Of a stretch of 64,000 nucleotides of DNA, positions 1-64,000 are shown piece by piece. The position numbers were made by a program, and so were the translations under genes. Within the stretch, counting starts at the first letter, position 1. Each line of letters begins with the position of its first letter. Below the pieces are notes generated by a model. The model was not told the DNA's origin. It worked only from the letters and a program-made list of their open reading frames with translations, and did not search any database. The stretch covers positions 19,865-83,864 of the forward strand of contig JANPFP010000125.1 in NCBI GenBank assembly GCA_031423495.1. Reading direction: 5' to 3'. This stretch comes from Acidobacteriota bacterium (GTDB lineage Bacteria > Acidobacteriota > Blastocatellia > RBC074).

Positions 1-264
1 GTTTCCCCTGGCTTTATCGGGCGGGAAGTCATAGCCATCCCCATTTCAACGAGACAGCGCGGAGCGACAACTGCTCCCTATGACATTTTGTTTGACGTGA
101 CGAATCCTGAGTTTTCTCAAAGCGGATTACGCTTTCCTTCCGTGTTCCGCGCAAACAAGCTGGTTACGCTTGACGAATCATTACTGCGGAGCCGCTTGGG
201 CAAGCTCGGCGCAAAAACCAGCTTGGTCGTTGACCTGCAATTGCGAAAGGCGCTCTCGCTGTAA
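1..264 (+). CDS. PemK/MazF-family type II toxin, C-terminal fragment (5' end outside window)
   Basis: Frame 1 reads ...[70 protein letters not shown]...* ending at TAA 262-264. This matches the PemK/MazF pattern (vvPiTs...GL.k.Svv.cdqi.tid..rl). Confidence 0.5.
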
Positions 265-266
265 TC

Positions 267-1937
267 ATGAACTTTCTCGAACACATCTTTCGCCACCTAA
301 GCAAAACGCCTCATCGTCCGGTCGTCCGCGAAATCATTGACGGGCAGTTCGTCACGGTGACGTGCGGCGAATTGCTCGCGCAGATCAACGCGGCGCGTAC
401 GTTCATCCGCTTATCCAAGCTGCAATCCGGCGACCGCGTAGGCTTGCTCGCGCCCAATTCGATTCGTTGGGCGGCGATGGATTTGGCCTTGATGGCCGAG
501 GGCGTCGTCGTCGTACCGCTTTACGCGCGGCAAGACCCGAAAGAGTTGGTCGGCATGCTCAGGGATTGCGGTGCGGGCTTGGTCGTATGCGCCGATGAAT
601 CTTTACGTAAAGGCATCGCCGACCATTGGCCTAAAGACAGCGGAGCCTTTCCGCCGCCGCTGAAATTATTCGACGACATCTTTGCTCATACGCCTGACAG
701 CGCGCTCGACGACACGCCCAATGCTCGTAAAGATGAAGACCTCGTGACGATTATTTATACGTCGGGAACTTCGGGCGAACCCAAGGGCGTGATGCTGAAT
801 ACGACGAACCTGAATCACATGGTTCCTTGCACGGGCGCGCGCCTCGACCAATTGATGGAAGGCGCGACCGACAACGTAGCCGATCAGGTCTTTCATTATT
901 TGCCGTTCTGTTTTGCCGGTTCGTGGATTCTGTTGCTCACCGCCTTGTCGCGCCGCAGCCTGTTGTCGCTCTCGATGGATTTGAACAAGCTCGCCGACGA
1001 ACTCAAACTCGCCGCGCCGAACTATTGTTTGAACGTGCCTACGTTGCTCGAACGCATTCGCACGGGTGTTGAGAACCAAATCGCTACGAAACCCGGTGTC
1101 ATTCAATCGATCTATCAAAACGGCAAGGCCGCGTGGTTGCGTCGGCAGGAAGGGCAGGGCGGCGCGTTTGATACGTTGCAATTCAAGCTGGCGGACTGGC
1201 TGATTTTCAGCAACGTCAAAAAGAAAATCGGCGTGCAACTCAAAGCGTTGATTTGCGGCTCGGCTCCGCTGAACAAAGAGACGCAGCTTTTCTTTCAGAT
1301 GCTGGGCATCAAGGCGTTGCAGGTTTACGGATTGACCGAGACGACGGCCATTTGCACAATGGATGACCCGCGCGCTTATGTGCCGGGTCGCGTAGGCCCC
1401 GCCATCCCCGGCATCGAAATGCAACTGGGCGAAGGCGACGAAATCATCATTCGCGGGCCGCATATTTTCGCGGGCTATTGGAATAAACCAGAGGCTACGT
1501 CGGCGGCGTTGCGCGACAGCTGGTTCCATACGGGCGATCAGGGCGCGGTGGATGCGCAAGGCAATTGGGCCATCACCGGACGCCTCAAGAACCTGCTCAT
1601 TCTCAAATCGGGCCACAACGTCGCGCCCGAACCGCTCGAAGAAAAGCTCGCCTTCCACTTGCCCGCCGCGCAACAGTGCGTAGTGTTCGGCAATGATCGC
1701 GGCTTCCTGACGGCGCTCATTACGGGCGAAGTGAGTGCGACACAGGCCGACACCGCCGTCGCCCAACTCAACGCCGACCTGCCGCATTACAAACAGGTAC
1801 GCGCTTATCACCTGAGCAAAGAACCGCTCACGATTGAAAGCGGCTTGCTCACGGCGAACGGCAAACTCAAACGCGACGCCATCGCCAAACATTTCGTGGC
1901 GGAAATCGAAACGATGTATAGCAATACAAAGGCGTAG
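267..1937 (+). CDS. AMP-dependent synthetase/ligase (long-chain-fatty-acid--CoA ligase-like)
   Basis: 556 aa. AMP-binding motif [12 protein letters not shown], later YGLTET and GDxG/TGR regions; typical acyl-CoA synthetase length. Confidence 0.8.
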
Positions 1938-1940
1938 CAG

Positions 1941-2097
1941 TGTCCGTAGCCCGACCGTTAGAGAGGGCTACCGTCACGAGGCGCTTGTTGATGCCGAAGG
2001 GCGCTATGCCGAGATAGCCCTCTCTAACGGTCGGGCTACGGACACAAAAAGGGCGCAATGCCGAGGTAGCCCTCTCTAACGGTCGGGCTACGGACAC
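1941..2097. repeat. Palindromic intergenic repeat, family 1: full copy plus adjacent duplicated half copy
   Basis: GTCCGTAGCCCGACCGTTAGAGAGGGCTAC ... GTAGCCCTCTCTAACGGTCGGGCTACGGAC forms 30-nt inverted arms around a ~45-nt core. The right arm is duplicated again at 2051-2097. Near-identical arms recur at 53304-53410 and 57061-57189. Confidence 0.8.
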
Positions 2098-2195
2098 AAA
2101 ACCGTTCCCGCAAAATTGAAAGGCAGGCCAATTCATCAGCGGGCAATGATGCCAATCGTTCAACGGCTGGTCATTGGAATTCAGGCCGATACATC

Positions 2196-2423
2196 GGCCT
2201 TTCCCGCAGGGCGATTAGGCCAGCCGTTCAACGGCTGGTAAGCCGAGAGATATTTTGGATAGCCCGTTTGAACGGGCTTCCCAAAACTGGCTTCAGCCAA
2301 CGGGTTTCGACGCCCATCGGCTAAAGCCAGACACGAGAAAGACGCTAAAAGCGCCTTAACCGCAAACCGTCGCGCTTTACCAGCCGTCGAACGGCTGGCC
2401 TAATCGCCCTCGCGGGAAAGCCC
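2196..2423. mobile_element. MITE-like element with ~45-bp terminal inverted repeats
   Basis: Left arm GGCCTTTCCCGCAGGGCGATTAGGCCAGCCGTTCAACGGCTGG (2196-2238). Right arm at 2380-2423 is its reverse complement with 2-3 mismatches. An internal hairpin AGCCCGTTTGAACGGGCT is present, and an extra CGTTCAACGGCTGG core copy lies at 2146-2170. No coding capacity. Confidence 0.55.
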
Positions 2424-2666
2424 GATGAACGGGCTGGCAGATGTCACGCAGCGACTGCGTAAAAACGAACCGAAGAAAGGCTGATTCAATATGTTCATTT
2501 TGGCTGGCACATGCATCTTTCTCAGCATCGTGCTGGGCATTATGGGTTTGATGGCGTGGGGCGCGATGACGACGGAACCTCCAACGGATGAGCCAGCGTC
2601 GAGCGAGACACCGATACCACAGACCAATGAAGACTCCGAAAATTAAAACAGTAATACCTCATCACT

Positions 2667-3587
2667 ATGCCAATTCCTGATTATCAAACCTTGATGCTGC
2701 CGCTGCTCAAATATGCTGCTGATGAGCAAGAACACTCTTTGCGCGAAGCCATTGAATCGTTGGCTGATCAATTTCAACTCTCTGATGAGGATAGAAAAGA
2801 ACTACTTCCAAGCGGACAACAAGCTAGGTTTGATAATCGGGTTGGATGGGCGTGCACCTATCTGAAGAAAGCAGGTCTTTTAGAAGGATCAAGACGCGGG
2901 TATTTTAGGGCCACTGAACGAGGGCGTTCGGTATTGGGTAATGACCTTCAACGCATTGACCAAGCATACTTGCGCAAATTTCCTGAGTTTGTTGAATTCC
3001 AAAATCGCAGCAAAAGAAATTCTGACGAGGACGCGGTTTCACCTGAAATTGAGCAAAACGTTGAGATGACTCCAGAGGAATTAATTGAGTCTGCTCACCA
3101 AAGTTTGCGAGAAAATTTAGCTGCCGAGCTTTTGCAAACTATCAAAGGTTGTTCCCCTAATTTTTTTGAGCGCCTCGTCGTTGATTTGCTTTTGAAGATG
3201 GGCTACGGCGGCACTCGGCGCGACGCTGGCAAAGCTATCGGCAAGAGTGGAGATGGTGGAATTGACGGCGTCATCAACGAAGATCGGTTAGGTCTGGACG
3301 CTGTTTATATTCAAGCCAAAAGATGGGAAGGCTCTGTAGGCCGACCAGAAATTCAAAAATTTGTTGGCGCGTTACAAGGCCAACGAGCGCGCAAGGGCAT
3401 TTTTATCACTACATCATGGTTCACACGGGAGGCATTTGATTACGCTGGCAGAATTGAAAGTAAGGTCATTCTTATTGACGGCGAACAGCTTGCTCAATAC
3501 ATGATTGATTTCAATGTTGGTGTTTCTATCATCGCCAATTACGAACTCAAGAAAGTTGATCAGGATTACTTTACTGATGAACTATAA
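2667..3587 (+). CDS. mrr: Mrr-family methylation-dependent (type IV) restriction endonuclease
   Basis: 306 aa. Mrr_N-like winged-helix N-terminus. Mrr_cat core GKSGDGGIDGVINEDRLGLDAVYIQAKRW... is the Mrr-type PD-(D/E)xK variant (D..QAK). The gene is clearly AT-richer than its flanks. Confidence 0.75.
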   Translation: MPIPDYQTLMLPLLKYAADEQEHSLREAIESLADQFQLSDEDRKELLPSGQQARFDNRVGWACTYLKKAGLLEGSRRGYFRATERGRSVLGNDLQRIDQAYLRKFPEFVEFQNRSKRNSDEDAVSPEIEQNVEMTPEELIESAHQSLRENLAAELLQTIKGCSPNFFERLVVDLLLKMGYGGTRRDAGKAIGKSGDGGIDGVINEDRLGLDAVYIQAKRWEGSVGRPEIQKFVGALQGQRARKGIFITTSWFTREAFDYAGRIESKVILIDGEQLAQYMIDFNVGVSIIANYELKKVDQDYFTDEL

Positions 3588-3632
3588 CGCATTCCTGATA
3601 GGGAATGGGCTTATCAAGAAAGCATCGCAAGC

Positions 3633-4436
3633 ATGAATCAATTTCAGGGCGCAACGCTCTCGTGGGAACTCAAAGACGGATGTATCGAGCTCGCCTTGCA
3701 TCAGGAACCGGCGAACGAAATCGGCCTGCAAACATTGGCTGAACTCGAACGGTTCGTTGTTGCGCACGAGACGCTGCAACACGAGGCGCACGCGCTCATC
3801 ATTCACAGTGTGGTCAAGGCCGGTTTTTCGGCGGGCGCAGACTTGCGGGATTTATACGCGCAAGCCGATGCGATGGGATTCGCCAACGCAGCGCCGCAAG
3901 TGCGCGACTTTCTCAAGCGCATTCACGCCGTGATGAATACGTTGGACGCTTCGCCGCTGACGACGATTGCGGCAGTGCATGGCGTATGTTTTGGCGGTGG
4001 CTTTGAACTCGCGCTCGTCACCGATTTGATCGTAGCCGACAAGCTCGCGCGCTTTTGCTTTCCCGAATTGCGGCTGGGCTTGATTCCCGGTTTCGGCGGC
4101 ATTCCGCGTTTGCGGCGCGATCTGGGCAATGCGCTCGTCCGCGATTTGTTGCTCACCGGACGCAGCCTCAACGCCGCGCGCGCACAAGCCGTCGGCCTCG
4201 TGAGCCAATTAGTTGGCGAAGGCGATGCGCTCAAAGTCGCGCGCTTCACGGCGGCGCAGGTCAAGAAATTCGACCGTCAGACGAGCGCAGCGGCTAAACG
4301 ATTTATCAAACCGATTCCTTATGCGGAGTTAGAACAAGAGATTGAAATTTTTTGCGACCTCTTCACGCGACCCGCGACTGAAGCGGGTTTGCGCAAGTTC
4401 GTAGAAAGCACTGATAAACAACCTTATTTACCGTGA
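3633..4436 (+). CDS. Enoyl-CoA hydratase/isomerase (crotonase) family protein
   Basis: 267 aa. Crotonase-fold motifs GADLRDL and VHGVCFGGGFELALVTDLIVA. Confidence 0.75.
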   Translation: MNQFQGATLSWELKDGCIELALHQEPANEIGLQTLAELERFVVAHETLQHEAHALIIHSVVKAGFSAGADLRDLYAQADAMGFANAAPQVRDFLKRIHAVMNTLDASPLTTIAAVHGVCFGGGFELALVTDLIVADKLARFCFPELRLGLIPGFGGIPRLRRDLGNALVRDLLLTGRSLNAARAQAVGLVSQLVGEGDALKVARFTAAQVKKFDRQTSAAAKRFIKPIPYAELEQEIEIFCDLFTRPATEAGLRKFVESTDKQPYLP

Positions 4437-4456
4437 GGCATTTGAAGTAAGAGTCC

Positions 4457-5458
4457 ATGACGAAAAAACTGAGAGCCAAAATCACTGCGCTGGGGACGTA
4501 TGTTCCGCCGCGCGTCGTCACCAATCACGACATCGAAAAGATGGTCGCCACCAATCACGACTGGATCGTAGATCGCACGGGCATACACGAACGCCACTGG
4601 GTCGAACCGGGTACGCCCGCGTCTGAGTTGGGCGCGCAAGCCGCTACGCTGGCGCTAAAACAGCGTGGCATCGAACCCGATGAAATCGAACTCATCATCG
4701 TCTCGACGGTGACGCCCGATATGATGTTCCCTTCGACGGCTTGCATGATTCAGCACAAGATTCGCGCGAATAAAGCGTGGGGCTTCGACATTCTGGCGGC
4801 GTGTTCGTCGTTTCTTTACGCGCTCACGACGGGCGCGCAATTCATCGAGAACGGTACGCATAAAAAAGTATTGATCGTCGGAACAGACGTGATGACGAGC
4901 ATCCTGAATCCTGAAGATAGAACTACGCTCGTGCTATTCGGCGACGGTGCGGGCGCGATTTTGTTAGAGCCTTGCGAAGAAGGCGAAGACGTTGGCCTGA
5001 TTGATTATCATCACGAAATTGACGGCGCGGGCGGGCAGCATTTGTATATGCCCGGCGGCGGCAGTTTGCATCCGTCTTCGGCTGAAACGGTCGCGCAGAA
5101 GATGCATTATGTTCATCAAAACGGACAGGCCGTTTTCAAATTCGCCGTGCGCAAGATGGAAGAACTCAGCACCGGCATGCTCGCTAAACACAACCTGACC
5201 GGCGACGATCTTGCGCTGTTCATTTCGCACCAGGCGAACATGCGCATCATTGACGCGACGGCCAACAAGCTGGGCTTGCCTCCTGAAAAGGTCATCAAGA
5301 ACATTCACAAATATGGCAACACGACGGCGGCGACGATTCCGCTGGCGATGAACGACGCGATCAATGACGGCAAGCTGAAAAAAGGCGATTTGGTTTTATT
5401 CGCGGCGGTGGGCGCGGGCTTTACGGCGGGTTCGGTGTTGCTGCGGTGGGCTTATTGA
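4457..5458 (+). CDS. fabH: 3-oxoacyl-ACP synthase III (KAS III, FabH-like)
   Basis: 333 aa. Active-site Cys context [10 protein letters not shown]. His/Asn region HQANMRII...[12 protein letters not shown] as in FabH. Confidence 0.8.
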
Positions 5459-5472
5459 GATGAGATACCTTT

Positions 5473-5694
5473 ATGAAAATGGAAGACGATGAAGTCATGA
5501 AAGAAGTGCGCCGGGTACGCGATGAAATAGCAGCGCGTTTTAATTACGATGTTGATGCAATCGGCGCGCACTACCTTGAATTGCAAGAAAAGAGTGGAAT
5601 CAAGACCGTCTCTCTGCCGCCAAGAAAACCAGTATGTTTGCCGACGAATGAAGTCTCGGCGGATTTTGAGGAAGTGGCGGCTTTGCCGCAGTGA
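5473..5694 (+). CDS. Small hypothetical protein (73 aa); 3' end lies inside a repeat arm
   Basis: ORF with acidic N-terminus. Its last ~6 codons are encoded by the left TIR of the 5678-5893 element. Coding status uncertain. Confidence 0.25.
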   Translation: MKMEDDEVMKEVRRVRDEIAARFNYDVDAIGAHYLELQEKSGIKTVSLPPRKPVCLPTNEVSADFEEVAALPQ

Positions 5695-5893
5695 TGTGCG
5701 GAAAGTCTCTGACTTTCCGGTAGGCTGATAAACCTATCGGGCTACGCCCGTAACGTCACTGAGGTTAAGTCCCAACGGCTTTCGTCTTCGTCAATTTTGG
5801 TTGATTGATTGACGCTGCGGGCATAGCCCGAAGTGAAAGTTTGCCCCCTGCCGGAAAGTCAGAGACTTTCCGCACATCACTGCGGCAAAGCCG
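5678..5893. mobile_element. MITE-like element with 44-bp perfect terminal inverted repeats
   Basis: GCGGCTTTGCCGCAGTGATGTGCGGAAAGTCTCTGACTTTCCGG (5678-5721) is the exact reverse complement of 5850-5893. The ~130-bp internal AT-richer segment has no ORF. Confidence 0.55.
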
Positions 5894-5914
5894 CAAAGAA
5901 AGTTTGGTAAGGAA

Positions 5915-6853
5915 GTGATTGAGAAAGTAATGATGAGAAAATCGAAAGCGGAAAAATGCGCGAACCTCCTGGCAGTGTTGTTCAGTTTCACTTTTACCTT
6001 TGCCCTTGCCTCCGTCGGATATGCGCAAACCAAACTCACCGGACAAGTCGTCTGTTCGCAATGCTGGTCTGAAGCCGACCGCGACAAGGTCGCTTACGGT
6101 ACGCCCGCCGATATGGATTGCGCGAAAGAGTGCGCCGCCAAAGGCATCGGCGCTTCGCTCGCGGTCAAAGGTGAAAAGGACTGGACGCTCTATGAACTCG
6201 AATCCGGCACGTTCAAGAAACCCGGCAAAGACTGGCTCGCGTTTATGGCGCAGCAAGTCGAAATCACCGGAGCGACGCGCAAAGCGGGCGATAAGCAATT
6301 CGTGAAAGTGAATGCGCTGACGACGCTGGGCAATGCCAACGCGCTGGCGAATCAAGCCGCCGCCAAGCTGATCGGCACCGAAGCCGAACTCGCGCTCAAA
6401 GACCTGTTTGGCGCAGAGCAAAAGTTAAGCTCATATCGCGGGCGTCCCGTGTTGATTAACTTTTGGGCTACGTGGTGCGGGCCGTGCGTGAAAGAAATGC
6501 CCGAACTCGTCGCGTTGCAAAACGAATACGCCGCCTATGGCTTGCAGGTGATTGGCGCGACGGCGGATACGACTGAGACGTTGAAAGAAGTACGTGCCTT
6601 CATCAAAACCGCGAAGCTAAACTTTCCCGTATGGATGGGCGCGACTACGCAAGACATGGCGAAGTTCGGCTTGGGGCCAGCGTTGCCGGGTTCAGTCTTG
6701 ATCGGGCGCGACGGCAAGATCGTAGCCATTTTCAACGGCGTCATCACCGCCGCTGAACTCAAAAAGAAACTCGAAGCGTTGATCGCGCAAGCCGATAAAG
6801 AAGCCAAAAAACAAATCGCGCAAACGGCTGATTATTCGAGCGTACCGAGTTGA
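5915..6853 (+). CDS. Secreted TlpA/ResA-like thiol-disulfide oxidoreductase (thioredoxin fold) with N-terminal extra domain
   Basis: 312 aa. Signal-peptide-like N-terminus. Redoxin motif WATWCGPC. Confidence 0.7.
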   Translation: MIEKVMMRKSKAEKCANLLAVLFSFTFTFALASVGYAQTKLTGQVVCSQCWSEADRDKVAYGTPADMDCAKECAAKGIGASLAVKGEKDWTLYELESGTFKKPGKDWLAFMAQQVEITGATRKAGDKQFVKVNALTTLGNANALANQAAAKLIGTEAELALKDLFGAEQKLSSYRGRPVLINFWATWCGPCVKEMPELVALQNEYAAYGLQVIGATADTTETLKEVRAFIKTAKLNFPVWMGATTQDMAKFGLGPALPGSVLIGRDGKIVAIFNGVITAAELKKKLEALIAQADKEAKKQIAQTADYSSVPS

Positions 6854-6880
6854 CCGAGTTGACCGGGCGAGGGCCGCGCC

Positions 6881-7408
6881 GTGAGCGGGGCAGCAAACAC
6901 ATCAAAGCAAAAGTTCACGTTCAGCGCGCGTTGGCTGCCCGGTCAGATTGATCGTGCGGCATGGCGCACTACGCTGACCTATCGTTTTCATCCGCGCTTG
7001 ACGGCGGGCGTTGAATACAACCCGTCGGTAGGCGAATTCAAACCGCTGGTGAATTTTTTGCTGTTGACCGAAACGGCGAAACGTCCGGCGGTGATGTTGG
7101 GTACGAGTACGGATCGTTTAGGTACGCCGTCGGGGCAATCGTTTTATGCGACGGTGAGCAAGAGCATCCGCCGCGAAGTCGGTCTGCCCGTCGCGCCTTA
7201 CGTCGGCATCGCGTATGGCACTTATGAACACCGCTGGCTGCCGCTGGCGGGCGCGAACATCACGCTGACCAAACGCCTTTCGAGCGGCATCGTCTTCAAT
7301 GGCGTAGACACGCACGGCATGGTCAATTATCAGTTTGACCGCCACGTCGTTTCGCTCGTGATGGTGCGAATGCACGAACCGGGCGTGAGTTACAGCATTG
7401 TATTTTGA
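6881..7408 (+). CDS. Hypothetical protein (175 aa, GTG start)
   Basis: ORF in frame with good codon usage. No recognisable motif. Confidence 0.4.
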   Translation: MSGAANTSKQKFTFSARWLPGQIDRAAWRTTLTYRFHPRLTAGVEYNPSVGEFKPLVNFLLLTETAKRPAVMLGTSTDRLGTPSGQSFYATVSKSIRREVGLPVAPYVGIAYGTYEHRWLPLAGANITLTKRLSSGIVFNGVDTHGMVNYQFDRHVVSLVMVRMHEPGVSYSIVF

Positions 7409-7416
7409 ACAGTACG

Positions 7417-7477
7417 TAGTCCCGCCTTCAGGCGGAATGTCGTGATAGCCGAGACATTCCGCCTGAAGGCGGGACTA
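7417..7477 (+). terminator. Long perfect hairpin (27-bp stem), probable terminator/REP-like element
   Basis: AGTCCCGCCTTCAGGCGGAATGTCGTGATAGCCGAGACATTCCGCCTGAAGGCGGGACT immediately after the stop at 7408. Confidence 0.5.
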
Positions 7478-7491
7478 CATGCAATTTTCAT

Positions 7492-7734
7492 ATGAAAACT
7501 CTCGAACAAATCATTGATGAAATCCTGACGCTCGCGGCGACCCATTTCAAAGTCGAACGCGCGGCGCTCACACCGACCGACGACTTTTTCAAAACGCTGG
7601 GCATTGACAGTTTGCAGGCGCTCGAATTGCTCACACGGCTCGAAAACCATTTCGGTGTCGAACTGCCTGATTACGAAGTGCAAGGCGTAAGCGACTTTCG
7701 CACGCTGGCCGAGCGCATCGAAGCCCGGCTGTAA
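7492..7734 (+). CDS. Acyl carrier protein (phosphopantetheine-binding)
   Basis: 80 aa. Helix II motif [11 protein letters not shown] with the Ser attachment site. Confidence 0.75.
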
Positions 7735-7838
7735 ACCGTGACTCCGACGAAGTTGAAACCACGTCGGAAGAAAACGCATAATCCCAGCCATCCCCATCAC
7801 GCTTCCCCCATCATTCGTTAAATTCAACGAGGTATCGC

Positions 7839-9602
7839 ATGAAGTCTTGCTCACTGGCCTTGTGCCTGTGGTTGTGTTCTGTTGTTTCGCTTGCGCAAAT
7901 CAACGCGCGACTGGTCGGTCAACTCGATCCTTATCCTGACGTCAAAAATCGTTATGCCGATGTGTGGGGCGAGGGGAATTACGCCTATCTCGCGTCTTAT
8001 CGTGGCAGCGGCGTGATGATTATTGATATTTCAGACCCGCGTAATCCGCGCCAAGTGGGTTTTTATGACGCGCCCAACTCGGCGCAATTCCGCGATGTGA
8101 TTGTTAAAAATGGCATCGGGTATTTTTCGAGTGACGACGGCCTGGGCGTACACATCGTGGATGTGCGCGACCCGGTCAATCCGCGCTTGCTGAGTACAAT
8201 CACGCCTAACGAACAAGGCTTTAGCTCGGTTCACGAACAGCATTTAGACAACGGCTTTCTGATCGAATCGGATTCGCGTACGAACGTGATTAAAATTTTT
8301 GACGTGCGCGATCCGGCGCGTCCGGTGTTTAAGTGGGACGTGACGGTCAACAGCACGCGCGAAGCCGTGCATAACACCTTCGCGCAAAACGGGCGGATGT
8401 ATACGTCGGGGCTGAATGGCACGATGGATGTTTACGATATTTCGAATCTGGCGACGACTGCGCCGCGCCGCTTGGCGACGATCAACAGCGGCGGCGGTTC
8501 ACATAGTTCGTGGGCGACGAATGACGGAAAAATTCTCGCCAGTTGCCGCGAATCTTTCGGCGGTGACGTGCGGCTTTATGACATGACAGATGGCGTGAAT
8601 CCGAAGCTGGTCTCGACGATCACGCTCGCCTCTATCGGTCTCACGACCGAACGCGACGGTTATAGCGCGCACAATCCCGTGATCGTCGGCAACATGCTTT
8701 TCGTCACGTGGTATCAGGCGGGTACGTTGGTGTGGGACATCAGCAATCCCGCGACGCCGGTTTATCTGGGCGGCTATGACACTTTCTCCGGCCCGGTGAA
8801 TTGTCCGGCTGATTGCTATGAAGGCAATTGGGGCGTTTATCCGTTCAGCGGACTCGACCGCGTGCTGTTGAGCGATCTAGACGGCGGGCTGTTTATTGTG
8901 GATTTCAGCGCCCTCATCCCGAACGCCAAAGTCGTATCGTCCGCCAGTTATAGTTTCACCAGCCTCGCGCCGAATTCCATCGCGACCGCGTTTGGTGTCA
9001 ATCTGGCGAATGCCACCAGCGCTGCGAGTGCGATTCCGTTGCCGACGACTTTGGGTGGGGCACGCATTGCCGTGCAGGACGTGACGGGCACCGAACGCCT
9101 TGCACCGCTGTTTTTCGCCTCGCCCGGACAGATCAATTTTCAGCTTCCACCGGACACGCAACCCGGCCCGCTGTTGTTGAAATTCACCGACGCCAGCGGA
9201 CGCATTACGCAATCCGCCGCCGTCGCGCAATCGGCTGCGCCTTCGATTTTCACCCTCGACGCCAGCGGCAACGGAGCCGCCGCTGCTACAGACGCTATCA
9301 CCGGAGCCTTGCCGCCTTATGCCGCGTTGCGCGCCAACGGTGAGGCGAACATCCTTGCGGTGTATTTCACGGGCTTGGGCGCGGATGCCACCGACAGCGC
9401 GACGGCTAACGTAGCGAGTTCGGTGAGCGTGTTCATCAACGGTTTGCCTGCCACGGTGCAATACGCCGGACGCGCGCCGGGCTTTGTCGGGCTGAATCAG
9501 TTGAACATTGTGTTGCCTGCCGGGTTATCAAGTGGTGCGCAACGCTTGCGTATCGGCAGAGGCGGCTTGTTCAGCAACGAAACTACGATTGCGATTCGAT
9601 GA
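7839..9602 (+). CDS. Secreted LVIVD-repeat beta-propeller protein with Acidobacterial-type C-terminal domain
   Basis: 587 aa. Signal peptide. Repeated units GVMIIDISDPRNP / LGVHIVDVRDPVNP / VIKIFDVRDPARP / GTLVWDISNPATP. The C-terminus (...QLNIVLPAGL..GAQRLRI) resembles the TIGR03437/Soli_cterm tail. Confidence 0.55.
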   Translation: MKSCSLALCLWLCSVVSLAQINARLVGQLDPYPDVKNRYADVWGEGNYAYLASYRGSGVMIIDISDPRNPRQVGFYDAPNSAQFRDVIVKNGIGYFSSDDGLGVHIVDVRDPVNPRLLSTITPNEQGFSSVHEQHLDNGFLIESDSRTNVIKIFDVRDPARPVFKWDVTVNSTREAVHNTFAQNGRMYTSGLNGTMDVYDISNLATTAPRRLATINSGGGSHSSWATNDGKILASCRESFGGDVRLYDMTDGVNPKLVSTITLASIGLTTERDGYSAHNPVIVGNMLFVTWYQAGTLVWDISNPATPVYLGGYDTFSGPVNCPADCYEGNWGVYPFSGLDRVLLSDLDGGLFIVDFSALIPNAKVVSSASYSFTSLAPNSIATAFGVNLANATSAASAIPLPTTLGGARIAVQDVTGTERLAPLFFASPGQINFQLPPDTQPGPLLLKFTDASGRITQSAAVAQSAAPSIFTLDASGNGAAAATDAITGALPPYAALRANGEANILAVYFTGLGADATDSATANVASSVSVFINGLPATVQYAGRAPGFVGLNQLNIVLPAGLSSGAQRLRIGRGGLFSNETTIAIR

Positions 9603-9782
9603 GAAGAAAAAAATCCATAATTTTGAATTCATGCTAGACATCACCAAGTTGGATAACTATCATCCTACGCGCCGTCCTGGTAAATAACGCTGATGTCACC
9701 ACGCAGCGTTCAAGACAAACAGATTTAACGCCGACACTGACTGAAGTTAAGACTTATTGATCGGCAAACTCAACGGTGATTT

Positions 9783-10460
9783 ATGAAAAAGAACGTATCC
9801 GCCTGTCGCTTCCACCGCACGTGGCTTTCGGTTGGTTTGCTGGCTGTTCTTGTTGCTTCGGCGACTTTCGCGCAAGCGCCTGACGGCATCATTGCCAACT
9901 TACCGATTGAAGAAAAAACTGCTCCTGTTGCGCCGAGCAAACCGACTCTCGCGGTCGAAAACTGCAAGATCAAAAACTTCGGACAAGTTACCGATCAGTA
10001 TTTTCGCGGCGCGCAACCTAAGCCGGAAGAGTACCAGCAACTCGCGGCGCTCGGCGTGAAAACCGTGATTGATTTGCAGGCGGAAACCTCATCGTTCGCC
10101 AAAGCCAAGGCCGAAGCCGCCGGATTGCTCTATATCAATGTGCCGATGAGCGACACGAAATATCCCCCGCAGGAAACCATTCAACGCTTTCTTGAGTTGG
10201 TGAAAGACCAGACGAATTTCCCAATCTTTGTGCATTGCCGTGGCGGACGCCATCGCACCGGCGCATTTACGGCGGTTTTTCGTATGACTTTTCAAGGCTG
10301 GGACGTTGAAAAGGCCTACGATGAAATGAAGGATTACGATTTTTATACGCGGTGGGGACACAAGGCGATGAAAACTTTTGTCTTCGATTATTGGACGAAG
10401 CTGCAAACCCAACGCAAAGAAACCGCCGCGCAAACTCCGCCCGCGACCGTCGTTCCCTAA
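9783..10460 (+). CDS. Secreted protein-tyrosine/dual-specificity phosphatase family protein
   Basis: 225 aa. Signal peptide. CX5R P-loop VHCRGGRHRTGA. Confidence 0.75.
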   Translation: MKKNVSACRFHRTWLSVGLLAVLVASATFAQAPDGIIANLPIEEKTAPVAPSKPTLAVENCKIKNFGQVTDQYFRGAQPKPEEYQQLAALGVKTVIDLQAETSSFAKAKAEAAGLLYINVPMSDTKYPPQETIQRFLELVKDQTNFPIFVHCRGGRHRTGAFTAVFRMTFQGWDVEKAYDEMKDYDFYTRWGHKAMKTFVFDYWTKLQTQRKETAAQTPPATVVP

Positions 10461-10640
10461 ACTTGTGGACAAAGGAATAACGGCAAGGGAATGACACGAT
10501 TGAGCAAAGAAGCTCATTCCTCTGTCTTGATTCCTTTGCCGTTATTTTTTTGAGCAACAGTCTCAGCCTTGAAGTTTGACCAGTGCTACGCTTTCATTAC
10601 GGCTGCCTGCTAGGCAGTAACGGCGTGCCTATCTTTTTAA

Positions 10641-12386
10641 GTGTCAAACTCTCGCATGATAAAACTTGAACAACACTCTTCACTCGGTTCGGCCTTGCGT
10701 GCTGCGATGGCGGAGTTCGCCAACGAAACCTGCCTGATCGAAGCTGACCGTGAACGCGAAAACCATCGCTGGATTTATGGTGAATTCAACGCGCGTGCTT
10801 TGCCGTTGGCGCAATTCATCCAACAATGCGGCTTCGGGCAACGCGGCTTGGCGGCGAACGCACGCGGCGCGATTATCATGACTAATCAGTCGCGCTGGCC
10901 GTTGGCGGCTTACGCGATTTTTCACAGCGGCGGCGTGCTGGTTCCGTTGGATTACAAACTCTCAGCGCCCGAACATCTCGCATTGCTCAAACATTCGCAA
11001 GCCGAATTGCTCGTCACCGAATTCCATATCTGGCGCGGGATTACGCAATGCCCAGACTTTGCTGAACTCACGCAACTCAAGACCGTCATCGTCACTGACC
11101 CGCCGAAAAAAGGCGATCTGCTCAACGCCGTACCGTTTGACGAAGCGCGGGCCGAGGGCGAGCCGCGTTTCGTCGAGCGCCAGCGCAGCGATTGGGCTTG
11201 CATCGTCTATTCATCCGGCACGGGCGGGCGTCCGAAAGGTTGTGTGCTGACGCATAACAATTACCTCGAACAATGTGCGTCGCTGACTTCGCTTTATCCG
11301 TTCTGGCCGGGCGCGAATTATCTGAGCATTTTGCCGACCAATCACGCGATTGATTTTATGGTGGGCTTTCTGGGGCCGTTCGTATGCGGCGCGACCGTCG
11401 TACACCTGCGCACCTTGCGGCCTGAGTTTGTGCGCGAAGCCTTCACGCGCTTCAAGATCACTTACGTAGCCCTCGTGCCGCTCATCCTCAAAAACCTGCA
11501 AGCCGGACTCGAACAACGCTTCGCCGACTTGCCGCCGTTCAAACGTTTCGTGTTTGAACGCCTGCGATCATTGAATAAAACGCTGACGCGCGAACGTCCG
11601 AATCTCAACCTTAGCCGCAAGCTGCTCAAACAAGTTCACGCGGCGTTTGGCGGGGAACTGCGCGCGATCTTCACGGGCGGCACGTTTTGTGATCCGCAGA
11701 TCATTCAGTTTTTTTACGACTTGGGCATACAGGTTTCGATTGGCTACGGCCTGACTGAAGCGGGCACTACGATTACGTTGAACGACTTGAATCCCTTTCG
11801 CGCCGATACGGTGGGCAAGCCGCTGCCCGGTATGGAAGTCGAAGTTCGCAACCCCGATGTTGACGGCATTGGCATGGTCGCGGTACGCAGCGACACCGTG
11901 ATGTCGCATTACCTAGACGACCCTGAACTCACCGCCGAAACGATTCAGAACGGCTGGCTGTTGACCGGTGATTTGGGACGCTTCGACGCAACGGGACATT
12001 TGCAGCTTTTCGGACGCGCCAAAAACATGATCGTCACCGAAGAAGGCAAAAACGTTTATCCCGAAGACATCGAAAACGCCTTCGGCACACTGCCCGTCAA
12101 AGAGTATTGCGTCTTCGCGGCGAATTACATTTGGCCCGAACGTTCGATGCTCGGCGAAAAACTCGTCATCGTCCTGCGTTTGAACGAAGGCCAAAGCTTC
12201 ACCGACGAACTCAAACAACAACTCGCGCAATCAAACAGTAAGCTGCTCAATTTCAAACGGGTGAGCGGTTATGTGATTTGGGACGAAGACTTCCCGCGCA
12301 CGGCTTCGCTGAAAATCAAACGCATTGCGCTGGCTGAAGCCATTCGCGCGAAAGTGGATCGGCAGGCGGCTTTACAAGAGTTGTGA
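10641..12386 (+). CDS. AMP-dependent synthetase/ligase (acyl-CoA synthetase family)
   Basis: 581 aa. [14 protein letters not shown] motif, YGLTEAG and GDLG regions. Confidence 0.75.
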
Positions 12387-12432
12387 TATTTTCTCCCGCA
12401 CAACGGACATTGGAAGAAAGAGAGGCTACGTT

Positions 12433-13650
12433 ATGAGAGTCACTGAAATCACAGTTAAAGGCTTGTTCGGACTTTTCGATCACGTCATTCCGCTCAATTT
12501 AGAAGACCGCATCACCATCATTCACGGGCCGAATGGTGTAGGGAAAACTGTATTATTAAAGATGCTAGATGCGACTCTAAATGGAAAGTACGAATATCTG
12601 TGGGATATTAGCTTTAGTGAGTTCCGGGTGCGTTTTGACGACTCTTTGTCACTCCTTGTCCGTGGTAATGAGGAAAAGTTAGGGCTATTTTTGGTTGATG
12701 TGGAGAAGATTATCGAACGACACGTCTTACCGATTAAACGGGTTAAACCAGAGCGTCAACCTTGGATGAATGCACTGGAACGCCGCCGACTAACCAGAGA
12801 ATTAGATTATCCAGAATGGCTTCGTGAGCGCCAAAATGCCGCCCCAGTAAATTTGATTGAAACACAACGACTTATTTTACTGAACACTTTTGAGTACGCG
12901 GATGAACGGCGACAGACTGGCAGATATGTTGAGAAAAAAGATCACTACCTAATGATCACCGAATGTGCTCAAAAGTTATCTGAAAAAGTGAAAGCCATAT
13001 TAGCTGAGTCAGCCGAAAAATCTCAAAGTTTGGATCGAACTTTTCCTGCTCGGCTTTTGCAGCATAATTCAATATCAGTTTTGTCTGGTACTGTAATTAA
13101 AGACGAATTGAAACGCCTTGAGCTTGAACGAGAACGTTTAGTTAGTATTGGACTTCTTGATGCCGCAGAATTGGAGGTTTCCAGCGAGTTGCCGATTGAG
13201 CCGCAGAATGAAAGAGTTCTTTCCATCTACATTCAGGATGCCAAAGAGAAACTAGGCGTCTTCAAAGATATTGCTGAACGCCTTAGCCTGTTGCAACAAA
13301 TTATTAACAAGCGATTTCTATTTAAGAAGCTGAGTATTAACAAAGAGCAAGGATTTATTTTTACCTCTGACATCACGACTACTCGCATTCCCCTTGATGG
13401 CCTGTCTTCTGGGGAACAGCATGAGTTGGTGCTTCTTTACGAATTACTTTTCAATACCAAACCTAATTCACTGATTCTTATTGATGAGCCGGAAATTTCG
13501 TTACACGTCGCTTGGCAAATGGGTTTTCTGCGTGACTTGCAGGAAATCTGCCAGCTTGCCTCATTGGATGTGATTATCGCCACGCATTCACCTGAAATCG
13601 TCAGTGACCGTTGGGATTTGACGGTAGAATTAAAAGGCCCGACGAAATAA
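12433..13650 (+). CDS. ABC-type (SMC/RecF/OLD-like) ATPase, AriA-like component of a PARIS-type defense pair
   Basis: Probable start MRVTEITVKGLFG. Walker A GPNGVGKT. Coiled-coil insertion. ABC signature LSSGEQ. Walker B LILIDEPEISLH. H-loop ATHSPE. The gene is markedly AT-richer than the window. It ends 5 bp before the DUF4435-like gene. Confidence 0.65.
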   Translation: MRVTEITVKGLFGLFDHVIPLNLEDRITIIHGPNGVGKTVLLKMLDATLNGKYEYLWDISFSEFRVRFDDSLSLLVRGNEEKLGLFLVDVEKIIERHVLPIKRVKPERQPWMNALERRRLTRELDYPEWLRERQNAAPVNLIETQRLILLNTFEYADERRQTGRYVEKKDHYLMITECAQKLSEKVKAILAESAEKSQSLDRTFPARLLQHNSISVLSGTVIKDELKRLELERERLVSIGLLDAAELEVSSELPIEPQNERVLSIYIQDAKEKLGVFKDIAERLSLLQQIINKRFLFKKLSINKEQGFIFTSDITTTRIPLDGLSSGEQHELVLLYELLFNTKPNSLILIDEPEISLHVAWQMGFLRDLQEICQLASLDVIIATHSPEIVSDRWDLTVELKGPTK

Positions 13651-13655
13651 CCGTT

Positions 13656-14522
13656 ATGAGAGAGCTTCTCAGCCCAGCAACGATTGCCAATCGCATTCGC
13701 ATGAAACGATCACAGTTTCACGGCGCTTTCCTGATCGTCGAAGGCGACACTGATTCACGTTTGCTCCGCAACTTTGTCGTGACGGGAGATTGTCAGTTAG
13801 TAGGCGCTTATGGGAAGGACAATTTGTTCGGTGCGCTGGCGATCCTGAATGCCGAACAACGCACAGGTGTGCTGGCGATTGCGGACGCTGATTTCAAGCG
13901 GCTCGAAGGTCAATTACCTGCCATGCCCAACCTGCATTTCACCGATACGCACGATCTCGAAACGATGATCTTGCAATCGCCTGCGTTGCAAAAGGTTCTT
14001 TCTGAATTCGGCTCTGAACTTAAACTCAAGACGTTCGCCGAAATGCAGCAAGGCACTTTGCGCAGCGTTTTGTTGGCGAGTGGCAGCCGCGTGGGTTATT
14101 TGCGTTGGGCGTCATTGCAGCAACAGTTCGCCTTGAAATTCGAGGGCGTGAAGTTCAGCAAATTCATCAGCGACGAAACGCTGGCGATTGACGATGCCAA
14201 GCTGGTCAAGGCGGTGAAAGATCACTCTCAAGCCCATTACCTGAACGACGCTGACCTGCTCGCGTCAATGGCGCAGTTGCACGATGCGCAACACGATCAA
14301 TGGCAAGTTTGTTGCGGCCACGATTTGGTCGAAATTCTATCGGCTGGATTGCGCAAGGCCATCGGCACGAACGACGCAAAACAAGTAGAGTCGGAACGCC
14401 TCAATGGAGCATTGAGGCTGGCGTATGAGTTCGCCTATTTCTGCGCGACTTCGCTTTACGCCGCTATCAGGGAATGGGAAGCTGCCAATCCGAGGTATCA
14501 AGTTTTTCCTCGTAACGCATAG
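13656..14522 (+). CDS. DUF4435/TOPRIM-like (OLD-family nuclease-like) protein, AriB-like partner of the upstream ATPase
   Basis: 289 aa. N-terminal FLIVEGDTDSRLL (E...DxD Toprim-like signature typical of DUF4435). Translationally linked to the ATPase. Confidence 0.55.
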   Translation: MRELLSPATIANRIRMKRSQFHGAFLIVEGDTDSRLLRNFVVTGDCQLVGAYGKDNLFGALAILNAEQRTGVLAIADADFKRLEGQLPAMPNLHFTDTHDLETMILQSPALQKVLSEFGSELKLKTFAEMQQGTLRSVLLASGSRVGYLRWASLQQQFALKFEGVKFSKFISDETLAIDDAKLVKAVKDHSQAHYLNDADLLASMAQLHDAQHDQWQVCCGHDLVEILSAGLRKAIGTNDAKQVESERLNGALRLAYEFAYFCATSLYAAIREWEAANPRYQVFPRNA

Positions 14523-14642
14523 TTACGATTGTTCGCAAACCACCTTTCGGAAAACGTTATGCAGGTCAACACAGGCAAAGCGCGCAAAGTGTATGACGCA
14601 GTGATCGTAGGCTCAGGCGCGGCGAGCGGCGGCTTGGCTGTG

Positions 14643-15593
14643 TCAAGAAAGGAAAAGTCCGGGCTGAAGCGCTTCGCGTTTGCGCTTGGCTGAAGGCAAT
14701 TCGTCGGTTGGCATTTCTAGCGACGCTCCTTTGAATTTTGGATAGAGCGCGCTGAGTCGCGCAATGTTTTCGCGTAAAGCTGTGCAATACTCTTTGTCAA
14801 TTTCGACGCCGATGGAGTTGTAGCCGACCGCCTGGCAAGCGGCGATGGTTGAGCCTGATCCGCAAAACGGATCAAGGATAGTTCCTGCTTCCAGCGGCAA
14901 CAGGCTGCGCACGAGAATGCGCATCAGGTGTTGCGGCTTTAGCGTAGGGTGGTTGGAAATAGCTTCTTCGACTGCTGGCGTTTTGCCGCTGGGAATAATG
15001 TCGGGCAACGGTTGATCTTCGTTGAGTCTGCGCAATGCTCCCGTTCCATATTTTCTTAAGTTTTGGGCGACGGTTTTTTCTTCGATAGGCTTGCGAAAAA
15101 GCATCCAAGGTTCATAAGCTCCACGTGGCGTGACGCACACTTCGGGGAACTCATTTTCTGCGAGCTTGGGGCGGTCGCCGCCGCGAAAGCCGCGATAGAC
15201 GCGCATCAAGGCACCGCGCACTTCAAAACCCGCTTCAGCCATGCCGCTTTGCACCAAGTGTTGCAACATCGGCGTGCCTGCGAGCAAAACGTGTCCGCCC
15301 GGTACGAGAATGGGCAGCAAGGCTTCGCCGAATTCTTTGAAGTAAACACGCACGTGTTCACGCTCTTGCGCTGACAACGTAGTGAAACGAGGTAAAGGCG
15401 CGCGCTGGCTGCCGCCGATGTTGGGCGGAATGCGCCACACGCCGCCGCGCCCGTTACGCAACTTAGTCATCTCGTTCGGCAGAAACTCGACAATGCCGAA
15501 AGGCGGATCAGTGCAGACCCCATGCAAGCTGGCAGGCGCTTGCGCACGGAGCCAGGCAAAACAATCAGCGTGATAAAGGGTGTATGGAGTCAT
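14643..15593 (-). CDS. Beta-class DNA N6-adenine/N4-cytosine methyltransferase (type II R-M modification subunit)
   Basis: Start taken at internal Met (MTPYTLYHADCFAWL). Motif IV TDPPFGI near the N-terminus, HPTLKP, motif I FCGSGSTIAA near the C-terminus, giving beta-class order (PF01555-like). Confidence 0.8.
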   Translation of the reverse strand: MTPYTLYHADCFAWLRAQAPASLHGVCTDPPFGIVEFLPNEMTKLRNGRGGVWRIPPNIGGSQRAPLPRFTTLSAQEREHVRVYFKEFGEALLPILVPGGHVLLAGTPMLQHLVQSGMAEAGFEVRGALMRVYRGFRGGDRPKLAENEFPEVCVTPRGAYEPWMLFRKPIEEKTVAQNLRKYGTGALRRLNEDQPLPDIIPSGKTPAVEEAISNHPTLKPQHLMRILVRSLLPLEAGTILDPFCGSGSTIAACQAVGYNSIGVEIDKEYCTALRENIARLSALYPKFKGASLEMPTDELPSAKRKREALQPGLFLS

Positions 15594-15656
15594 TACTGTG
15601 ACTTTCACATATAGTTGAAAGACTGTCAAGAAGGCAGTTGATAGTATCCCGAAACA
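15594..15656. promoter_or_regulatory. Divergent promoter/operator region between methyltransferase and HTH-nuclease genes
   Basis: 63-bp AT-richer spacer between divergently transcribed genes, one of which encodes an XRE HTH. A likely C-box-type autoregulatory site, not directly identified. Confidence 0.3.
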
Positions 15657-16547
15657 ATGAGTGAAGCTCAAAAAATCATCGGCGCTTATGTGCGAGCCTT
15701 GCGCGAGCAGCGCGGCTTGTCGTTGGAAGCCTTAGCTGCTCAAGCCGACATCAGCTATCAATATCTCTCAGGCGTAGAAACCGGCAAACAGAATTTTAGT
15801 GTGCAAGTGCTGGAAGCGTTAGCGCGCGCGTTGGACCTTCCTATCAGGACTTTGATGGTCGGAGCTTACGACTTGGCCGCAGGAGCAGCGCCTCCAAGAT
15901 TGCACAAAGAGTATTTCAGGCCACAAGCGCCATTGCCACCCGGACTGACGCTCGCACATTTAGAAAACGCTGCCAATCAAACGCAAGCCATCATCCATCG
16001 CATCAATCGAAACCTGAGTGTAGAAGCCGGGCAAACTTTGCAATCGCTTATTCAGGGCAATAATTTTTCGGGTTTGGTTTCGAACATTTTTAGCAACTCA
16101 CTGGATGCGTTTTCGCCTTACAAGCACAACCATAGTCAACGTTACCCTGACTTGATTTATCAACCGGGCAAAAAAGGCGCGGCGGTTGGGCTTGAAGTGA
16201 AAGTTACGATCAACGCTGGTAAAGGGGGCGAAAGTCACAATGGTCATAGCGGTTGGCACGTTATTGCTTGCTACCATTTTGTTGAAAACGGTGATATTCA
16301 ATTTATCCACTTTATGTTTGCCCAACTGAATGGACACCAGCATTCAGAGTCTGACTGGAGCTATGTTGGCAGTAAGGTGAACGCAGCCACAGGCAGTCGG
16401 CGAACCGAAACTTATACGACCACATTGGCAGGAACTACGAAATTGCGAGATGGTTCGGTTTATCTGGATACCGGCAAAGTTGATTTTTCCCATTGGCGGC
16501 AAGCGCGCCAAGGAGAGCCTCCCGTTTGGTCGCTCTATGCTAAGTAA
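15657..16547 (+). CDS. XRE-family HTH fused to a putative PD-(D/E)xK nuclease domain (candidate restriction endonuclease with built-in controller)
   Basis: 296 aa. N-terminal HTH_3 (LSLEALAAQADISYQYLSGVETGKQN). The C-terminal domain has YPDLIY...GLEVKVT, matching PD-x(n)-E-x-K. Divergent to the MTase. Lower GC. Confidence 0.45.
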   Translation: MSEAQKIIGAYVRALREQRGLSLEALAAQADISYQYLSGVETGKQNFSVQVLEALARALDLPIRTLMVGAYDLAAGAAPPRLHKEYFRPQAPLPPGLTLAHLENAANQTQAIIHRINRNLSVEAGQTLQSLIQGNNFSGLVSNIFSNSLDAFSPYKHNHSQRYPDLIYQPGKKGAAVGLEVKVTINAGKGGESHNGHSGWHVIACYHFVENGDIQFIHFMFAQLNGHQHSESDWSYVGSKVNAATGSRRTETYTTTLAGTTKLRDGSVYLDTGKVDFSHWRQARQGEPPVWSLYAK

Positions 16548-16595
16548 ACTGAACTATCAATCGTCCCTAATTAACACCTGTTTACGAAAGTTGAA

Positions 16596-17438
16596 ATGAT
16601 GAAACTTTATCGAACCACGCACGGCCCCGTTCTCGAAGATCGCGGCGACCACTATCAACTGCCCGAATCTGATTGGGACGTATTGCTCAATCGCGGCGAT
16701 CACGAACACGTGTTGACGAGCATGTCGCGGCGCGCGACGCGCATTCACAACTTCACGATCAATGATGACGTACTCGCGCCGATCGGTACGCAGGAAGTAT
16801 GGGCGGCGGGTGTGACCTATTACCGCTCGCGTACGGCGCGGATGGAAGAATCGAAGGACGCAGGTGGCGGCAGCTTTTATGATCGCGTATACGATGCCGC
16901 GCGGCCTGAGTTGTTTTTCAAGGCTACGCCGCCGCGTGTTGCCGGGCCGGGGCAGAAAGTGCGCATTCGCAAAGATTCAAAGTGGAACGTGCCTGAACCT
17001 GAGTTCACGCTCGTGGCGAATGCGCAAGGTCAGATTATTGGCTACACGATTGGCAATGACATGAGTTCGCGCGACATCGAGGGCGAGAACCCTTTGTATT
17101 TGCCGCAGGCGAAATGTTACGCGCAAAGCTGTGGCCTTGGCCCGTGCGTGCTGCTGGCGAACGGCAATCCGATGCCGCGCGAAACCGCAATCACGATGGA
17201 TATTTTGCGCAACGGCGCGACGGCCTTTCACGGCGAAACGACGCTCACCGAACTCAAACGTACGCCCGAAGAACTGATCGAATATCTCTTCCGCGACAAT
17301 CATTTTTCTACGGGTGTATTCCTGCTTACCGGCGCGGGCATCATTCCGCCTGACGAATTCACGCTGCAACCCGACGACGAAGTGCGCATCACTATCGAAC
17401 CCATCGGCACGCTCGTGAATTACGTCGTGCAAGGCTGA
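16596..17438 (+). CDS. Fumarylacetoacetate hydrolase (FAH) family protein
   Basis: 280 aa. FAH-fold pattern ([10 protein letters not shown]..., [25 protein letters not shown]..., GTL). Confidence 0.7.
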
Positions 17439-17514
17439 GATGATTGCAGGTTGCAGATTGCAGATTGCAGATTTTCAGAACTAACAACGAACAACTGACC
17501 ACTAACAACTAACA

Positions 17515-19113
17515 ATGCAATTACATGGACAGAACATCATCGCAGGCCAATCGCAAGCGGGCGCTGGCTCAACTTTCAACGGCTTGAATCCGGCGACGAG
17601 CGCAGTGCTTGAGCCTGCTTATCAAGAGGCTTCGACCGAACAGATCAACGCGGCGGTCGAAGCGGCGGCTGCGGCGTTTGACGCTTATCGTCACAAGAGC
17701 GCCGACGAACGCGCGGCCTTTCTCGAACGCATTGCCGACGAAATACTGGCGTTGGGAGACGAGTTGTTGCAGCGCGCGCACGCCGAAACCGCTTTGCCGT
17801 TAGAGGCGCGACTGATGGGCGAACGCGGACGCACGATGGGGCAGTTGAAACAGTTCGCGGCGCTGGTGCGCGAAGGTTCGTGGGTCGAAGCGCGCATTGA
17901 TCTAGCGCAACCCGAACGTGCGCCGCTGCCCAAGCCCGACATTCGCCGGATGTTGATTCCGATGGGGCCGGTGGCGGTATTCGCCGCGAGCAATTTTCCG
18001 TTGGCGTTTTCGGTGGCGGGCGGCGATGCGGCTTCAGCGTTGGCGGCGGGCTGTCCCGTAGTTTTGAAAGCGCATCCCGCGCATCCAGGCACGTCAGAAA
18101 TAGTAGCGCGCGCGATTGCGACGGCGGCTGAAGCGACCGGCATGCCTGCAGGCGTATTCTCACTCGTTCACGGCACGAGCCACGAAGTCGGCAGCACGCT
18201 CGTCAAGCATCCGCTCATCAAGGCCGTAGGCTTCACCGGTTCGTTGCGCGGCGGACGCGCGCTGTTTGACGCGGCGGCGGCGCGACCTGAACCGATTCCG
18301 GTTTACGCCGAAATGGGCAGCATCAATCCCGTATTCATTTTGCCCGGCGCGTTGCGCGAACGTTCAGCGGCACTGGCCGAAGGCATGAAAAATTCTGTCA
18401 CACAGGGCGTAGGCCAGTTTTGCACTTGCCCCGGTTTGGCGGTTGGGTTGAGTGACGAGAGCTTCACGAATTTTTCAGACAAGCTGAATGAACTGATGGC
18501 TGACGCGCCGACGGCGACGATGTTGTATCCGGCGATTGCCAAATCGTTTTCCGACGGCGTGCGCAAGCTGGCGCATCTTGAAGGTGTGAAAACTACGCAA
18601 GCCAAACAGACGGCTGAGTTCGGCAAGACGCACGCTTCGCCGACGGTGTTTACGACTGATGCGGCTACGTTCAACGCGCATCACGAATTAAGCGAAGAAG
18701 TCTTTGGCCCGGCGACTGTCGTCGTCGCTTGCGATGATCGTGCGCAACTCGAATCCATCGCGCGCAATCTCGAAGGCCACTTGACCGCGACGATTCACGG
18801 TACGCCGGAAGACCTGAAAGAGTATGTGACGCTGGTTGAAATTCTTGCGACCAAAGCGGGGCGGCTGATTTTCAACGGCTATCCGACGGGCGTCGAAGTT
18901 TGTCCTTCGATGCAACACGGCGGGCCTTATCCCGCTACGACCGATGTGCGCACGACTTCAGTCGGCACGGCGGCGATTGCGCGCTTTGCGCGTCCGGTGG
19001 CTTATCAGGGCTTTCCGCAAGCGGCTTTGCCGGTCGAATTGCGCAACGAAAACGCGCGCGGCGTATGGCGTTTGGTGGATGGCGCAATGTCGCAAGCGAA
19101 TTGCGGTGAGTGA
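17515..19113 (+). CDS. NAD(P)-dependent aldehyde dehydrogenase (alpha-ketoglutarate semialdehyde dehydrogenase-like)
   Basis: 532 aa. ALDH-superfamily length and motifs (FTGS..G, EMGS.NP, catalytic Cys region GQFCTCPG). Confidence 0.75.
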   Translation: MQLHGQNIIAGQSQAGAGSTFNGLNPATSAVLEPAYQEASTEQINAAVEAAAAAFDAYRHKSADERAAFLERIADEILALGDELLQRAHAETALPLEARLMGERGRTMGQLKQFAALVREGSWVEARIDLAQPERAPLPKPDIRRMLIPMGPVAVFAASNFPLAFSVAGGDAASALAAGCPVVLKAHPAHPGTSEIVARAIATAAEATGMPAGVFSLVHGTSHEVGSTLVKHPLIKAVGFTGSLRGGRALFDAAAARPEPIPVYAEMGSINPVFILPGALRERSAALAEGMKNSVTQGVGQFCTCPGLAVGLSDESFTNFSDKLNELMADAPTATMLYPAIAKSFSDGVRKLAHLEGVKTTQAKQTAEFGKTHASPTVFTTDAATFNAHHELSEEVFGPATVVVACDDRAQLESIARNLEGHLTATIHGTPEDLKEYVTLVEILATKAGRLIFNGYPTGVEVCPSMQHGGPYPATTDVRTTSVGTAAIARFARPVAYQGFPQAALPVELRNENARGVWRLVDGAMSQANCGE

Positions 19114-19160
19114 TTGAGGTCAGTACTATTGCGCCGCTCAACGACACCGCGACATAACGA

Positions 19161-19592
19161 ATGAGAGGTAAGAGTATGAAAGTTTTTATTAGTTACGCTG
19201 ACACCGATCGTGAGGTGGCGCAGCGCGTGACGCAAAGCCTGAAAGCCGATGGCTTGTCGGTCTGGTCTGACGAAGACGAAGTTTTTCCGGGCGATAACTG
19301 GGCGGCGAAGGTAGCGCAGGGCGTGGAAGAAGCCGATGCGATTGTCGCTTTGCTGACGCCCGAATCGCTGCATTCACGTTCTGTGCGCTCAGACATCAAT
19401 TACGCGCTGGGCAAAAAAGCATTGAAGGACAAGCTCATTCCCGTGTGGTTGGGCGGAGAAGATTCCGCTCAACAAGAAAGTTTCCCGTGGATTTTGCGCC
19501 ACTTACCGATGATTCAACTGCTGGATAACGAACAGGATGAAGTCGGATTCAAACGTATTGCGGACGCGCTGCACGCGGCTCCTGCGCATTAA
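19161..19592 (+). CDS. TIR-domain-only protein 1
   Basis: 143 aa. MKVFISYADTDREVAQRV...LSVWSDEDEVFPGDNW...EADAIVALLTPESLHSRSVRSDINYAL is the canonical bacterial TIR/TIR-like (DUF1863) arrangement (FISY..D, conserved acidic W...D, alpha-C with S..W...E). Confidence 0.7.
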   Translation: MRGKSMKVFISYADTDREVAQRVTQSLKADGLSVWSDEDEVFPGDNWAAKVAQGVEEADAIVALLTPESLHSRSVRSDINYALGKKALKDKLIPVWLGGEDSAQQESFPWILRHLPMIQLLDNEQDEVGFKRIADALHAAPAH

Positions 19593-19623
19593 GCCATTGT
19601 TTTCACGCACGACGTGAGAGGCA

Positions 19624-20037
19624 GTGATGCTACCAACCGAATTGTTTCTCTCCCATTCCAGTCAGGATCAAGCCTTTGTCGATCCATTGGTTGCGGTGTT
19701 GCGTCGCCACGGCGTCCCGGTTTGGTATAGTCCCACGAATATCATCGGCGCGCAGCAATGGCACGATGAAATCGGTAAGGCGCTGAAACGATGCGATTGG
19801 TTTTGTGTGGTGCTTTCGCCGCAAGCCGTCGCCTCGACCTGGGTCAAACGCGAAACGGTTTACGCCTTGAACGACCGCCGTTATGACAATCGCATTGTCC
19901 CGCTGCTTTATCAGCCTTGCGCTCACGACAACCTTTCGTGGACGCTCAGTTCTCTGCAATTCGTAGACTTTTCGCAACAACTCGAAGACGGCTATCGCCA
20001 ACTTCTGCGCACTTGGGGGCTGGGTTATCAACTATAA
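19624..20037 (+). CDS. TIR-domain-only protein 2
   Basis: 137 aa. LFLSHSSQDQAFVDPLVAVLRRHGVPVWYSPTNIIGAQQWHDEIGKALKRCDWFCVVLSPQAVASTWVKRE... matches TIR_2 (FxSHSS.D...L...L...G..vw.d...i..G..w...I...l....vvlSp...S.W...E). Confidence 0.7.
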   Translation: MMLPTELFLSHSSQDQAFVDPLVAVLRRHGVPVWYSPTNIIGAQQWHDEIGKALKRCDWFCVVLSPQAVASTWVKRETVYALNDRRYDNRIVPLLYQPCAHDNLSWTLSSLQFVDFSQQLEDGYRQLLRTWGLGYQL

Positions 20038-20049
20038 ATCGGAGTCAAT

Positions 20050-20724
20050 ATGCCACGTAAAATCTCGCAAGGGCAGTGTCAATTCTGTAAGGAGTTCATA
20101 ACCAAAACGGCTGCCACGCGGCATCTGGCGAAATGCGAGGCTCGGCAAGCTGCTTTGGCTAAAGCAGAGAAGCAGTCTGTGCCCGAAGAGCCGTTGTTTT
20201 ATTTACGTGCGCAAGCCAATTACGCGCCGGAGTTCTGGCTTGATGTGGAAGTGAAAGGCAATGCGACGCTCGAATCGTTGGATGGATATTTACGTTCTAT
20301 CTGGTTGGAATGCTGCGGTCATCTGAGTCAATTCGGCGATTTCGGGGAAGATGAGTTGCCGATGACGATGAAAATCAGCCGCGCGTTGCCGGTGGGAGCC
20401 AGTTATTTACACCTTTATGATTTCGGTACGACCTCAGAAACTAATATCAAGTCGGTCTCATCGCGCGTCGGCAAGCCGCTCACGAAACATCCGATTACCT
20501 TGTTGTTTCGCAACGCGCCGCCCGAAGTGGAATGCATTGAATGCGGCGCGGCAGCGAAATGGTTTTGTCAGGAATGCCTGATCGAAGACGACTCGCCCGG
20601 CTTGCTGTGCGACCAGCACGTCGAAAATCATCCGCACGACGAGTATGGCGAACCGACGGAGTTGGTGAATTCGCCGCGCATGGGAATGTGCGGTTACGAC
20701 GGCCCCGCCGAACCACCTTACTGA
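20050..20724 (+). CDS. Cys/His-rich hypothetical protein (N-terminal C2HC finger, C-terminal zinc-ribbon-like cluster)
   Basis: 224 aa. C10-x2-C13-x11-H25-x3-C29. C-terminal CIEC-x8-CQEC-x10-C-x2-H-x3-H-x-H. The gene is 12 bp downstream of the second TIR gene. No recognised catalytic motif. Confidence 0.45.
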   Translation: MPRKISQGQCQFCKEFITKTAATRHLAKCEARQAALAKAEKQSVPEEPLFYLRAQANYAPEFWLDVEVKGNATLESLDGYLRSIWLECCGHLSQFGDFGEDELPMTMKISRALPVGASYLHLYDFGTTSETNIKSVSSRVGKPLTKHPITLLFRNAPPEVECIECGAAAKWFCQECLIEDDSPGLLCDQHVENHPHDEYGEPTELVNSPRMGMCGYDGPAEPPY

Positions 20725-20744
20725 TTTCAACCCAGGAGAATTTT

Positions 20745-22838
20745 ATGCCCTTCCTTCGCACGTATTTTCGCGCTGCTCTGGCAGTAATTTTGCTCGTCAC
20801 TTTCGCTTTTGCCCAAACGCAAATCGTGGGGCATTGGGAAGGTGCTATCGAAGTTCCCAACCTCGCACTCGGCATTCAAGTGGACGTTGACGGTAAGCTG
20901 AGCGCGACCATCACGATTCCAGCGCAAGGCGCAAAAGATTTGGCGTTGTCGAATGTGAACTTCGCGGCAGGTGAATTCACCTTTACCATTCCTGACGCGC
21001 CGGGCAATCCGCAATTCAAGGGTAAGCTCAATGCTGACGGTCAAAAGATCACGGGTACGTTCACGCAAGGCGGGCAGAGCTTTCCTTGCAACCTCACGCG
21101 CAAAGCCGAAGCAAAATCCGTAGACAATAATAAAGACCCGTTGGAAGGCTTTGAGGCCGTCGTCATTGAGGGCATGAAAAAACTCGAAGTCCCCGGCATG
21201 GCAATCGCCATCGTCAAAGGCAAAGAGGTGATTTGGGCAAAAGGCTTCGGCAAGCGTGACGTAGAAAAACAATTGCCCGTCACGCCCGACACGATCTTTG
21301 CCATCGGTTCAAGTACGAAGGCTTTCACGACCTTTACGCTCGGCACGCTGGTGGACGAAGGCAAAGTCGAATGGGACAAGCCGGTACGGAATTACCTGCC
21401 GTGGCTCAAGCTCTATGACCCCGCGATGACTGAACGCTTGAGCGTACGTGATTTGGTCACGCATCGTTCAGGGCTGCCGCGCCACGACTTGGTTTGGTAT
21501 GGCAATTACACTGCTTCGCGTGAATCCTTCGTGCGCAAGCTCGCCTTTCTTGAACCGAGCGCCGACCTGCGCGAGCGGTGGCAATACAACAATTTGATGT
21601 ATCTCACGGCGGGCTATCTCACTGAAGTTCTCACCGGCAAAACGTGGGAAGACGCCGTGCGCGCCCGCGTGTTTGAACCGCTGGGCATGAAGCGCAGCAA
21701 TTTCAGTATCAACGAATCGCAAAAGGACAACGACTTCGCGCAACCTTATGCCAAGCGCGGCGACGCGGTGGTCAAGATTCCGTTCCGCGACATCAGCAAC
21801 ATCGGCCCGGCGGGTTCGATCAATTCGAGCGTCAACGAAATGGCGCGCTGGGTGACGGCGCATCTCAACGGCGGCAAATATGGTGACCAACAAATCGCCT
21901 CTGCCGCGACGGTCAACGAAATGCACCTGCCGCAAATGGCTACGGGCGCGCCGGGCGATCATCCTGAAATTTCTTCGATGGATTACGGGTTGGGCTGGAT
22001 GATTGACACTTATCGCGGTCATCAGCGCGTACAGCACGGCGGCAACATTGACGGCTTCTCGGCGAATGTTGTGCTTTTCCCCAAAGATAAACTCGGCATC
22101 GTCGTGTTGACCAATCTCAACGGTTCGGCGTTGCGGGATTTGATTACGCGCGAAATGGCTGACCGCGTTTTCAAGCTGTCCAACGTGCCATGGATTGACG
22201 CGGCGGCAGCGAATCGCGCTACGCTCGAAGCCGCCTCAAAAGCCGGTGAAATGAAAAAAGAAGCCGCGCGCGTAGCGGGTACGCAACCCGCCCACAAGCT
22301 CTCAGATTACGTCGGCGACTATGAGCATCTCGGTTACGGCATCGTGAAAGTCGCCTTGAACGCGGGCAAACTCTCCGCGACGTTCAACACGATTGAGACG
22401 CCGCTGGAGCATTGGCATTACGAAACGTTTAATGGCGGCAAGGGCAAAGAAGTGACGTTTGAAAATATGAAATACACTTTTCAAACCGACGCGAAAGGTT
22501 TTGTCGCCAAGTTGGTGGGGGGCTTTGAACCGACCGTCAATGACATTGTGTTCGTCAAAAAGCCGGATGTGCGTTTGTTTGACGCAGCGCATCTGGCGCA
22601 CTTCGTCGGCACCTATGATTTGCTCGGGCAAGCCGTGACGGTGAGTTTGAAAGGGAATGTCTTGTTGATGCAAACCGGCAATCAACGACCAGCGGAATTG
22701 TCGCCCGGACTGGATGGCAGCTTCACGCCGAAAGTGGCGCGTTCGCAGAGTTTGTTTTTCGTGACCGACGCGAACGGCAAGGTGACGGCGGTTGAATTGC
22801 GGCAACCGAGTACTACGCTGACGGCGAAACGCAAATAA
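20745..22838 (+). CDS. Secreted serine hydrolase, class C beta-lactamase/PBP4-like family with C-terminal domain
   Basis: Start at MPFLRTYFRAALAVILL (signal peptide). SxxK motif AIGSSTKAFT, YxN-like and HxG regions. ~697 aa. Confidence 0.7.
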   Translation: MPFLRTYFRAALAVILLVTFAFAQTQIVGHWEGAIEVPNLALGIQVDVDGKLSATITIPAQGAKDLALSNVNFAAGEFTFTIPDAPGNPQFKGKLNADGQKITGTFTQGGQSFPCNLTRKAEAKSVDNNKDPLEGFEAVVIEGMKKLEVPGMAIAIVKGKEVIWAKGFGKRDVEKQLPVTPDTIFAIGSSTKAFTTFTLGTLVDEGKVEWDKPVRNYLPWLKLYDPAMTERLSVRDLVTHRSGLPRHDLVWYGNYTASRESFVRKLAFLEPSADLRERWQYNNLMYLTAGYLTEVLTGKTWEDAVRARVFEPLGMKRSNFSINESQKDNDFAQPYAKRGDAVVKIPFRDISNIGPAGSINSSVNEMARWVTAHLNGGKYGDQQIASAATVNEMHLPQMATGAPGDHPEISSMDYGLGWMIDTYRGHQRVQHGGNIDGFSANVVLFPKDKLGIVVLTNLNGSALRDLITREMADRVFKLSNVPWIDAAAANRATLEAASKAGEMKKEAARVAGTQPAHKLSDYVGDYEHLGYGIVKVALNAGKLSATFNTIETPLEHWHYETFNGGKGKEVTFENMKYTFQTDAKGFVAKLVGGFEPTVNDIVFVKKPDVRLFDAAHLAHFVGTYDLLGQAVTVSLKGNVLLMQTGNQRPAELSPGLDGSFTPKVARSQSLFFVTDANGKVTAVELRQPSTTLTAKRK

Positions 22839-23902
22839 TGACGCTCTTTGATTTTGCATTTGACGATCGCTTGGCTTATGCCGCGACGTTGCCTGCGCGG
22901 TTTTATCGCGGAGCCGAGACGCTGGCTGCCGAGCGCGAGCGCGTGTTTGCGGCCTCGTGGCAGTTGATGGGGCGAACCGATCAATTGCCTGAATCCGGCA
23001 GCTACTTCACGACCGAAATCGTAGGTGAGCCGCTGTTGATCGTGCGCGATCAGGCGGGCGAGATACGCGGCTTTTATAACGTATGCCGCCATCGAGCCGG
23101 TCGCGTAGCGGAAAGCACGGGTTGCCGGCCGACGTTTCGTTGCGGCTATCACGGTTGGACTTACGCGCTGGATGGCAGCTTGATTGGCGTGCCGGATTTC
23201 GCCGGCGTGCAAAATTTCGACAAGGTGGATTTCGCGCTCAAGCCGATTCGCGTCGCCGTGTGGGAACAGTTCATCTTTGTGAACTTGTCGAATAAGGCTG
23301 AAGACTTGTCAGTCTTTCTCGGTGACATTACCGCCAAGACGGCGCGGTTTAACGTCAGCCGGATGCAGTTGGTCGAGCGGCGCGATTACGTGATTGCGTG
23401 CAACTGGAAGGTTTACGTAGACAACTATCTCGAAGGCTATCACGTACCCGTAGCTCATCCGTCGTTGATGCGCGAACTTGATTACGTCAATTACCGCACG
23501 GTCACGCATCGCTACCATTCGTTGCAGGATGCGCCGCTCAAGCAAGACGCGCAGGTTTATTCGCCCGCCAGTGGTGGCGCAGAGGCGCTTTATTATTGGG
23601 TTTTTCCGAACCTGATGTTGAACGTTTATCCTGACAACTTGTCTACGAATTTGATCGTGCCGCTTGATGACGAACGCACGCTGACGGTCTTCGAATGGTA
23701 CTTTCACGATGCCGAGCCTGCGCGCGTGGTGCAAACCATCAAGTTCAGTGACGAAATTCAGCAGGAAGACATCACGCTTTGCGAAAACGTGCAGCGCGGG
23801 TTGCGTTCGCGTTCGTATGAGCGCGGACGGTATTCAGTGCGGCGCGAAAATGGCGTGCATCACTTTCACGGGCTGTGGCGCGAATTTATGACGAAAGCCT
23901 GA
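22838..23902 (+). CDS. Rieske [2Fe-2S] non-heme iron oxygenase alpha-subunit-like protein
   Basis: 354 aa. Rieske motif CRHRAG...CGYHGW. C-terminal catalytic domain with the E..H...H pattern (EGYHVPVAHP). Start overlaps the upstream stop (TAATG). Confidence 0.7.
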   Translation: MTLFDFAFDDRLAYAATLPARFYRGAETLAAERERVFAASWQLMGRTDQLPESGSYFTTEIVGEPLLIVRDQAGEIRGFYNVCRHRAGRVAESTGCRPTFRCGYHGWTYALDGSLIGVPDFAGVQNFDKVDFALKPIRVAVWEQFIFVNLSNKAEDLSVFLGDITAKTARFNVSRMQLVERRDYVIACNWKVYVDNYLEGYHVPVAHPSLMRELDYVNYRTVTHRYHSLQDAPLKQDAQVYSPASGGAEALYYWVFPNLMLNVYPDNLSTNLIVPLDDERTLTVFEWYFHDAEPARVVQTIKFSDEIQQEDITLCENVQRGLRSRSYERGRYSVRRENGVHHFHGLWREFMTKA

Positions 23903-23912
23903 GAGGCTTGCA

Positions 23913-24875
23913 ATGATTGACCACGACCGCATTTTCAAAGAGCTGATTCGCACCTTCTTTATCGAATTTATCGAGTTGTTTTTCCCTGAATTGCACGCCG
24001 ACCTCGAACCGGAGTCGCTGGAATTTCTCGACAAAGAGGTTTTCACCGATGTGACAGAAGGCGAGAAGCACGAAGCAGATTTGATTGTGAAGACGCGGTT
24101 GCGCGGGCAAGAGGCTTACTTCCTCATCCACATTGAGGCGCAAAGCTAGTGGCTTTCGGTCTTTCCGCGCCGGATGTTTACCTATTTCGCGCGCTTGCAC
24201 GAAAGCCATCAAGCACCAGTTTATCCGATTGTTGTGCTGACGGCTGAGAGTCCGTTGTATGCAGTGCCGAGTGAATACGTCGTGGCAGTTTCAGGCTGGA
24301 CGGTGTTGCAATTCAATTATCGCGTCGTGCAGTTGAACCGTTTGCCGTGGCGTGATTTCATCCGGCATGAGAATCCGCTGGCGAATGCGCTGATGGCGAA
24401 AATGCAAATGACACCGGAAGAGCGCAAGCAGGTCAAAGTCGAATGCCTGCGTTTGATTCTGACCTGCCAACTCGACCCGGCACGCATGCAAATGTTGGCG
24501 GGTTTCGTTGACACTTATTTGCGCTTGCCGCCGCAGGAAGAGCAATGGTTTGAAACCGAAGTGGCAAAATTTGATCCACCAAACAAGGAGAATGCTATGT
24601 ATCTCATGACAACCTGGGAAAGACTTGGAATGGAAAGAGGAATGGAAAAAGGCTTGCAACAAGGTGTTTCGCAAGAAGCGCAAACCTTCGTGTTGCGTCT
24701 GGCAGCGAAGCGGTTTGGTGTACCACTCGACAGCACGTTGGAAACGCGCATTCGACAACTTACAGTTCCGCGTCTTGAGGAATTGGGCGAGTCCCTCTTT
24801 GAGTTTCACGCGCTGATAGATTTAACCAATTGGTTAGAGCAGGCAGAAAACACTCCTCAAGCATTGTTGAATTAA
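23913..24875 (+). pseudogene. Rpn/YhgA-family (PD-(D/E)xK, Transposase_31/DUF4351) nuclease gene interrupted by in-frame TAG at 24147-24149
   Basis: N-part MIDHDRIFKELIRTFFIEFIELFFPELHADLEPESLEFLDKEVFTDV...EADLIVKTRL.GQEAYFLIHIEAQS, then TAG, then in-frame ...YFARLHESH.PVYPIVVL... The C-terminus has the DUF4351-like repeat (TWERLGMERGMEKG...). The two ORFs are in the same frame (261 nt apart). Confidence 0.6.
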
Positions 24876-24918
24876 CCGATTTCATTTCACCCAATTATCC
24901 CAAAACAGTTTCGTACTT

Positions 24919-26610
24919 ATGAGCAACATCAATCGTGACAGCTTGGAAGTAGACGTACTCTTTGTCGGCGCGGGTCCCGCTTCACTCGCGGGAGCCTTGC
25001 GCTTGCGGCAACTCATCAACGCCCACAACGAGAAATCCGATAACAAACTCGGAGAGATTCAAATCGCCGTCATCGAAAAAGGCCGCGAAGTCGGTTCGCA
25101 TATGATTTCAGGCGCGGTGATGGATCCGCGTCCGATGCAGGAATTGATGCCTGACTGGATTGAACGCGGCGCGCCGGTTGAATCGCTCGTCACCGAAGAA
25201 GACGTTTCCTATCTGTTCAAAAAGCGTAAGTTCAAGTTCCCGATCATTCCGCCGCCGCTCAAAAATCACGGCAAGTATGTCGTCAGTTTGAACAAGCTCA
25301 TTCGCTGGTTCGCGCCGCTGGTCGAAGCCGAAGACATTATGTTGTTGCCCGAATTCCCCGGCGCATCGTTGTTGTATGACGAAAGCGATAAGGTCATCGG
25401 CGTGCGCACGGGCGACAAGGGTATCGGCAAAGACGGCGAACCGAAACCGAACTTTGAGCCGGGCGCTGACATCTTCGCCAAGGTGACGGTGCTGGGCGAA
25501 GGCGCGCGCGGTTCATTGACCAAAAAGCATGTCGAGAAACTCGGACTCGAAGGCACGAATCCGCAGGTTTATGCGGTCGGTGTGAAAGAGATTTGGGAAT
25601 TGCCGAAAGGCCGCGTCAAGCCTGGTTTCGTGATGCATACGCTGGGGCATCCGCTGCCGGACGATGTGTTTGGCGGAGGCTTTGTTTATGGCATGCAAAA
25701 CGATTTGCTCGATGTTGGCTTAGTCGTGGGGCTTGATTACCACGATCCTTACACCGACCCGCATCGGTTGTTTAACGAGTTCAAACAGCACCCCGCGATT
25801 GCCGCGATGCTCGAAGGCGGGAAGATGCTGCATTACGGCGCAAAAACGATTCCCGAAGGCGGTTTGCTATCGCAGCCGAAATACTTTGGCGATGGTTTTT
25901 TGATCGTAGGCGACTCGGCCAGCTTCCTGAATTCGCAAAAGCTCAAGGGCATTCACCTGGCGATGAAATCAGGGATGCTCGCGGCGGAAACGATCTTTGA
26001 CGCCCTGCTGACCGAGCGATTCGACGCAGCCCAACTCAAATCATTCAAGACGAAAGTCGAGGCGAGTTACATTCAGCAAGAGTTGCATGAAGTGCGCAAC
26101 TTTCATCAGGCGTTTCGCAACGGGCGGTTGCTGGGCTTGCTCGAAAGCGGTTTTCAGGTTCCGACCAAAGGCTTTGGGTTGTTCGGCAACCTGCACGTAG
26201 ACGCGGGCCACGAACACATGCAAAAGCTGCATGTGTTGCAACGCTTGCCGAAAAAGGCGGGCGAGTTTTTGCAAGCCGAAGCGCCGAAATATGACAACCA
26301 GCTTACGTTTGAAAAAACGACGGACGTATATCGTTCAGGCACCGAACACGACGAAGATCAGCCTTCGCATTTGAAAGTACTAGACACGAATATCTGCGTC
26401 GAACGCTGTACGCACGAATATGGCAATCCTTGTCAGTACTTTTGTCCGGCGGCGGTTTACGAAGTCGTCGAATCAAACGGCGGACGCCAGCCGAAAATCA
26501 ATTTCTCAAACTGTGTGCATTGCAAGACCTGCGACATTATGGACCCGTATCAGATTATTGATTGGGTTACGCCGGAAGGTGGCGGCGGGCCGAATTACAT
26601 TAACCTGTAG
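24919..26610 (+). CDS. Electron-transfer flavoprotein:ubiquinone oxidoreductase (ETF-QO)
   Basis: 563 aa. N-terminal FAD motif VLFVGAGPASLAGA. C-terminal 4Fe-4S ferredoxin-like Cys cluster (C..C..C...CP...CVHCKTC). Confidence 0.8.
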   Translation: MSNINRDSLEVDVLFVGAGPASLAGALRLRQLINAHNEKSDNKLGEIQIAVIEKGREVGSHMISGAVMDPRPMQELMPDWIERGAPVESLVTEEDVSYLFKKRKFKFPIIPPPLKNHGKYVVSLNKLIRWFAPLVEAEDIMLLPEFPGASLLYDESDKVIGVRTGDKGIGKDGEPKPNFEPGADIFAKVTVLGEGARGSLTKKHVEKLGLEGTNPQVYAVGVKEIWELPKGRVKPGFVMHTLGHPLPDDVFGGGFVYGMQNDLLDVGLVVGLDYHDPYTDPHRLFNEFKQHPAIAAMLEGGKMLHYGAKTIPEGGLLSQPKYFGDGFLIVGDSASFLNSQKLKGIHLAMKSGMLAAETIFDALLTERFDAAQLKSFKTKVEASYIQQELHEVRNFHQAFRNGRLLGLLESGFQVPTKGFGLFGNLHVDAGHEHMQKLHVLQRLPKKAGEFLQAEAPKYDNQLTFEKTTDVYRSGTEHDEDQPSHLKVLDTNICVERCTHEYGNPCQYFCPAAVYEVVESNGGRQPKINFSNCVHCKTCDIMDPYQIIDWVTPEGGGGPNYINL

Positions 26611-26678
26611 TTACTGAGAGCACTTATAAACGGTTTAGTTTCAGGACGTGAAGCTATCGTTTCGCTCTGTGCTGTGCA

Positions 26679-27065
26679 ATGAAATTATGGCTCGGTATTT
26701 TGTTAGGCGGAGCGTGCGGCACTGGGTGTCGTTACGGATTGTCGCTGTTAATCAATAGCTGGTTGGGAGCGCGGGCTTTTCCGTGGGCGACGTTGGTGAT
26801 TAACGTGTCGGGCAGCTTTTTGATTGGGTTGATTGCGGAACTTTATCACGCGCAGGCTTTTACTTCCGTTACGTGGCGGCTGGCGTTAGTTACCGGCCTA
26901 CTGGGTGGTTACACGACTTTCTCAGCTTTCTCTCTCGAAAATTTGCAGTTATTACGCAATGGAGCTATCGGCAGCGCGTTGGCTTATGCCGTGGGCAGCG
27001 TAGTGTTAGGCGTCGGCGCGGCGTGGTTAGGAATGCGTGTCGTACACATATACGTGAATAGTTAG
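26679..27065 (+). CDS. crcB: Fluoride ion channel CrcB/FluC
   Basis: 128 aa. Four TM segments. Motif [12 protein letters not shown] (G..TTFS.F). Confidence 0.75.
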
Positions 27066-27078
27066 AAGGAATAACTCA

Positions 27079-28275
27079 ATGGCTGAAAATACGATTCTAT
27101 GTATGTCGAGTTATGAAAAAGGGCAGGAATTTATCCGCGAGTGCAAGCGGCAAGGCTGGCATGTATTGATGCTGACCGACCAGAAGCTGGAACACGCGAA
27201 ATGGCCGCGCGAGAGTATTGACGAATTTTTTATGATGGCGGATTTAACGAATCGCGTCGAAGTTATGAACGCGGTTAGTTACTTGGCGCGGCAGCATCGT
27301 ATTGATCGCATCGTGGCGCTGGATGAATTCGACATAGAGATGGCGGCCTCGTTGCGCGAACATTTGCGCGTACCGGGCATGGGTGAAACCACGAGTCGGC
27401 ACTTCCGCGACAAGCTGGCGATGCGCAAGCAAGCGCACGAACACGGCGTACGCGTACCTGAATTCGAGGGCGTGATTAATTACGATAAGTTGCGTAGCTA
27501 TATGGCGCGCGTGCCGGGGCCGTGGGTGTTAAAGCCGCGCACCTCGGCTTCGGCCATTGGGATTAAGAAGGTGCGTCAGGCCGATGAGTTATGGCCGTTG
27601 CTGGATGCGTTGGGCGATGAGCAGACTAATCATTTGTTAGAGCGTTTTGTTCCCGGCGATGTTTATCACGTTGATTCCATTATCTCGGAAAAAGAAGTCG
27701 TCTTTGCTTCAGTCAATAAATATGGCGACACGCCGATGAACGTGGCGCACGGCGGCGGTATATTCACGACGCGCACCTTGCCGCGCGCGAGTCTGGAGGT
27801 CGAAGCGCTCGAATCAATCAACCGCGAAGTTATTCACGCGCTCAAGTTAGTGCGCGGAGTAACTCACGCAGAATTTATTCGCGCACAAGCGGATGGGCAT
27901 TTTTATTTTCTCGAAATTGCTGCGCGCGTCGGCGGCGCGAATATCGCTGAGATGGTCGAAGCCGCTACGGGATTAAACCTGTGGGCCGAGTGGGCGAAAA
28001 TCGAAACGTCTACGAAAAAGAAATCCTATCAACTCACACCGACGCGCAATGATTACGCGGGCATTATGATCTCGCTGGCAAAGCAGCAATGGCCTGACAC
28101 TTCAGCTTATAACGACGCCGAAATCGTTTGGCGGATGAATAAGGAATACCACGCAGGCTTGATCGTCGCGTCAGCTTCGCCTGAGCGCGTGAAAGAATTG
28201 GAAGATAGTTATACTGAACGGTTTTATCAGGACTTTTACGCGACGGCCCCCTTGCCGGATAAGCCGACGGCATAA
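27079..28275 (+). CDS. ATP-grasp domain protein (carboxylate-amine ligase family)
   Basis: 398 aa. ATP-grasp elements ([38 protein letters not shown]). 14 bp downstream of crcB. Confidence 0.6.
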
Positions 28276-28493
28276 CGCATTCATTCCTCTGTCGTAGCCC
28301 GATACTACGGATATTGTAGATTGGCCGATGAATGTGGCTATCGTTATTTTCAACCCATCGTTGGTCACGGCGAGATTGTCGGATGCGCGACAGGTCACTA
28401 TACTTACCGATCGATTAGTTAAGTAATTCGCGCGTCCGTCCATTCAAACAAAACAAACCTGTCCATCAACCCGTCCGTCATTGAGGAGAAACC

Positions 28494-30407
28494 ATGGCGA
28501 AAAAGCCTGACGCTTCGAGAAGAAAATTTATGTCCGCCGCCGGAGCCACCACTGTCGCGGCGTTAAGCAACGCAACGGCGACTGCCACAACGGCTGACGA
28601 CATTAAGCCGATTACCATTCCGGCGGAATTCGCCGCCGCTGCCAATGTGGCTGCGGTCAAAGCGGTGTTTCCGATGAGCGGCGCGCAGGTGTTTGCGCGC
28701 GTCTGCAAAGAAGAAGGCTTGGCGGCGCTGTTTTCGTGCCCGGGCAATTATTCGATTGTGAATGCCATCGCACTCGAAGGCGTTCCGACGTATTCAGGCC
28801 GCCACGAAGGCGCGATGTGCCACGCGGCTGACGGATTCTGTCGCGTGACGGGCGAAGTCGCCGCAGCTTCAGGTACGGAAGGGCCGGGCTTCACCGATAT
28901 GATTAACGCCATCGCCACCGCCAACGCCGCGCGTTCGCCTGTGTTGGTGCTGGCGAGCAACATGACGCTGCGTCACGAAGACACCGAAGCCGGCATTCAA
29001 ATCGCTTATCAACAGCCTCAGACTGAAGGCATCAAGAAATACGGCAAGCGGCTGATTACGCCGTCGCGGGTGCATGAATACGGCGCGTATGCGTTTCGCC
29101 AGTTGCGCACCGGCGTACCGCGTCCCGTGCATTTAGACTTTCCTGCCGAAGTGGCGCGCGCTTCGTTTAAGTCGGCGAGCGAGTTGGATTATTACTTCGA
29201 CAAAGCACGTTATCGCACCGATGCCAAACCGCACCCTGATCCCAAAGCGTTAAAGGCCGCGATTGAGTTATTGAAACAGGCGCAACGTCCGATCATCGTT
29301 TCGAGCAACGGCGTTTTTTATAGCCGCGCGTGGGATGCGCTGAAACGATTGGCTGAGAAAGCCAACATCCCCGTCGTCGAATCGGGCGCGATGAAAGGGC
29401 AGTTCTCTGACGCTTCGCCGCTGTCAGCCAACGCCGCGCCTTCGGCTTTAGCCAGCGCCGATGTCGTCGTGCTGGTCGGGCAGTATTGCATGCCAACCGT
29501 GGGCGAATTCGCTTTCGGGCCAGATGCGAAATACATCCGCATTGATCCCGCGCCCGAAGACATTGGCCGCAATATGCCAATAGACATAGGCATGATCAGT
29601 TGCGAAAAAGCTGCGCTCGAAGCACTCGCCGACGCGATGCCCGCCATGAAGCACGACGCCTGGGTTGCTGAAATCGCCGCCGCCCGCAAAAAGTTCGAAG
29701 ACGAAAACGACGCGCATTACGCCAAAGGACTAACCTATACCGACGCAGTGCATCCCGCCGTGATCGCCAAAGAACTCAGCGATTTTATGTATCACGGCAA
29801 GTTGCCCAAAGAACAAACGACCTTTGTGGCGGGCGGTTATGGCATTGCGCGTTACGTGCGCCGTCGTTTGCGCAGCTATCGTCCCGGTCAGATTTTGAAT
29901 GGCGCTTATCAATACGGAGCCATCGGACCGGATGTCGGTTATGCGTTTGGCGCGGCGGTCGCGGTGCAACACGGCATCGGCCCGCAAGCCGCTTACAAAG
30001 GCGCTCCGGTGATTTGCGTGACGGGCGACGCGGGGATTGGTTACACGATCATGGAACTCGAAACCGCTGCCAAATATCGCCTGCCGATGATCGTGATCGT
30101 TTATAACAACAACGCCTGGGGTACGTGGACGGGCAACGCGCGCTCGCCCGTGACGTTGAGTATGCATCTGTTTCAGGAGAACGTACGTTACGACAAAGTG
30201 GCTGAAGGGCTGGGCGCGCACGGTGAATACGTGACGAAACCCGGCGACTTTCGCGCGGCGCTCGAACGTTGCTACGACTTGGCGGTCAAAGAGCGGCGGC
30301 CTTCGCTGATTAACTGTCAGGCAAAAAAAGAATTCTGGAACAAGCAACAATTCGAGCCGGGCTTTTTGGGTACGGTTGAGCCGGGCTGTATGTCATACAA
30401 CCACTGA
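28494..30407 (+). CDS. Thiamine-pyrophosphate-dependent enzyme (acetolactate synthase/benzoylformate decarboxylase superfamily) with twin-arginine signal peptide
   Basis: 637 aa. Tat motif [20 protein letters not shown]-binding fold [15 protein letters not shown]...NN..WG. N-terminal Pyr domain. Confidence 0.65.
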
Positions 30408-30482
30408 CGCAAAGTTTTACTTTGACTCGGCGCTCCCGAATTGGGATTATCCCAGCGTCGTAGATATTTGGGGGAGGCACAC

Positions 30483-30782
30483 GTGAGAATCATCAGCAAA
30501 AGCCGATTGAAAATCTTTTGGCGTAAATACCCGGAAGCCGAAAAAGCCTTGATGGAATGGTACAAAACCACTGACAAGGCCGATTGGGCGAACTTCGCGG
30601 AAGTTCGTGACAGCTTTCGGCATGCTGACGTTTATTGCGATTGTACGGTCTTCGATATCAAAGGGAACGATTACCGGCTGGTAACGATCATTCTCTATCG
30701 GGTGAAACACGTTTACGTGCGCGCCGTGCTGACGCACGCTGAATACGACAAAGGAAAGTGGAAAGATGATTGCAACTGCTAG
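30483..30782 (+). CDS. higB: HigB-family type II toxin (RelE/ParE superfamily)
   Basis: GTG start VRIISKSRLKIFWRKYPEAEKALMEWYKT...WANFAEVRDSFRHADVY...DIKGNDYRLVTIILYRVKHVYVRAVLTHAEYDKG matches HigB_toxin (PF09907) along its full length. Confidence 0.75.
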   Translation: MRIISKSRLKIFWRKYPEAEKALMEWYKTTDKADWANFAEVRDSFRHADVYCDCTVFDIKGNDYRLVTIILYRVKHVYVRAVLTHAEYDKGKWKDDCNC

Positions 30783-31197
30783 TCGAAGAACTTCACACCA
30801 AACCATAGACTTGAAAAAGTACGCGCGGTTGGTAGCCAAAGCGGTGCCGCTCATCATCGAAACTGAAGCGGAATTTGAACGCGCCGATGCAGAAATCGGC
30901 CGGTTGTTGCGCAAAGGCTATGACAAGCTGTCGGCTGAGGAACAAAAACTGTTGGCTCTCATAAGTCGGCTCATTGAGGATTATGAAAACCGCACGTTCC
31001 CTGTTCCCACCAGTCAACCTTATGAGACGTTGCAATTCCTGATGGAACAGAACGACTTGCGACAAGCTGACTTAGTGAAGATTTTCGGTTCGCGCGGGCG
31101 CGTGTCTGAAGTCGTCAACGGCAAGCGCGCCATCAGCAAGACGCAGGCAAAATCGTTGGGTGAGTTTTTCAGAGTATCGCCGGAGCTTTTCATCTGA
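30766..31197 (+). CDS. higA: HigA-family antitoxin (XRE HTH)
   Basis: 143 aa. C-terminal HTH ([38 protein letters not shown]). Overlaps higB by 17 nt. Toxin-first order is typical of Hig. Confidence 0.7.
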
Positions 31198-31658
31198 TGG
31201 CAAAAGATGCGTTGCCAATCGTGCGACATTCGCTGCAAGGCTACGCTGACTGCGGAGTCTTTCGCGGCTTCAGCGAAAGCAAACTGGGGCAATTCAAGTT
31301 CGTCTGGCTGCTGCAACATCAGATGGACTTGCACCTCGACACCGCCAAGCAGGAGTTGCGTTTCAAACAATTGCTGCCGGGCTTGCCTGCACGTTCGGCG
31401 TTGTATGCCGAACTCAAACAATTCATCGCGGAGCGCCACGACCGCGCGCTGCCCGAACATCGCCGCGTAGATCGTCGTCGCGCCGAAGCAACCTGTTCAA
31501 ACCGCAGCGGCTTCGTTTCGCTCACGTTGACGGTCAAAAAGAATCAATACGAATACGGCGTGAATCGTCTGGTGAATCTGGTGCATGAATTGTTTTTGCA
31601 CCTGCGCGAACATCACCCTGAATACTTAGTGGAGAATTTCAATGTACCGCAAGAGTAA
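31197..31658 (+). CDS. Hypothetical protein translationally coupled to higA
   Basis: 153 aa. Its start overlaps the higA stop and its end overlaps the cytochrome c start. No recognisable motif. Confidence 0.35.
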
Positions 31659-32058
31659 GTGGCTAGTGGTTAGCGGCTGTTGGCTAGTTATCAGTTTGAC
31701 GCTAGTCGTAATCGCACAAGAGCCGCGCCGCAATGCCGAAGCGCAGAAGCTCAAGAATCCTGAACCGAAAAACGCCGAGACCATCGAAGCAGGCAAGAAA
31801 CTTTATGCACGGCATTGCGCTTCGTGTCACGGGCCGCAAGGCAAGGGCGACGGCGGCATGGCGTTGGCAGGCGGTGCGCCGTCTGATTTGACTGACGAGG
31901 CGTGGGATTACGGTTCGACCGACGGCGAAATTTTCGTAGCCATCCGCGACGGCGTGTCTGCCGACATGCTGGCTTATCAAGACAAACTCGACGACAAGCA
32001 AACTTGGCAGGTCGTAACTTTTATTCGCAGTTTAGGCCCGAAGGAAGAAAAGAAATGA
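31642..32058 (+). CDS. Class I c-type cytochrome
   Basis: 138 aa. Signal/TM N-terminus. Heme motif CASCHG followed by a distal Met region. Confidence 0.7.
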
Positions 32059-33926
32059 GAGCAGCAAAAATCATTTTGACGGTGTGTTGCGTCATCGGCT
32101 TCGGCGGATGGCTTTTGAGCAAAACCTCTGCGCAAGGGCAAACCGGCCCAACCTCTGGTAAAGACGTTCCACCCGATGGCGCGAAGTTATACGTTGAGCG
32201 ATGCGCGGTTTGCCACGACAACGCGCAAGACCGTACGCCGCCCAAAACTGTCATCGCACGACGTACGGCAGACGAAGTTATCGCGGCGCTCACGACCGGT
32301 TCGATGAAAACGCAGGCCACCGGATTGAAAGAATTAGAGATTCGCGCCCTCGCCGTTTATCTCACCGGCAAACAACCGCGCGGCGTGATGGATGCGAATC
32401 AAATCGGCAATCGCTGCCCGGTCGCTGCCGGGCCGCTCAATCTAAAAGCGGCGGGCTGGAACGGCTGGGGCAATGATCTCGACAACACGCACTTTCAACC
32501 CAAGCCGGGTCTGAAAGCCGAAGACGTGCCGCGCCTCAAACTCAAGTGGGCTTTTGCTTATCCGGCGACGATGGCGATTGGGCAGCCTACGATTGTGGGT
32601 GACCGGCTTTATGTCACGAGCGATTCGGGACAGGTGATTGCCTTGAACGCGCAAACCGGCTGCACACACTGGGCGTTTAGCGTGGGCGCTCCGGTGCGCA
32701 CCTCAGTCTCAGTCGGCGCATTGCCCAAAGGCAGCGCGTCGAAATTCGCAGCGTATTTCGGCGACGAACGCGGGAACGTTTACGCCGTAGACGCCGACAC
32801 GGGCAAAGAGTTGTGGAAGATCAATCTCGACAAACATCCTGTCGCGCGCATCACCGGTTCGCCCGTGTTGCACGGCAATCGCTTGTATGTGCCGGTCTCG
32901 TCAGTCGAAGAAGCCATCTCGCGGCCAGACAAATATGAATGCTGTAAGTTTCGCGGCAGCATGGCGGCGCTCGACGCTTATACCGGCAAACTGATATGGC
33001 AGACTTACGCGATTCCTGATGAACCGAAGCCTTTCAAAAAGAACTCAGCCGGTACGCAACTTTATGGCCCGGCGGGCGCGGCGATTTGGTCTGCACCCAC
33101 GCTCGACCTGAAACGCGGCGTGCTTTATGCGGGCACGGGCAACTCTTACACCGACGTAGCGGCGGGCAACTCTGATTCGATCATCGCGTTTGAACTAGCG
33201 ACGGGAAAAATTCGCTGGGTGTTTCAAGCACTGCCGAACGACAATTTCATCATGAATTGCCGCCAACCCGGTGTGGGCAATTGCCCTGAAAACGCGGGGC
33301 CTGATTACGATTTTGGCAGTTCGCCGATCTTGCGCAAGCTGCCCAACGGCAAAGACGTTTTATTGGCGGGCAACAAGGCCGGCATCCTGTTCGCGCTCGA
33401 CCCTGACAACCAAGGCAAAAAACTTTGGGAAACCAAGCTCGGCGCGGGTACGGCGTTGGGTGGCATCGAGTGGGGTTTCACGGCGGATGCAACGAATGTA
33501 TACGTGCCGATTGCTGATCCGCCGATTGGCGCAATTGATCGCAAGCCCGGTTTGGCGGCGGTCAAAATCGCTACGGGCGAAAAGCTGTGGTTCACGCCTG
33601 CGCCCGCCGCGAAATGTTCGTGGGGCGCGGCGCGTTGCAACAACGCGCAATCGGCGGCGGCAACTTCGATTCCCGGCATCGTGTTTTCGGGCACGTCTGA
33701 CGGACACTTGCGCGCTTACGCGATGAGTGACGGCAAGATCGTTTTGGACATTGACACCGCCGCGCAGCCTTACGAAGCCGTCAACGGCAAGCCAGCCAAA
33801 GGCGGCACGATTGACGACGGCGGCGCAGTCATTGCGAACGGCGTGCTTTATGTGAATTCGGGCTACGGCAGAATTTTAGGGATGCCGGGCAATGCGCTGT
33901 TGGCTTATTCAGTGGATGGAAAATGA
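32055..33926 (+). CDS. PQQ-repeat beta-propeller dehydrogenase-like protein with N-terminal cytochrome c domain
   Basis: Start ATGA overlap with the upstream stop. N-terminal CAVCHD heme motif. Repeated W-containing PQQ/BamB-like blades ([44 protein letters not shown]...). Confidence 0.6.
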
Positions 33927-33930
33927 CGCG

Positions 33931-34764
33931 ATGCGAAAAGCCCTCTCACTCACGTTGTTATTGATCGGCGCTGTGATGCAAGTCGCAGCGCCGAATGCTT
34001 TCGCGCAACGCAAACCGATTCCGCCCAAAACCGTCGTACTCACCTTTGACGACGCGGTGAAAACGCATCTCACGAACGTCGCGCCGTTGCTCAAGAAGCT
34101 CGGCTTTCACGCTACGTTTTTTATCACGCACAAGTGGATGGACGATCCGGCTTACTTTTTGACGTGGCAGGAAGTCGGTCAGCTTCACCAGATGGGTTTC
34201 GAGATCGGCAATCACAGTTGGACGCACGGCAACTTTGGCAGTGCCGACAGCGCCACAAAACTCGGTGCAGAACTTGAGATGGTCGAAAAGGAGTTGGCGA
34301 ACGTCGGCGTGCCCAAACCGGTGAGCTTCGCGTGGTGCGGCAATGCGTTCGGGCCAGAGGCGCTGGCCGAGTTGCAGCGGCGCGGATACCAAACCGCGCG
34401 ACGCGGGATGCAACCTGAAATGGCTTATGGCGAGATGAAAGTTGGGCCAATGCTCGACGTGAAAAAACATCATCCGCTGTTGATCCCTACGTCAGGCGAT
34501 GCTTATCCCAATTGGACGTTCGAGCATTTCAAAAAGGTGTTAGCCAGCGCCCAACCCAACGAAATCATCGTGTTGCAATTTCATGGCGTACCCGACGAAA
34601 AGCATCCGTGGGTGACAACGCCAAAAGCGGCGTTCAAAGAATACATGTTTTACCTCAAGCAAAACGGCTATCGCACGCTGGCGCTGCGCGACGTGTTGCA
34701 GCATTACGATGCGAAACGCTGGCCGGATGACCCGCTGCGCCAAACCCGCTGCTGCGCGAAATAG
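33931..34764 (+). CDS. Polysaccharide deacetylase (NodB-homology) family protein
   Basis: Signal peptide. VVLTFDDA motif. His-rich metal site (HSWTHG). Confidence 0.7.
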   Translation: MRKALSLTLLLIGAVMQVAAPNAFAQRKPIPPKTVVLTFDDAVKTHLTNVAPLLKKLGFHATFFITHKWMDDPAYFLTWQEVGQLHQMGFEIGNHSWTHGNFGSADSATKLGAELEMVEKELANVGVPKPVSFAWCGNAFGPEALAELQRRGYQTARRGMQPEMAYGEMKVGPMLDVKKHHPLLIPTSGDAYPNWTFEHFKKVLASAQPNEIIVLQFHGVPDEKHPWVTTPKAAFKEYMFYLKQNGYRTLALRDVLQHYDAKRWPDDPLRQTRCCAK

Positions 34765-34780
34765 CCATAACCAACCAAGT

Positions 34781-36019
34781 TCATTTTGCCCACGGGAAGA
34801 CACGTTCAAACAGCCAGTCTTTGATCTCACGATCTAACAAACGCGTGTCTTGTGTCTTGTTCTTTTCGGTCGGCAACGCGTGCGTGTTGTAAGCGATGAC
34901 ATAAGCCGTGCGCGTGTCAGGCCGCAGGTAAAAGTGCGAGATGAAACCGTTCTGTCCACCACTATGGCCGATGAAGTGTTGGCCGAAATTGTCTTCGATA
35001 AAAAAGCTCAAGCCGATGGTATCTTTGCGGTTGCGGCCTTCGGGCGTAACCATTGCGTCAGGCGTCGCCGTGACTTGCGGCTGAAACATTTCTTCGAGCG
35101 AAGCGCGCTTCAACACGCCGTCATAAACTTCCTGCTTGCGCGCGTCACCCATCAGAAAGCTTAGATACTTTGCCATGTCAGGCAACGGCGCGTTGAGTCC
35201 GCCGTTCGAGACGGTGATGCCTGTGTCGGTATCAAAGCGCGCGGGCGTGTATTGCCCATCGCGCAAGTAGTAACTATACGAGCGATGTTTCAACAGGTGA
35301 TAAGGCGTCGTGTCGAAATAGCTGCGGTACATTTCGAGCGGCTTGAAGATGTTCTTGTCTATGTATACCTCGTAATCTTCTTTCGTCAGCGTTTCGATTA
35401 CGCGACCGAGATAAACAATGCCGGGGTTGGAATAACTAAACTTGCTGCCCGGCTTAAACAGGATTTCGGTGTAAGGCAACATCGCTACGAGTTGCGACCA
35501 GTGCTGCGGCTCATGCGGATGCCAATCTTTATCGCCGCCCCACGGCCACGTACCGTCACGAAAACCCGCGCTGTGCGACAGCAAATGCCGAATCGTAATC
35601 GCTTCCATTGGGCCAAACGGATTGTGTACCGCCTTGAGTTCCGGCACGTAGTTCACAATCGGATCGTCCAGCTTCAGCAAGCCGCGATCACGCAATTGCA
35701 TAATCGCAATGCCCGTGAACGTTTTCGTAATCGAAGCCCAGTGAAAGATCGTGTCTTCGGTGACGGGCAAATTCTTTTCGCGGTGCGCGAGTCCATAAAC
35801 GTGGCGGTCAATGATTTGGCCTTCGCGCAAGAGCATGAAGCTGCTGCCGATGATGCCGTGCTGTTTGAGTTTCGCTTCGTAAAAGGTTTTGAATGCGCGG
35901 CTCATAGCGTCGTAATTTTTCGGCCCAGCGTGTTTGAATGCCGTTTTGAGTTCGGCCTGCGCGTGTGCGACAACCGCACCAAGCAAGAGGCAAGCGACGA
36001 ACGACAAATTTTTTCTCAT
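34781..36019 (-). CDS. Secreted serine hydrolase (class C beta-lactamase-like)
   Basis: 412 aa. Signal peptide. SxxK motif ASITKTFT. HSAG/ YSN-like elements. Confidence 0.7.
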   Translation of the reverse strand: MRKNLSFVACLLLGAVVAHAQAELKTAFKHAGPKNYDAMSRAFKTFYEAKLKQHGIIGSSFMLLREGQIIDRHVYGLAHREKNLPVTEDTIFHWASITKTFTGIAIMQLRDRGLLKLDDPIVNYVPELKAVHNPFGPMEAITIRHLLSHSAGFRDGTWPWGGDKDWHPHEPQHWSQLVAMLPYTEILFKPGSKFSYSNPGIVYLGRVIETLTKEDYEVYIDKNIFKPLEMYRSYFDTTPYHLLKHRSYSYYLRDGQYTPARFDTDTGITVSNGGLNAPLPDMAKYLSFLMGDARKQEVYDGVLKRASLEEMFQPQVTATPDAMVTPEGRNRKDTIGLSFFIEDNFGQHFIGHSGGQNGFISHFYLRPDTRTAYVIAYNTHALPTEKNKTQDTRLLDREIKDWLFERVFPWAK

Positions 36020-36090
36020 GATTTTTCCTCGTGTGAGATGAACACTAACGCGCTAAAGCCTACGACAAAATTCTGAAAGGGCAACGCAAG

Positions 36091-37188
36091 ATGGATCCAA
36101 TCACGCATGGTTTATTAGGTGCAACCATCGCCAAAGTCATCACCGGCAAACGATTGCCGCGCGGCGCAGCCTTAATCGGCGGACTCAGCGCGATGGCTCC
36201 TGACGTAGACGTTTTCATGCCTTCGTTCGGCGACCCTACTGCCGACTGGATTTATCATCGCTACATCACGCACGCGCTCGTTGTTATTCCGCTGGGCGGA
36301 CTGATTTGCGCGCTCCCGTTTCTATGGCTCGAACGTTTCAAACCTTATCGCCAAGCCGTAATCATCGCGGCGATGCTTGGTTACGCCTCACATACGATGC
36401 TCGATTCGCTGACGAATTACGGCACGCAACAATTGCTGCCTTTCGCCGACACGCGCGTGACGTGGGACGCGATGCCGATTGTTGATCCGATTTATTCGCT
36501 GTTGTTGATTGCGGGCTTATGGCTTTCGGCTCGTACGCGTTGGCTTAACACCGCACGCTGGTCGTTGGCGCTATCGTTGCTCTATGTGGCGTTCGGCTTT
36601 TGGCAGCATCATCGAGCCGTGAATGTTCAACGCGAATTAATGGCGTGGCGTAAACATCAGGCAACGCAGTCGCGCGTATTGCCCATGCCTGGCTGGCTGA
36701 TTTTCTGGCGTTCGTTGTATGTGGCGGATGGCGTGCTTTACGCCGACGGCATTCGCCAGCCGTGGTGGGGAACCGCTGGCGTAAACCTCGGTAGCCACGC
36801 GCCAGTCATAAAGCTCGAAAATCTGCCCCTTGCCGCTCAAGCCAACCCAGAAACCGTAAGGCGTTTCAAAACGCTCGAATGGTTTGCGGGCGGCTATCTC
36901 GCACAGGTTGAAGGCCAGTCGCCCAACACTATCGGCGATCAACGCTTGGCTGGTGCAATTGATACGTTAAAACCGTTGTGGGGATTGAAATTCAGTCAGC
37001 AGGGCGAGGCGCTGCGATGGATGAATGCCAATCCTGATATTGAAGAATTGGTTTACGGGTTATTTTTTGGCGGTAGCGGATATGTGCCGCTCGCTAAACG
37101 TATAGCCTTTGAGCGCTGGGCAGAACAACTTAATCGTTCAGCGGGCGTGGAGGATTGGCCCAATGACCTGAAAGGTCAGAGCCGCTGA
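36091..37188 (+). CDS. Membrane-bound metal-dependent hydrolase (DUF457/YdjM-like) with C-terminal extension
   Basis: 365 aa. N-terminal MDPITHGLLGATIAKV typical of DUF457. Multiple TM segments. Confidence 0.55.
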   Translation: MDPITHGLLGATIAKVITGKRLPRGAALIGGLSAMAPDVDVFMPSFGDPTADWIYHRYITHALVVIPLGGLICALPFLWLERFKPYRQAVIIAAMLGYASHTMLDSLTNYGTQQLLPFADTRVTWDAMPIVDPIYSLLLIAGLWLSARTRWLNTARWSLALSLLYVAFGFWQHHRAVNVQRELMAWRKHQATQSRVLPMPGWLIFWRSLYVADGVLYADGIRQPWWGTAGVNLGSHAPVIKLENLPLAAQANPETVRRFKTLEWFAGGYLAQVEGQSPNTIGDQRLAGAIDTLKPLWGLKFSQQGEALRWMNANPDIEELVYGLFFGGSGYVPLAKRIAFERWAEQLNRSAGVEDWPNDLKGQSR

Positions 37189-37993
37189 CGATCACGCCTT
37201 TTTGATTCCAATCCATTCCGGCACGCACGTCCGTCGCCGTGTAACGCAGCGTCAATCCGCAGCGTCGTCGCGTAGAGGTATTCAACTCAGAGCCGTGCAA
37301 CAACAGATCGCTGTGAATTGAGACTTCACCCGCTTTGAGGATGTTGTCGAAAGGTGCGCCGAAGCGTTCCACTTCGGGTACGACCTGATTGAGAATGCTG
37401 TTGTCGCTTTCTTCGGTGAGTTGATAAGTCAGGTGGCCGAAATGATGCGAACCGGGAATGAAACGCATGGCGGCGTTTTCGACATCGGCATCGTCAATCG
37501 CCAGCCAAACAGTGACAGCCTTTGAGGGCGTCAGCGGCCAATAGCCTGCGTCTTGATGCCAGCCTACGGTTTTGCCGTCGCCGGGCAGCTTGCAAAAATA
37601 ATGCGAACCCCAGCCGATCACGTCTTCGCCGAGCAGGTCTTTGACATAAGCCACGACGCGCTGATTCGTCAGCAGGTCGTAAACCTTGCCGTAAAGCAGA
37701 TGCGCTGACTTGATCGAATAATTGTCCTGGCCCGAAGCCAGCACGCGCGCCAGCACGCCATCGAAATAGCGACGGTGTTCAGCCATCTCGGCTTCGCTGA
37801 ATAGCCGAATGCCGCTGACAAATCCGTCGCGATTGAACTTTTCGATTTGCCCGACCGTCAGCTTTTTCGGATGCGTCGTCGCGGACGGATGAAAGGCAAA
37901 CTCGCGCCCCATCGCCGCCAACTGGTCTTCTTCGGGAAACAGTTTGTTGAACTCTTCGTTCTGGTGTTGATTGACAGAATCCGTTTCTAGCAT
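37130..37993 (-). CDS. Phytanoyl-CoA dioxygenase (PhyH) family Fe(II)/2OG oxygenase
   Basis: 287 aa. WHQDAGYW...H.D facial triad region. PhyH-like length. Confidence 0.65.
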   Translation of the reverse strand: MLETDSVNQHQNEEFNKLFPEEDQLAAMGREFAFHPSATTHPKKLTVGQIEKFNRDGFVSGIRLFSEAEMAEHRRYFDGVLARVLASGQDNYSIKSAHLLYGKVYDLLTNQRVVAYVKDLLGEDVIGWGSHYFCKLPGDGKTVGWHQDAGYWPLTPSKAVTVWLAIDDADVENAAMRFIPGSHHFGHLTYQLTEESDNSILNQVVPEVERFGAPFDNILKAGEVSIHSDLLLHGSELNTSTRRRCGLTLRYTATDVRAGMDWNQKGVIVSGSDLSGHWANPPRPLND

Positions 37994-38037
37994 CGCGTGT
38001 CACCCAATCACTTTTCACTTTTCACTTTTCACTGACC

Positions 38038-38787
<750 letters not shown>

Positions 38788-38877
38788 AGATAAGTTTGAG
38801 TTCGTGAATGTAACGGTGGTAAGGAAGCTGGATAATACTTCACCGTTGGTTGGCGCGAAAGGCCGAGAAAAAAGTAG

Positions 38878-40083
38878 TTAAGCCGCCATCTGGGTTTCGG
38901 CTTCGAGCGGAGCCAGCGGCGCGCGTTCTTCTACTTTCAGCATCAACTCTTTAACAATGCGTTGCGTCGCGTCAGGGATGGCAATGCGCGCCGCCGCCAA
39001 ACGCATCGCCGCGTGATGCGCCGGATCGTTCAACAATTGGCGCACGAGCGGCACGATGTCTTGCGTACGTTTTAGCATGACGCCGGCTTGATGGCGTTCG
39101 ACTAACGCGGCTGTCTGCGCCTCCTGCGGCATCGGTTCAGTCGTCGTATCGGCAATAATCGGCAAGCGCGAAGCGAGCGCCTCAAAGGTCGTCAGCCCGC
39201 CGAGTTTAGAAACCATCACATCAGCCGCGCCCATCAGCTTTTCCATCGCGTTTGAATAACCAATCACTTTGGTCGGAAACGGCGCGCGTTCGGCCAAGCG
39301 ACTGATCTTGTCGTAAAGCGGCTGATTGCGTCCGGCCAGAAATACGGCCTGCGCATCTTTCAGTGATTCGCCTTGCGCGACCATTTCTTCAAAGATGGCA
39401 GGGATGTTTCCGCCGCCAACCCAACCCGCGTTGATGAACATTGTGAACTTGTCGGGTACGAGGCCGAGTTCTTCGCGCGCCGCAAACTTCTGGTCGTCAT
39501 CCTGAAACTGAAACTTAGGATGAATCGGCATGCCGCAAATTTTTATCTTCTCTGACGGTACGCCGTAATCCAGCAACTGTTGCCGCGCTTCGTCTGAGGC
39601 GACCAGATACAAGCTGACTTCGTCGCACGCCCAGCCGCGCCAGAATCCGTAACAAGGATCAGTCACGACCGTGACCAGCGGAATCGTTTCGAGCAAGCCG
39701 AGTTCGCGCAACGCCCGCGCGAAAAAATGCTGCGTCATCGGATGCACCGACACTACGACTTGCGGGCAGTATTTCTCGAACAACTGCTTCACGTAACGCG
39801 CCGTGATGCGATAAACAAAGCTTGATTCGTTCGGACGAAAACGCTGAATCGCGGCGTAGTAATACTTCACGAAGGGCTGATGGTGACGCAGCAGGTAGTT
39901 ATAAAACTCGGCAAACTTCTGCATCAGGTAATGCGACTCTTCGATAGCGCGCGCGATGTTGACGAGACATTCGGGCGCGGCAAAACGCTTCAAGCCCTCG
40001 GCAATCGCGTTCGCGGCTGAGGTATGTCCGCCGCCCGTGTCAGAAGTGATTATGAGAAATTTCGGAGTCGCTTCGTTCGCCAT
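38878..40083 (-). CDS. GT28-family glycosyltransferase (MGDG synthase/UgtP-like diacylglycerol glycosyltransferase)
   Basis: 401 aa. N-terminal FLIITSDTGGGHTSAANAIAEGL, characteristic of MGDG synthase/UgtP N-termini. Confidence 0.6.
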   Translation of the reverse strand: MANEATPKFLIITSDTGGGHTSAANAIAEGLKRFAAPECLVNIARAIEESHYLMQKFAEFYNYLLRHHQPFVKYYYAAIQRFRPNESSFVYRITARYVKQLFEKYCPQVVVSVHPMTQHFFARALRELGLLETIPLVTVVTDPCYGFWRGWACDEVSLYLVASDEARQQLLDYGVPSEKIKICGMPIHPKFQFQDDDQKFAAREELGLVPDKFTMFINAGWVGGGNIPAIFEEMVAQGESLKDAQAVFLAGRNQPLYDKISRLAERAPFPTKVIGYSNAMEKLMGAADVMVSKLGGLTTFEALASRLPIIADTTTEPMPQEAQTAALVERHQAGVMLKRTQDIVPLVRQLLNDPAHHAAMRLAAARIAIPDATQRIVKELMLKVEERAPLAPLEAETQMAA

Positions 40084-40107
40084 ACGTCATCACCTAAACT
40101 TTAATTT

Positions 40108-40791
40108 TTACTTCGAACCTGCCTGTTGAATGACCCATTCTTCAAAAGCGAGCAACGTTTCCAACTCGCCTTCATTGCGGTAACGATTGAGGTATTCGGT
40201 CAGCACTTCGCTCGTCAGCAACGGAACCGCCAAGCTTTGCGGAACCGGATGATATTCGCCCGCCTGCAACTGATAGATCAGGACGCGCTGCGTGTCGTAA
40301 TGCCAAATCTCCGGCACGTCCAACGCCGCATAAATTGGAAACTTCGAAAGCGATTCATGAAAGACATCCACTTCGACCGCGATGTCGGGGAAAGGGTCTT
40401 GCCCGAAATCCAGCGCGATCTTATTGCCGATGAGCGCAACACGCTGCACGTAAAAGCAGGCATCCGGTTCGTTGCCCTTTTTCTGACGGTCACTCTTGAG
40501 TGTCGTCGAACCAAAGAAGCGAATGTTCAAACGCAAACGCAAGCTGATGATGTTCATCAAGCGATTGAAAAACATCGCATAGCTTTCGTGCGAAGCTGAG
40601 ACAGGCATGATTTGCAACCTCCCCTCGTCATAACTGAGGCGCACGCTTTTCACTTCAGGCAAAGCGTCGAGCCAGTCCTGATATTCATCCCAACTTACGC
40701 CCTGCAACGTCAGCGTGGCGTAATCGGGCAACTCGTCCAACAACGAGAGTGGGATCTGTCTTTTCGGACTTGGAGCAAACGCTACACTCAT
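40108..40791 (-). CDS. Uma2-family (DUF820) putative restriction endonuclease-like protein
   Basis: 227 aa. PDIAVEVDVFHESLSKF... (PD-(D/E)xK core). EIWHYD tail typical of Uma2. Confidence 0.6.
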   Translation of the reverse strand: MSVAFAPSPKRQIPLSLLDELPDYATLTLQGVSWDEYQDWLDALPEVKSVRLSYDEGRLQIMPVSASHESYAMFFNRLMNIISLRLRLNIRFFGSTTLKSDRQKKGNEPDACFYVQRVALIGNKIALDFGQDPFPDIAVEVDVFHESLSKFPIYAALDVPEIWHYDTQRVLIYQLQAGEYHPVPQSLAVPLLTSEVLTEYLNRYRNEGELETLLAFEEWVIQQAGSK

Positions 40792-40801
40792 ACGACCTCA
40801 A

Positions 40802-41950
40802 CTAAGCGTGACTCGGTGACAATGCCAGCGCGTCATCGTTTGCGTGCGATTTCTTCAACTGGCGTTCGAGCTTTTTGATTTTCACCAGATGCTTCGGATT
40901 GAACGCCAACGACGGGTAATAACAATTCGACTCGTGCGTGCAGAAACAGTCGTTTTTGACATGCGCGCGGCGTACTTTCATTTCGGGCGAATTCCACAGT
41001 GCCCAGAAATCCCAGTTGTAATCGCGTAAGTTGCCGACGGCGTCGAGCTTTTCACAGCTTGAAACCGTGCCTTCGTCATAGATCACGCCGCCCGTCGTAC
41101 CCGCGTGGCAACGCAATTGGGCTTTGTGTTGTTCTTCGGTGCGCGCGATGAGTTCGTGCATGTAAATATCAATCGCCGCCTTAAAGTATCCGCCCTTGCC
41201 TTTGTAATGGTTCTTGATGACGCCGCGTTGCGAGTCGTCGTCAATCAGCGCGGAGAGCTTGCGATAACGCGAAATATCAATGTTCAGTTCTTGCGGGTCT
41301 TTTGACGGCGGGCGTATGTAATTGACGTTGATCTTGTCGGGCTTCAGTTCGTAGCGCAGATAATCGTACCAATCGAAAATGCGATCCTGATTCGAGTTCA
41401 TGAAACAAGTGCAAGTTTGCACGTCGAGGCGCGGGATTTCTTTTTGAATCTCTTGCAACTGGCGCGCGGTCGAAATGGCCTTGTCCCAACTGTCTTTCTT
41501 GCCGCGAATTTTTTCGTGATCTTCTTTGAGACCGTCTATGCCAAGCGCGACTGTGACGTTGAGCTTCGGGCATTCGTCGAGGATGCGCTGCACGTCGGGC
41601 ATGATGCGTTGCTGAATGCCGCCGTTCGACATCAGATAAACCGATTCGAGTTGGTTGTTTTCGTAAAAAGCGCGAACCACTTCGGGCAAATCTTTGCGCG
41701 TGAACGGTTCGCCGCCCGCGATGATCAGCACCGGCAATGTGCCGCCCAGCGTTTCGCTGATGCGTTGTAATTGCGCCGTCGTCATCTGCGATTTTTTGCG
41801 TTCTTTGTCGTCGAGTTCTTCGGTGTAAAAGCAATGCGAGCAACGCATGTCGCACACCGACGTAATCAAAATGTTCAAAATGACCGGCGACGTAACGCCG
41901 CCCATCATCACTTTGCCGTAACGTTTAATGAGTTCTAAGTTGTAGTCCAT
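40802..41950 (-). CDS. Radical SAM protein with C-terminal Cys-rich (SPASM-like) region
   Basis: 382 aa. CDMRCSHCFY (Cx3Cx2C). IAGGEP glycine-rich SAM motif. C-terminal cysteines (C..C...C, CFCTHESNCYY). Confidence 0.65.
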   Translation of the reverse strand: MDYNLELIKRYGKVMMGGVTSPVILNILITSVCDMRCSHCFYTEELDDKERKKSQMTTAQLQRISETLGGTLPVLIIAGGEPFTRKDLPEVVRAFYENNQLESVYLMSNGGIQQRIMPDVQRILDECPKLNVTVALGIDGLKEDHEKIRGKKDSWDKAISTARQLQEIQKEIPRLDVQTCTCFMNSNQDRIFDWYDYLRYELKPDKINVNYIRPPSKDPQELNIDISRYRKLSALIDDDSQRGVIKNHYKGKGGYFKAAIDIYMHELIARTEEQHKAQLRCHAGTTGGVIYDEGTVSSCEKLDAVGNLRDYNWDFWALWNSPEMKVRRAHVKNDCFCTHESNCYYPSLAFNPKHLVKIKKLERQLKKSHANDDALALSPSHA

Positions 41951-42102
41951 AAAAATCTTTCTAACAGGAATGCCATATAAAATAAGGATGCGTAAAACGG
42001 GACGTATTAGGCTTTACCCACTTGCGCAAAGTCAATCTTGAACATGCCTTAGCTGCCAGCTTGCCTGACGCGACGACGGTTCGCTATCCTCGCAGCACTT
42101 TT

Positions 42103-43056
42103 ATGAATCCTTCCACCGCATCCGTAAATCGCCGAGCCGAACTGGCACTGCTCGCGTTAGCCCTGATTTGGGGTACTTCGCACGTTATCACCAAAAACAT
42201 TCTGACCGTGCATACGCCGTTTTTTTATAACAGCTTGCGCTTCGGTTTTGCTTCGTTGTGTTTCGGGTTGCTGTTTGCCGGACATTTACGCAAAGCCCAG
42301 TCACGCGAAATCCGGCAAGGCATACTGCTCGGTTTGTGCAGCTTCGTCGGCATCGTGTGTTACTCGGTCGGGCTGATTTTTACGGCGGCGTCAAAGGCTG
42401 GTTTCATCACCGGCTTGTATCTCGTCTTCACGCCACTCGTAGCCTTCGCGCTCTTCCGCGCACGTCCCGCCGCCGATCATCTCGTCGGCCTAGCCGTAGC
42501 CGTTTGCGGCTTCGGCATCTTGAGTTACCCGCAAGGCGGCACAACCTTTAACTGGGGAGACGGACTGATTCTGTTTGCCGCACTGGCTTGGGCGTTTCAC
42601 ATCGCCGCGACCAGCCACTTCGCCAGCCAAAGCGATGTCAAAACACTTGCCGCCGCGCAAGTTGTCACCGTCGCGCTGTTATCTATCGCCGCTTATTTCG
42701 TACTGCGTTACGCCGTTGGCACGAACTGGCCTGCGCCGCTTGACCGCCTGCCTTCGCTCGAAGCACGCGCCAACGTCTGGCAAGCGAATACGTTATTACA
42801 AATTTGCTATATGGCGTTGGTCGTAACTTTCGCCGCCGCACTGCTGCAAACCTGGGCGCAAGGCAAAGTGGCAGCGACTTTCGCCGTGTTGCTTTACGCG
42901 CTCGAACCCGTCACGGCGGCGCTCTTTGCGTGGGCGGTGTTGGGCGAACAACTCACCGCGCGCAGCATCGCAGGCGCTACGTTAATTGTGGCAGGCGTAT
43001 TCATTTCGCGACTGAACTTATGGCAGCCATTCGCTCGTGCAAAACGCCTAGCGTGA
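42103..43056 (+). CDS. EamA/DMT-family transporter
   Basis: ~10 TM helices with duplicated EamA halves. Start uncertain (42022 or 42103). Confidence 0.6.
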   Translation: MNPSTASVNRRAELALLALALIWGTSHVITKNILTVHTPFFYNSLRFGFASLCFGLLFAGHLRKAQSREIRQGILLGLCSFVGIVCYSVGLIFTAASKAGFITGLYLVFTPLVAFALFRARPAADHLVGLAVAVCGFGILSYPQGGTTFNWGDGLILFAALAWAFHIAATSHFASQSDVKTLAAAQVVTVALLSIAAYFVLRYAVGTNWPAPLDRLPSLEARANVWQANTLLQICYMALVVTFAAALLQTWAQGKVAATFAVLLYALEPVTAALFAWAVLGEQLTARSIAGATLIVAGVFISRLNLWQPFARAKRLA

Positions 43057-43066
43057 GTAACCTGAG

Positions 43067-44065
43067 CTATAAGCCTGCGCCACGTAGGCCCAGGTGCGCG
43101 ACGATTTGTTTGCCGTGAAAGCGTCCGTTCTCAATGAAAATCTTGCCAGTCTCTTTGCCCGCGATGACGACGCCCGCGAGATATATGCCGGGGGCGTTCG
43201 ATTCGAGTGTGTCAGCATCAAACGTGGGTTTCATCGTGTCGTTATCAATCGTGACGCCGAGGCTGCGCAAAAAATCGTTGTCAGTGTGATAGCCCGTCAG
43301 CGCGAATACGAAATCGTTCGGCAGCGTTTGCGTCGCATCCGTAAGCAAATTGCGCACTTGAATTTCAGTCGGCGTAATCGCCGTCACGACTGAGTTGAAA
43401 TACGCCGTGATTTCGCCGTTGGCGAGGCGGTTTTCGATGTCGGGCAGAATCCAGTATTTGATCGAACGCTTGACCTCAGCGCCGCGATGGATGAGCGAGA
43501 CGCGCGCGCCGTGACGGTATAAATCCAGCGCGGCGAGTGCGGCGGAATTGCCCGCGCCGATGACGGCGATGTCGCGCTGATAGAACGGATGCGCGTCTTT
43601 GTAATAGTGCGAAACTTTCGGCAGGTCTTCGCCCGCGATGCCCATCGTGTTGGCTTGATCGTAATAACCAATCGCGACGATCAGTTTACGCGCTTGATAG
43701 CGGCAAGTTTCTTTAGTGGCTAATTCGGTATGCACGACAAACGCGCCGTCGCTGCCTTCGACATGCGTGACCCGTTCGTATTGCCGCACGTTCAGCCGAT
43801 AGCTGTCAGCCACGCGACGATAGTATTTCAACGCTTCGGCGCGATTAGGTTTTTCGCGTTCAGAAACAAAAGGCAGGTCGCCGATTTCCAATAGTTCAGG
43901 CGTAGTAAAAAACACCATCGCCGTCGGGTAGTGATAAAGCGAATTGACCAGACAGCCTTTCTCAATCACCAATGCCGACAGCCCTGCGCGTTGCGCTTCG
44001 ATGGCGCACGCCAAGCCGGTGGGGCCTCCGCCAATTACCATCACATCGGTTGTCGGTTCTTTCAT
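43067..44065 (-). CDS. FAD-dependent pyridine nucleotide-disulfide oxidoreductase, YpdA-like
   Basis: 332 aa. N-terminal VMVIGGGPTGLACAIEAQRAGLSALVIEKG. Second dinucleotide motif IAVIGAGNSA. Confidence 0.65.
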   Translation of the reverse strand: MKEPTTDVMVIGGGPTGLACAIEAQRAGLSALVIEKGCLVNSLYHYPTAMVFFTTPELLEIGDLPFVSEREKPNRAEALKYYRRVADSYRLNVRQYERVTHVEGSDGAFVVHTELATKETCRYQARKLIVAIGYYDQANTMGIAGEDLPKVSHYYKDAHPFYQRDIAVIGAGNSAALAALDLYRHGARVSLIHRGAEVKRSIKYWILPDIENRLANGEITAYFNSVVTAITPTEIQVRNLLTDATQTLPNDFVFALTGYHTDNDFLRSLGVTIDNDTMKPTFDADTLESNAPGIYLAGVVIAGKETGKIFIENGRFHGKQIVAHLGLRGAGL

Positions 44066-44245
44066 CTCGAAATTATTGCCAGTCAGGGTGTATGAACGTC
44101 ATGGCGCTCAATATTCTCCATTCCTTATTCTCAATTCTTCGACAGGTACAGCCTTTTTCTTGTGGAAGAATTGAGAATAGGGAATGGAGAATGTCGGCAT
44201 TCAAAGGAAACGCCTTTGAACCAAATTCAACTGCCGACCATTGCC

Positions 44246-44686
44246 TCAGACTTTCTCAAGTAAATGCAGCGACGGCGTATAGCCGATTTCCCAGTCGGGA
44301 TAACTGCCCAGCACGTGGCACCACGCGCAGCGTTCGCCGACGTAAAGCCATTGCACGCCGTGGCGCGCTTCGTCTAAGCAGAAGCCAACGGCGAGGTTGA
44401 ATTCCTCTGAGTTGCAAATCGTACACGCCAGCCGCGCGGAGTTTTCTTCTTCCCAAAATTCTTTGGTGTCGCCGATGAAATGCGAGTTGCGGCATAGCAC
44501 GCACACGCGCCGCGCACCTGCCGTATTCGTCGCATAATCCAAATGAAAGAGCGACGAACCGCAGACGCACAACGACGCGCGCACTTCATTGACGCGGCGC
44601 GGCGGCACGGTCAGGGCCAACAGATAAGGTTCGATGTCGCGGGCTTCGCCGCCATACCACCACTGCCCGATTTGTTCGATTGCCAT
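44246..44686 (-). CDS. Cys-rich hypothetical protein
   Basis: 146 aa with multiple CxxC pairs (CVC, CVLC, CTIC, CAWC). No assignable family. Confidence 0.35.
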   Translation of the reverse strand: MAIEQIGQWWYGGEARDIEPYLLALTVPPRRVNEVRASLCVCGSSLFHLDYATNTAGARRVCVLCRNSHFIGDTKEFWEEENSARLACTICNSEEFNLAVGFCLDEARHGVQWLYVGERCAWCHVLGSYPDWEIGYTPSLHLLEKV

Positions 44687-44783
44687 AAGAAGAGTGGCTA
44701 GTGGTTAGTGGTTAGTGGCTAGTTGGCGAGCTTTATTCACTAGCCACTAACCACTAACTGCTAGCCACTAACTTTGCAGGTGT
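44687..44783. repeat. Long palindrome built from TAGTGGCTAGTGG-type units (REP/terminator-like)
   Basis: GAGTGGCTAGTGGTTAGTGGTTAGTGGCTAG...CTAGCCACTAACCACTAACTGCTAGCCACTAAC. A related palindrome lies at 55366-55441. Confidence 0.6.
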
Positions 44784-45253
44784 GCTTCTAAAAACCAGAG
44801 CGATTTGTCGAGATCGCGCGACATACCGGTGAAAAGGTCTGCGGTGTCGGCATCGCCAGCGCCGGTGGCTTCGTCAATGGCGTTGCGTGTTGACGTAGCC
44901 AGTTGCGCGTAACGTTCGGCCAGCGTTTTGACCGTCGTCATGCCTTCGACCGCATCGGCGGGATAGTCCAGCAGCCGCGAAGCCTTCGCCGTCATACGCG
45001 CCGTACCCATCGCCGTGCCGCCCAAGGCCGTAGCGCGTTCGGCAATCGTGTCCACGAAAGCAAGCAAGTCGGTGGCGAGCTTGTCATAAAGCTCATGCAG
45101 TTGAATGAACTGCGGCCCTTTGACGTTCCAGTGCGCCTGCTTGGCCTGACTGTAAAGGTCGAAAGTGTCTACTAATTGTTGATTGAGCAAGCCGATCATT
45201 TGTGACCGGGCTTCGATGTTGAGATCAATACTAGTTGAATAAGTTTTTGCCAT
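44768..45253 (-). CDS. dps: Dps (DNA-binding ferritin-like protein)
   Basis: HWNVKGPQFIQLHELYDKLA ferroxidase-site region. ~161 aa from the internal Met. Confidence 0.75.
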   Translation of the reverse strand: MAKTYSTSIDLNIEARSQMIGLLNQQLVDTFDLYSQAKQAHWNVKGPQFIQLHELYDKLATDLLAFVDTIAERATALGGTAMGTARMTAKASRLLDYPADAVEGMTTVKTLAERYAQLATSTRNAIDEATGAGDADTADLFTGMSRDLDKSLWFLEAHLQS

Positions 45254-45334
45254 GTCCCTCTCTCTAAGTTGGATTGAATACATTAGGCGCGGATTCTATG
45301 GTGTGCGCGAAACTGCTTCAAACAAGGAGACATT

Positions 45335-45658
45335 ATGACGAATCAACTGAACCGCCTTACGCCTGCGCTCGAGAGTGACGACCTGATGCGTACGCTCAGG
45401 TTTTATACCGAGGTGTTGGGTTTTGAATGCGTCGCGCGCTGGCCTGAACACCGCCGCGAATTCGCTGCGTCGCCGCCGCCGCTGTTGACCGGCTCGCTCT
45501 ATTTCAACACCAACGACGTCGAAGCGTGGTGGGAACGTTTGCGCGCGCGCGCGACGGTTGAGTATCCGCTTGAGACTTTCGATTACGGCATGCGCGAGTT
45601 CGCTATTCGGGACGATTGCGGGTACCTGTTGCAGTTCGGTCAAGACGTGACCGATTAA
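45335..45658 (+). CDS. VOC/glyoxalase-bleomycin-resistance family protein
   Basis: 107 aa. VOC-fold pattern (FYTEVLGFE...). Confidence 0.5.
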   Translation: MTNQLNRLTPALESDDLMRTLRFYTEVLGFECVARWPEHRREFAASPPPLLTGSLYFNTNDVEAWWERLRARATVEYPLETFDYGMREFAIRDDCGYLLQFGQDVTD

Positions 45659-45721
45659 ACAAAAGAAAGGCCGCGCGAGTTTCGACGCCGCGCGGCCTTT
45701 CTTACAGCGAGTTTAGCCAGC

Positions 45722-46288
45722 CTATTTTTTCTCAGCTACACTGACCCAGGCTTTGGTGTTTTCCCATTCAAACACCAGCATCGAATCAGGGCCGACGCGA
45801 TCAAGCGTAATCAGAAAACGATCCAGCGAAGTGCTGGAGGCTTCAACTTTCATGTCTGCCGTCGTCAGCACAGTGGCATCGTATTCGGGTTTATAAGGCG
45901 TACCCCAAATGTTGATGGTCTTGTTGATTTGCAGCACCCATTTGTCTTTGCTCGGGGTGATCCAGAGCGAATAGGTTCCGGCGGGAACTTCTTTGCCGCC
46001 GATGAGCAACGGCACTTCAGTCGTCAGGTGCGTCGCCTCGTTGGCTCCCGCACGCCAGATTTTATCCATCGGTACGAGTTCGCCAAAGACCTTGCGGCCA
46101 CGGGCGGCGGGGCTGCCGTAATTGACGATGACTTTTTTCTGCGCATTGCGCGGGCCGAATCCGAGTTCGGTCGAACGGCGCGGGCTATAAGGACGCGGCG
46201 CTGCCGCAGGCGTTTGGGCGGCAGCCATCACGGCCATTGCCAACAAGAGTGAGCAAGCGAGAACAGTGCGAAGCGAAAATGCTTTCAC
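45722..46288 (-). CDS. Secreted DUF2911-family protein
   Basis: 188 aa. Signal peptide. WRAGANEATHLTT...GTYSLW pattern. Confidence 0.5.
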   Translation of the reverse strand: MKAFSLRTVLACSLLLAMAVMAAAQTPAAAPRPYSPRRSTELGFGPRNAQKKVIVNYGSPAARGRKVFGELVPMDKIWRAGANEATHLTTEVPLLIGGKEVPAGTYSLWITPSKDKWVLQINKTINIWGTPYKPEYDATVLTTADMKVEASSTSLDRFLITLDRVGPDSMLVFEWENTKAWVSVAEKK

Positions 46289-46398
46289 GATATTTTTCCT
46301 CCAAATGGTTGATGTGGTTAAAAGTTGCAGGAACGGTTCAGGCCAATGATGTCCTGAAGCCAGAGGCTAGCATCCGGTTTGCGCCAAGCCAAGCGGCT

Positions 46399-46935
46399 TC
46401 ACAGCGGGCGCACCATCCACCAGTCAATTTGCGGATCGTCGCCCATCGGAAAGACGTGTTCGCCGACGCGCGCGAAACCGTGCTTGCGGTAAAAGGCTTG
46501 CGCACGCGGATTGTGTTCCCAGACGCCGAGAAACATAGCTTTGAACTTTTCGCGGCGCGCGGCTTTGAAACAGTGTTCGATCAACGCGGGCGCTACGCCG
46601 TGGCCGTGGCAGTGTTGCTCGACGTAAAGCCGCGAGAGTTCAATCGCGTTACGTTCTTCTACGCAATCGGGCGGCTCAGGGCGAAAGAGTTTGGCGTAAC
46701 CCACCAGTTGTTCATCTAACTCCGCCAGATAAAACGTAGCGAGCGCGTCTTCCCATTCGTCGGTGAATTGCTCGACGGTGAAAGCCGTAGACATATACGC
46801 CTGCATATTTTCGGGCGTATTGGTGGCGACAAAGGCGTCATAAAACGTACGCGCGGCGAGTTCGGTCAGCGCCGGAAGATCAGAGCGTAGGGCTAAACGA
46901 ATCAAGGGCTTTTTCATACACCAATCTGCATCCAT
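46399..46935 (-). CDS. GNAT-family N-acetyltransferase
   Basis: 178 aa. Acetyl-CoA-binding region QHCHGHGVAPAL (Q/RxxGxG/A). Confidence 0.65.
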   Translation of the reverse strand: MDADWCMKKPLIRLALRSDLPALTELAARTFYDAFVATNTPENMQAYMSTAFTVEQFTDEWEDALATFYLAELDEQLVGYAKLFRPEPPDCVEERNAIELSRLYVEQHCHGHGVAPALIEHCFKAARREKFKAMFLGVWEHNPRAQAFYRKHGFARVGEHVFPMGDDPQIDWWMVRPL

Positions 46936-47345
46936 CGTTCAGGGTTTTTCAGCGGTACGAAACCGGTATGTGCATACATCCCGTGTGCGTCTTGCGTCGT
47001 CAGCAACCAGCGCCGCAGGCTTTCCAATTCAGGATGCGTTTGCATCGTTCGCATCAACCATTGGCCCAAGCCCTGGCCGCGTTCGCTTTCCAGCACGAAC
47101 ACATCGCACACATACGCAAAGATCGTGTAATCGGTCACGACGCGCGCGAAACCGATTTGCTGCTCACCGCGATAGAGGCCAAAGACCAGCGAATGCTCAA
47201 GCGAACGTTCGATCTCGGCGCGCGAACGATTGCGCGCCCAATAAGATTGTTGCTGCAAAAACGCTACGATCACGTCGGTGTCCAGCCGCGCGCGGTCGGT
47301 GCTGATCGTGCAATCATCAAGTTGCCATTCACAGATATTCATCAA
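46914..47345 (-). CDS. GNAT-family N-acetyltransferase
   Basis: 143 aa. ERGQGLGQWLM motif. Overlaps the downstream GNAT gene by 22 nt. Confidence 0.6.
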   Translation of the reverse strand: MMNICEWQLDDCTISTDRARLDTDVIVAFLQQQSYWARNRSRAEIERSLEHSLVFGLYRGEQQIGFARVVTDYTIFAYVCDVFVLESERGQGLGQWLMRTMQTHPELESLRRWLLTTQDAHGMYAHTGFVPLKNPERWMQIGV

Positions 47346-47491
47346 AGTTTCAGCGAGTATAGTTTTCTGTCAGACGATGAAGGAAAGACCATTGTCAATT
47401 TCCCCTGGTTAATTTGGCAAGTTTCATGTGTCCGCCAACCGTTCTTGGAAAACAGGCCCCTCCTCGGTAAGATCGCAAAGCAACCCAACCA

Positions 47492-47908
47492 ATGTCGTCT
47501 CTCGCTATGAAAAGCTTTCACTTTATTTTTGGGCTGGTGATGTTCGTCGCTTTTTTGCTCACCGGCCAATACATGGACAAGTTCCACCATCATCTTGAAG
47601 GCACTGAAATCGGTGTCAGGATGCTTTATCGCACGCGGCATATATTTATTTTGCTGGCGAGCCTGACGCATCTGGCGTTGGGGCTTTATCACCAAACGCG
47701 CGCGGGGCAATGGCAGCGTTGGGCACAACGCGCTGGCTCGGCGGCGTTGGCGGGCGGTTCGTTGTTGCTGATCGTAGCCTTTTTCAATGAAGCAAAAACC
47801 AGAGACCTGACTACGCCTTTTTCGCATTGGGCGCTGTATCTCAGCCTGTTTGGCATCGTCTTACACATCGCCAGCGGATATGTGAGCAGCCTCAAACAAA
47901 AGCCGTAA
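47492..47908 (+). CDS. Small integral membrane protein (hypothetical)
   Basis: 138 aa with 4 predicted TM segments. Confidence 0.4.
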
Positions 47909-49028
47909 ACACTTCGTTTGCCAACACTGTGCCTGCGCGTGAAATGCGCAAGGTTTCATCATCCAATTCAATCAAGCCAGCTTCGTGCAGCCGCGCGAGT
48001 TCGTCGCGGTAACGTTCGCGTACATTGACGCCGAACTGTTGTTCGTGGGCTTTCAAATTGACGCCTTCTTTGAGACGCAAGCGCAAGAACAGGTTTTCGC
48101 TCTGGCGGTCTTCGTCGTCGAGCGGAATGGTTTCGGCGATGGGCGAAGCGTCGCTTTCGATGCGTTGCAAATACTCATTCAAGTTGCGCGTATTCGACCA
48201 GCGCGTCGCGCCGTCATAACCAGCCGCCGATACGCCAAACGCCCAGTAAGGCGCACCCGTCCAGTATTTCAAATTGTGCCGCGACTCGTGACCGGCGCGC
48301 GCCCAGTTAGAGATTTCGTAGTGCTCAAAGCCATGCCGCGCGGCTTCGTCTTTGAGGGCGAAATACATTTCGACGGTGAGTTCGTCGTCAATGGCTTGAA
48401 GCTCGCCGCGCTTGATGCGATGCAAGAGCGGCGCGTCTTGATAAAGTTCGAGCAGATAAACCGACAGGTGATCAGGCGCGAGCGCGAAGGCTTCCTGCAA
48501 GTTGCGCTGCCATGTCGCGCGTTGTTGTTCGGGCAATCCGGCGATGAGGTCGAGGCTGACGTTATCGAATCCGGCTAGACGCGCCAGCTTGATCGCATCG
48601 CGCGCAGCTTGCGCGTTGTGGATGCGTCCGATCATTTCGAGTTCTTCGTCAGCGAACGATTGCACGCCGAAACTGAGGCGATTGATGCCCAATGCGCGCA
48701 AGGCTTCGAGGTATTCCAGCGAGATCGAACCGGGATTGGCCTCGGTAGTGATTTCGGCGTTGGGCTTTACCTCAAAGGTCGCGCGGCAAAGTTCGAGAAT
48801 GCGCGCGAACTGTTCGACCGTCAGTGTCGTAGGCGTTCCGCCGCCGAAATAGATGGTGTCTACGCGACGCATCGTTTCGGTCACGTCAGCGCGTTCGATC
48901 TCAGCGCACAGCGCGTTGACGTAACGCGCCGCGAGTTCAGCTTCATAACCGCCCGTGGCGAAGTTGCAGTAATGACAGCGCGCTGCGCAAAACGGGATGT
49001 GAAGGTAAATGCCTGCGAGTTCCTGCAT
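47892..49028 (-). CDS. hemW: Radical SAM family heme chaperone HemW (oxygen-independent coproporphyrinogen III oxidase-like)
   Basis: 378 aa. [20 protein letters not shown]-terminal motif. HemN_C-like tail. Confidence 0.8.
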
Positions 49029-49037
49029 AACGGCACA

Positions 49038-50807
49038 CTACCTTTGGCGTCGCGCGAAGCGCAACAGCGTCCAGCCCAACAGCGCGAACCACGAAATCAG
49101 TGATAAGCTATTGGCTAAGCGATAAGCCCAGGTACGACGCGCGAATTCAAACGTCAACGTATGCGCGCCTGCCGGAATCTCGCAACGCACCAAGCCGTTG
49201 AGCGCCTTCCACGCGAGCGGTTGTCCATCGAGTTGCGCCGACCAGCGAGGATAAGCGTAGGTTTCAAGTTGCACTTGCAACGGTTCTTCTGCGTTAAGTT
49301 GAAAGCGGCGGCGTTCGTTGGTGAGTTGTTGTGTGACGACGTTGCCGCGTCCGTCGAGGATGGTGAGTCCGCCGTATTGTTCTGTCGCAGGGTAAATCTC
49401 TTGATCGGCTTCCAGCGGACGGAAGTAAACCTGATTGGCGGTCAACGCGAGGCGCACGGGTTTGAGTTCGTCGGGCATTTCGCGGACGTAATAAAAAGGC
49501 ATCGGTTCAAACGATTGGTGGAAGGCTGATGGCAATGCGATGTCAGCTTCAGTTTGCGGAGCGCGCGCGATTTGTGCGGTGAGAACAGCGAGGCACAGGC
49601 CGGATAACACAACCACGGGCGTGAGCGTTAAGCGGCGTACGCGCGGGATGCTTTGCCAATACGTGATGACCAGCGCGCTCAGTGCGGAGGCGGCGAGCGC
49701 GGCGAAAGGCTGCCAACGCCACGGAAATTGAATGAACGCCAAGCCCGGAATCAGCTCCCAAAGCGGAACCGCCCAGGGCAGGGAAATCAGCAAACCGAAA
49801 GCGGCCACGGTCAGCGCCCAGTGTTTGATGGGGATCATCCCGATACGCCACAGCAACGCCACGCAGGCCGCGCATAACGCTGCTTGCAACAAAGTCATCC
49901 AGCTTGCGAGTTCGTTGAGTCCGAACCACGCGCGGCCAAAAGGCGTGTCGCGCACGAGCGGCGCAAACAGCAAGTACTGTCGAAAATCTTGCTGCGTCAG
50001 TTGCAAACCGACTTGCACCAAAGGCATTTCGAGTTGTTGCGGCAACCAGAAAAACGCCGTGAGCGCGAGCGCGGCTGCGGCGGCCAATCCCAAACGCAAA
50101 ACGTGGGGCCGCGTCCGTTGAGCCAGCACGACGAATAGCAGCAACCATCCGCACAGATAAGTCGTGATGACGTGAGTGAGAATCAAGGCACTGAGCGAAA
50201 GCACGAAAAGCCCAAAGCCGCGCCAGTTGTTTTCCTTCCTCAGCAATTGAAACGCACCGAGCAAGACGAGCGGCACTTCGGCCAGCGCCAACGCGTTCGG
50301 CAAGAAGGCGCGATGCAAGGCCAATAAGCTGAAAGTCGGCAACAGCACATAGGCTACGCTGATGAGCGCGCTCAAACCGCGTGTGAAAAAATGCCGCGCA
50401 AATAGATACGCTGAGAATTGCGCAAACCAGAGCGAAAAGATCGCGATGAATTTCAGCGCGCCCAACAACTTTGCGCCGCTGGCGAACATAAACAAAGCGC
50501 CCAGCCAATAAGCCAACGGCGGATAAAACGTGAAGATCGCATCGCCGCGTCCACCGTCGAGCAAGCCCGCCCAATGCGGAAACCAGTCGCCTTCTTGTGC
50601 GCTGCGCCAAAACGCGCGCATCAGATGATAGTGAATTGGCAAGTCGCCTTGCGCGCCGAATTCCGCGTTGCTCATACGCGGCAAGGTCAGCAACGCGGTG
50701 ACCACAGTCCATAGCAAAGCCACGAGCGCGAGCGGTTTTAGATTGGCGCGCTTTAGCATCAGTAGGTTATTGCGACGGAAGACATTGAGGAATTTGCATT
50801 TTTGCAC
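49038..50807 (-). CDS. Large polytopic membrane protein (possible glycosyltransferase-39/YfhO-like)
   Basis: 589 aa, >12 TM segments with a C-terminal soluble domain. Family not confidently assignable. Confidence 0.45.
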   Translation of the reverse strand: MQKCKFLNVFRRNNLLMLKRANLKPLALVALLWTVVTALLTLPRMSNAEFGAQGDLPIHYHLMRAFWRSAQEGDWFPHWAGLLDGGRGDAIFTFYPPLAYWLGALFMFASGAKLLGALKFIAIFSLWFAQFSAYLFARHFFTRGLSALISVAYVLLPTFSLLALHRAFLPNALALAEVPLVLLGAFQLLRKENNWRGFGLFVLSLSALILTHVITTYLCGWLLLFVVLAQRTRPHVLRLGLAAAAALALTAFFWLPQQLEMPLVQVGLQLTQQDFRQYLLFAPLVRDTPFGRAWFGLNELASWMTLLQAALCAACVALLWRIGMIPIKHWALTVAAFGLLISLPWAVPLWELIPGLAFIQFPWRWQPFAALAASALSALVITYWQSIPRVRRLTLTPVVVLSGLCLAVLTAQIARAPQTEADIALPSAFHQSFEPMPFYYVREMPDELKPVRLALTANQVYFRPLEADQEIYPATEQYGGLTILDGRGNVVTQQLTNERRRFQLNAEEPLQVQLETYAYPRWSAQLDGQPLAWKALNGLVRCEIPAGAHTLTFEFARRTWAYRLANSLSLISWFALLGWTLLRFARRQR

Positions 50808-50948
50808 CCACGATCAACCCAAACCATTTGATGACCGGCATTGTCACTTATCCATTTTCAATTGTTAGGCAGGGGTAAACCTTAATAACGACGGCCTTTG
50901 CCAATAATTTAAAATGGATAAGGGATAATGCTGGTCGCCAATGTGAAG

Positions 50949-51959
50949 CTAGGAAACTTTGACGATGAGTTTGCCTTGATTGGAACCATCGAAGAGTTTG
51001 CTCAAGGCTGAGGGGGCATTCTTTAAGCCTTCGACCACATCTACGCGATATTTGAGCTTGCCTTGTTGGAACCATTCGCCCAAATCTTTCATCGCTTCCT
51101 GCGCGCGCGGCATGTAATCGGTCACGATGAAACCCTGCATCTTCGCGCGTTTGGCAATCAGATTGATCATATTGAAGGGGCCAGGCGCTGACTCACTGGC
51201 GTTGTATTGCGAGATCATTCCGCAGACCGAGATGCGCGCGCCCAGATTGATTTGCCCCAGCACTGCACTGAGTATCTCGCCGCCGACGTTCTCGAAATCA
51301 ATATCAATGCCCTTAGGACATTCGCGGCGCAGCGCAGTCGAAACCTTTTCTTTTTTGTAATTGATGGCTGCGTCAAAGCCGAGTTCGTCAACGATCCATT
51401 TGCACTTGTCATCGCTGCCCGCGATGCCTACGACGCGGCAGCCTTTGATCTTGCCAATTTGACCGACGAGCGAGCCGACGGCTCCGGCGGCGGCGGATAC
51501 GACCAGCGTTTCGCCTTCTTTGGGATCGCAAATATCGAGCAAGCCGAAATACGCCGTGAGGCCGATGTGTCCGAAAAGACCGAGATAAGCCGTCAACGGC
51601 AAGCCGGGCATCTCAGGCAACTTGCTTACGCCTTTGCCGTCGCTCATCAGATATTCCTGCCAGCCGATCATGGTTTGTACGTGATCGCCGACCGCGAACT
51701 TGGGGTTATTGGATTCTTCGACGATGCCGACTGCGCCGCCTTCCATCACTGCGCCGAGGGCGATTTCGTCGCGGTAAGAACCGCCCTCGCGCACCCAGCC
51801 GCGATTGGCGGGATCGAGCGAAAGATACAGCGAGCGAATCAAAATCTCGCCGTCTTGCAGCGCAGGCACAGGCGTTTCGATCCAGTTGAAATTGGCTTCG
51901 GTCAAATCGCCGACAGGGCGCGAAGCGAGTTGCCATTGATGGTTGATGCGTTCAGTCAT
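50949..51959 (-). CDS. NADP-dependent medium-chain dehydrogenase/reductase (alkenal/one oxidoreductase-like)
   Basis: 336 aa. Cofactor motif AAAGAVGSLVGQIGK. Confidence 0.75.
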   Translation of the reverse strand: MTERINHQWQLASRPVGDLTEANFNWIETPVPALQDGEILIRSLYLSLDPANRGWVREGGSYRDEIALGAVMEGGAVGIVEESNNPKFAVGDHVQTMIGWQEYLMSDGKGVSKLPEMPGLPLTAYLGLFGHIGLTAYFGLLDICDPKEGETLVVSAAAGAVGSLVGQIGKIKGCRVVGIAGSDDKCKWIVDELGFDAAINYKKEKVSTALRRECPKGIDIDFENVGGEILSAVLGQINLGARISVCGMISQYNASESAPGPFNMINLIAKRAKMQGFIVTDYMPRAQEAMKDLGEWFQQGKLKYRVDVVEGLKNAPSALSKLFDGSNQGKLIVKVS

Positions 51960-51964
51960 TGCGG

Positions 51965-52048
51965 ATGCTCCTTGGTTTTAGCATGTAGTACCGGCTTCAG
52001 CCGGAACGTTTTGGTTGTTGAAACATTCCGGCTGAAGCCGGTACTACA
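51965..52048. repeat. Long near-perfect palindrome (~34-bp arms), REP/terminator-like
   Basis: TTAGCATGTAGTACCGGCTTCAGCCGGAACGTTTTGG|TTGTTGAAACATTCCGGCTGAAGCCGGTACTACATGC between two minus-strand genes. Confidence 0.55.
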
Positions 52049-52054
52049 TGCGCT

Positions 52055-53281
52055 TTATATTTCCCGTCGCAGCGGCGCGACGATGTTTGCGATGAGTGTG
52101 CCTGCCACTAAAGCGACAGCAGTCAGAATCATTTTGAAGGTCGTGTCTACGCCAGAGATGACCTGTTTGTCGAGCAGGGCGGCGAGACCGCGAAAGCCTA
52201 CGCTGCCCGGTACGAGCAGCAAGATGCCCGGCACTTGCGTGATCAACGCCGGACGATCAAAGGCGCGCGCATAACAACGGCTGGCGACGCCTACGACGAG
52301 TGCGCCGATGAACGCGCCGAGGTCAGAGCCGAACCAGCGCGTACCCGCTTGGCTGCCAATGACGGCGAGCGCACCGGCGACGGCGATCCAGATGGCGTCG
52401 CGGGCTTTGGCGCGCAGCAAGACGGTGAACGCGAGCGACATCGCAACGATAGCCAACCATTCCGTCCACGCGGGCAAGGCGACAGCGCGCGCGATGCGCG
52501 GTTCGTCGAGCCACGCGGTGATCAGCGTATTGCCCATCGCTACGCCAAAGCCCATGCCGAGGAAGGTGACGAAAGCCGAACTCAACCGCGCCGTGCCCGA
52601 CGCCAAATGTTGCGTAGACAATTCGATCATCGCCACCGTCAGCGTGAGGCCGGGCATAAGGATGATGAGGCCCGCCAGCGCCGCGTTCGACACGGCAAAA
52701 GCGCCGAACACCAAACTAAACGCCGCCGCCAGAAACGTAGCCACAAACGCCGCCATCGGTTCAAAGACGCGCCCGACTGACGACCACCGCCCCGCGAGCA
52801 GCGCGAGCAAGCCGATGACAAAACCCAACACCGCAGACAATCCGATCTCTTTCAATCCTCCCCCTAAAAAGCGCGAAGCCGCCGCCGAAGCCAACGCGAA
52901 AGCCATGACAGTCAACGGTTGCGAATAGCGCGCAGGCGCGGCTTCTATTTCTTCAATGCGTTGTGAACCATTCGTCACGCTCTCATTGCCGCGCAATACG
53001 CCCACGGCGACGGCATCGAGATCGGCGAGTTTGCCGAGGTCTTGTCCGCCGGGGTTTACGCGCAAAAGATAAGTGTGCTGCTGTTCTTCACGACCGAAGG
53101 CCGCAAAAATCGAAGTCGGCGTCGAAAAGAATTGCCCTTCCAAGCCGAGCTTCTGTGCCGCGCGTTCGAGAATATCTTCGAGCCGATGCGCGGGTATGCC
53201 GTAACTGTGCAAGGCGCGCGCGAGTCGCAAGACAAAGCCGATTTCGGCGCGGGTTTCAGTTGGTGGTTGAAGTTCAGTCAT
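52055..53281 (-). CDS. ThrE-family (YjjP/YjjB-like, DUF1212+DUF3815) putative amino-acid/carboxylate exporter
   Basis: 408 aa. N-terminal soluble region then ~10 TM helices. Confidence 0.55.
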   Translation of the reverse strand: MTELQPPTETRAEIGFVLRLARALHSYGIPAHRLEDILERAAQKLGLEGQFFSTPTSIFAAFGREEQQHTYLLRVNPGGQDLGKLADLDAVAVGVLRGNESVTNGSQRIEEIEAAPARYSQPLTVMAFALASAAASRFLGGGLKEIGLSAVLGFVIGLLALLAGRWSSVGRVFEPMAAFVATFLAAAFSLVFGAFAVSNAALAGLIILMPGLTLTVAMIELSTQHLASGTARLSSAFVTFLGMGFGVAMGNTLITAWLDEPRIARAVALPAWTEWLAIVAMSLAFTVLLRAKARDAIWIAVAGALAVIGSQAGTRWFGSDLGAFIGALVVGVASRCYARAFDRPALITQVPGILLLVPGSVGFRGLAALLDKQVISGVDTTFKMILTAVALVAGTLIANIVAPLRREI

Positions 53282-53303
53282 TTCATTTTGCTAACGCGGC
53301 AGC

Positions 53304-53410
53304 GTGTCCGTAGCCCGACCGTAAGCGAGGGCTGCCTTGACGATGCGCTTGATGATGCCGAAGGGCGCAACGCCAAGGCAGCCCTCGCTTACGGTCGGGC
53401 TACGGACACG
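53304..53410. repeat. Palindromic intergenic repeat, family 1 (copy 3)
   Basis: GTGTCCGTAGCCCGACCGTAAGCGAGGGCTGCC...GGCAGCCCTCGCTTACGGTCGGGCTACGGACAC. The central GATGCCGAAGGGCGC core is shared with the 1941-2045 copy. Confidence 0.8.
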
Positions 53411-53411
53411 G

Positions 53412-54236
53412 TCATTCAAACAGTCCGCCTTGTTGTGGTTCCAGTCCCAGCACTTCGCGCACCGGACGAAAGCTGCGGCGATGGATGGGCAGCGCGCCGC
53501 GTTCGCGCAAGGCCGCGAAATGTTCCGGCGTCGGATAGCCTTTGTGCGAAGCGAAACCGTAACCCGGATAGGCGCGTTCGAATTCATCCATCAGCGCATC
53601 GCGCGCGGTTTTCGCCAAAATCGAAGCCGCCGCAATGCTCGCCGACAGGCTGTCGCCTTTGATGATGCCGCGTTGCGGTTGCTTGATGACGGGGATGGTG
53701 CGCGCGTCTACTAAAACGTAATCAGGCTTTTGCGCGAGCGATTCGACGGCGCGGCGCATCGCCAGCAGTCCGGCGTGATAAATGTTCAGGCGATCAATTT
53801 CGACAGGTTCGGCTTGCGCGACGGCCCACGCGACGGCGTCGGCTTTGATTTGCACGGCGAGCTTTTCGCGTTGCGCGGCGTCGAGCTTTTTTGAATCGTT
53901 GAGTTCGCGCAACTTGTAACCTTCGGGCAAGATGGCGGCGGCAGCGACGACCGGGCCAGCGAGCGGGCCGACACCGGCTTCGTCTACGCCGGCGACGAAT
54001 TTGAAACCTTGCTGCCAGAGTTCGTTTTCGTATTTCAGCAAGAAGCGCAATCGCTGGCCTTCGATTTGATTGGCCTGACGACGCTTGCGCAATTGTGCGG
54101 CGAGTTGGCGTGCGCCGCTGCGCGCGTCTTGTTCCAGCGCGATGAGCAAGCCTTGCGGCACGGCGTTATCGTCGTCCAGCAAACGAGCTTTGAGTTGCGT
54201 GACGGGCAGCGCCAGCCATTCGTCGAGTGAAGTCAT
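53412..54236 (-). CDS. rnhB: Ribonuclease HII with N-terminal extension
   Basis: [20 protein letters not shown] catalytic DEAG motif. RNase HII core ~190 aa preceded by ~80 extra residues. Confidence 0.75.
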
Positions 54237-54386
54237 CAGTAGTGAATCCGTTTTCTTGGGTTGAACGTAAAACCTGAAGCGCAGCGATTATAGCGATACG
54301 TTGCTTGGCGTCACACGCGGGCGTCGGAATAAAATGCGCAGCCGATGTGATAAAGATGAAAGCGAATCATTCGTGCGAGAGAAACT

Positions 54387-55364
54387 ATGCTCATAAAAAA
54401 AACTGACGACATCAAAAGCAGCGAAATCACCAGCGAAAGCGTTTATCTGAATCGCCGCAATTTCATTCGCGCGGCGACGCTGGCTGGGACGGTAGGCGCT
54501 TCGGGCTTGCTCTATCGCCGCTTGAATCCTGCCAGCCAGAAAACCGCTGTGCCAGTGACGGCGGCGAATAACACTGTCTCTGCCAGCTATCGCACGCCCG
54601 AAGGCGAAGCTGCGAATTCATTCGACGACATCACGACCTATAACAACTTTTATGAGTTTGACACCAGCAAGAGCGGCGTAGCCTCAGCGTCGCAAGGTTT
54701 CATCACGCGCCCGTGGACGGTGCGCGTAGAAGGTCTCGTCAATGAACCGCGTACCTTTGATCTCGACGATTTGCTCAAGCTCGCGCCGCTCGAAGAGCGC
54801 GTCTATCGCTTTCGTTGCGTCGAAGCCTGGTCAATGGTCATCCCGTGGTTGGGCTTGCCGCTGGCGACATTGCTCGCCGCCGTCGAACCGATGAGCAATG
54901 CGAAATACGTCAAGTTCGTCACGCTTTTTGATAAGCAACAGATGCCGAACCTGCGCACCGACATTCTCGATTGGCCTTACGCCGAAGGCTTGCGAATGGA
55001 TGAAGCGATGAATCCGCTGACGCTGTTGGCGAGCGGGTTGTATGGCAAATCGTTGCCGCCGCAAAACGGAGCGCCGCTCAGATTGGTTGTGCCGTGGAAG
55101 TACGGATTCAAGAGCATCAAGTCCATCGTGCAAATCGTGCTGATGGAAGAACAGCCGCGCACTACGTGGAATATGGCGAACGATGAAGAGTACGGTTTTT
55201 ATTCCAACGTCAACCCGCAAGTAGACCATCCGCGCTGGAGCCAAGCCACTGAACGTCGCATCGGCGGCCTCTTCGGCTCGCGCATCGAAACCAAAATGTA
55301 CAACGGATACGCCGATCAAGTCGCGTCTATGTACGCAGGCATGGACTTGAAGAAAGATTTTTAG
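54387..55364 (+). CDS. msrP: Protein-methionine-sulfoxide reductase catalytic subunit MsrP (YedY, molybdopterin)
   Basis: 325 aa. Tat signal [13 protein letters not shown]. Sulfite-oxidase-like Mo domain ([11 protein letters not shown]). Confidence 0.8.
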
Positions 55365-55365
55365 T

Positions 55366-55441
55366 CGCTAGTGGCTGGTGGCTAGTGGCTAGTTTTTTCT
55401 AGCCGCGACTAGCCACTAGCCACCAGCCACTAGCCACTATT
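55366..55441. repeat. Palindrome of TAGTGGCTAGTGG-type units between msrP and msrQ
   Basis: GTCGCTAGTGGCTGGTGGCTAGTGGCTAGTTTTTTCTAGCCGCGACTAGCCACTAGCCACCAGCCACTAGCCAC. Related to 44687-44783. Confidence 0.6.
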
Positions 55442-55442
55442 T

Positions 55443-56072
55443 ATGACCAAGCAAGACATTCAATTCGCCAAGTACGTCGTATTAACCAACAGCCTCTTAC
55501 CGCTCGCGTTGTTGTTGTGGGATTGGTCGCGCGGGCAATTGGGCGCGAATCCGTTGGAGTATCTGACGCATACGACGGGTACGCTGACGCTGATCTTTTT
55601 GTGTGTATCGCTTGCCGTCACGCCGCTGCGCAAAGTGCTGGCGCAACCGTGGCTGGGGCAGGTGCGGCGAATGTGCGGCTTGTTCGCGTTCTTTTATGGC
55701 TCAGTGCATTTGCTGACGTATGTGTGGTTCGACAAGTCGTTTGGGCTGTCGGTGATTCTGAAAGACGTGGCACAACGCCGCTTCATCACCTTGGGCATGT
55801 TGAGTTGGCTGGTGATGTTGCCGCTGGCGCTGACTTCGACGAATGCGATGGTGAAAAAGTTAGGCGGCAAGCGTTGGAACCGTTTGCACAAGCTAGCTTA
55901 CGTCGCGGCGATTGCCGGAGTCGTCCATTATTACCTGTTGGTCAAAGCCGACATCACCAAGCCCGTCGCGTTTGGCGTTGTGGTCGCTGTGTTGTTGGCC
56001 TATCGCGTGGCGAATAAGTACTTGCCCGATTGGACGCAGCGCAAACCGGTACGGGCTGTGACCGTGCGTTAA
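55443..56072 (+). CDS. msrQ: MsrQ (YedZ) heme-binding membrane subunit
   Basis: 209 aa. Six TM helices. Conserved His residues for heme b. Immediately downstream of msrP. Confidence 0.75.
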   Translation: MTKQDIQFAKYVVLTNSLLPLALLLWDWSRGQLGANPLEYLTHTTGTLTLIFLCVSLAVTPLRKVLAQPWLGQVRRMCGLFAFFYGSVHLLTYVWFDKSFGLSVILKDVAQRRFITLGMLSWLVMLPLALTSTNAMVKKLGGKRWNRLHKLAYVAAIAGVVHYYLLVKADITKPVAFGVVVAVLLAYRVANKYLPDWTQRKPVRAVTVR

Positions 56073-56075
56073 TTC

Positions 56076-56165
56076 GTATCGCAACCTGTTAGGTTGCGAA
56101 GCCTTCACCAAAGAACCGATGGGCTAACACCCGAAGCCTTCGCAACCTGACAGGTTGCGATACCA
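56076..56165. repeat. Long palindrome (~30-bp arms), terminator/REP-like
   Basis: GTATCGCAACCTGTTAGGTTGCGAAGCCTTC...GAAGCCTTCGCAACCTGACAGGTTGCGATAC just after the msrQ stop. Confidence 0.55.
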
Positions 56166-56352
56166 AAAACTCTCAAAGCCTTCTCGCCAACTTAAATCCG
56201 TCGTAAGATGCGCCCGCATCTCCAAGCAAATTGAAAGTCAGTCCGATTTCTTGAACTTCCCCTGACGCCTTTCGTAACTCACACACGAAAGACGCCCGCA
56301 GTCGAAACGGCTTACAGTTCACTCGCAGCACGAGCCGTGGCGAGCGTTTTCA

Positions 56353-57045
56353 ATGATGGAAGCATTCTTATTCATTTCGCTTTTCCTGCTTGCCGTTGTA
56401 GGCATCGGCTTTTGGTTCGCCGCCAAGCCGCGACGCATTTCAACGGCACTCCCGACGAACAACACTTTTGCTCACGTGCCGCCGGGCCGCGCGCTTTTCG
56501 CCAACGAAGAAGCGGCTGCGGAATTCGTGGCGGCAGAAGCTGAACGCCTTGCGGTTGAGGCGCGCGAACTGCAATTGCAACGCGCGCACAGCGGAGACGT
56601 GTCGGTGTTGTCCGAAGTGCAAGAAGACGCTGCGCTTTATCGCGCGGCGTTGGATGCGCTAACTGAGGAAGCGAATGATGAGGCTGCGTTGCAAGCTCTG
56701 ACGCAAGCGGTGTTGCAACAAACTGACTGGCTGACTTCGCCGCGTTTGGCACAAGCGGTCATTCAACGTGTGCAGTCGTTCGCATTCAACGATGTATTGC
56801 ACACAGCAGCTTTGAGCGGTGACGCCGCGTGTTATCAGCAAGCGGTCGAAGCCGTACTGATAAACTGGCAAGCCGGAAAGTTGCCGCGATTGACAGCGGC
56901 GCAAGTGAGTGAATCCATCAAAAGCGAGTATTGGCTGCTCTCGTCTGAAGCCAGAAATTCAGGCGCAGGATTTTTGCTCAAACAGAAACTCGTTGCCGTG
57001 CGTCGTGAGCTAGCGGCGGTGGCGCAGCGGGTTTCGATCAAATAG
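56353..57045 (+). CDS. Hypothetical protein with N-terminal TM helix, Ala/Gln-rich
   Basis: 230 aa. Coding-like codon bias. No motif. Confidence 0.4.
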   Translation: MMEAFLFISLFLLAVVGIGFWFAAKPRRISTALPTNNTFAHVPPGRALFANEEAAAEFVAAEAERLAVEARELQLQRAHSGDVSVLSEVQEDAALYRAALDALTEEANDEAALQALTQAVLQQTDWLTSPRLAQAVIQRVQSFAFNDVLHTAALSGDAACYQQAVEAVLINWQAGKLPRLTAAQVSESIKSEYWLLSSEARNSGAGFLLKQKLVAVRRELAAVAQRVSIK

Positions 57046-57060
57046 TTCATTGAGATCAAC

Positions 57061-57189
57061 GCGAAGCGTGTCCGTAGCCCGACCGTTAGCGAGGGCTACC
57101 TTGAGGATGTTTTGATTGGGTTCGGTGACGCCGTTGCGTCCAGTGCCGAGGTAGCCCTCTCTTACGGTCGGGCTACGGACACGCTTCGC
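57061..57189. repeat. Palindromic intergenic repeat, family 1 (copy 4, extended arms)
   Basis: GCGAAGCGTGTCCGTAGCCCGACCGTTAGCGAGGGCTACC...GGTAGCCCTCTCTTACGGTCGGGCTACGGACACGCTTCGC. Confidence 0.8.
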
Positions 57190-57193
57190 GCAC

Positions 57194-59413
57194 TTGAATG
57201 AGCTAACAAAACAAGTAACTCGGCTAGCAAAGGATTATCTTATGGCAGGTTTTACCCCAATTTTTATAGGGCTGATGGCAATCGGCGCGTTGGTCGTGCT
57301 GTATGTCTTCCGCAAAGTTTTCGTCAACGTAGGCGCGCAAGAGATCGCAATCAAAGAGCGCCGCTACATCGGCGCGAAGATGCCGCCCGGTCGTGTCGTT
57401 GCGACCGAGGGCGAGGTCGGCATTCAGGCTGACGTACTCAAACCCGGCCTGCATTTCATCAAGTACCCGTTTGAGCAAGTCGTCAGAAAAGTGCCGCTCA
57501 TCGAAATCGCTTCGGACGAGATGGGCGTGATCGAAGCCATTGACGGCGACCCGTTGCCGCCGGGGCGCATTTTCGCGCCCGACCGCGCGCAAAACGCGCA
57601 CAACAACTTTCAAGACCCGATTGCGTTTATCAAACAAGGCGGCGTCAAAGGCATTCAGATGCGCACCTTGCCGCCGGGCTTGTGGCCGATTCACCCTTAT
57701 CTGTTTCGCGTTTCGATGGCGAAATCCACGACGATTCCGCAAGGCAAGGTCGGCATCGTTATCGCTACTGACGGAACGTCGCTCGACGCGGGCTGTTTGC
57801 TGGCGCGTGCCATCGAAGGCCATCGCAACTTTCAGGACGCTGAACATTTCATCGCCGCGAACGGACAGAAAGGGCCGCAACTCGAACTGCTGACGCCCGG
57901 CACTTATCGCATCCTGACCAATTCGCTCGACCCTGACGACAACACGATCAAGTCGGGTTTGTTTTCGATACAACTGTTTGACGCGACGGTTATTCCCGAA
58001 AACCAGATCGGTTTGGTCGAAGCGTTGGACGGTTCGCCGCTCGACCCGCGTGATTACGTAGCGACGCCGGTCGAAGGCCACAAAAACTTTCAGGCCGGTC
58101 ATGCTTTCATTCAACTCGGCGGTCAACGCGGACCGCAAAAAGATTTGTTGTTGCCCGGCACTTATTACATCAATCCGCTGCTGTTTAAGGTCATTCCTGA
58201 AAAGGCCAATGAGATCAGACCCGGCGAAGTGGCCGTCATCGTTTCTAACGAAGGCAAAGACCCTACGCCTGAGATTCGCAAGGTGATGGCTGCCAAAGTG
58301 CGCGAAAAACTCGAACGCGAAGAGCGCGAACAACTCGCCGCTGCCGCCGCGCACCTCGACCAACTCGACGGCCAGAAAGGCGATGATCTCGCCCAACTCG
58401 AACACGAGCTTAAAGTATCCGACCCCGCCGACAAGCGGTTAGATCAGGGCGCGCACGAGGCTTATGTCATGCCCGCAGGCTTTCGCGGCATACAAGAAAC
58501 AGTCGTCGGCCCCGGTCGCTATTACATCAACACGCTGGCGGCTACGCCCGTCATCATCTTGACGACGAACCAAACCGTCGAATGGACTGCCGAAGAACTT
58601 GGCGGTTCGTTCGATCCGTTTGAAGTCATCTCGAAAGACGGTTTCACGATGCGCCTCGAAGTGCGCGTCGTCTTTCGCGTCAAACCCGAAGACGCGCCGT
58701 TTATGGTCGCCAAGATCGGTTCGATTGATCGGCTGATTCAAAACGTGATGCATCCGCTGATTGATTCGATCTTTCGCAATCAGGCCAGCGAATCGAGCGC
58801 GATGGCTTATCTGCAAAACCGCCACGAAGAGCAGGAACGCGCTGAAGCCCGGGTACGCGCGCACTTGCTCAAATACCATGTGGACGTCGTCAACGTACTC
58901 ATCTGCCACATTCGCTTGCCCGAAGAGCTGATGAAAACGCAGACGGAAAAGATTCTGGCCGAACAAAACCAGACGATGTATGACGCGCAACGCGAAGCCG
59001 AAACCAAACGCATCGAACTCGAAAAGACGCGCGCGCATGCCAACAACCAAAAGGCGTTGATGGAAGCGACCGTCGGCGTAGACATCGCCAGCCGCCGCGC
59101 TGAACAGCGCAAGTCTGAAGGCGAAGGCGAAGCGGCTTACATCCGCCAAACCGGCCAGGCCGAGGCCGAAAAGGTTCGTCTGATGGGCGAAGCGCAAGGC
59201 GTCGCTTACCGCGAACAAGTCAGCGCCCTCGGCGCGCAAGGCGTCGCGCTAGTCGAGACGTTAAAAGTCATCGGCGAAAAAGGCGTACGCATCACGCCTG
59301 ACATAATGGCGACCGGCGGCGGCAACGGCGAAGGCGGCGGCGGGATTGGCACGTTGTTGTTGCTCAATCTGTTTCGGGATCAGATGAAACAGAACGGCGA
59401 CGGCAAGGAATAG
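57194..59413 (+). CDS. Flotillin/SPFH (Band 7) family protein, unusually long
   Basis: 739 aa. N-terminal TM. SPFH-like region. Flotillin-type Ala/Glu-rich coiled-coil tail (EAETKRIELEKTRAHANNQKALMEATVGVDIASRRAEQRK...). Confidence 0.6.
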   Translation: MNELTKQVTRLAKDYLMAGFTPIFIGLMAIGALVVLYVFRKVFVNVGAQEIAIKERRYIGAKMPPGRVVATEGEVGIQADVLKPGLHFIKYPFEQVVRKVPLIEIASDEMGVIEAIDGDPLPPGRIFAPDRAQNAHNNFQDPIAFIKQGGVKGIQMRTLPPGLWPIHPYLFRVSMAKSTTIPQGKVGIVIATDGTSLDAGCLLARAIEGHRNFQDAEHFIAANGQKGPQLELLTPGTYRILTNSLDPDDNTIKSGLFSIQLFDATVIPENQIGLVEALDGSPLDPRDYVATPVEGHKNFQAGHAFIQLGGQRGPQKDLLLPGTYYINPLLFKVIPEKANEIRPGEVAVIVSNEGKDPTPEIRKVMAAKVREKLEREEREQLAAAAAHLDQLDGQKGDDLAQLEHELKVSDPADKRLDQGAHEAYVMPAGFRGIQETVVGPGRYYINTLAATPVIILTTNQTVEWTAEELGGSFDPFEVISKDGFTMRLEVRVVFRVKPEDAPFMVAKIGSIDRLIQNVMHPLIDSIFRNQASESSAMAYLQNRHEEQERAEARVRAHLLKYHVDVVNVLICHIRLPEELMKTQTEKILAEQNQTMYDAQREAETKRIELEKTRAHANNQKALMEATVGVDIASRRAEQRKSEGEGEAAYIRQTGQAEAEKVRLMGEAQGVAYREQVSALGAQGVALVETLKVIGEKGVRITPDIMATGGGNGEGGGGIGTLLLLNLFRDQMKQNGDGKE

Positions 59414-59991
59414 GTTGTTCGTTGCAGGTAGTACTGATGCAAAACGCCAGACGCGCTTCGTTAAGAAACGTGTCTGGCGTTTTTGCTGATCTATAGTAAC
59501 AAGCCTGAGGTGGGCGGTCAGGCTACCGCACAAATTACTCAGCACCGCCGGTTGCTAAGCCGAACAGTGTTGTCATCAAACCGCCTTCGGGTTCGAGGCG
59601 TTCGATCATCAGGTCAACTTGTTTGCGTCCGTCGCGGCGGGCGGTCAGGCGAAAGGCTTTGCGGCGGCGGCGCAGCACGTAATGCGTCGGGCCGCGATTG
59701 GCTTGTGCCGTAGACGGCGGCTGAAAGCCCCAGCGGAGCTTTCCGTTTTCGGTCTCGCTGATCAGGTTTTCTAAAATGCTGTCAGCTTCTGCGGTGGTTG
59801 GTTGGGTGTTCTCAGTAATCAATTCGGTCTCGTGGTAAAAAACGCCTGCGTTAATCCAGGGAGGAAAATTGCGTCGAGCGCCACTATAACAATCCCGCCC
59901 TGACTGCACTACTCAAGCCGCCAAGGTTTCGCGCTACTCGCTTCGCCGCGCAATCAGCCGCAGGCTGAAGTTACAGGTTAGGCAGGCGTAG

Positions 59992-60858
59992 TTATTTCTG
60001 TGTGGCGCTCAATGCCTCAGTGAAAAATCTCAACACACGCTGTTCGTATTCAGCCTCGGCTTTGGCGTGCAGGTTTTCATGCTGCGCGTCTTTCACAACC
60101 CATAAATCTTTCGGTGCGCGGGCGGCGTCGAACAGTTCCTGTGATTCGTTAAGTGGCGTACGCCGGTCGCGCTCGCCTACGATAAAAAGTTTGGGGAAGG
60201 GCAGTGCCGCGACGTGATCAATCGGACGTAAGGCTTCGCTGCCTACGCCGAGGCGCGGCTTGAGTTGCCATTCCAGCAAGGGCGTAAGGCCGCGCGCCCA
60301 GTTGCCGAGATAGTGGGTGACGCGGTTTTCGACGGCGCGATGGATGTCGGGATAAACCATTTCGAGAATCAGCGCATCGAGCGGCAACGGAGGTTCGGCT
60401 AAACAAATCGCTGCGCCGCCGAGCGAAATGCCCAACGCGCCGAGACGTTCGTGAGGAAACCGCTGACGTAAAAATTGCACGGCGGCTTGTGCGTCGCGGC
60501 TTTCGAGATAGCCGAACGTAATTTGTTTACCCGTGCTTTCGCCGTGCGCTTGCTGATCAATTTGGAGTACTCCAAAACCTGCCTGCCGCAAGAACGCCGC
60601 ACGCGACGCAGTTTCCAGCCGATTGGCGCGGACTCCGTGCAAGAGCAAAACTACGCCTTGATTGGGCTGCCCGTTGAATAGCCATCCGCGAATCGTGGCA
60701 CCAGAACGGCTGCTGAATTCGACGGCTTCGGCTCCATCAGGCGGCGCGGGCATCGTCGTGCGCGCAGGCCAACTCAACACCGTACCCGCCAGCCAAATGG
60801 CTACCGGCAAGGCTATTAAACTGAAAGCGAGCGAAATCCATCGTCGTTTTATTTTCAT
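59992..60858 (-). CDS. Alpha/beta hydrolase
   Basis: 288 aa. Signal/TM N-terminus. Nucleophile elbow GISLGGAA (GxSxG). HGV oxyanion region. Confidence 0.7.
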   Translation of the reverse strand: MKIKRRWISLAFSLIALPVAIWLAGTVLSWPARTTMPAPPDGAEAVEFSSRSGATIRGWLFNGQPNQGVVLLLHGVRANRLETASRAAFLRQAGFGVLQIDQQAHGESTGKQITFGYLESRDAQAAVQFLRQRFPHERLGALGISLGGAAICLAEPPLPLDALILEMVYPDIHRAVENRVTHYLGNWARGLTPLLEWQLKPRLGVGSEALRPIDHVAALPFPKLFIVGERDRRTPLNESQELFDAARAPKDLWVVKDAQHENLHAKAEAEYEQRVLRFFTEALSATQK

Positions 60859-61044
60859 ATCCTCAATACTTTCAGGCTTGAGAGTGCATTTTCAAAACTC
60901 TTTTATCGAAAATTCAAAAAACGTTTAAGACGGCGGCGGCGGATTGGACTACGCTGCGATGGTTAGCACGGAGTAAAGGTTTTCAAGCTAGACGCGAAGG
61001 GAAACGAGCTTTCACCTATCGCTCACAGAATTGGAGGGGGAGCC

Positions 61045-61773
61045 ATGTCGTACAGGGCAGAAGCAGCGCCGGAAGTGATGAACGCCGACCGGTTGGTGCC
61101 GACGATTACGCAATTGATCGTAAGGCAGGCGATGGAGCGCGCGGACGTGACGGCTTTGCTCGACCAAAAGACCGGACGCCGCATCAGTTATCGCCAACTT
61201 GCCAGCGAAACGCGCCACGCCGCCAAAGCTCTGGCCTTGCGCGGCTTGCAAAAAGGCGAAGTCGTTTGCCTGTACAGTCCGAACTTGCCTGAGTACGCCG
61301 TGGCTGTGCTGGCGGTGACATTGGCGGGCGGCGTGATTACGCTAGCGGCCCCGACACTCGAAGCCGACGCGCTGGCACAACGGCTGGCGGTTACGCACGC
61401 GCAATGGCTGGTGACCACCAAAGCACACTTGCGCCACGCGGTGTTGGCAGCGAGCCAGTCTTCGGTGCGACAGGTATATAGCTTCGATCCGGCGCTGGGC
61501 GCGCATCACGTAGGCGAGCTTTTCGAGACGGTGATGGCAGATAACGAACGGACGACGGAAGCGTTGATTGATCCGCAACGTGACATGATGGTCTGGTTTT
61601 TCGATAAGGCTGAATGCGGCAAGCCGTATCGTTATGCGGCGGTCGCTGCGCACTTGGCTGAATATCATTTGCCGAGCGGTGCGGTCGAGTTGAGCGGTGT
61701 TTCGCTGGCCGAGCCAGATTCTTTCTGGCTGTTACTCGCTGCGCTGGCAAATGGTAAGACGGTGTTGTTGTGA
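61045..61773 (+). pseudogene. Truncated acyl-CoA synthetase-like gene (N-terminal ~240 aa only)
   Basis: Similar to the N-terminal half of AMP-binding enzymes (VCLYSPNLPEYAVAVLAVTLAGGVITLAAP). It lacks the T[SG]G[ST]TGxPKG motif and the whole C-terminal half. The stop is followed by 2.2 kb of ORF-free AT-rich DNA. Confidence 0.4.
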
Positions 61774-64000
61774 AAAAAAGCGGCTTATTTTCCGTTACCA
61801 ACTATCTTTTACTGTAATGATTTTTAGATTGACGGAGTAACAGGTCGTATGTAGAATGCGCCCTGTTTGCTGCTAATGGATACCGAAAAAGGTAGCAGTT
61901 AGTTGGCTTCTGGTAGTAGATTTAGTTACTCACTCCTTAGCATCCCGCCGAAATTTCCAAAACGAATATCGTAAATTCACTTCCTCTGAGTTTTAGCGCT
62001 ATTGTTGTCTATGTGATTGGTTTGTTCCTCGTGCCTGAGTGACGTGGAATTGATGGGGTGATGGTGGCTGGTGAAGGTGTTGGCGATCAATTTTTCGTCC
62101 GAACCTCTTGAATTGCCTATCAGGCAGCGAGTTTTATCGCATAACCGTATTGATTGAAAATCAGTGTTAATCTGCCCTTGCACAGTGCTGGCCCGTACCT
62201 TTTACCGACCCACGAAGTCGAACTTTTGGTCGCCCGCTGTTTGCTCAAGTCGCCGAGTGTGTGCGTTGCCCACGAAGTAACACCTGCCTCGCCCTTGAGC
62301 CATTGGTTTCGCTAAAGATTAAATTGAATAATTCAGTCTGTTTCGGTTCGTTGGTATAACTCAAGCCTCCTCGCGCAATTCATTTAAGTTACTAATTAAG
62401 AGAACAAAACTGACGCTGAAAAGTGTTGGCGATTAATTATTTTTTGCAGTTAAGCGAAAATGACGGCATAGCTATGTCTATTATTAGCGAGCCGGTCAGG
62501 TGCTAGGCGTATGCGAGAGTTGAAAAAATACTGGCAAGCGATGGCGACCGCGTTGGAAAACGTGCGCGCGAACGATGAACAAGTTAGCGCGTCGAGAGTG
62601 CGCGTAGATATTGCTGGTTGTCGCGTGATGGCTCCGCCGGTGCGTCAACAGCAGGGAGCCAGTTACATCCCGCGCACCAGTACTGCGACGTTGTCAGAAG
62701 AGATAGAAGGAAGTCAGGGAGGTAAGCGATATGCGCCTTATGCGCCTTGTCCGAAAGATGCGTCGGGAAAATCCGCTACCCCAAATCAAGGGGCTGCGTT
62801 CCCTGAATTTTTCACTGCGGCCCTTCCGCTGGCGGATGACGTTTTATTTATTCCTATTGCGCCCGCAACGGCTCCCGCAAGCGATGTGCCTGCGCATCAA
62901 GTTGAGCGCGGAACAATGGCACGTTTCGTTTGAACGCCCGACGCAGGCTGCGTTTTTGGGGATTAAGCGTCCTTTCAGAGCCAGAGTTTGGCGTCCGCGC
63001 GTTATGTCAGTTCCGGTTCAACCGGAGATCGAAATCATTCCGTTGGCTCCGGTTTGGCGAGCCACGATGTAAGGATGATGTAAGCAGGTTTTTGAATTTT
63101 TGAGATTGCTCAGGCTGAAGCTTTCTGTGGCTTGCCGTTAGGCGAGCTAGTGACGACCATTTAAGTGCCCAAGGTTTAGTCACTCGTTATCGCGTTGACC
63201 CACGACAACCGCAGATATTGCCCCCCCACCCTGTCACCACGATGACAAACGGCTTGAGCAACCGCTCGCAACGACAGTGCGCCGACTTCGGTCGTCGTTG
63301 CGAGCCAATTTTCTTATTCGATTCTGCCCTAACCACTGGCGTATGGCAGGGGGCAAATTTGCCACACGCTGGCTGGTGTACGGTTGAGGCAGACAGATCT
63401 GTCACGGGGGTCTGCCTCAGCCGTTCTCCTAAAACACTCACTTTTAGGCAACTGATTTTTGACAAGCAAAAAGGAAAGGCGTTTTGCGTCTCGCAGGTAG
63501 AGGCAAAACGGCAGAAGTAACTAAATGTCTGAAAAAAGGTGCCCCTTTTTCGACCCACGCTTTTGCCGTTTTCCCTGTGCCTCACGGCACGCAAGTTACC
63601 TCGCCTCCTTTTTGCCTACTCCTGCTCTGCCGGTCGGTGCGCATTTGCAATCTGACCGGCATTTTTTTGTTTAGGCGGCGATAACGTAAGTAAATAAAGA
63701 GGAAAGCAAAAATCTTGAGAGTTGTTGTGATATTTGGAATCAATGACTTGATTACCACAGGTGCTGGCGTAACGGTGAGAGTAAAGCACCAGCCATTCTC
63801 AATTCACCATTCTCGATTCTTTGACAGAGGCAATCTTTACGGATGTTTTCTCTCTGTCTAAGCTCGACTTTGTACATTTTCAAAAGCGGGGACGCCATAC
63901 GTTATAAGTCTTTTGTTTTCAGCGCGGGGAATTTCTGAACATCAGCTTCTCGTCCTGATGTTCAGAAATTCAACTCTTGAAATGGCAACGTAAAGTCTTT

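What the first reader, a model, noticed from the sequence alone, without database searches (positions are those of the whole stretch)
19161..20724. Tight operon of two TIR-only proteins plus a Cys/His-rich protein: candidate undescribed TIR-based (Thoeris-like) module
Two consecutive small ORFs (143 and 137 aa) each consist of a single TIR/TIR-like domain, with a 31-bp gap between them. The FISY/FLSHS beta-A motif, conserved acidic positions and the S-x-W-x3-E alpha-C motif are all visible. They are followed 12 bp later by a 224-aa protein with an N-terminal C2HC finger (C-x2-C-x11-H-x3-C) and a C-terminal CxxC-x8-CxxC-x10-C-x2-H-x3-H-x-H cluster. No known enzymatic motif is recognisable in that third protein. 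Bacterial TIR proteins generate signalling nucleotides (gcADPR, His-ADPR) or act as NADases in Thoeris, CBASS and Pycsar-associated systems. Known Thoeris effectors (SIR2/SLOG, Macro) are absent here. The Zn-binding protein is therefore a candidate new effector or sensor, and the two TIRs could be paralogous sensors as in multi-ThsB Thoeris loci. The trio lies between metabolic genes and is separated by ~3 kb from the PARIS/R-M island.
Basis: partly seen in the sequence, partly recalled or inferred. Interest (0 to 1): 0.8.

Follow-up and report, generated by a model that had tools for sequence, protein, structure and literature searches.

The report
Conserved two-TIR cassette beside unrelated gene
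The two small TIR genes are a real, widely conserved two-gene unit of unknown role, but the zinc-rich gene next to them is an independent gene that sits there only in this lineage, so the proposed three-gene immune system does not exist as such.

Summary
The three ORFs exist as described. Both small proteins are TIR_2 domains. The third is Cys/His-rich and matches no family by sequence.

The three-gene "Thoeris-like module" does not hold:
- Protein 3 belongs to a large family of stand-alone MM3350/PF07929-like zinc proteins, found in at least 584 species.
- In 80 loci from many phyla it has no TIR nearby and no recurrent neighbour.
- A close relative (L084) has the same Aldedh→protein 3 synteny without the TIR genes.
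- One 9.5-Mb Acidobacteriota chromosome carries the TIR pair and protein 3 about 4.8 Mb apart.

The conserved unit is the TIR1–TIR2 pair:
- In 80 of 80 metagenomic TIR2 loci a TIR1-type gene lies directly upstream. Protein 3 is present in 0 of 84.
- The two genes co-diverge (r = 0.73), duplicate as a unit, and occur once as a TIR1–TIR2 fusion.
- TIR2 keeps the catalytic Trp and Glu in 57 of 57 pairs. TIR1 is relaxed (Glu 37, Asp 17, Ser/Thr 3) and has Asp73 in the window.
- Neighbours are mostly housekeeping genes, not defence genes. There are no phage hits and one distant plasmid hit.

Best reading (inferred): a self-contained heteromeric TIR NADase, with catalytic TIR2 and regulatory TIR1. 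I found no description of it. I rate it a new variant of a known kind, of moderate interest.

The parts
19176..19592 (+). TIR1: the upstream, faster-evolving TIR-only protein (138 aa; the longest ORF starts at 19161). The catalytic-position residue is Asp73 (codon 19392-19394) and the preceding Trp is missing. The BB-loop motif P38-G-D-N-W42 is conserved across the family.
   Evidence: Pfam TIR_2 E 1.6e-25. Start supported by public gene calls and family alignment A2. hhalign places TIR1 D73 opposite TIR2 E76. Census over 57 pairs: Glu 37, Asp 17, Ser 2, Thr 1; Trp in only 17 of 57.
19627..20037 (+). TIR2: the downstream, highly conserved TIR-only protein (136 aa; the ORF from GTG starts at 19624). 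Catalytic-type Trp72 (codon 19840-19842) and Glu76 (codon 19852-19854).
   Evidence: Pfam TIR_2 E 1.2e-26. W72 and E76 are invariant in A3 and in 57 of 57 non-redundant pairs. Aligns with AbTir, PdTIR and BtpA across the W…E motif. AF2 model pLDDT 90.7; Foldseek top hits are PdTIR, SPARTA TIR-APAZ, BtpA, AbTir and SARM1.
20050..20724 (+). Protein 3. It is NOT part of the TIR unit. It is an adjacent, independently conserved stand-alone gene with an MM3350/PF07929-like core, an N-terminal CCHC finger, a C-terminal B-box/ZZ-like Cys/His cluster, and an invariant tail NSPRxGxCGYxGPxxPPY.
   Evidence: More than 3108 homologs. At least 584 species loci. No TIR within ±6 kb in 80 loci. No recurrent neighbour. 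AF2 pLDDT 86.9 and Foldseek hit to 2i1s MM3350 at E 5e-4, probability 1.0. PF07929 matched weakly in 26 of 31 family members.
17515..19113 (+). Aldehyde dehydrogenase, a syntenic anchor and not part of the unit. In related Acidobacteriota, FAA_hydrolase-Aldedh is followed by TIR1-TIR2 (L088, L089), by protein 3 alone (L084), or by both (this window).

Best explanation
The functional unit is a two-gene cassette, TIR1 (19176-19592) and TIR2 (19627-20037). It is not a trio. Protein 3 is an unrelated stand-alone MM3350-like zinc protein. It is adjacent to the TIR pair only in this lineage of probable Acidobacteriota.

Shown:
- The TIR1-TIR2 pair is obligately linked across phyla.
- The two genes are inherited and duplicated as a unit, and occur once as a single-chain fusion.
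- TIR2 is a canonical NADase-type TIR with invariant catalytic Trp and Glu.
- TIR1 is a distant paralog (18% identity). Its catalytic position is relaxed, but its BB-loop motif and PWIL motif are conserved.

Inferred mechanism:
- The two proteins form a hetero-oligomer.
- TIR2 supplies the NAD+-cleaving or cyclising active site.
- TIR1 acts as a regulatory or templating partner, a weak enzyme or pseudo-enzyme. It would gate the head-to-tail, BB-loop-mediated TIR assembly that NADase-type TIRs such as SARM1, AbTir, SPARTA and plant TIRs need to build a composite active site.
- The output would be NAD+ depletion or an ADPR-derived nucleotide.

The biological role is open. Candidates are a self-contained growth-arrest, abortive-infection or toxin-antitoxin-like switch, or a signal synthase with an unlinked receptor.

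My confidence is about 0.9 for 'the pair is the unit and protein 3 is unrelated'. It is about 0.45 for the heteromeric NADase mechanism.
For: Pairing: 80 of 80 metagenomic TIR2 loci with upstream room have a TIR1-type ORF directly upstream, with a median gap of about 15 bp. The same arrangement occurs in Blastocatellales, another Acidobacteriota genome, Nostoc and Gemmatimonadota.

Co-divergence: r = 0.73 over 57 non-redundant pairs, Mantel 0 of 2000.

Unit behaviour: the cassette is tandemly duplicated as T1-T2 units in L138. The natural fusion P0305 (288 aa) has an N-terminal half that scores best with the TIR1 HMM (78.6 vs 16.5 bits). Its C-terminal half scores best with the TIR2 HMM (201.9 vs 63.0 bits). 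It was seen on two contigs.

Catalysis: TIR2 has W72 and E76 in 57 of 57 pairs. TIR1 has Glu 37, Asp 17, Ser/Thr 3. The TIR2 fold matches NADase TIRs.

Constraint: TIR1 evolves faster than TIR2, with mean pairwise identity 49% vs 64%. TIR1's invariant residues cluster in beta-A, the P-G-x-N-W BB loop and the PWIL motif, not at the catalytic site.

Protein 3 independence.

No third conserved gene: the best neighbours are UppS in 12 and CdsA in 10 of 150 flanking ORFs.
Against:
- Charge complementarity between the partners is absent.
- Most TIR1 homologs keep an acidic residue (54 of 57), so TIR1 may be catalytically active rather than regulatory.
- The fusion evidence rests on one intact example, in an IS/integrase-flanked context, plus one decayed example.
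- A housekeeping context and high conservation are atypical for defence modules, so the physiological role remains a guess.
- An unlinked effector cannot be excluded with ±6 kb windows.
Confidence: 0.6

Rival explanations
1. TIR1, TIR2 and protein 3 form one three-gene Thoeris-like system in which the Zn-rich protein is the effector or sensor for a TIR-made nucleotide.
For: Tight spacing on one strand in the window (31 and 12 bp). The arrangement is retained in near relatives with 84-100% identical protein 3. No terminator-like site lies between the genes.
Against: 0 of 80 protein-3 loci have any TIR. 0 of 84 TIR-pair loci have protein 3. L084 has Aldedh→protein 3 without TIRs, and a hairpin followed by a T-run precedes protein 3 there. 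In one chromosome the two are about 4.8 Mb apart. Protein 3 has no known nucleotide-sensing domain such as SLOG, Macro, SAVED or CARF.
Confidence: 0.03
2. The two TIRs are Thoeris-like signal producers, two ThsB-type sensors as in multi-ThsB loci. Their effector is encoded elsewhere in the genome.
For: Weak domain-level matches to ThsB profiles: PADLOC ThsB at 6.7e-08 and 4.1e-08, and Pfam ThsB_TIR at about 1e-3. Thoeris effectors are very diverse, with 29 putative types.
Against: Thoeris is defined by a TIR gene next to its effector, and none is conserved here. The pairing of two specific paralogs is strict, unlike the variable ThsB copy number. One fusion exists. TIR2 is far more conserved than phage sensors usually are. 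No known Thoeris effector appears in the listed hits for the 64-kb window.
Confidence: 0.12
3. The pair is a non-enzymatic protein-protein scaffold or adaptor. TIR-TIR interaction would be used for assembly or regulation, with no NAD+ chemistry.
For: TIR domains are interaction modules in animal signalling. TIR1's catalytic site is relaxed. The neighbours are housekeeping genes.
Against: TIR2 keeps the Trp and Glu of the NADase motif in 57 of 57 pairs, and its closest structures are NAD+-cleaving TIRs. Invariance of a catalytic pair is hard to explain without catalysis.
Confidence: 0.1
4. Lineage-specific co-option. The families are independent in general, but in this window's lineage protein 3 has become co-transcribed with the TIR pair and functionally coupled to it.
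For: A 12-bp gap with a GGAG ribosome-binding motif. Adjacency persists between 84% and 100% identical relatives, although the downstream genes differ.
Against: No sequence feature of the window's protein 3 sets it apart from stand-alone homologs; all invariant columns are kept. Adjacency over such a short evolutionary distance is expected by descent alone.
Confidence: 0.05

Closest known systems
Thoeris anti-phage systems (types I-XI; ThsB TIR plus effector)
   Same: Small TIR-only proteins. Weak profile similarity to ThsB. Some Thoeris loci carry several TIR genes, for example type III.
   Different: No adjacent effector gene of any kind is conserved. The pair is a fixed couple of two distant paralogs, not a variable ThsB array. 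The loci are not in defence islands. TIR2 is unusually conserved.
Single-gene short-TIR defence systems of E. coli (TIR-V, TIR-VI, TIR-IX; PMC11350192)
   Same: The proteins consist of little more than a TIR domain and act without a separate effector.
   Different: Those are single genes shown to defend against phage. Here two paralogous genes are obligately paired, one has a relaxed catalytic site, and no phenotype is known. Homology to those proteins was not tested.
Bacterial NADase TIR domains (AbTir, PdTIR, BtpA/TcpB, SPARTA TIR-APAZ)
   Same: TIR2 shares the fold and the W-x3-E catalytic motif. These are its best PDB matches by sequence (E 2e-7) and by structure (E about 1e-6, TM 0.6-0.8).
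   Different: Those act as homo-oligomers or with Argonaute. TIR2 comes with a dedicated TIR paralog.
Plant paired TIR-NLRs RRS1/RPS4 (TIR-TIR heterodimer in which one TIR restrains or partners the signalling-competent one)
   Same: It resembles the proposed logic: a hetero-association of a competent TIR with a divergent partner TIR. This comparison is from my own knowledge; the RPS4/RRS1 TIR interaction also appears in a title and abstract listed.
   Different: Unrelated architecture (NLRs), eukaryotic, no homology beyond the TIR fold. This is an analogy only.
MM3350 / PF07929 (plasmid pRiA4b ORF-3-like) proteins, for protein 3 only
   Same: The core fold matches PDB 2i1s. 26 of 31 family members hit PF07929 weakly. 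Some homologs are labelled this way by NCBI.
   Different: The window protein itself is below any Pfam threshold. The family adds an N-terminal CCHC finger, a C-terminal Cys/His cluster and an invariant C-terminal tail. The function of PF07929 is itself unknown.

Membership tests
Thoeris | A TIR-domain (ThsB-type) protein | tested here: met
   Pfam TIR_2 at E 1.6e-25 and 1.2e-26. ThsB profiles are matched only weakly, at domain level.
Thoeris | An effector gene encoded next to the TIR gene (SIR2-SLOG, Macro-TM, caspase-like, DUF2270 and others; definition as) | tested here: not met
   No third gene is conserved in 84 TIR-pair loci; the best neighbours are UppS (12) and CdsA (10) among 150 flanking ORFs. 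Protein 3 is present in 0 of 84. No known effector domain in protein 3.
Thoeris | Enrichment next to known defence genes (defence score criterion) | tested here: not met
   PADLOC scan of 150 flanking ORFs gave only singleton defence hits. Pfam shows mostly housekeeping or metabolic families. The window itself has PARIS 4.6 kb away, but this is not general.
Thoeris | Phage defence, and production of a cADPR-isomer or His-ADPR signal | not testable with these tools
   Needs phage challenge and LC-MS.
NADase-type TIR domains | TIR fold | tested here: met
   TIR2 AF2 model pLDDT 90.7, with Foldseek hits to PdTIR, AbTir, BtpA, SPARTA and SARM1 at probability 1.0. TIR1 aligns to TIR2 by hhalign with probability 99.65.
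NADase-type TIR domains | Catalytic Glu in alpha-C, preceded by a conserved Trp (W-x3-E) | tested here: met
   Met for TIR2: W72 and E76 are aligned with AbTir and PdTIR and invariant in 57 of 57 pairs.
NADase-type TIR domains | The same catalytic Glu and Trp in TIR1 | tested here: not met
   The window's TIR1 has Ser at the Trp position and Asp73 at the Glu position. Across the family: Glu 37, Asp 17, Ser 2, Thr 1; Trp in 17 of 57.
NADase-type TIR domains | NAD+ cleavage activity | not testable with these tools
   Biochemical assay needed.
PF07929 / MM3350-like (protein 3) | Match to the Pfam model above its gathering score | tested here: not met
   The window protein has no Pfam hit at E ≤ 1. 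26 of 31 relatives hit PF07929 weakly, best E 1.1e-6.
PF07929 / MM3350-like (protein 3) | MM3350 fold | tested here: met
   Foldseek against PDB: 2i1s at E 5e-4, probability 1.0, about 125 aligned columns; no other hit below E 0.09. Model pLDDT 86.9.
Type II toxin-antitoxin modules | Two small co-directional genes with a very short gap, upstream partner less conserved, patchy chromosomal distribution | tested here: met
   Median gap about 15 bp. TIR1 49% vs TIR2 64% mean identity. Present or absent among close relatives.
Type II toxin-antitoxin modules | Antitoxin with a DNA-binding domain, or another sign of neutralisation such as charge complementarity | tested here: not met
   TIR1 is a TIR domain only. 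Median pI is 5.4 vs 6.1, and only 5 of 73 pairs are acidic/basic.

The most novel reading that the evidence does not exclude
The TIR1-TIR2 pair is an obligate heteromeric TIR enzyme, made of a catalytic TIR2 and a degenerate paralog TIR1 that gates its assembly. It would work outside classical defence islands, in one of two ways. It could be a chromosomal NAD+-consuming growth-arrest switch, that is, a TIR/TIR toxin-antitoxin-like module. Or it could be a nucleotide-signal synthase wired into normal physiology in Acidobacteriota, Nostoc and Gemmatimonadota. Either would be the first effector-less, paralog-regulated TIR module described in bacteria.
Probability: 0.22. Interest if true: 0.75.

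Novelty: new variant of a known kind. Interest (0 to 1): 0.45.

Why it matters
Bacterial TIR biology is currently organised around two schemes: 'TIR plus effector' (Thoeris) and 'sensor plus TIR effector' (CBASS, Pycsar, SPARTA, Avs).

This cassette fits neither scheme. It consists of two distant TIR paralogs and nothing else. It is strictly paired across phyla. One partner has an invariant catalytic site and the other a relaxed one. It sits among housekeeping genes.

If the two proteins form a regulated hetero-oligomer, it would be a minimal natural system for studying how TIR-TIR assembly switches NADase activity on. That question is shared with SARM1 and with plant TIR immunity. It would also show that defence-island-based screens miss some TIR modules.

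For annotation, the result warns against reading tight spacing in one genome as evidence for a system. It also flags protein 3 as a large, strongly conserved zinc-protein family of unknown function.

Tried and rejected
1. Protein 3 as a TIR partner: rejected. tblastn and HMM searches of all six-frame fragments found no TIR in 80 protein-3 loci. Clustering found no recurrent neighbour.
2. A conserved third gene next to the TIR pair: none found.
3. The pair as phage- or plasmid-borne cargo: 0 viral contigs, 0 phage records, and one distant plasmid hit at 40.7% identity.
4. Charge complementarity as a sign of a toxin-antitoxin or hetero-complex: no signal.
6. Foldseek against afdb50 for protein 3: the library was unavailable.
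7. Promoter and terminator scan of 16400-24200: counts were at or below shuffled expectation and none lay in the TIR/protein-3 intergenic gaps, so it is uninformative.
8. Literature search for paired bacterial TIR-only genes and for PF07929 function: nothing relevant. The supplements of the 2025 Thoeris survey contain no PF07929, PRiA4, MM3350 or PF13676 strings.
9. NCBIfam: only far-sub-threshold domain-level hits, to retron-TIR and to Thoeris type III ThcB4.
Full report
OBSERVATION

The likely true starts of the first two are ATG 19176 (138 aa) and ATG 19627 (136 aa). Each is preceded by GAGAGG. Public gene calls on identical contigs use these starts. Every homolog begins MKVFIS… or MLPxE….

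Both small proteins are single TIR domains: Pfam TIR_2 at E 1.6e-25 and 1.2e-26. PADLOC and NCBIfam give only domain-level, sub-threshold matches to many TIR-containing systems. Protein 3 (224 aa) matches nothing in Pfam, PADLOC or NCBIfam.

The S-x-W-x3-E motif is present only in TIR2 (W72, E76), where it aligns with the catalytic motif of AbTir and PdTIR. TIR1 has Ser and Asp73 at the corresponding positions.

The surrounding context is as stated. Aldedh lies upstream and a beta-lactamase-family hydrolase with DUF3471 lies downstream. A PARIS-like AAA_15/DUF4435 (AriA/AriB) pair sits in a low-GC patch at 12325-14522. A DNA methylase is at 14643-15671(-).

PROTEIN 3 IS AN INDEPENDENT GENE

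Protein 3 has more than 3108 homologs of about 227 aa. They are 50-60% identical across Chloroflexota, Acidobacteriota, Gammaproteobacteria, Cyanobacteria, Bacteroidota, Desulfobacterota and other phyla.

The family alignment shows several conserved features:
- an N-terminal C-x2-C-x11-H-x3-C finger;
- an invariant WLECCGH motif and an invariant YDFG motif;
- a C-terminal CxxC-x7-CxxC-x10-C-x2-[H/C]-x3-H-x-H cluster;
- an invariant tail, NSPRxGxCGYxGPxxPPY.

A confident AF2 model (pLDDT 86.9) matches only MM3350 (PDB 2i1s), the prototype of Pfam PF07929, at E 5e-4 and probability 1.0. In addition, 26 of 31 family members hit PF07929 weakly. The function of that family is unknown.

A scan of one genome per species found at least 584 loci. 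I analysed the 80 loci kept (770 kb in total; 71 have at least 1 kb upstream). There is no TIR by tblastn or by TIR1/TIR2 HMMs on all six-frame fragments. No neighbouring gene family occurs in more than 10 loci.

Three comparisons are decisive.
1. L084 carries a protein 3 that is 66% identical. It is collinear with the window from the methylase through HTH, FAA_hydrolase and Aldedh (Aldedh 83% identical by global alignment). It then continues directly into protein 3. The ~940 bp holding TIR1 and TIR2 is simply absent, and a hairpin followed by a T-run follows Aldedh.
2. L088 and L089 are more distant Acidobacteriota (Aldedh 68% identical). They have FAA_hydrolase-Aldedh-TIR-TIR followed by a convergent YjbR gene and no protein 3.
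3. L089 and L006 come from the same 9,536,885-bp chromosome. The TIR pair is at 8.75 Mb and the protein-3 homolog at 3.92 Mb.

The trio is seen only in near kin of the window, at 84-100% protein-3 identity. Each component therefore exists without the other. The adjacency is a lineage-specific accident within a long co-directional gene array.

THE CONSERVED UNIT IS THE TIR1-TIR2 PAIR

The TIR2 family is large and unusually conserved. The word-indexed search found at least 1740 clusters at 90% identity. Members are 62-70% identical between Acidobacteriota, Nostoc, Gemmatimonadota, Armatimonadota and Longimicrobiaceae. TIR1 homologs are more divergent.

Individual genomes from Blastocatellales, another Acidobacteriota lineage, Nostoc and Gemmatimonadota all show TIR1-type then TIR2-type genes on the same strand, 22-38 bp apart, in otherwise unrelated neighbourhoods.

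A metagenome scan with the TIR2 profile gave at least 457 loci. In the 80 retained loci that have room upstream, all 80 carry a TIR1-type ORF directly upstream. The script scored 73 automatically. The other 7 were artefacts of my ORF caller over-extending TIR2's start. The median gap is about 15 bp. Protein 3 occurs in 0 of 84 loci.

Across 57 non-redundant pairs the two proteins co-diverge (Pearson r = 0.73; Mantel 0 of 2000 permutations). TIR1 evolves faster, with mean pairwise identity 49% against 64% for TIR2. In L138 the cassette is tandemly duplicated as T1-T2 units.

The exhaustive profile search found 281 representatives at E ≤ 1e-30. Many of the top hits are large multi-TIR proteins that rank highly because their domain scores add up. 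That search also uncovered P0305, a 288-aa protein. Its N-terminal half scores best with the TIR1 HMM and its C-terminal half with the TIR2 HMM, in the same order as the gene pair. It was seen on two contigs. P0385 is a second fusion whose TIR2 half is decayed. A natural fusion is classical evidence that two proteins work together physically, although here it rests on one intact case.

CATALYTIC RESIDUES

Profile-profile alignment shows that TIR1 and TIR2 are true but distant paralogs (probability 99.65%, 18% identity). It puts TIR1 D73 opposite TIR2 E76.

TIR2 has Trp and Glu at the W-x3-E positions in 57 of 57 pairs. TIR1 has Glu in 37, Asp in 17 and Ser or Thr in 3, and keeps the Trp in only 17 of 57. 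The window's TIR1 is one of the Asp variants.

TIR1's invariant residues are instead in beta-A, in the P-G-x-N-W segment that aligns with TIR2's G-A-Q-Q-W BB-loop/alpha-B junction, and in a PWIL motif.

The TIR2 model (pLDDT 90.7) is a canonical TIR with E76 in helix 71-82. Its closest solved relatives are NAD+-cleaving TIRs: PdTIR, SPARTA TIR-APAZ, BtpA, AbTir and SARM1.

CONTEXT OF THE PAIR

Among 150 ORFs flanking the pair, the commonest families are undecaprenyl-diphosphate synthase (12), CDP-diglyceride synthase (10), MFS_3 (5) and TruA (5). In one lineage the pair lies inside the uppS-cdsA-dxr housekeeping cluster. PADLOC hits among these neighbours are singletons.

The family is absent from viral contigs and phage genomes, and nearly absent from plasmids. 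No known Thoeris effector appears among the listed PADLOC hits for the 64-kb window.

MECHANISM

Shown: a strictly paired, co-inherited two-gene unit that has fused once. It has one invariant NADase-type TIR and one paralog with a relaxed catalytic site but conserved interaction-type motifs.

Inferred, from established knowledge that NADase TIRs (SARM1, AbTir, SPARTA, plant TIRs) need head-to-tail, BB-loop-mediated self-association to form a composite active site:
- TIR1 and TIR2 form a hetero-oligomer.
- TIR2 does the NAD+ chemistry.
- TIR1 gates or templates the assembly.

The outcome could be NAD+ depletion (a self-contained growth-arrest or abortive-infection switch, or a toxin-antitoxin-like pair) or synthesis of a nucleotide signal for an unlinked receptor. 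The gene order, small sizes, short gaps, patchy presence among close relatives and faster-evolving upstream partner are toxin-antitoxin-like. However, there is no DNA-binding antitoxin domain and no charge complementarity. I could not model the complex.

COMPARISON WITH KNOWN SYSTEMS

The closest kinds are the following.
- Thoeris. The defining adjacent effector and the defence-island enrichment were tested and not met.
- The AbTir/PdTIR/BtpA class of NADase TIRs.

The most comprehensive survey of TIR signalling systems (bioRxiv 10.64898/2025.12.03.692087) required a defence score above 0.4 and discarded stand-alone TIRs. Its text and held supplements do not mention PF07929 or MM3350. A housekeeping-embedded TIR pair would probably have been filtered out. 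I found no paper describing a bacterial TIR-TIR-only cassette. Absence from the held library is not proof of absence.

VERDICT

The three-gene interpretation is wrong. What remains is a conserved two-TIR cassette, undescribed as far as I could find. I rate it a new variant of a known kind with moderate interest (0.45).

The most novel reading not excluded is an effector-less, paralog-regulated heteromeric TIR enzyme acting outside classical defence. I give that reading a probability of about 0.22.

Noticed in passing
window 20050-20724 (and loci L004-L083): Protein 3 belongs to a large stand-alone family of unknown function: more than 3108 proteins, at least 584 species, 50-60% identity across more than 10 phyla. 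It has an MM3350-like core, about three Zn-type Cys/His sites and an invariant C-terminal tail NSPRxGxCGYxGPxxPPY. It has no conserved neighbours.
   Followed up: partly
L138 4631-6929 (metagenome contig Ga0247727_10007010): The TIR1-TIR2 cassette is tandemly duplicated: T1 4631-5050, T2 5054-5479, T1 5567-5980, T2 about 6001-6426, T1 6507-6929.
   Followed up: partly
L172 1596-2462 and L173 105-971 (protein P0305): A natural single-chain TIR1-type + TIR2-type fusion (288 aa), flanked by an integrase fragment and an IS1595-type transposase fragment. P0385 (291 aa) is a similar fusion with an internally deleted TIR2 half.
   Followed up: partly
L092, L098, L100, L103, L113, L120, L122, L126, L131, L132, L147, L152, L167: In one lineage the TIR pair is inserted, co-directionally, between uppS and cdsA of the housekeeping uppS-cdsA-dxr cluster.
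   Followed up: partly
window 12325-14522: A PARIS-like pair sits in a low-GC patch (GC about 0.42 against about 0.55 around it). It consists of an AAA_15/AAA_21 ATPase (AriA hits to 4e-26) and a DUF4435 protein (AriB hit 2e-19). This suggests a recently acquired defence islet.
   Followed up: partly
window 2667-3587: A 306-aa ORF matches a type IV methyl-directed restriction enzyme profile almost end to end (PADLOC mREase_IV, E 1.2e-96).
   Followed up: no
window 14643-15671 (-) and L084 1513-2394 (-): An N6_N4 DNA methylase next to an HTH_3/HTH_31 regulator gene is syntenic between the window and L084. It is therefore a resident gene pair, apparently an orphan methylase, rather than part of a mobile R-M island.
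   Followed up: no
L088 8045-9126: The Blastocatellales contig carrying a TIR pair also encodes a third, longer TIR_2-containing protein (at least 361 aa, cut by the contig end) 1.6 kb downstream.
   Followed up: no
proteins P0300-P0304 and many others: Very large proteins (1000-2300 aa) carry 3-7 TIR repeats. P0300 also has C-terminal WD40-like repeats. They top the TIR2 profile search because their domain scores add up. Their organism and function were not examined.
   Followed up: no
L084 5948-6000: A hairpin followed by a T-run (GTGGAG…CTCCAC-TTTTTT) lies between Aldedh and protein 3 in the relative that lacks the TIR pair. This suggests protein 3 is separately transcribed there.
   Followed up: no
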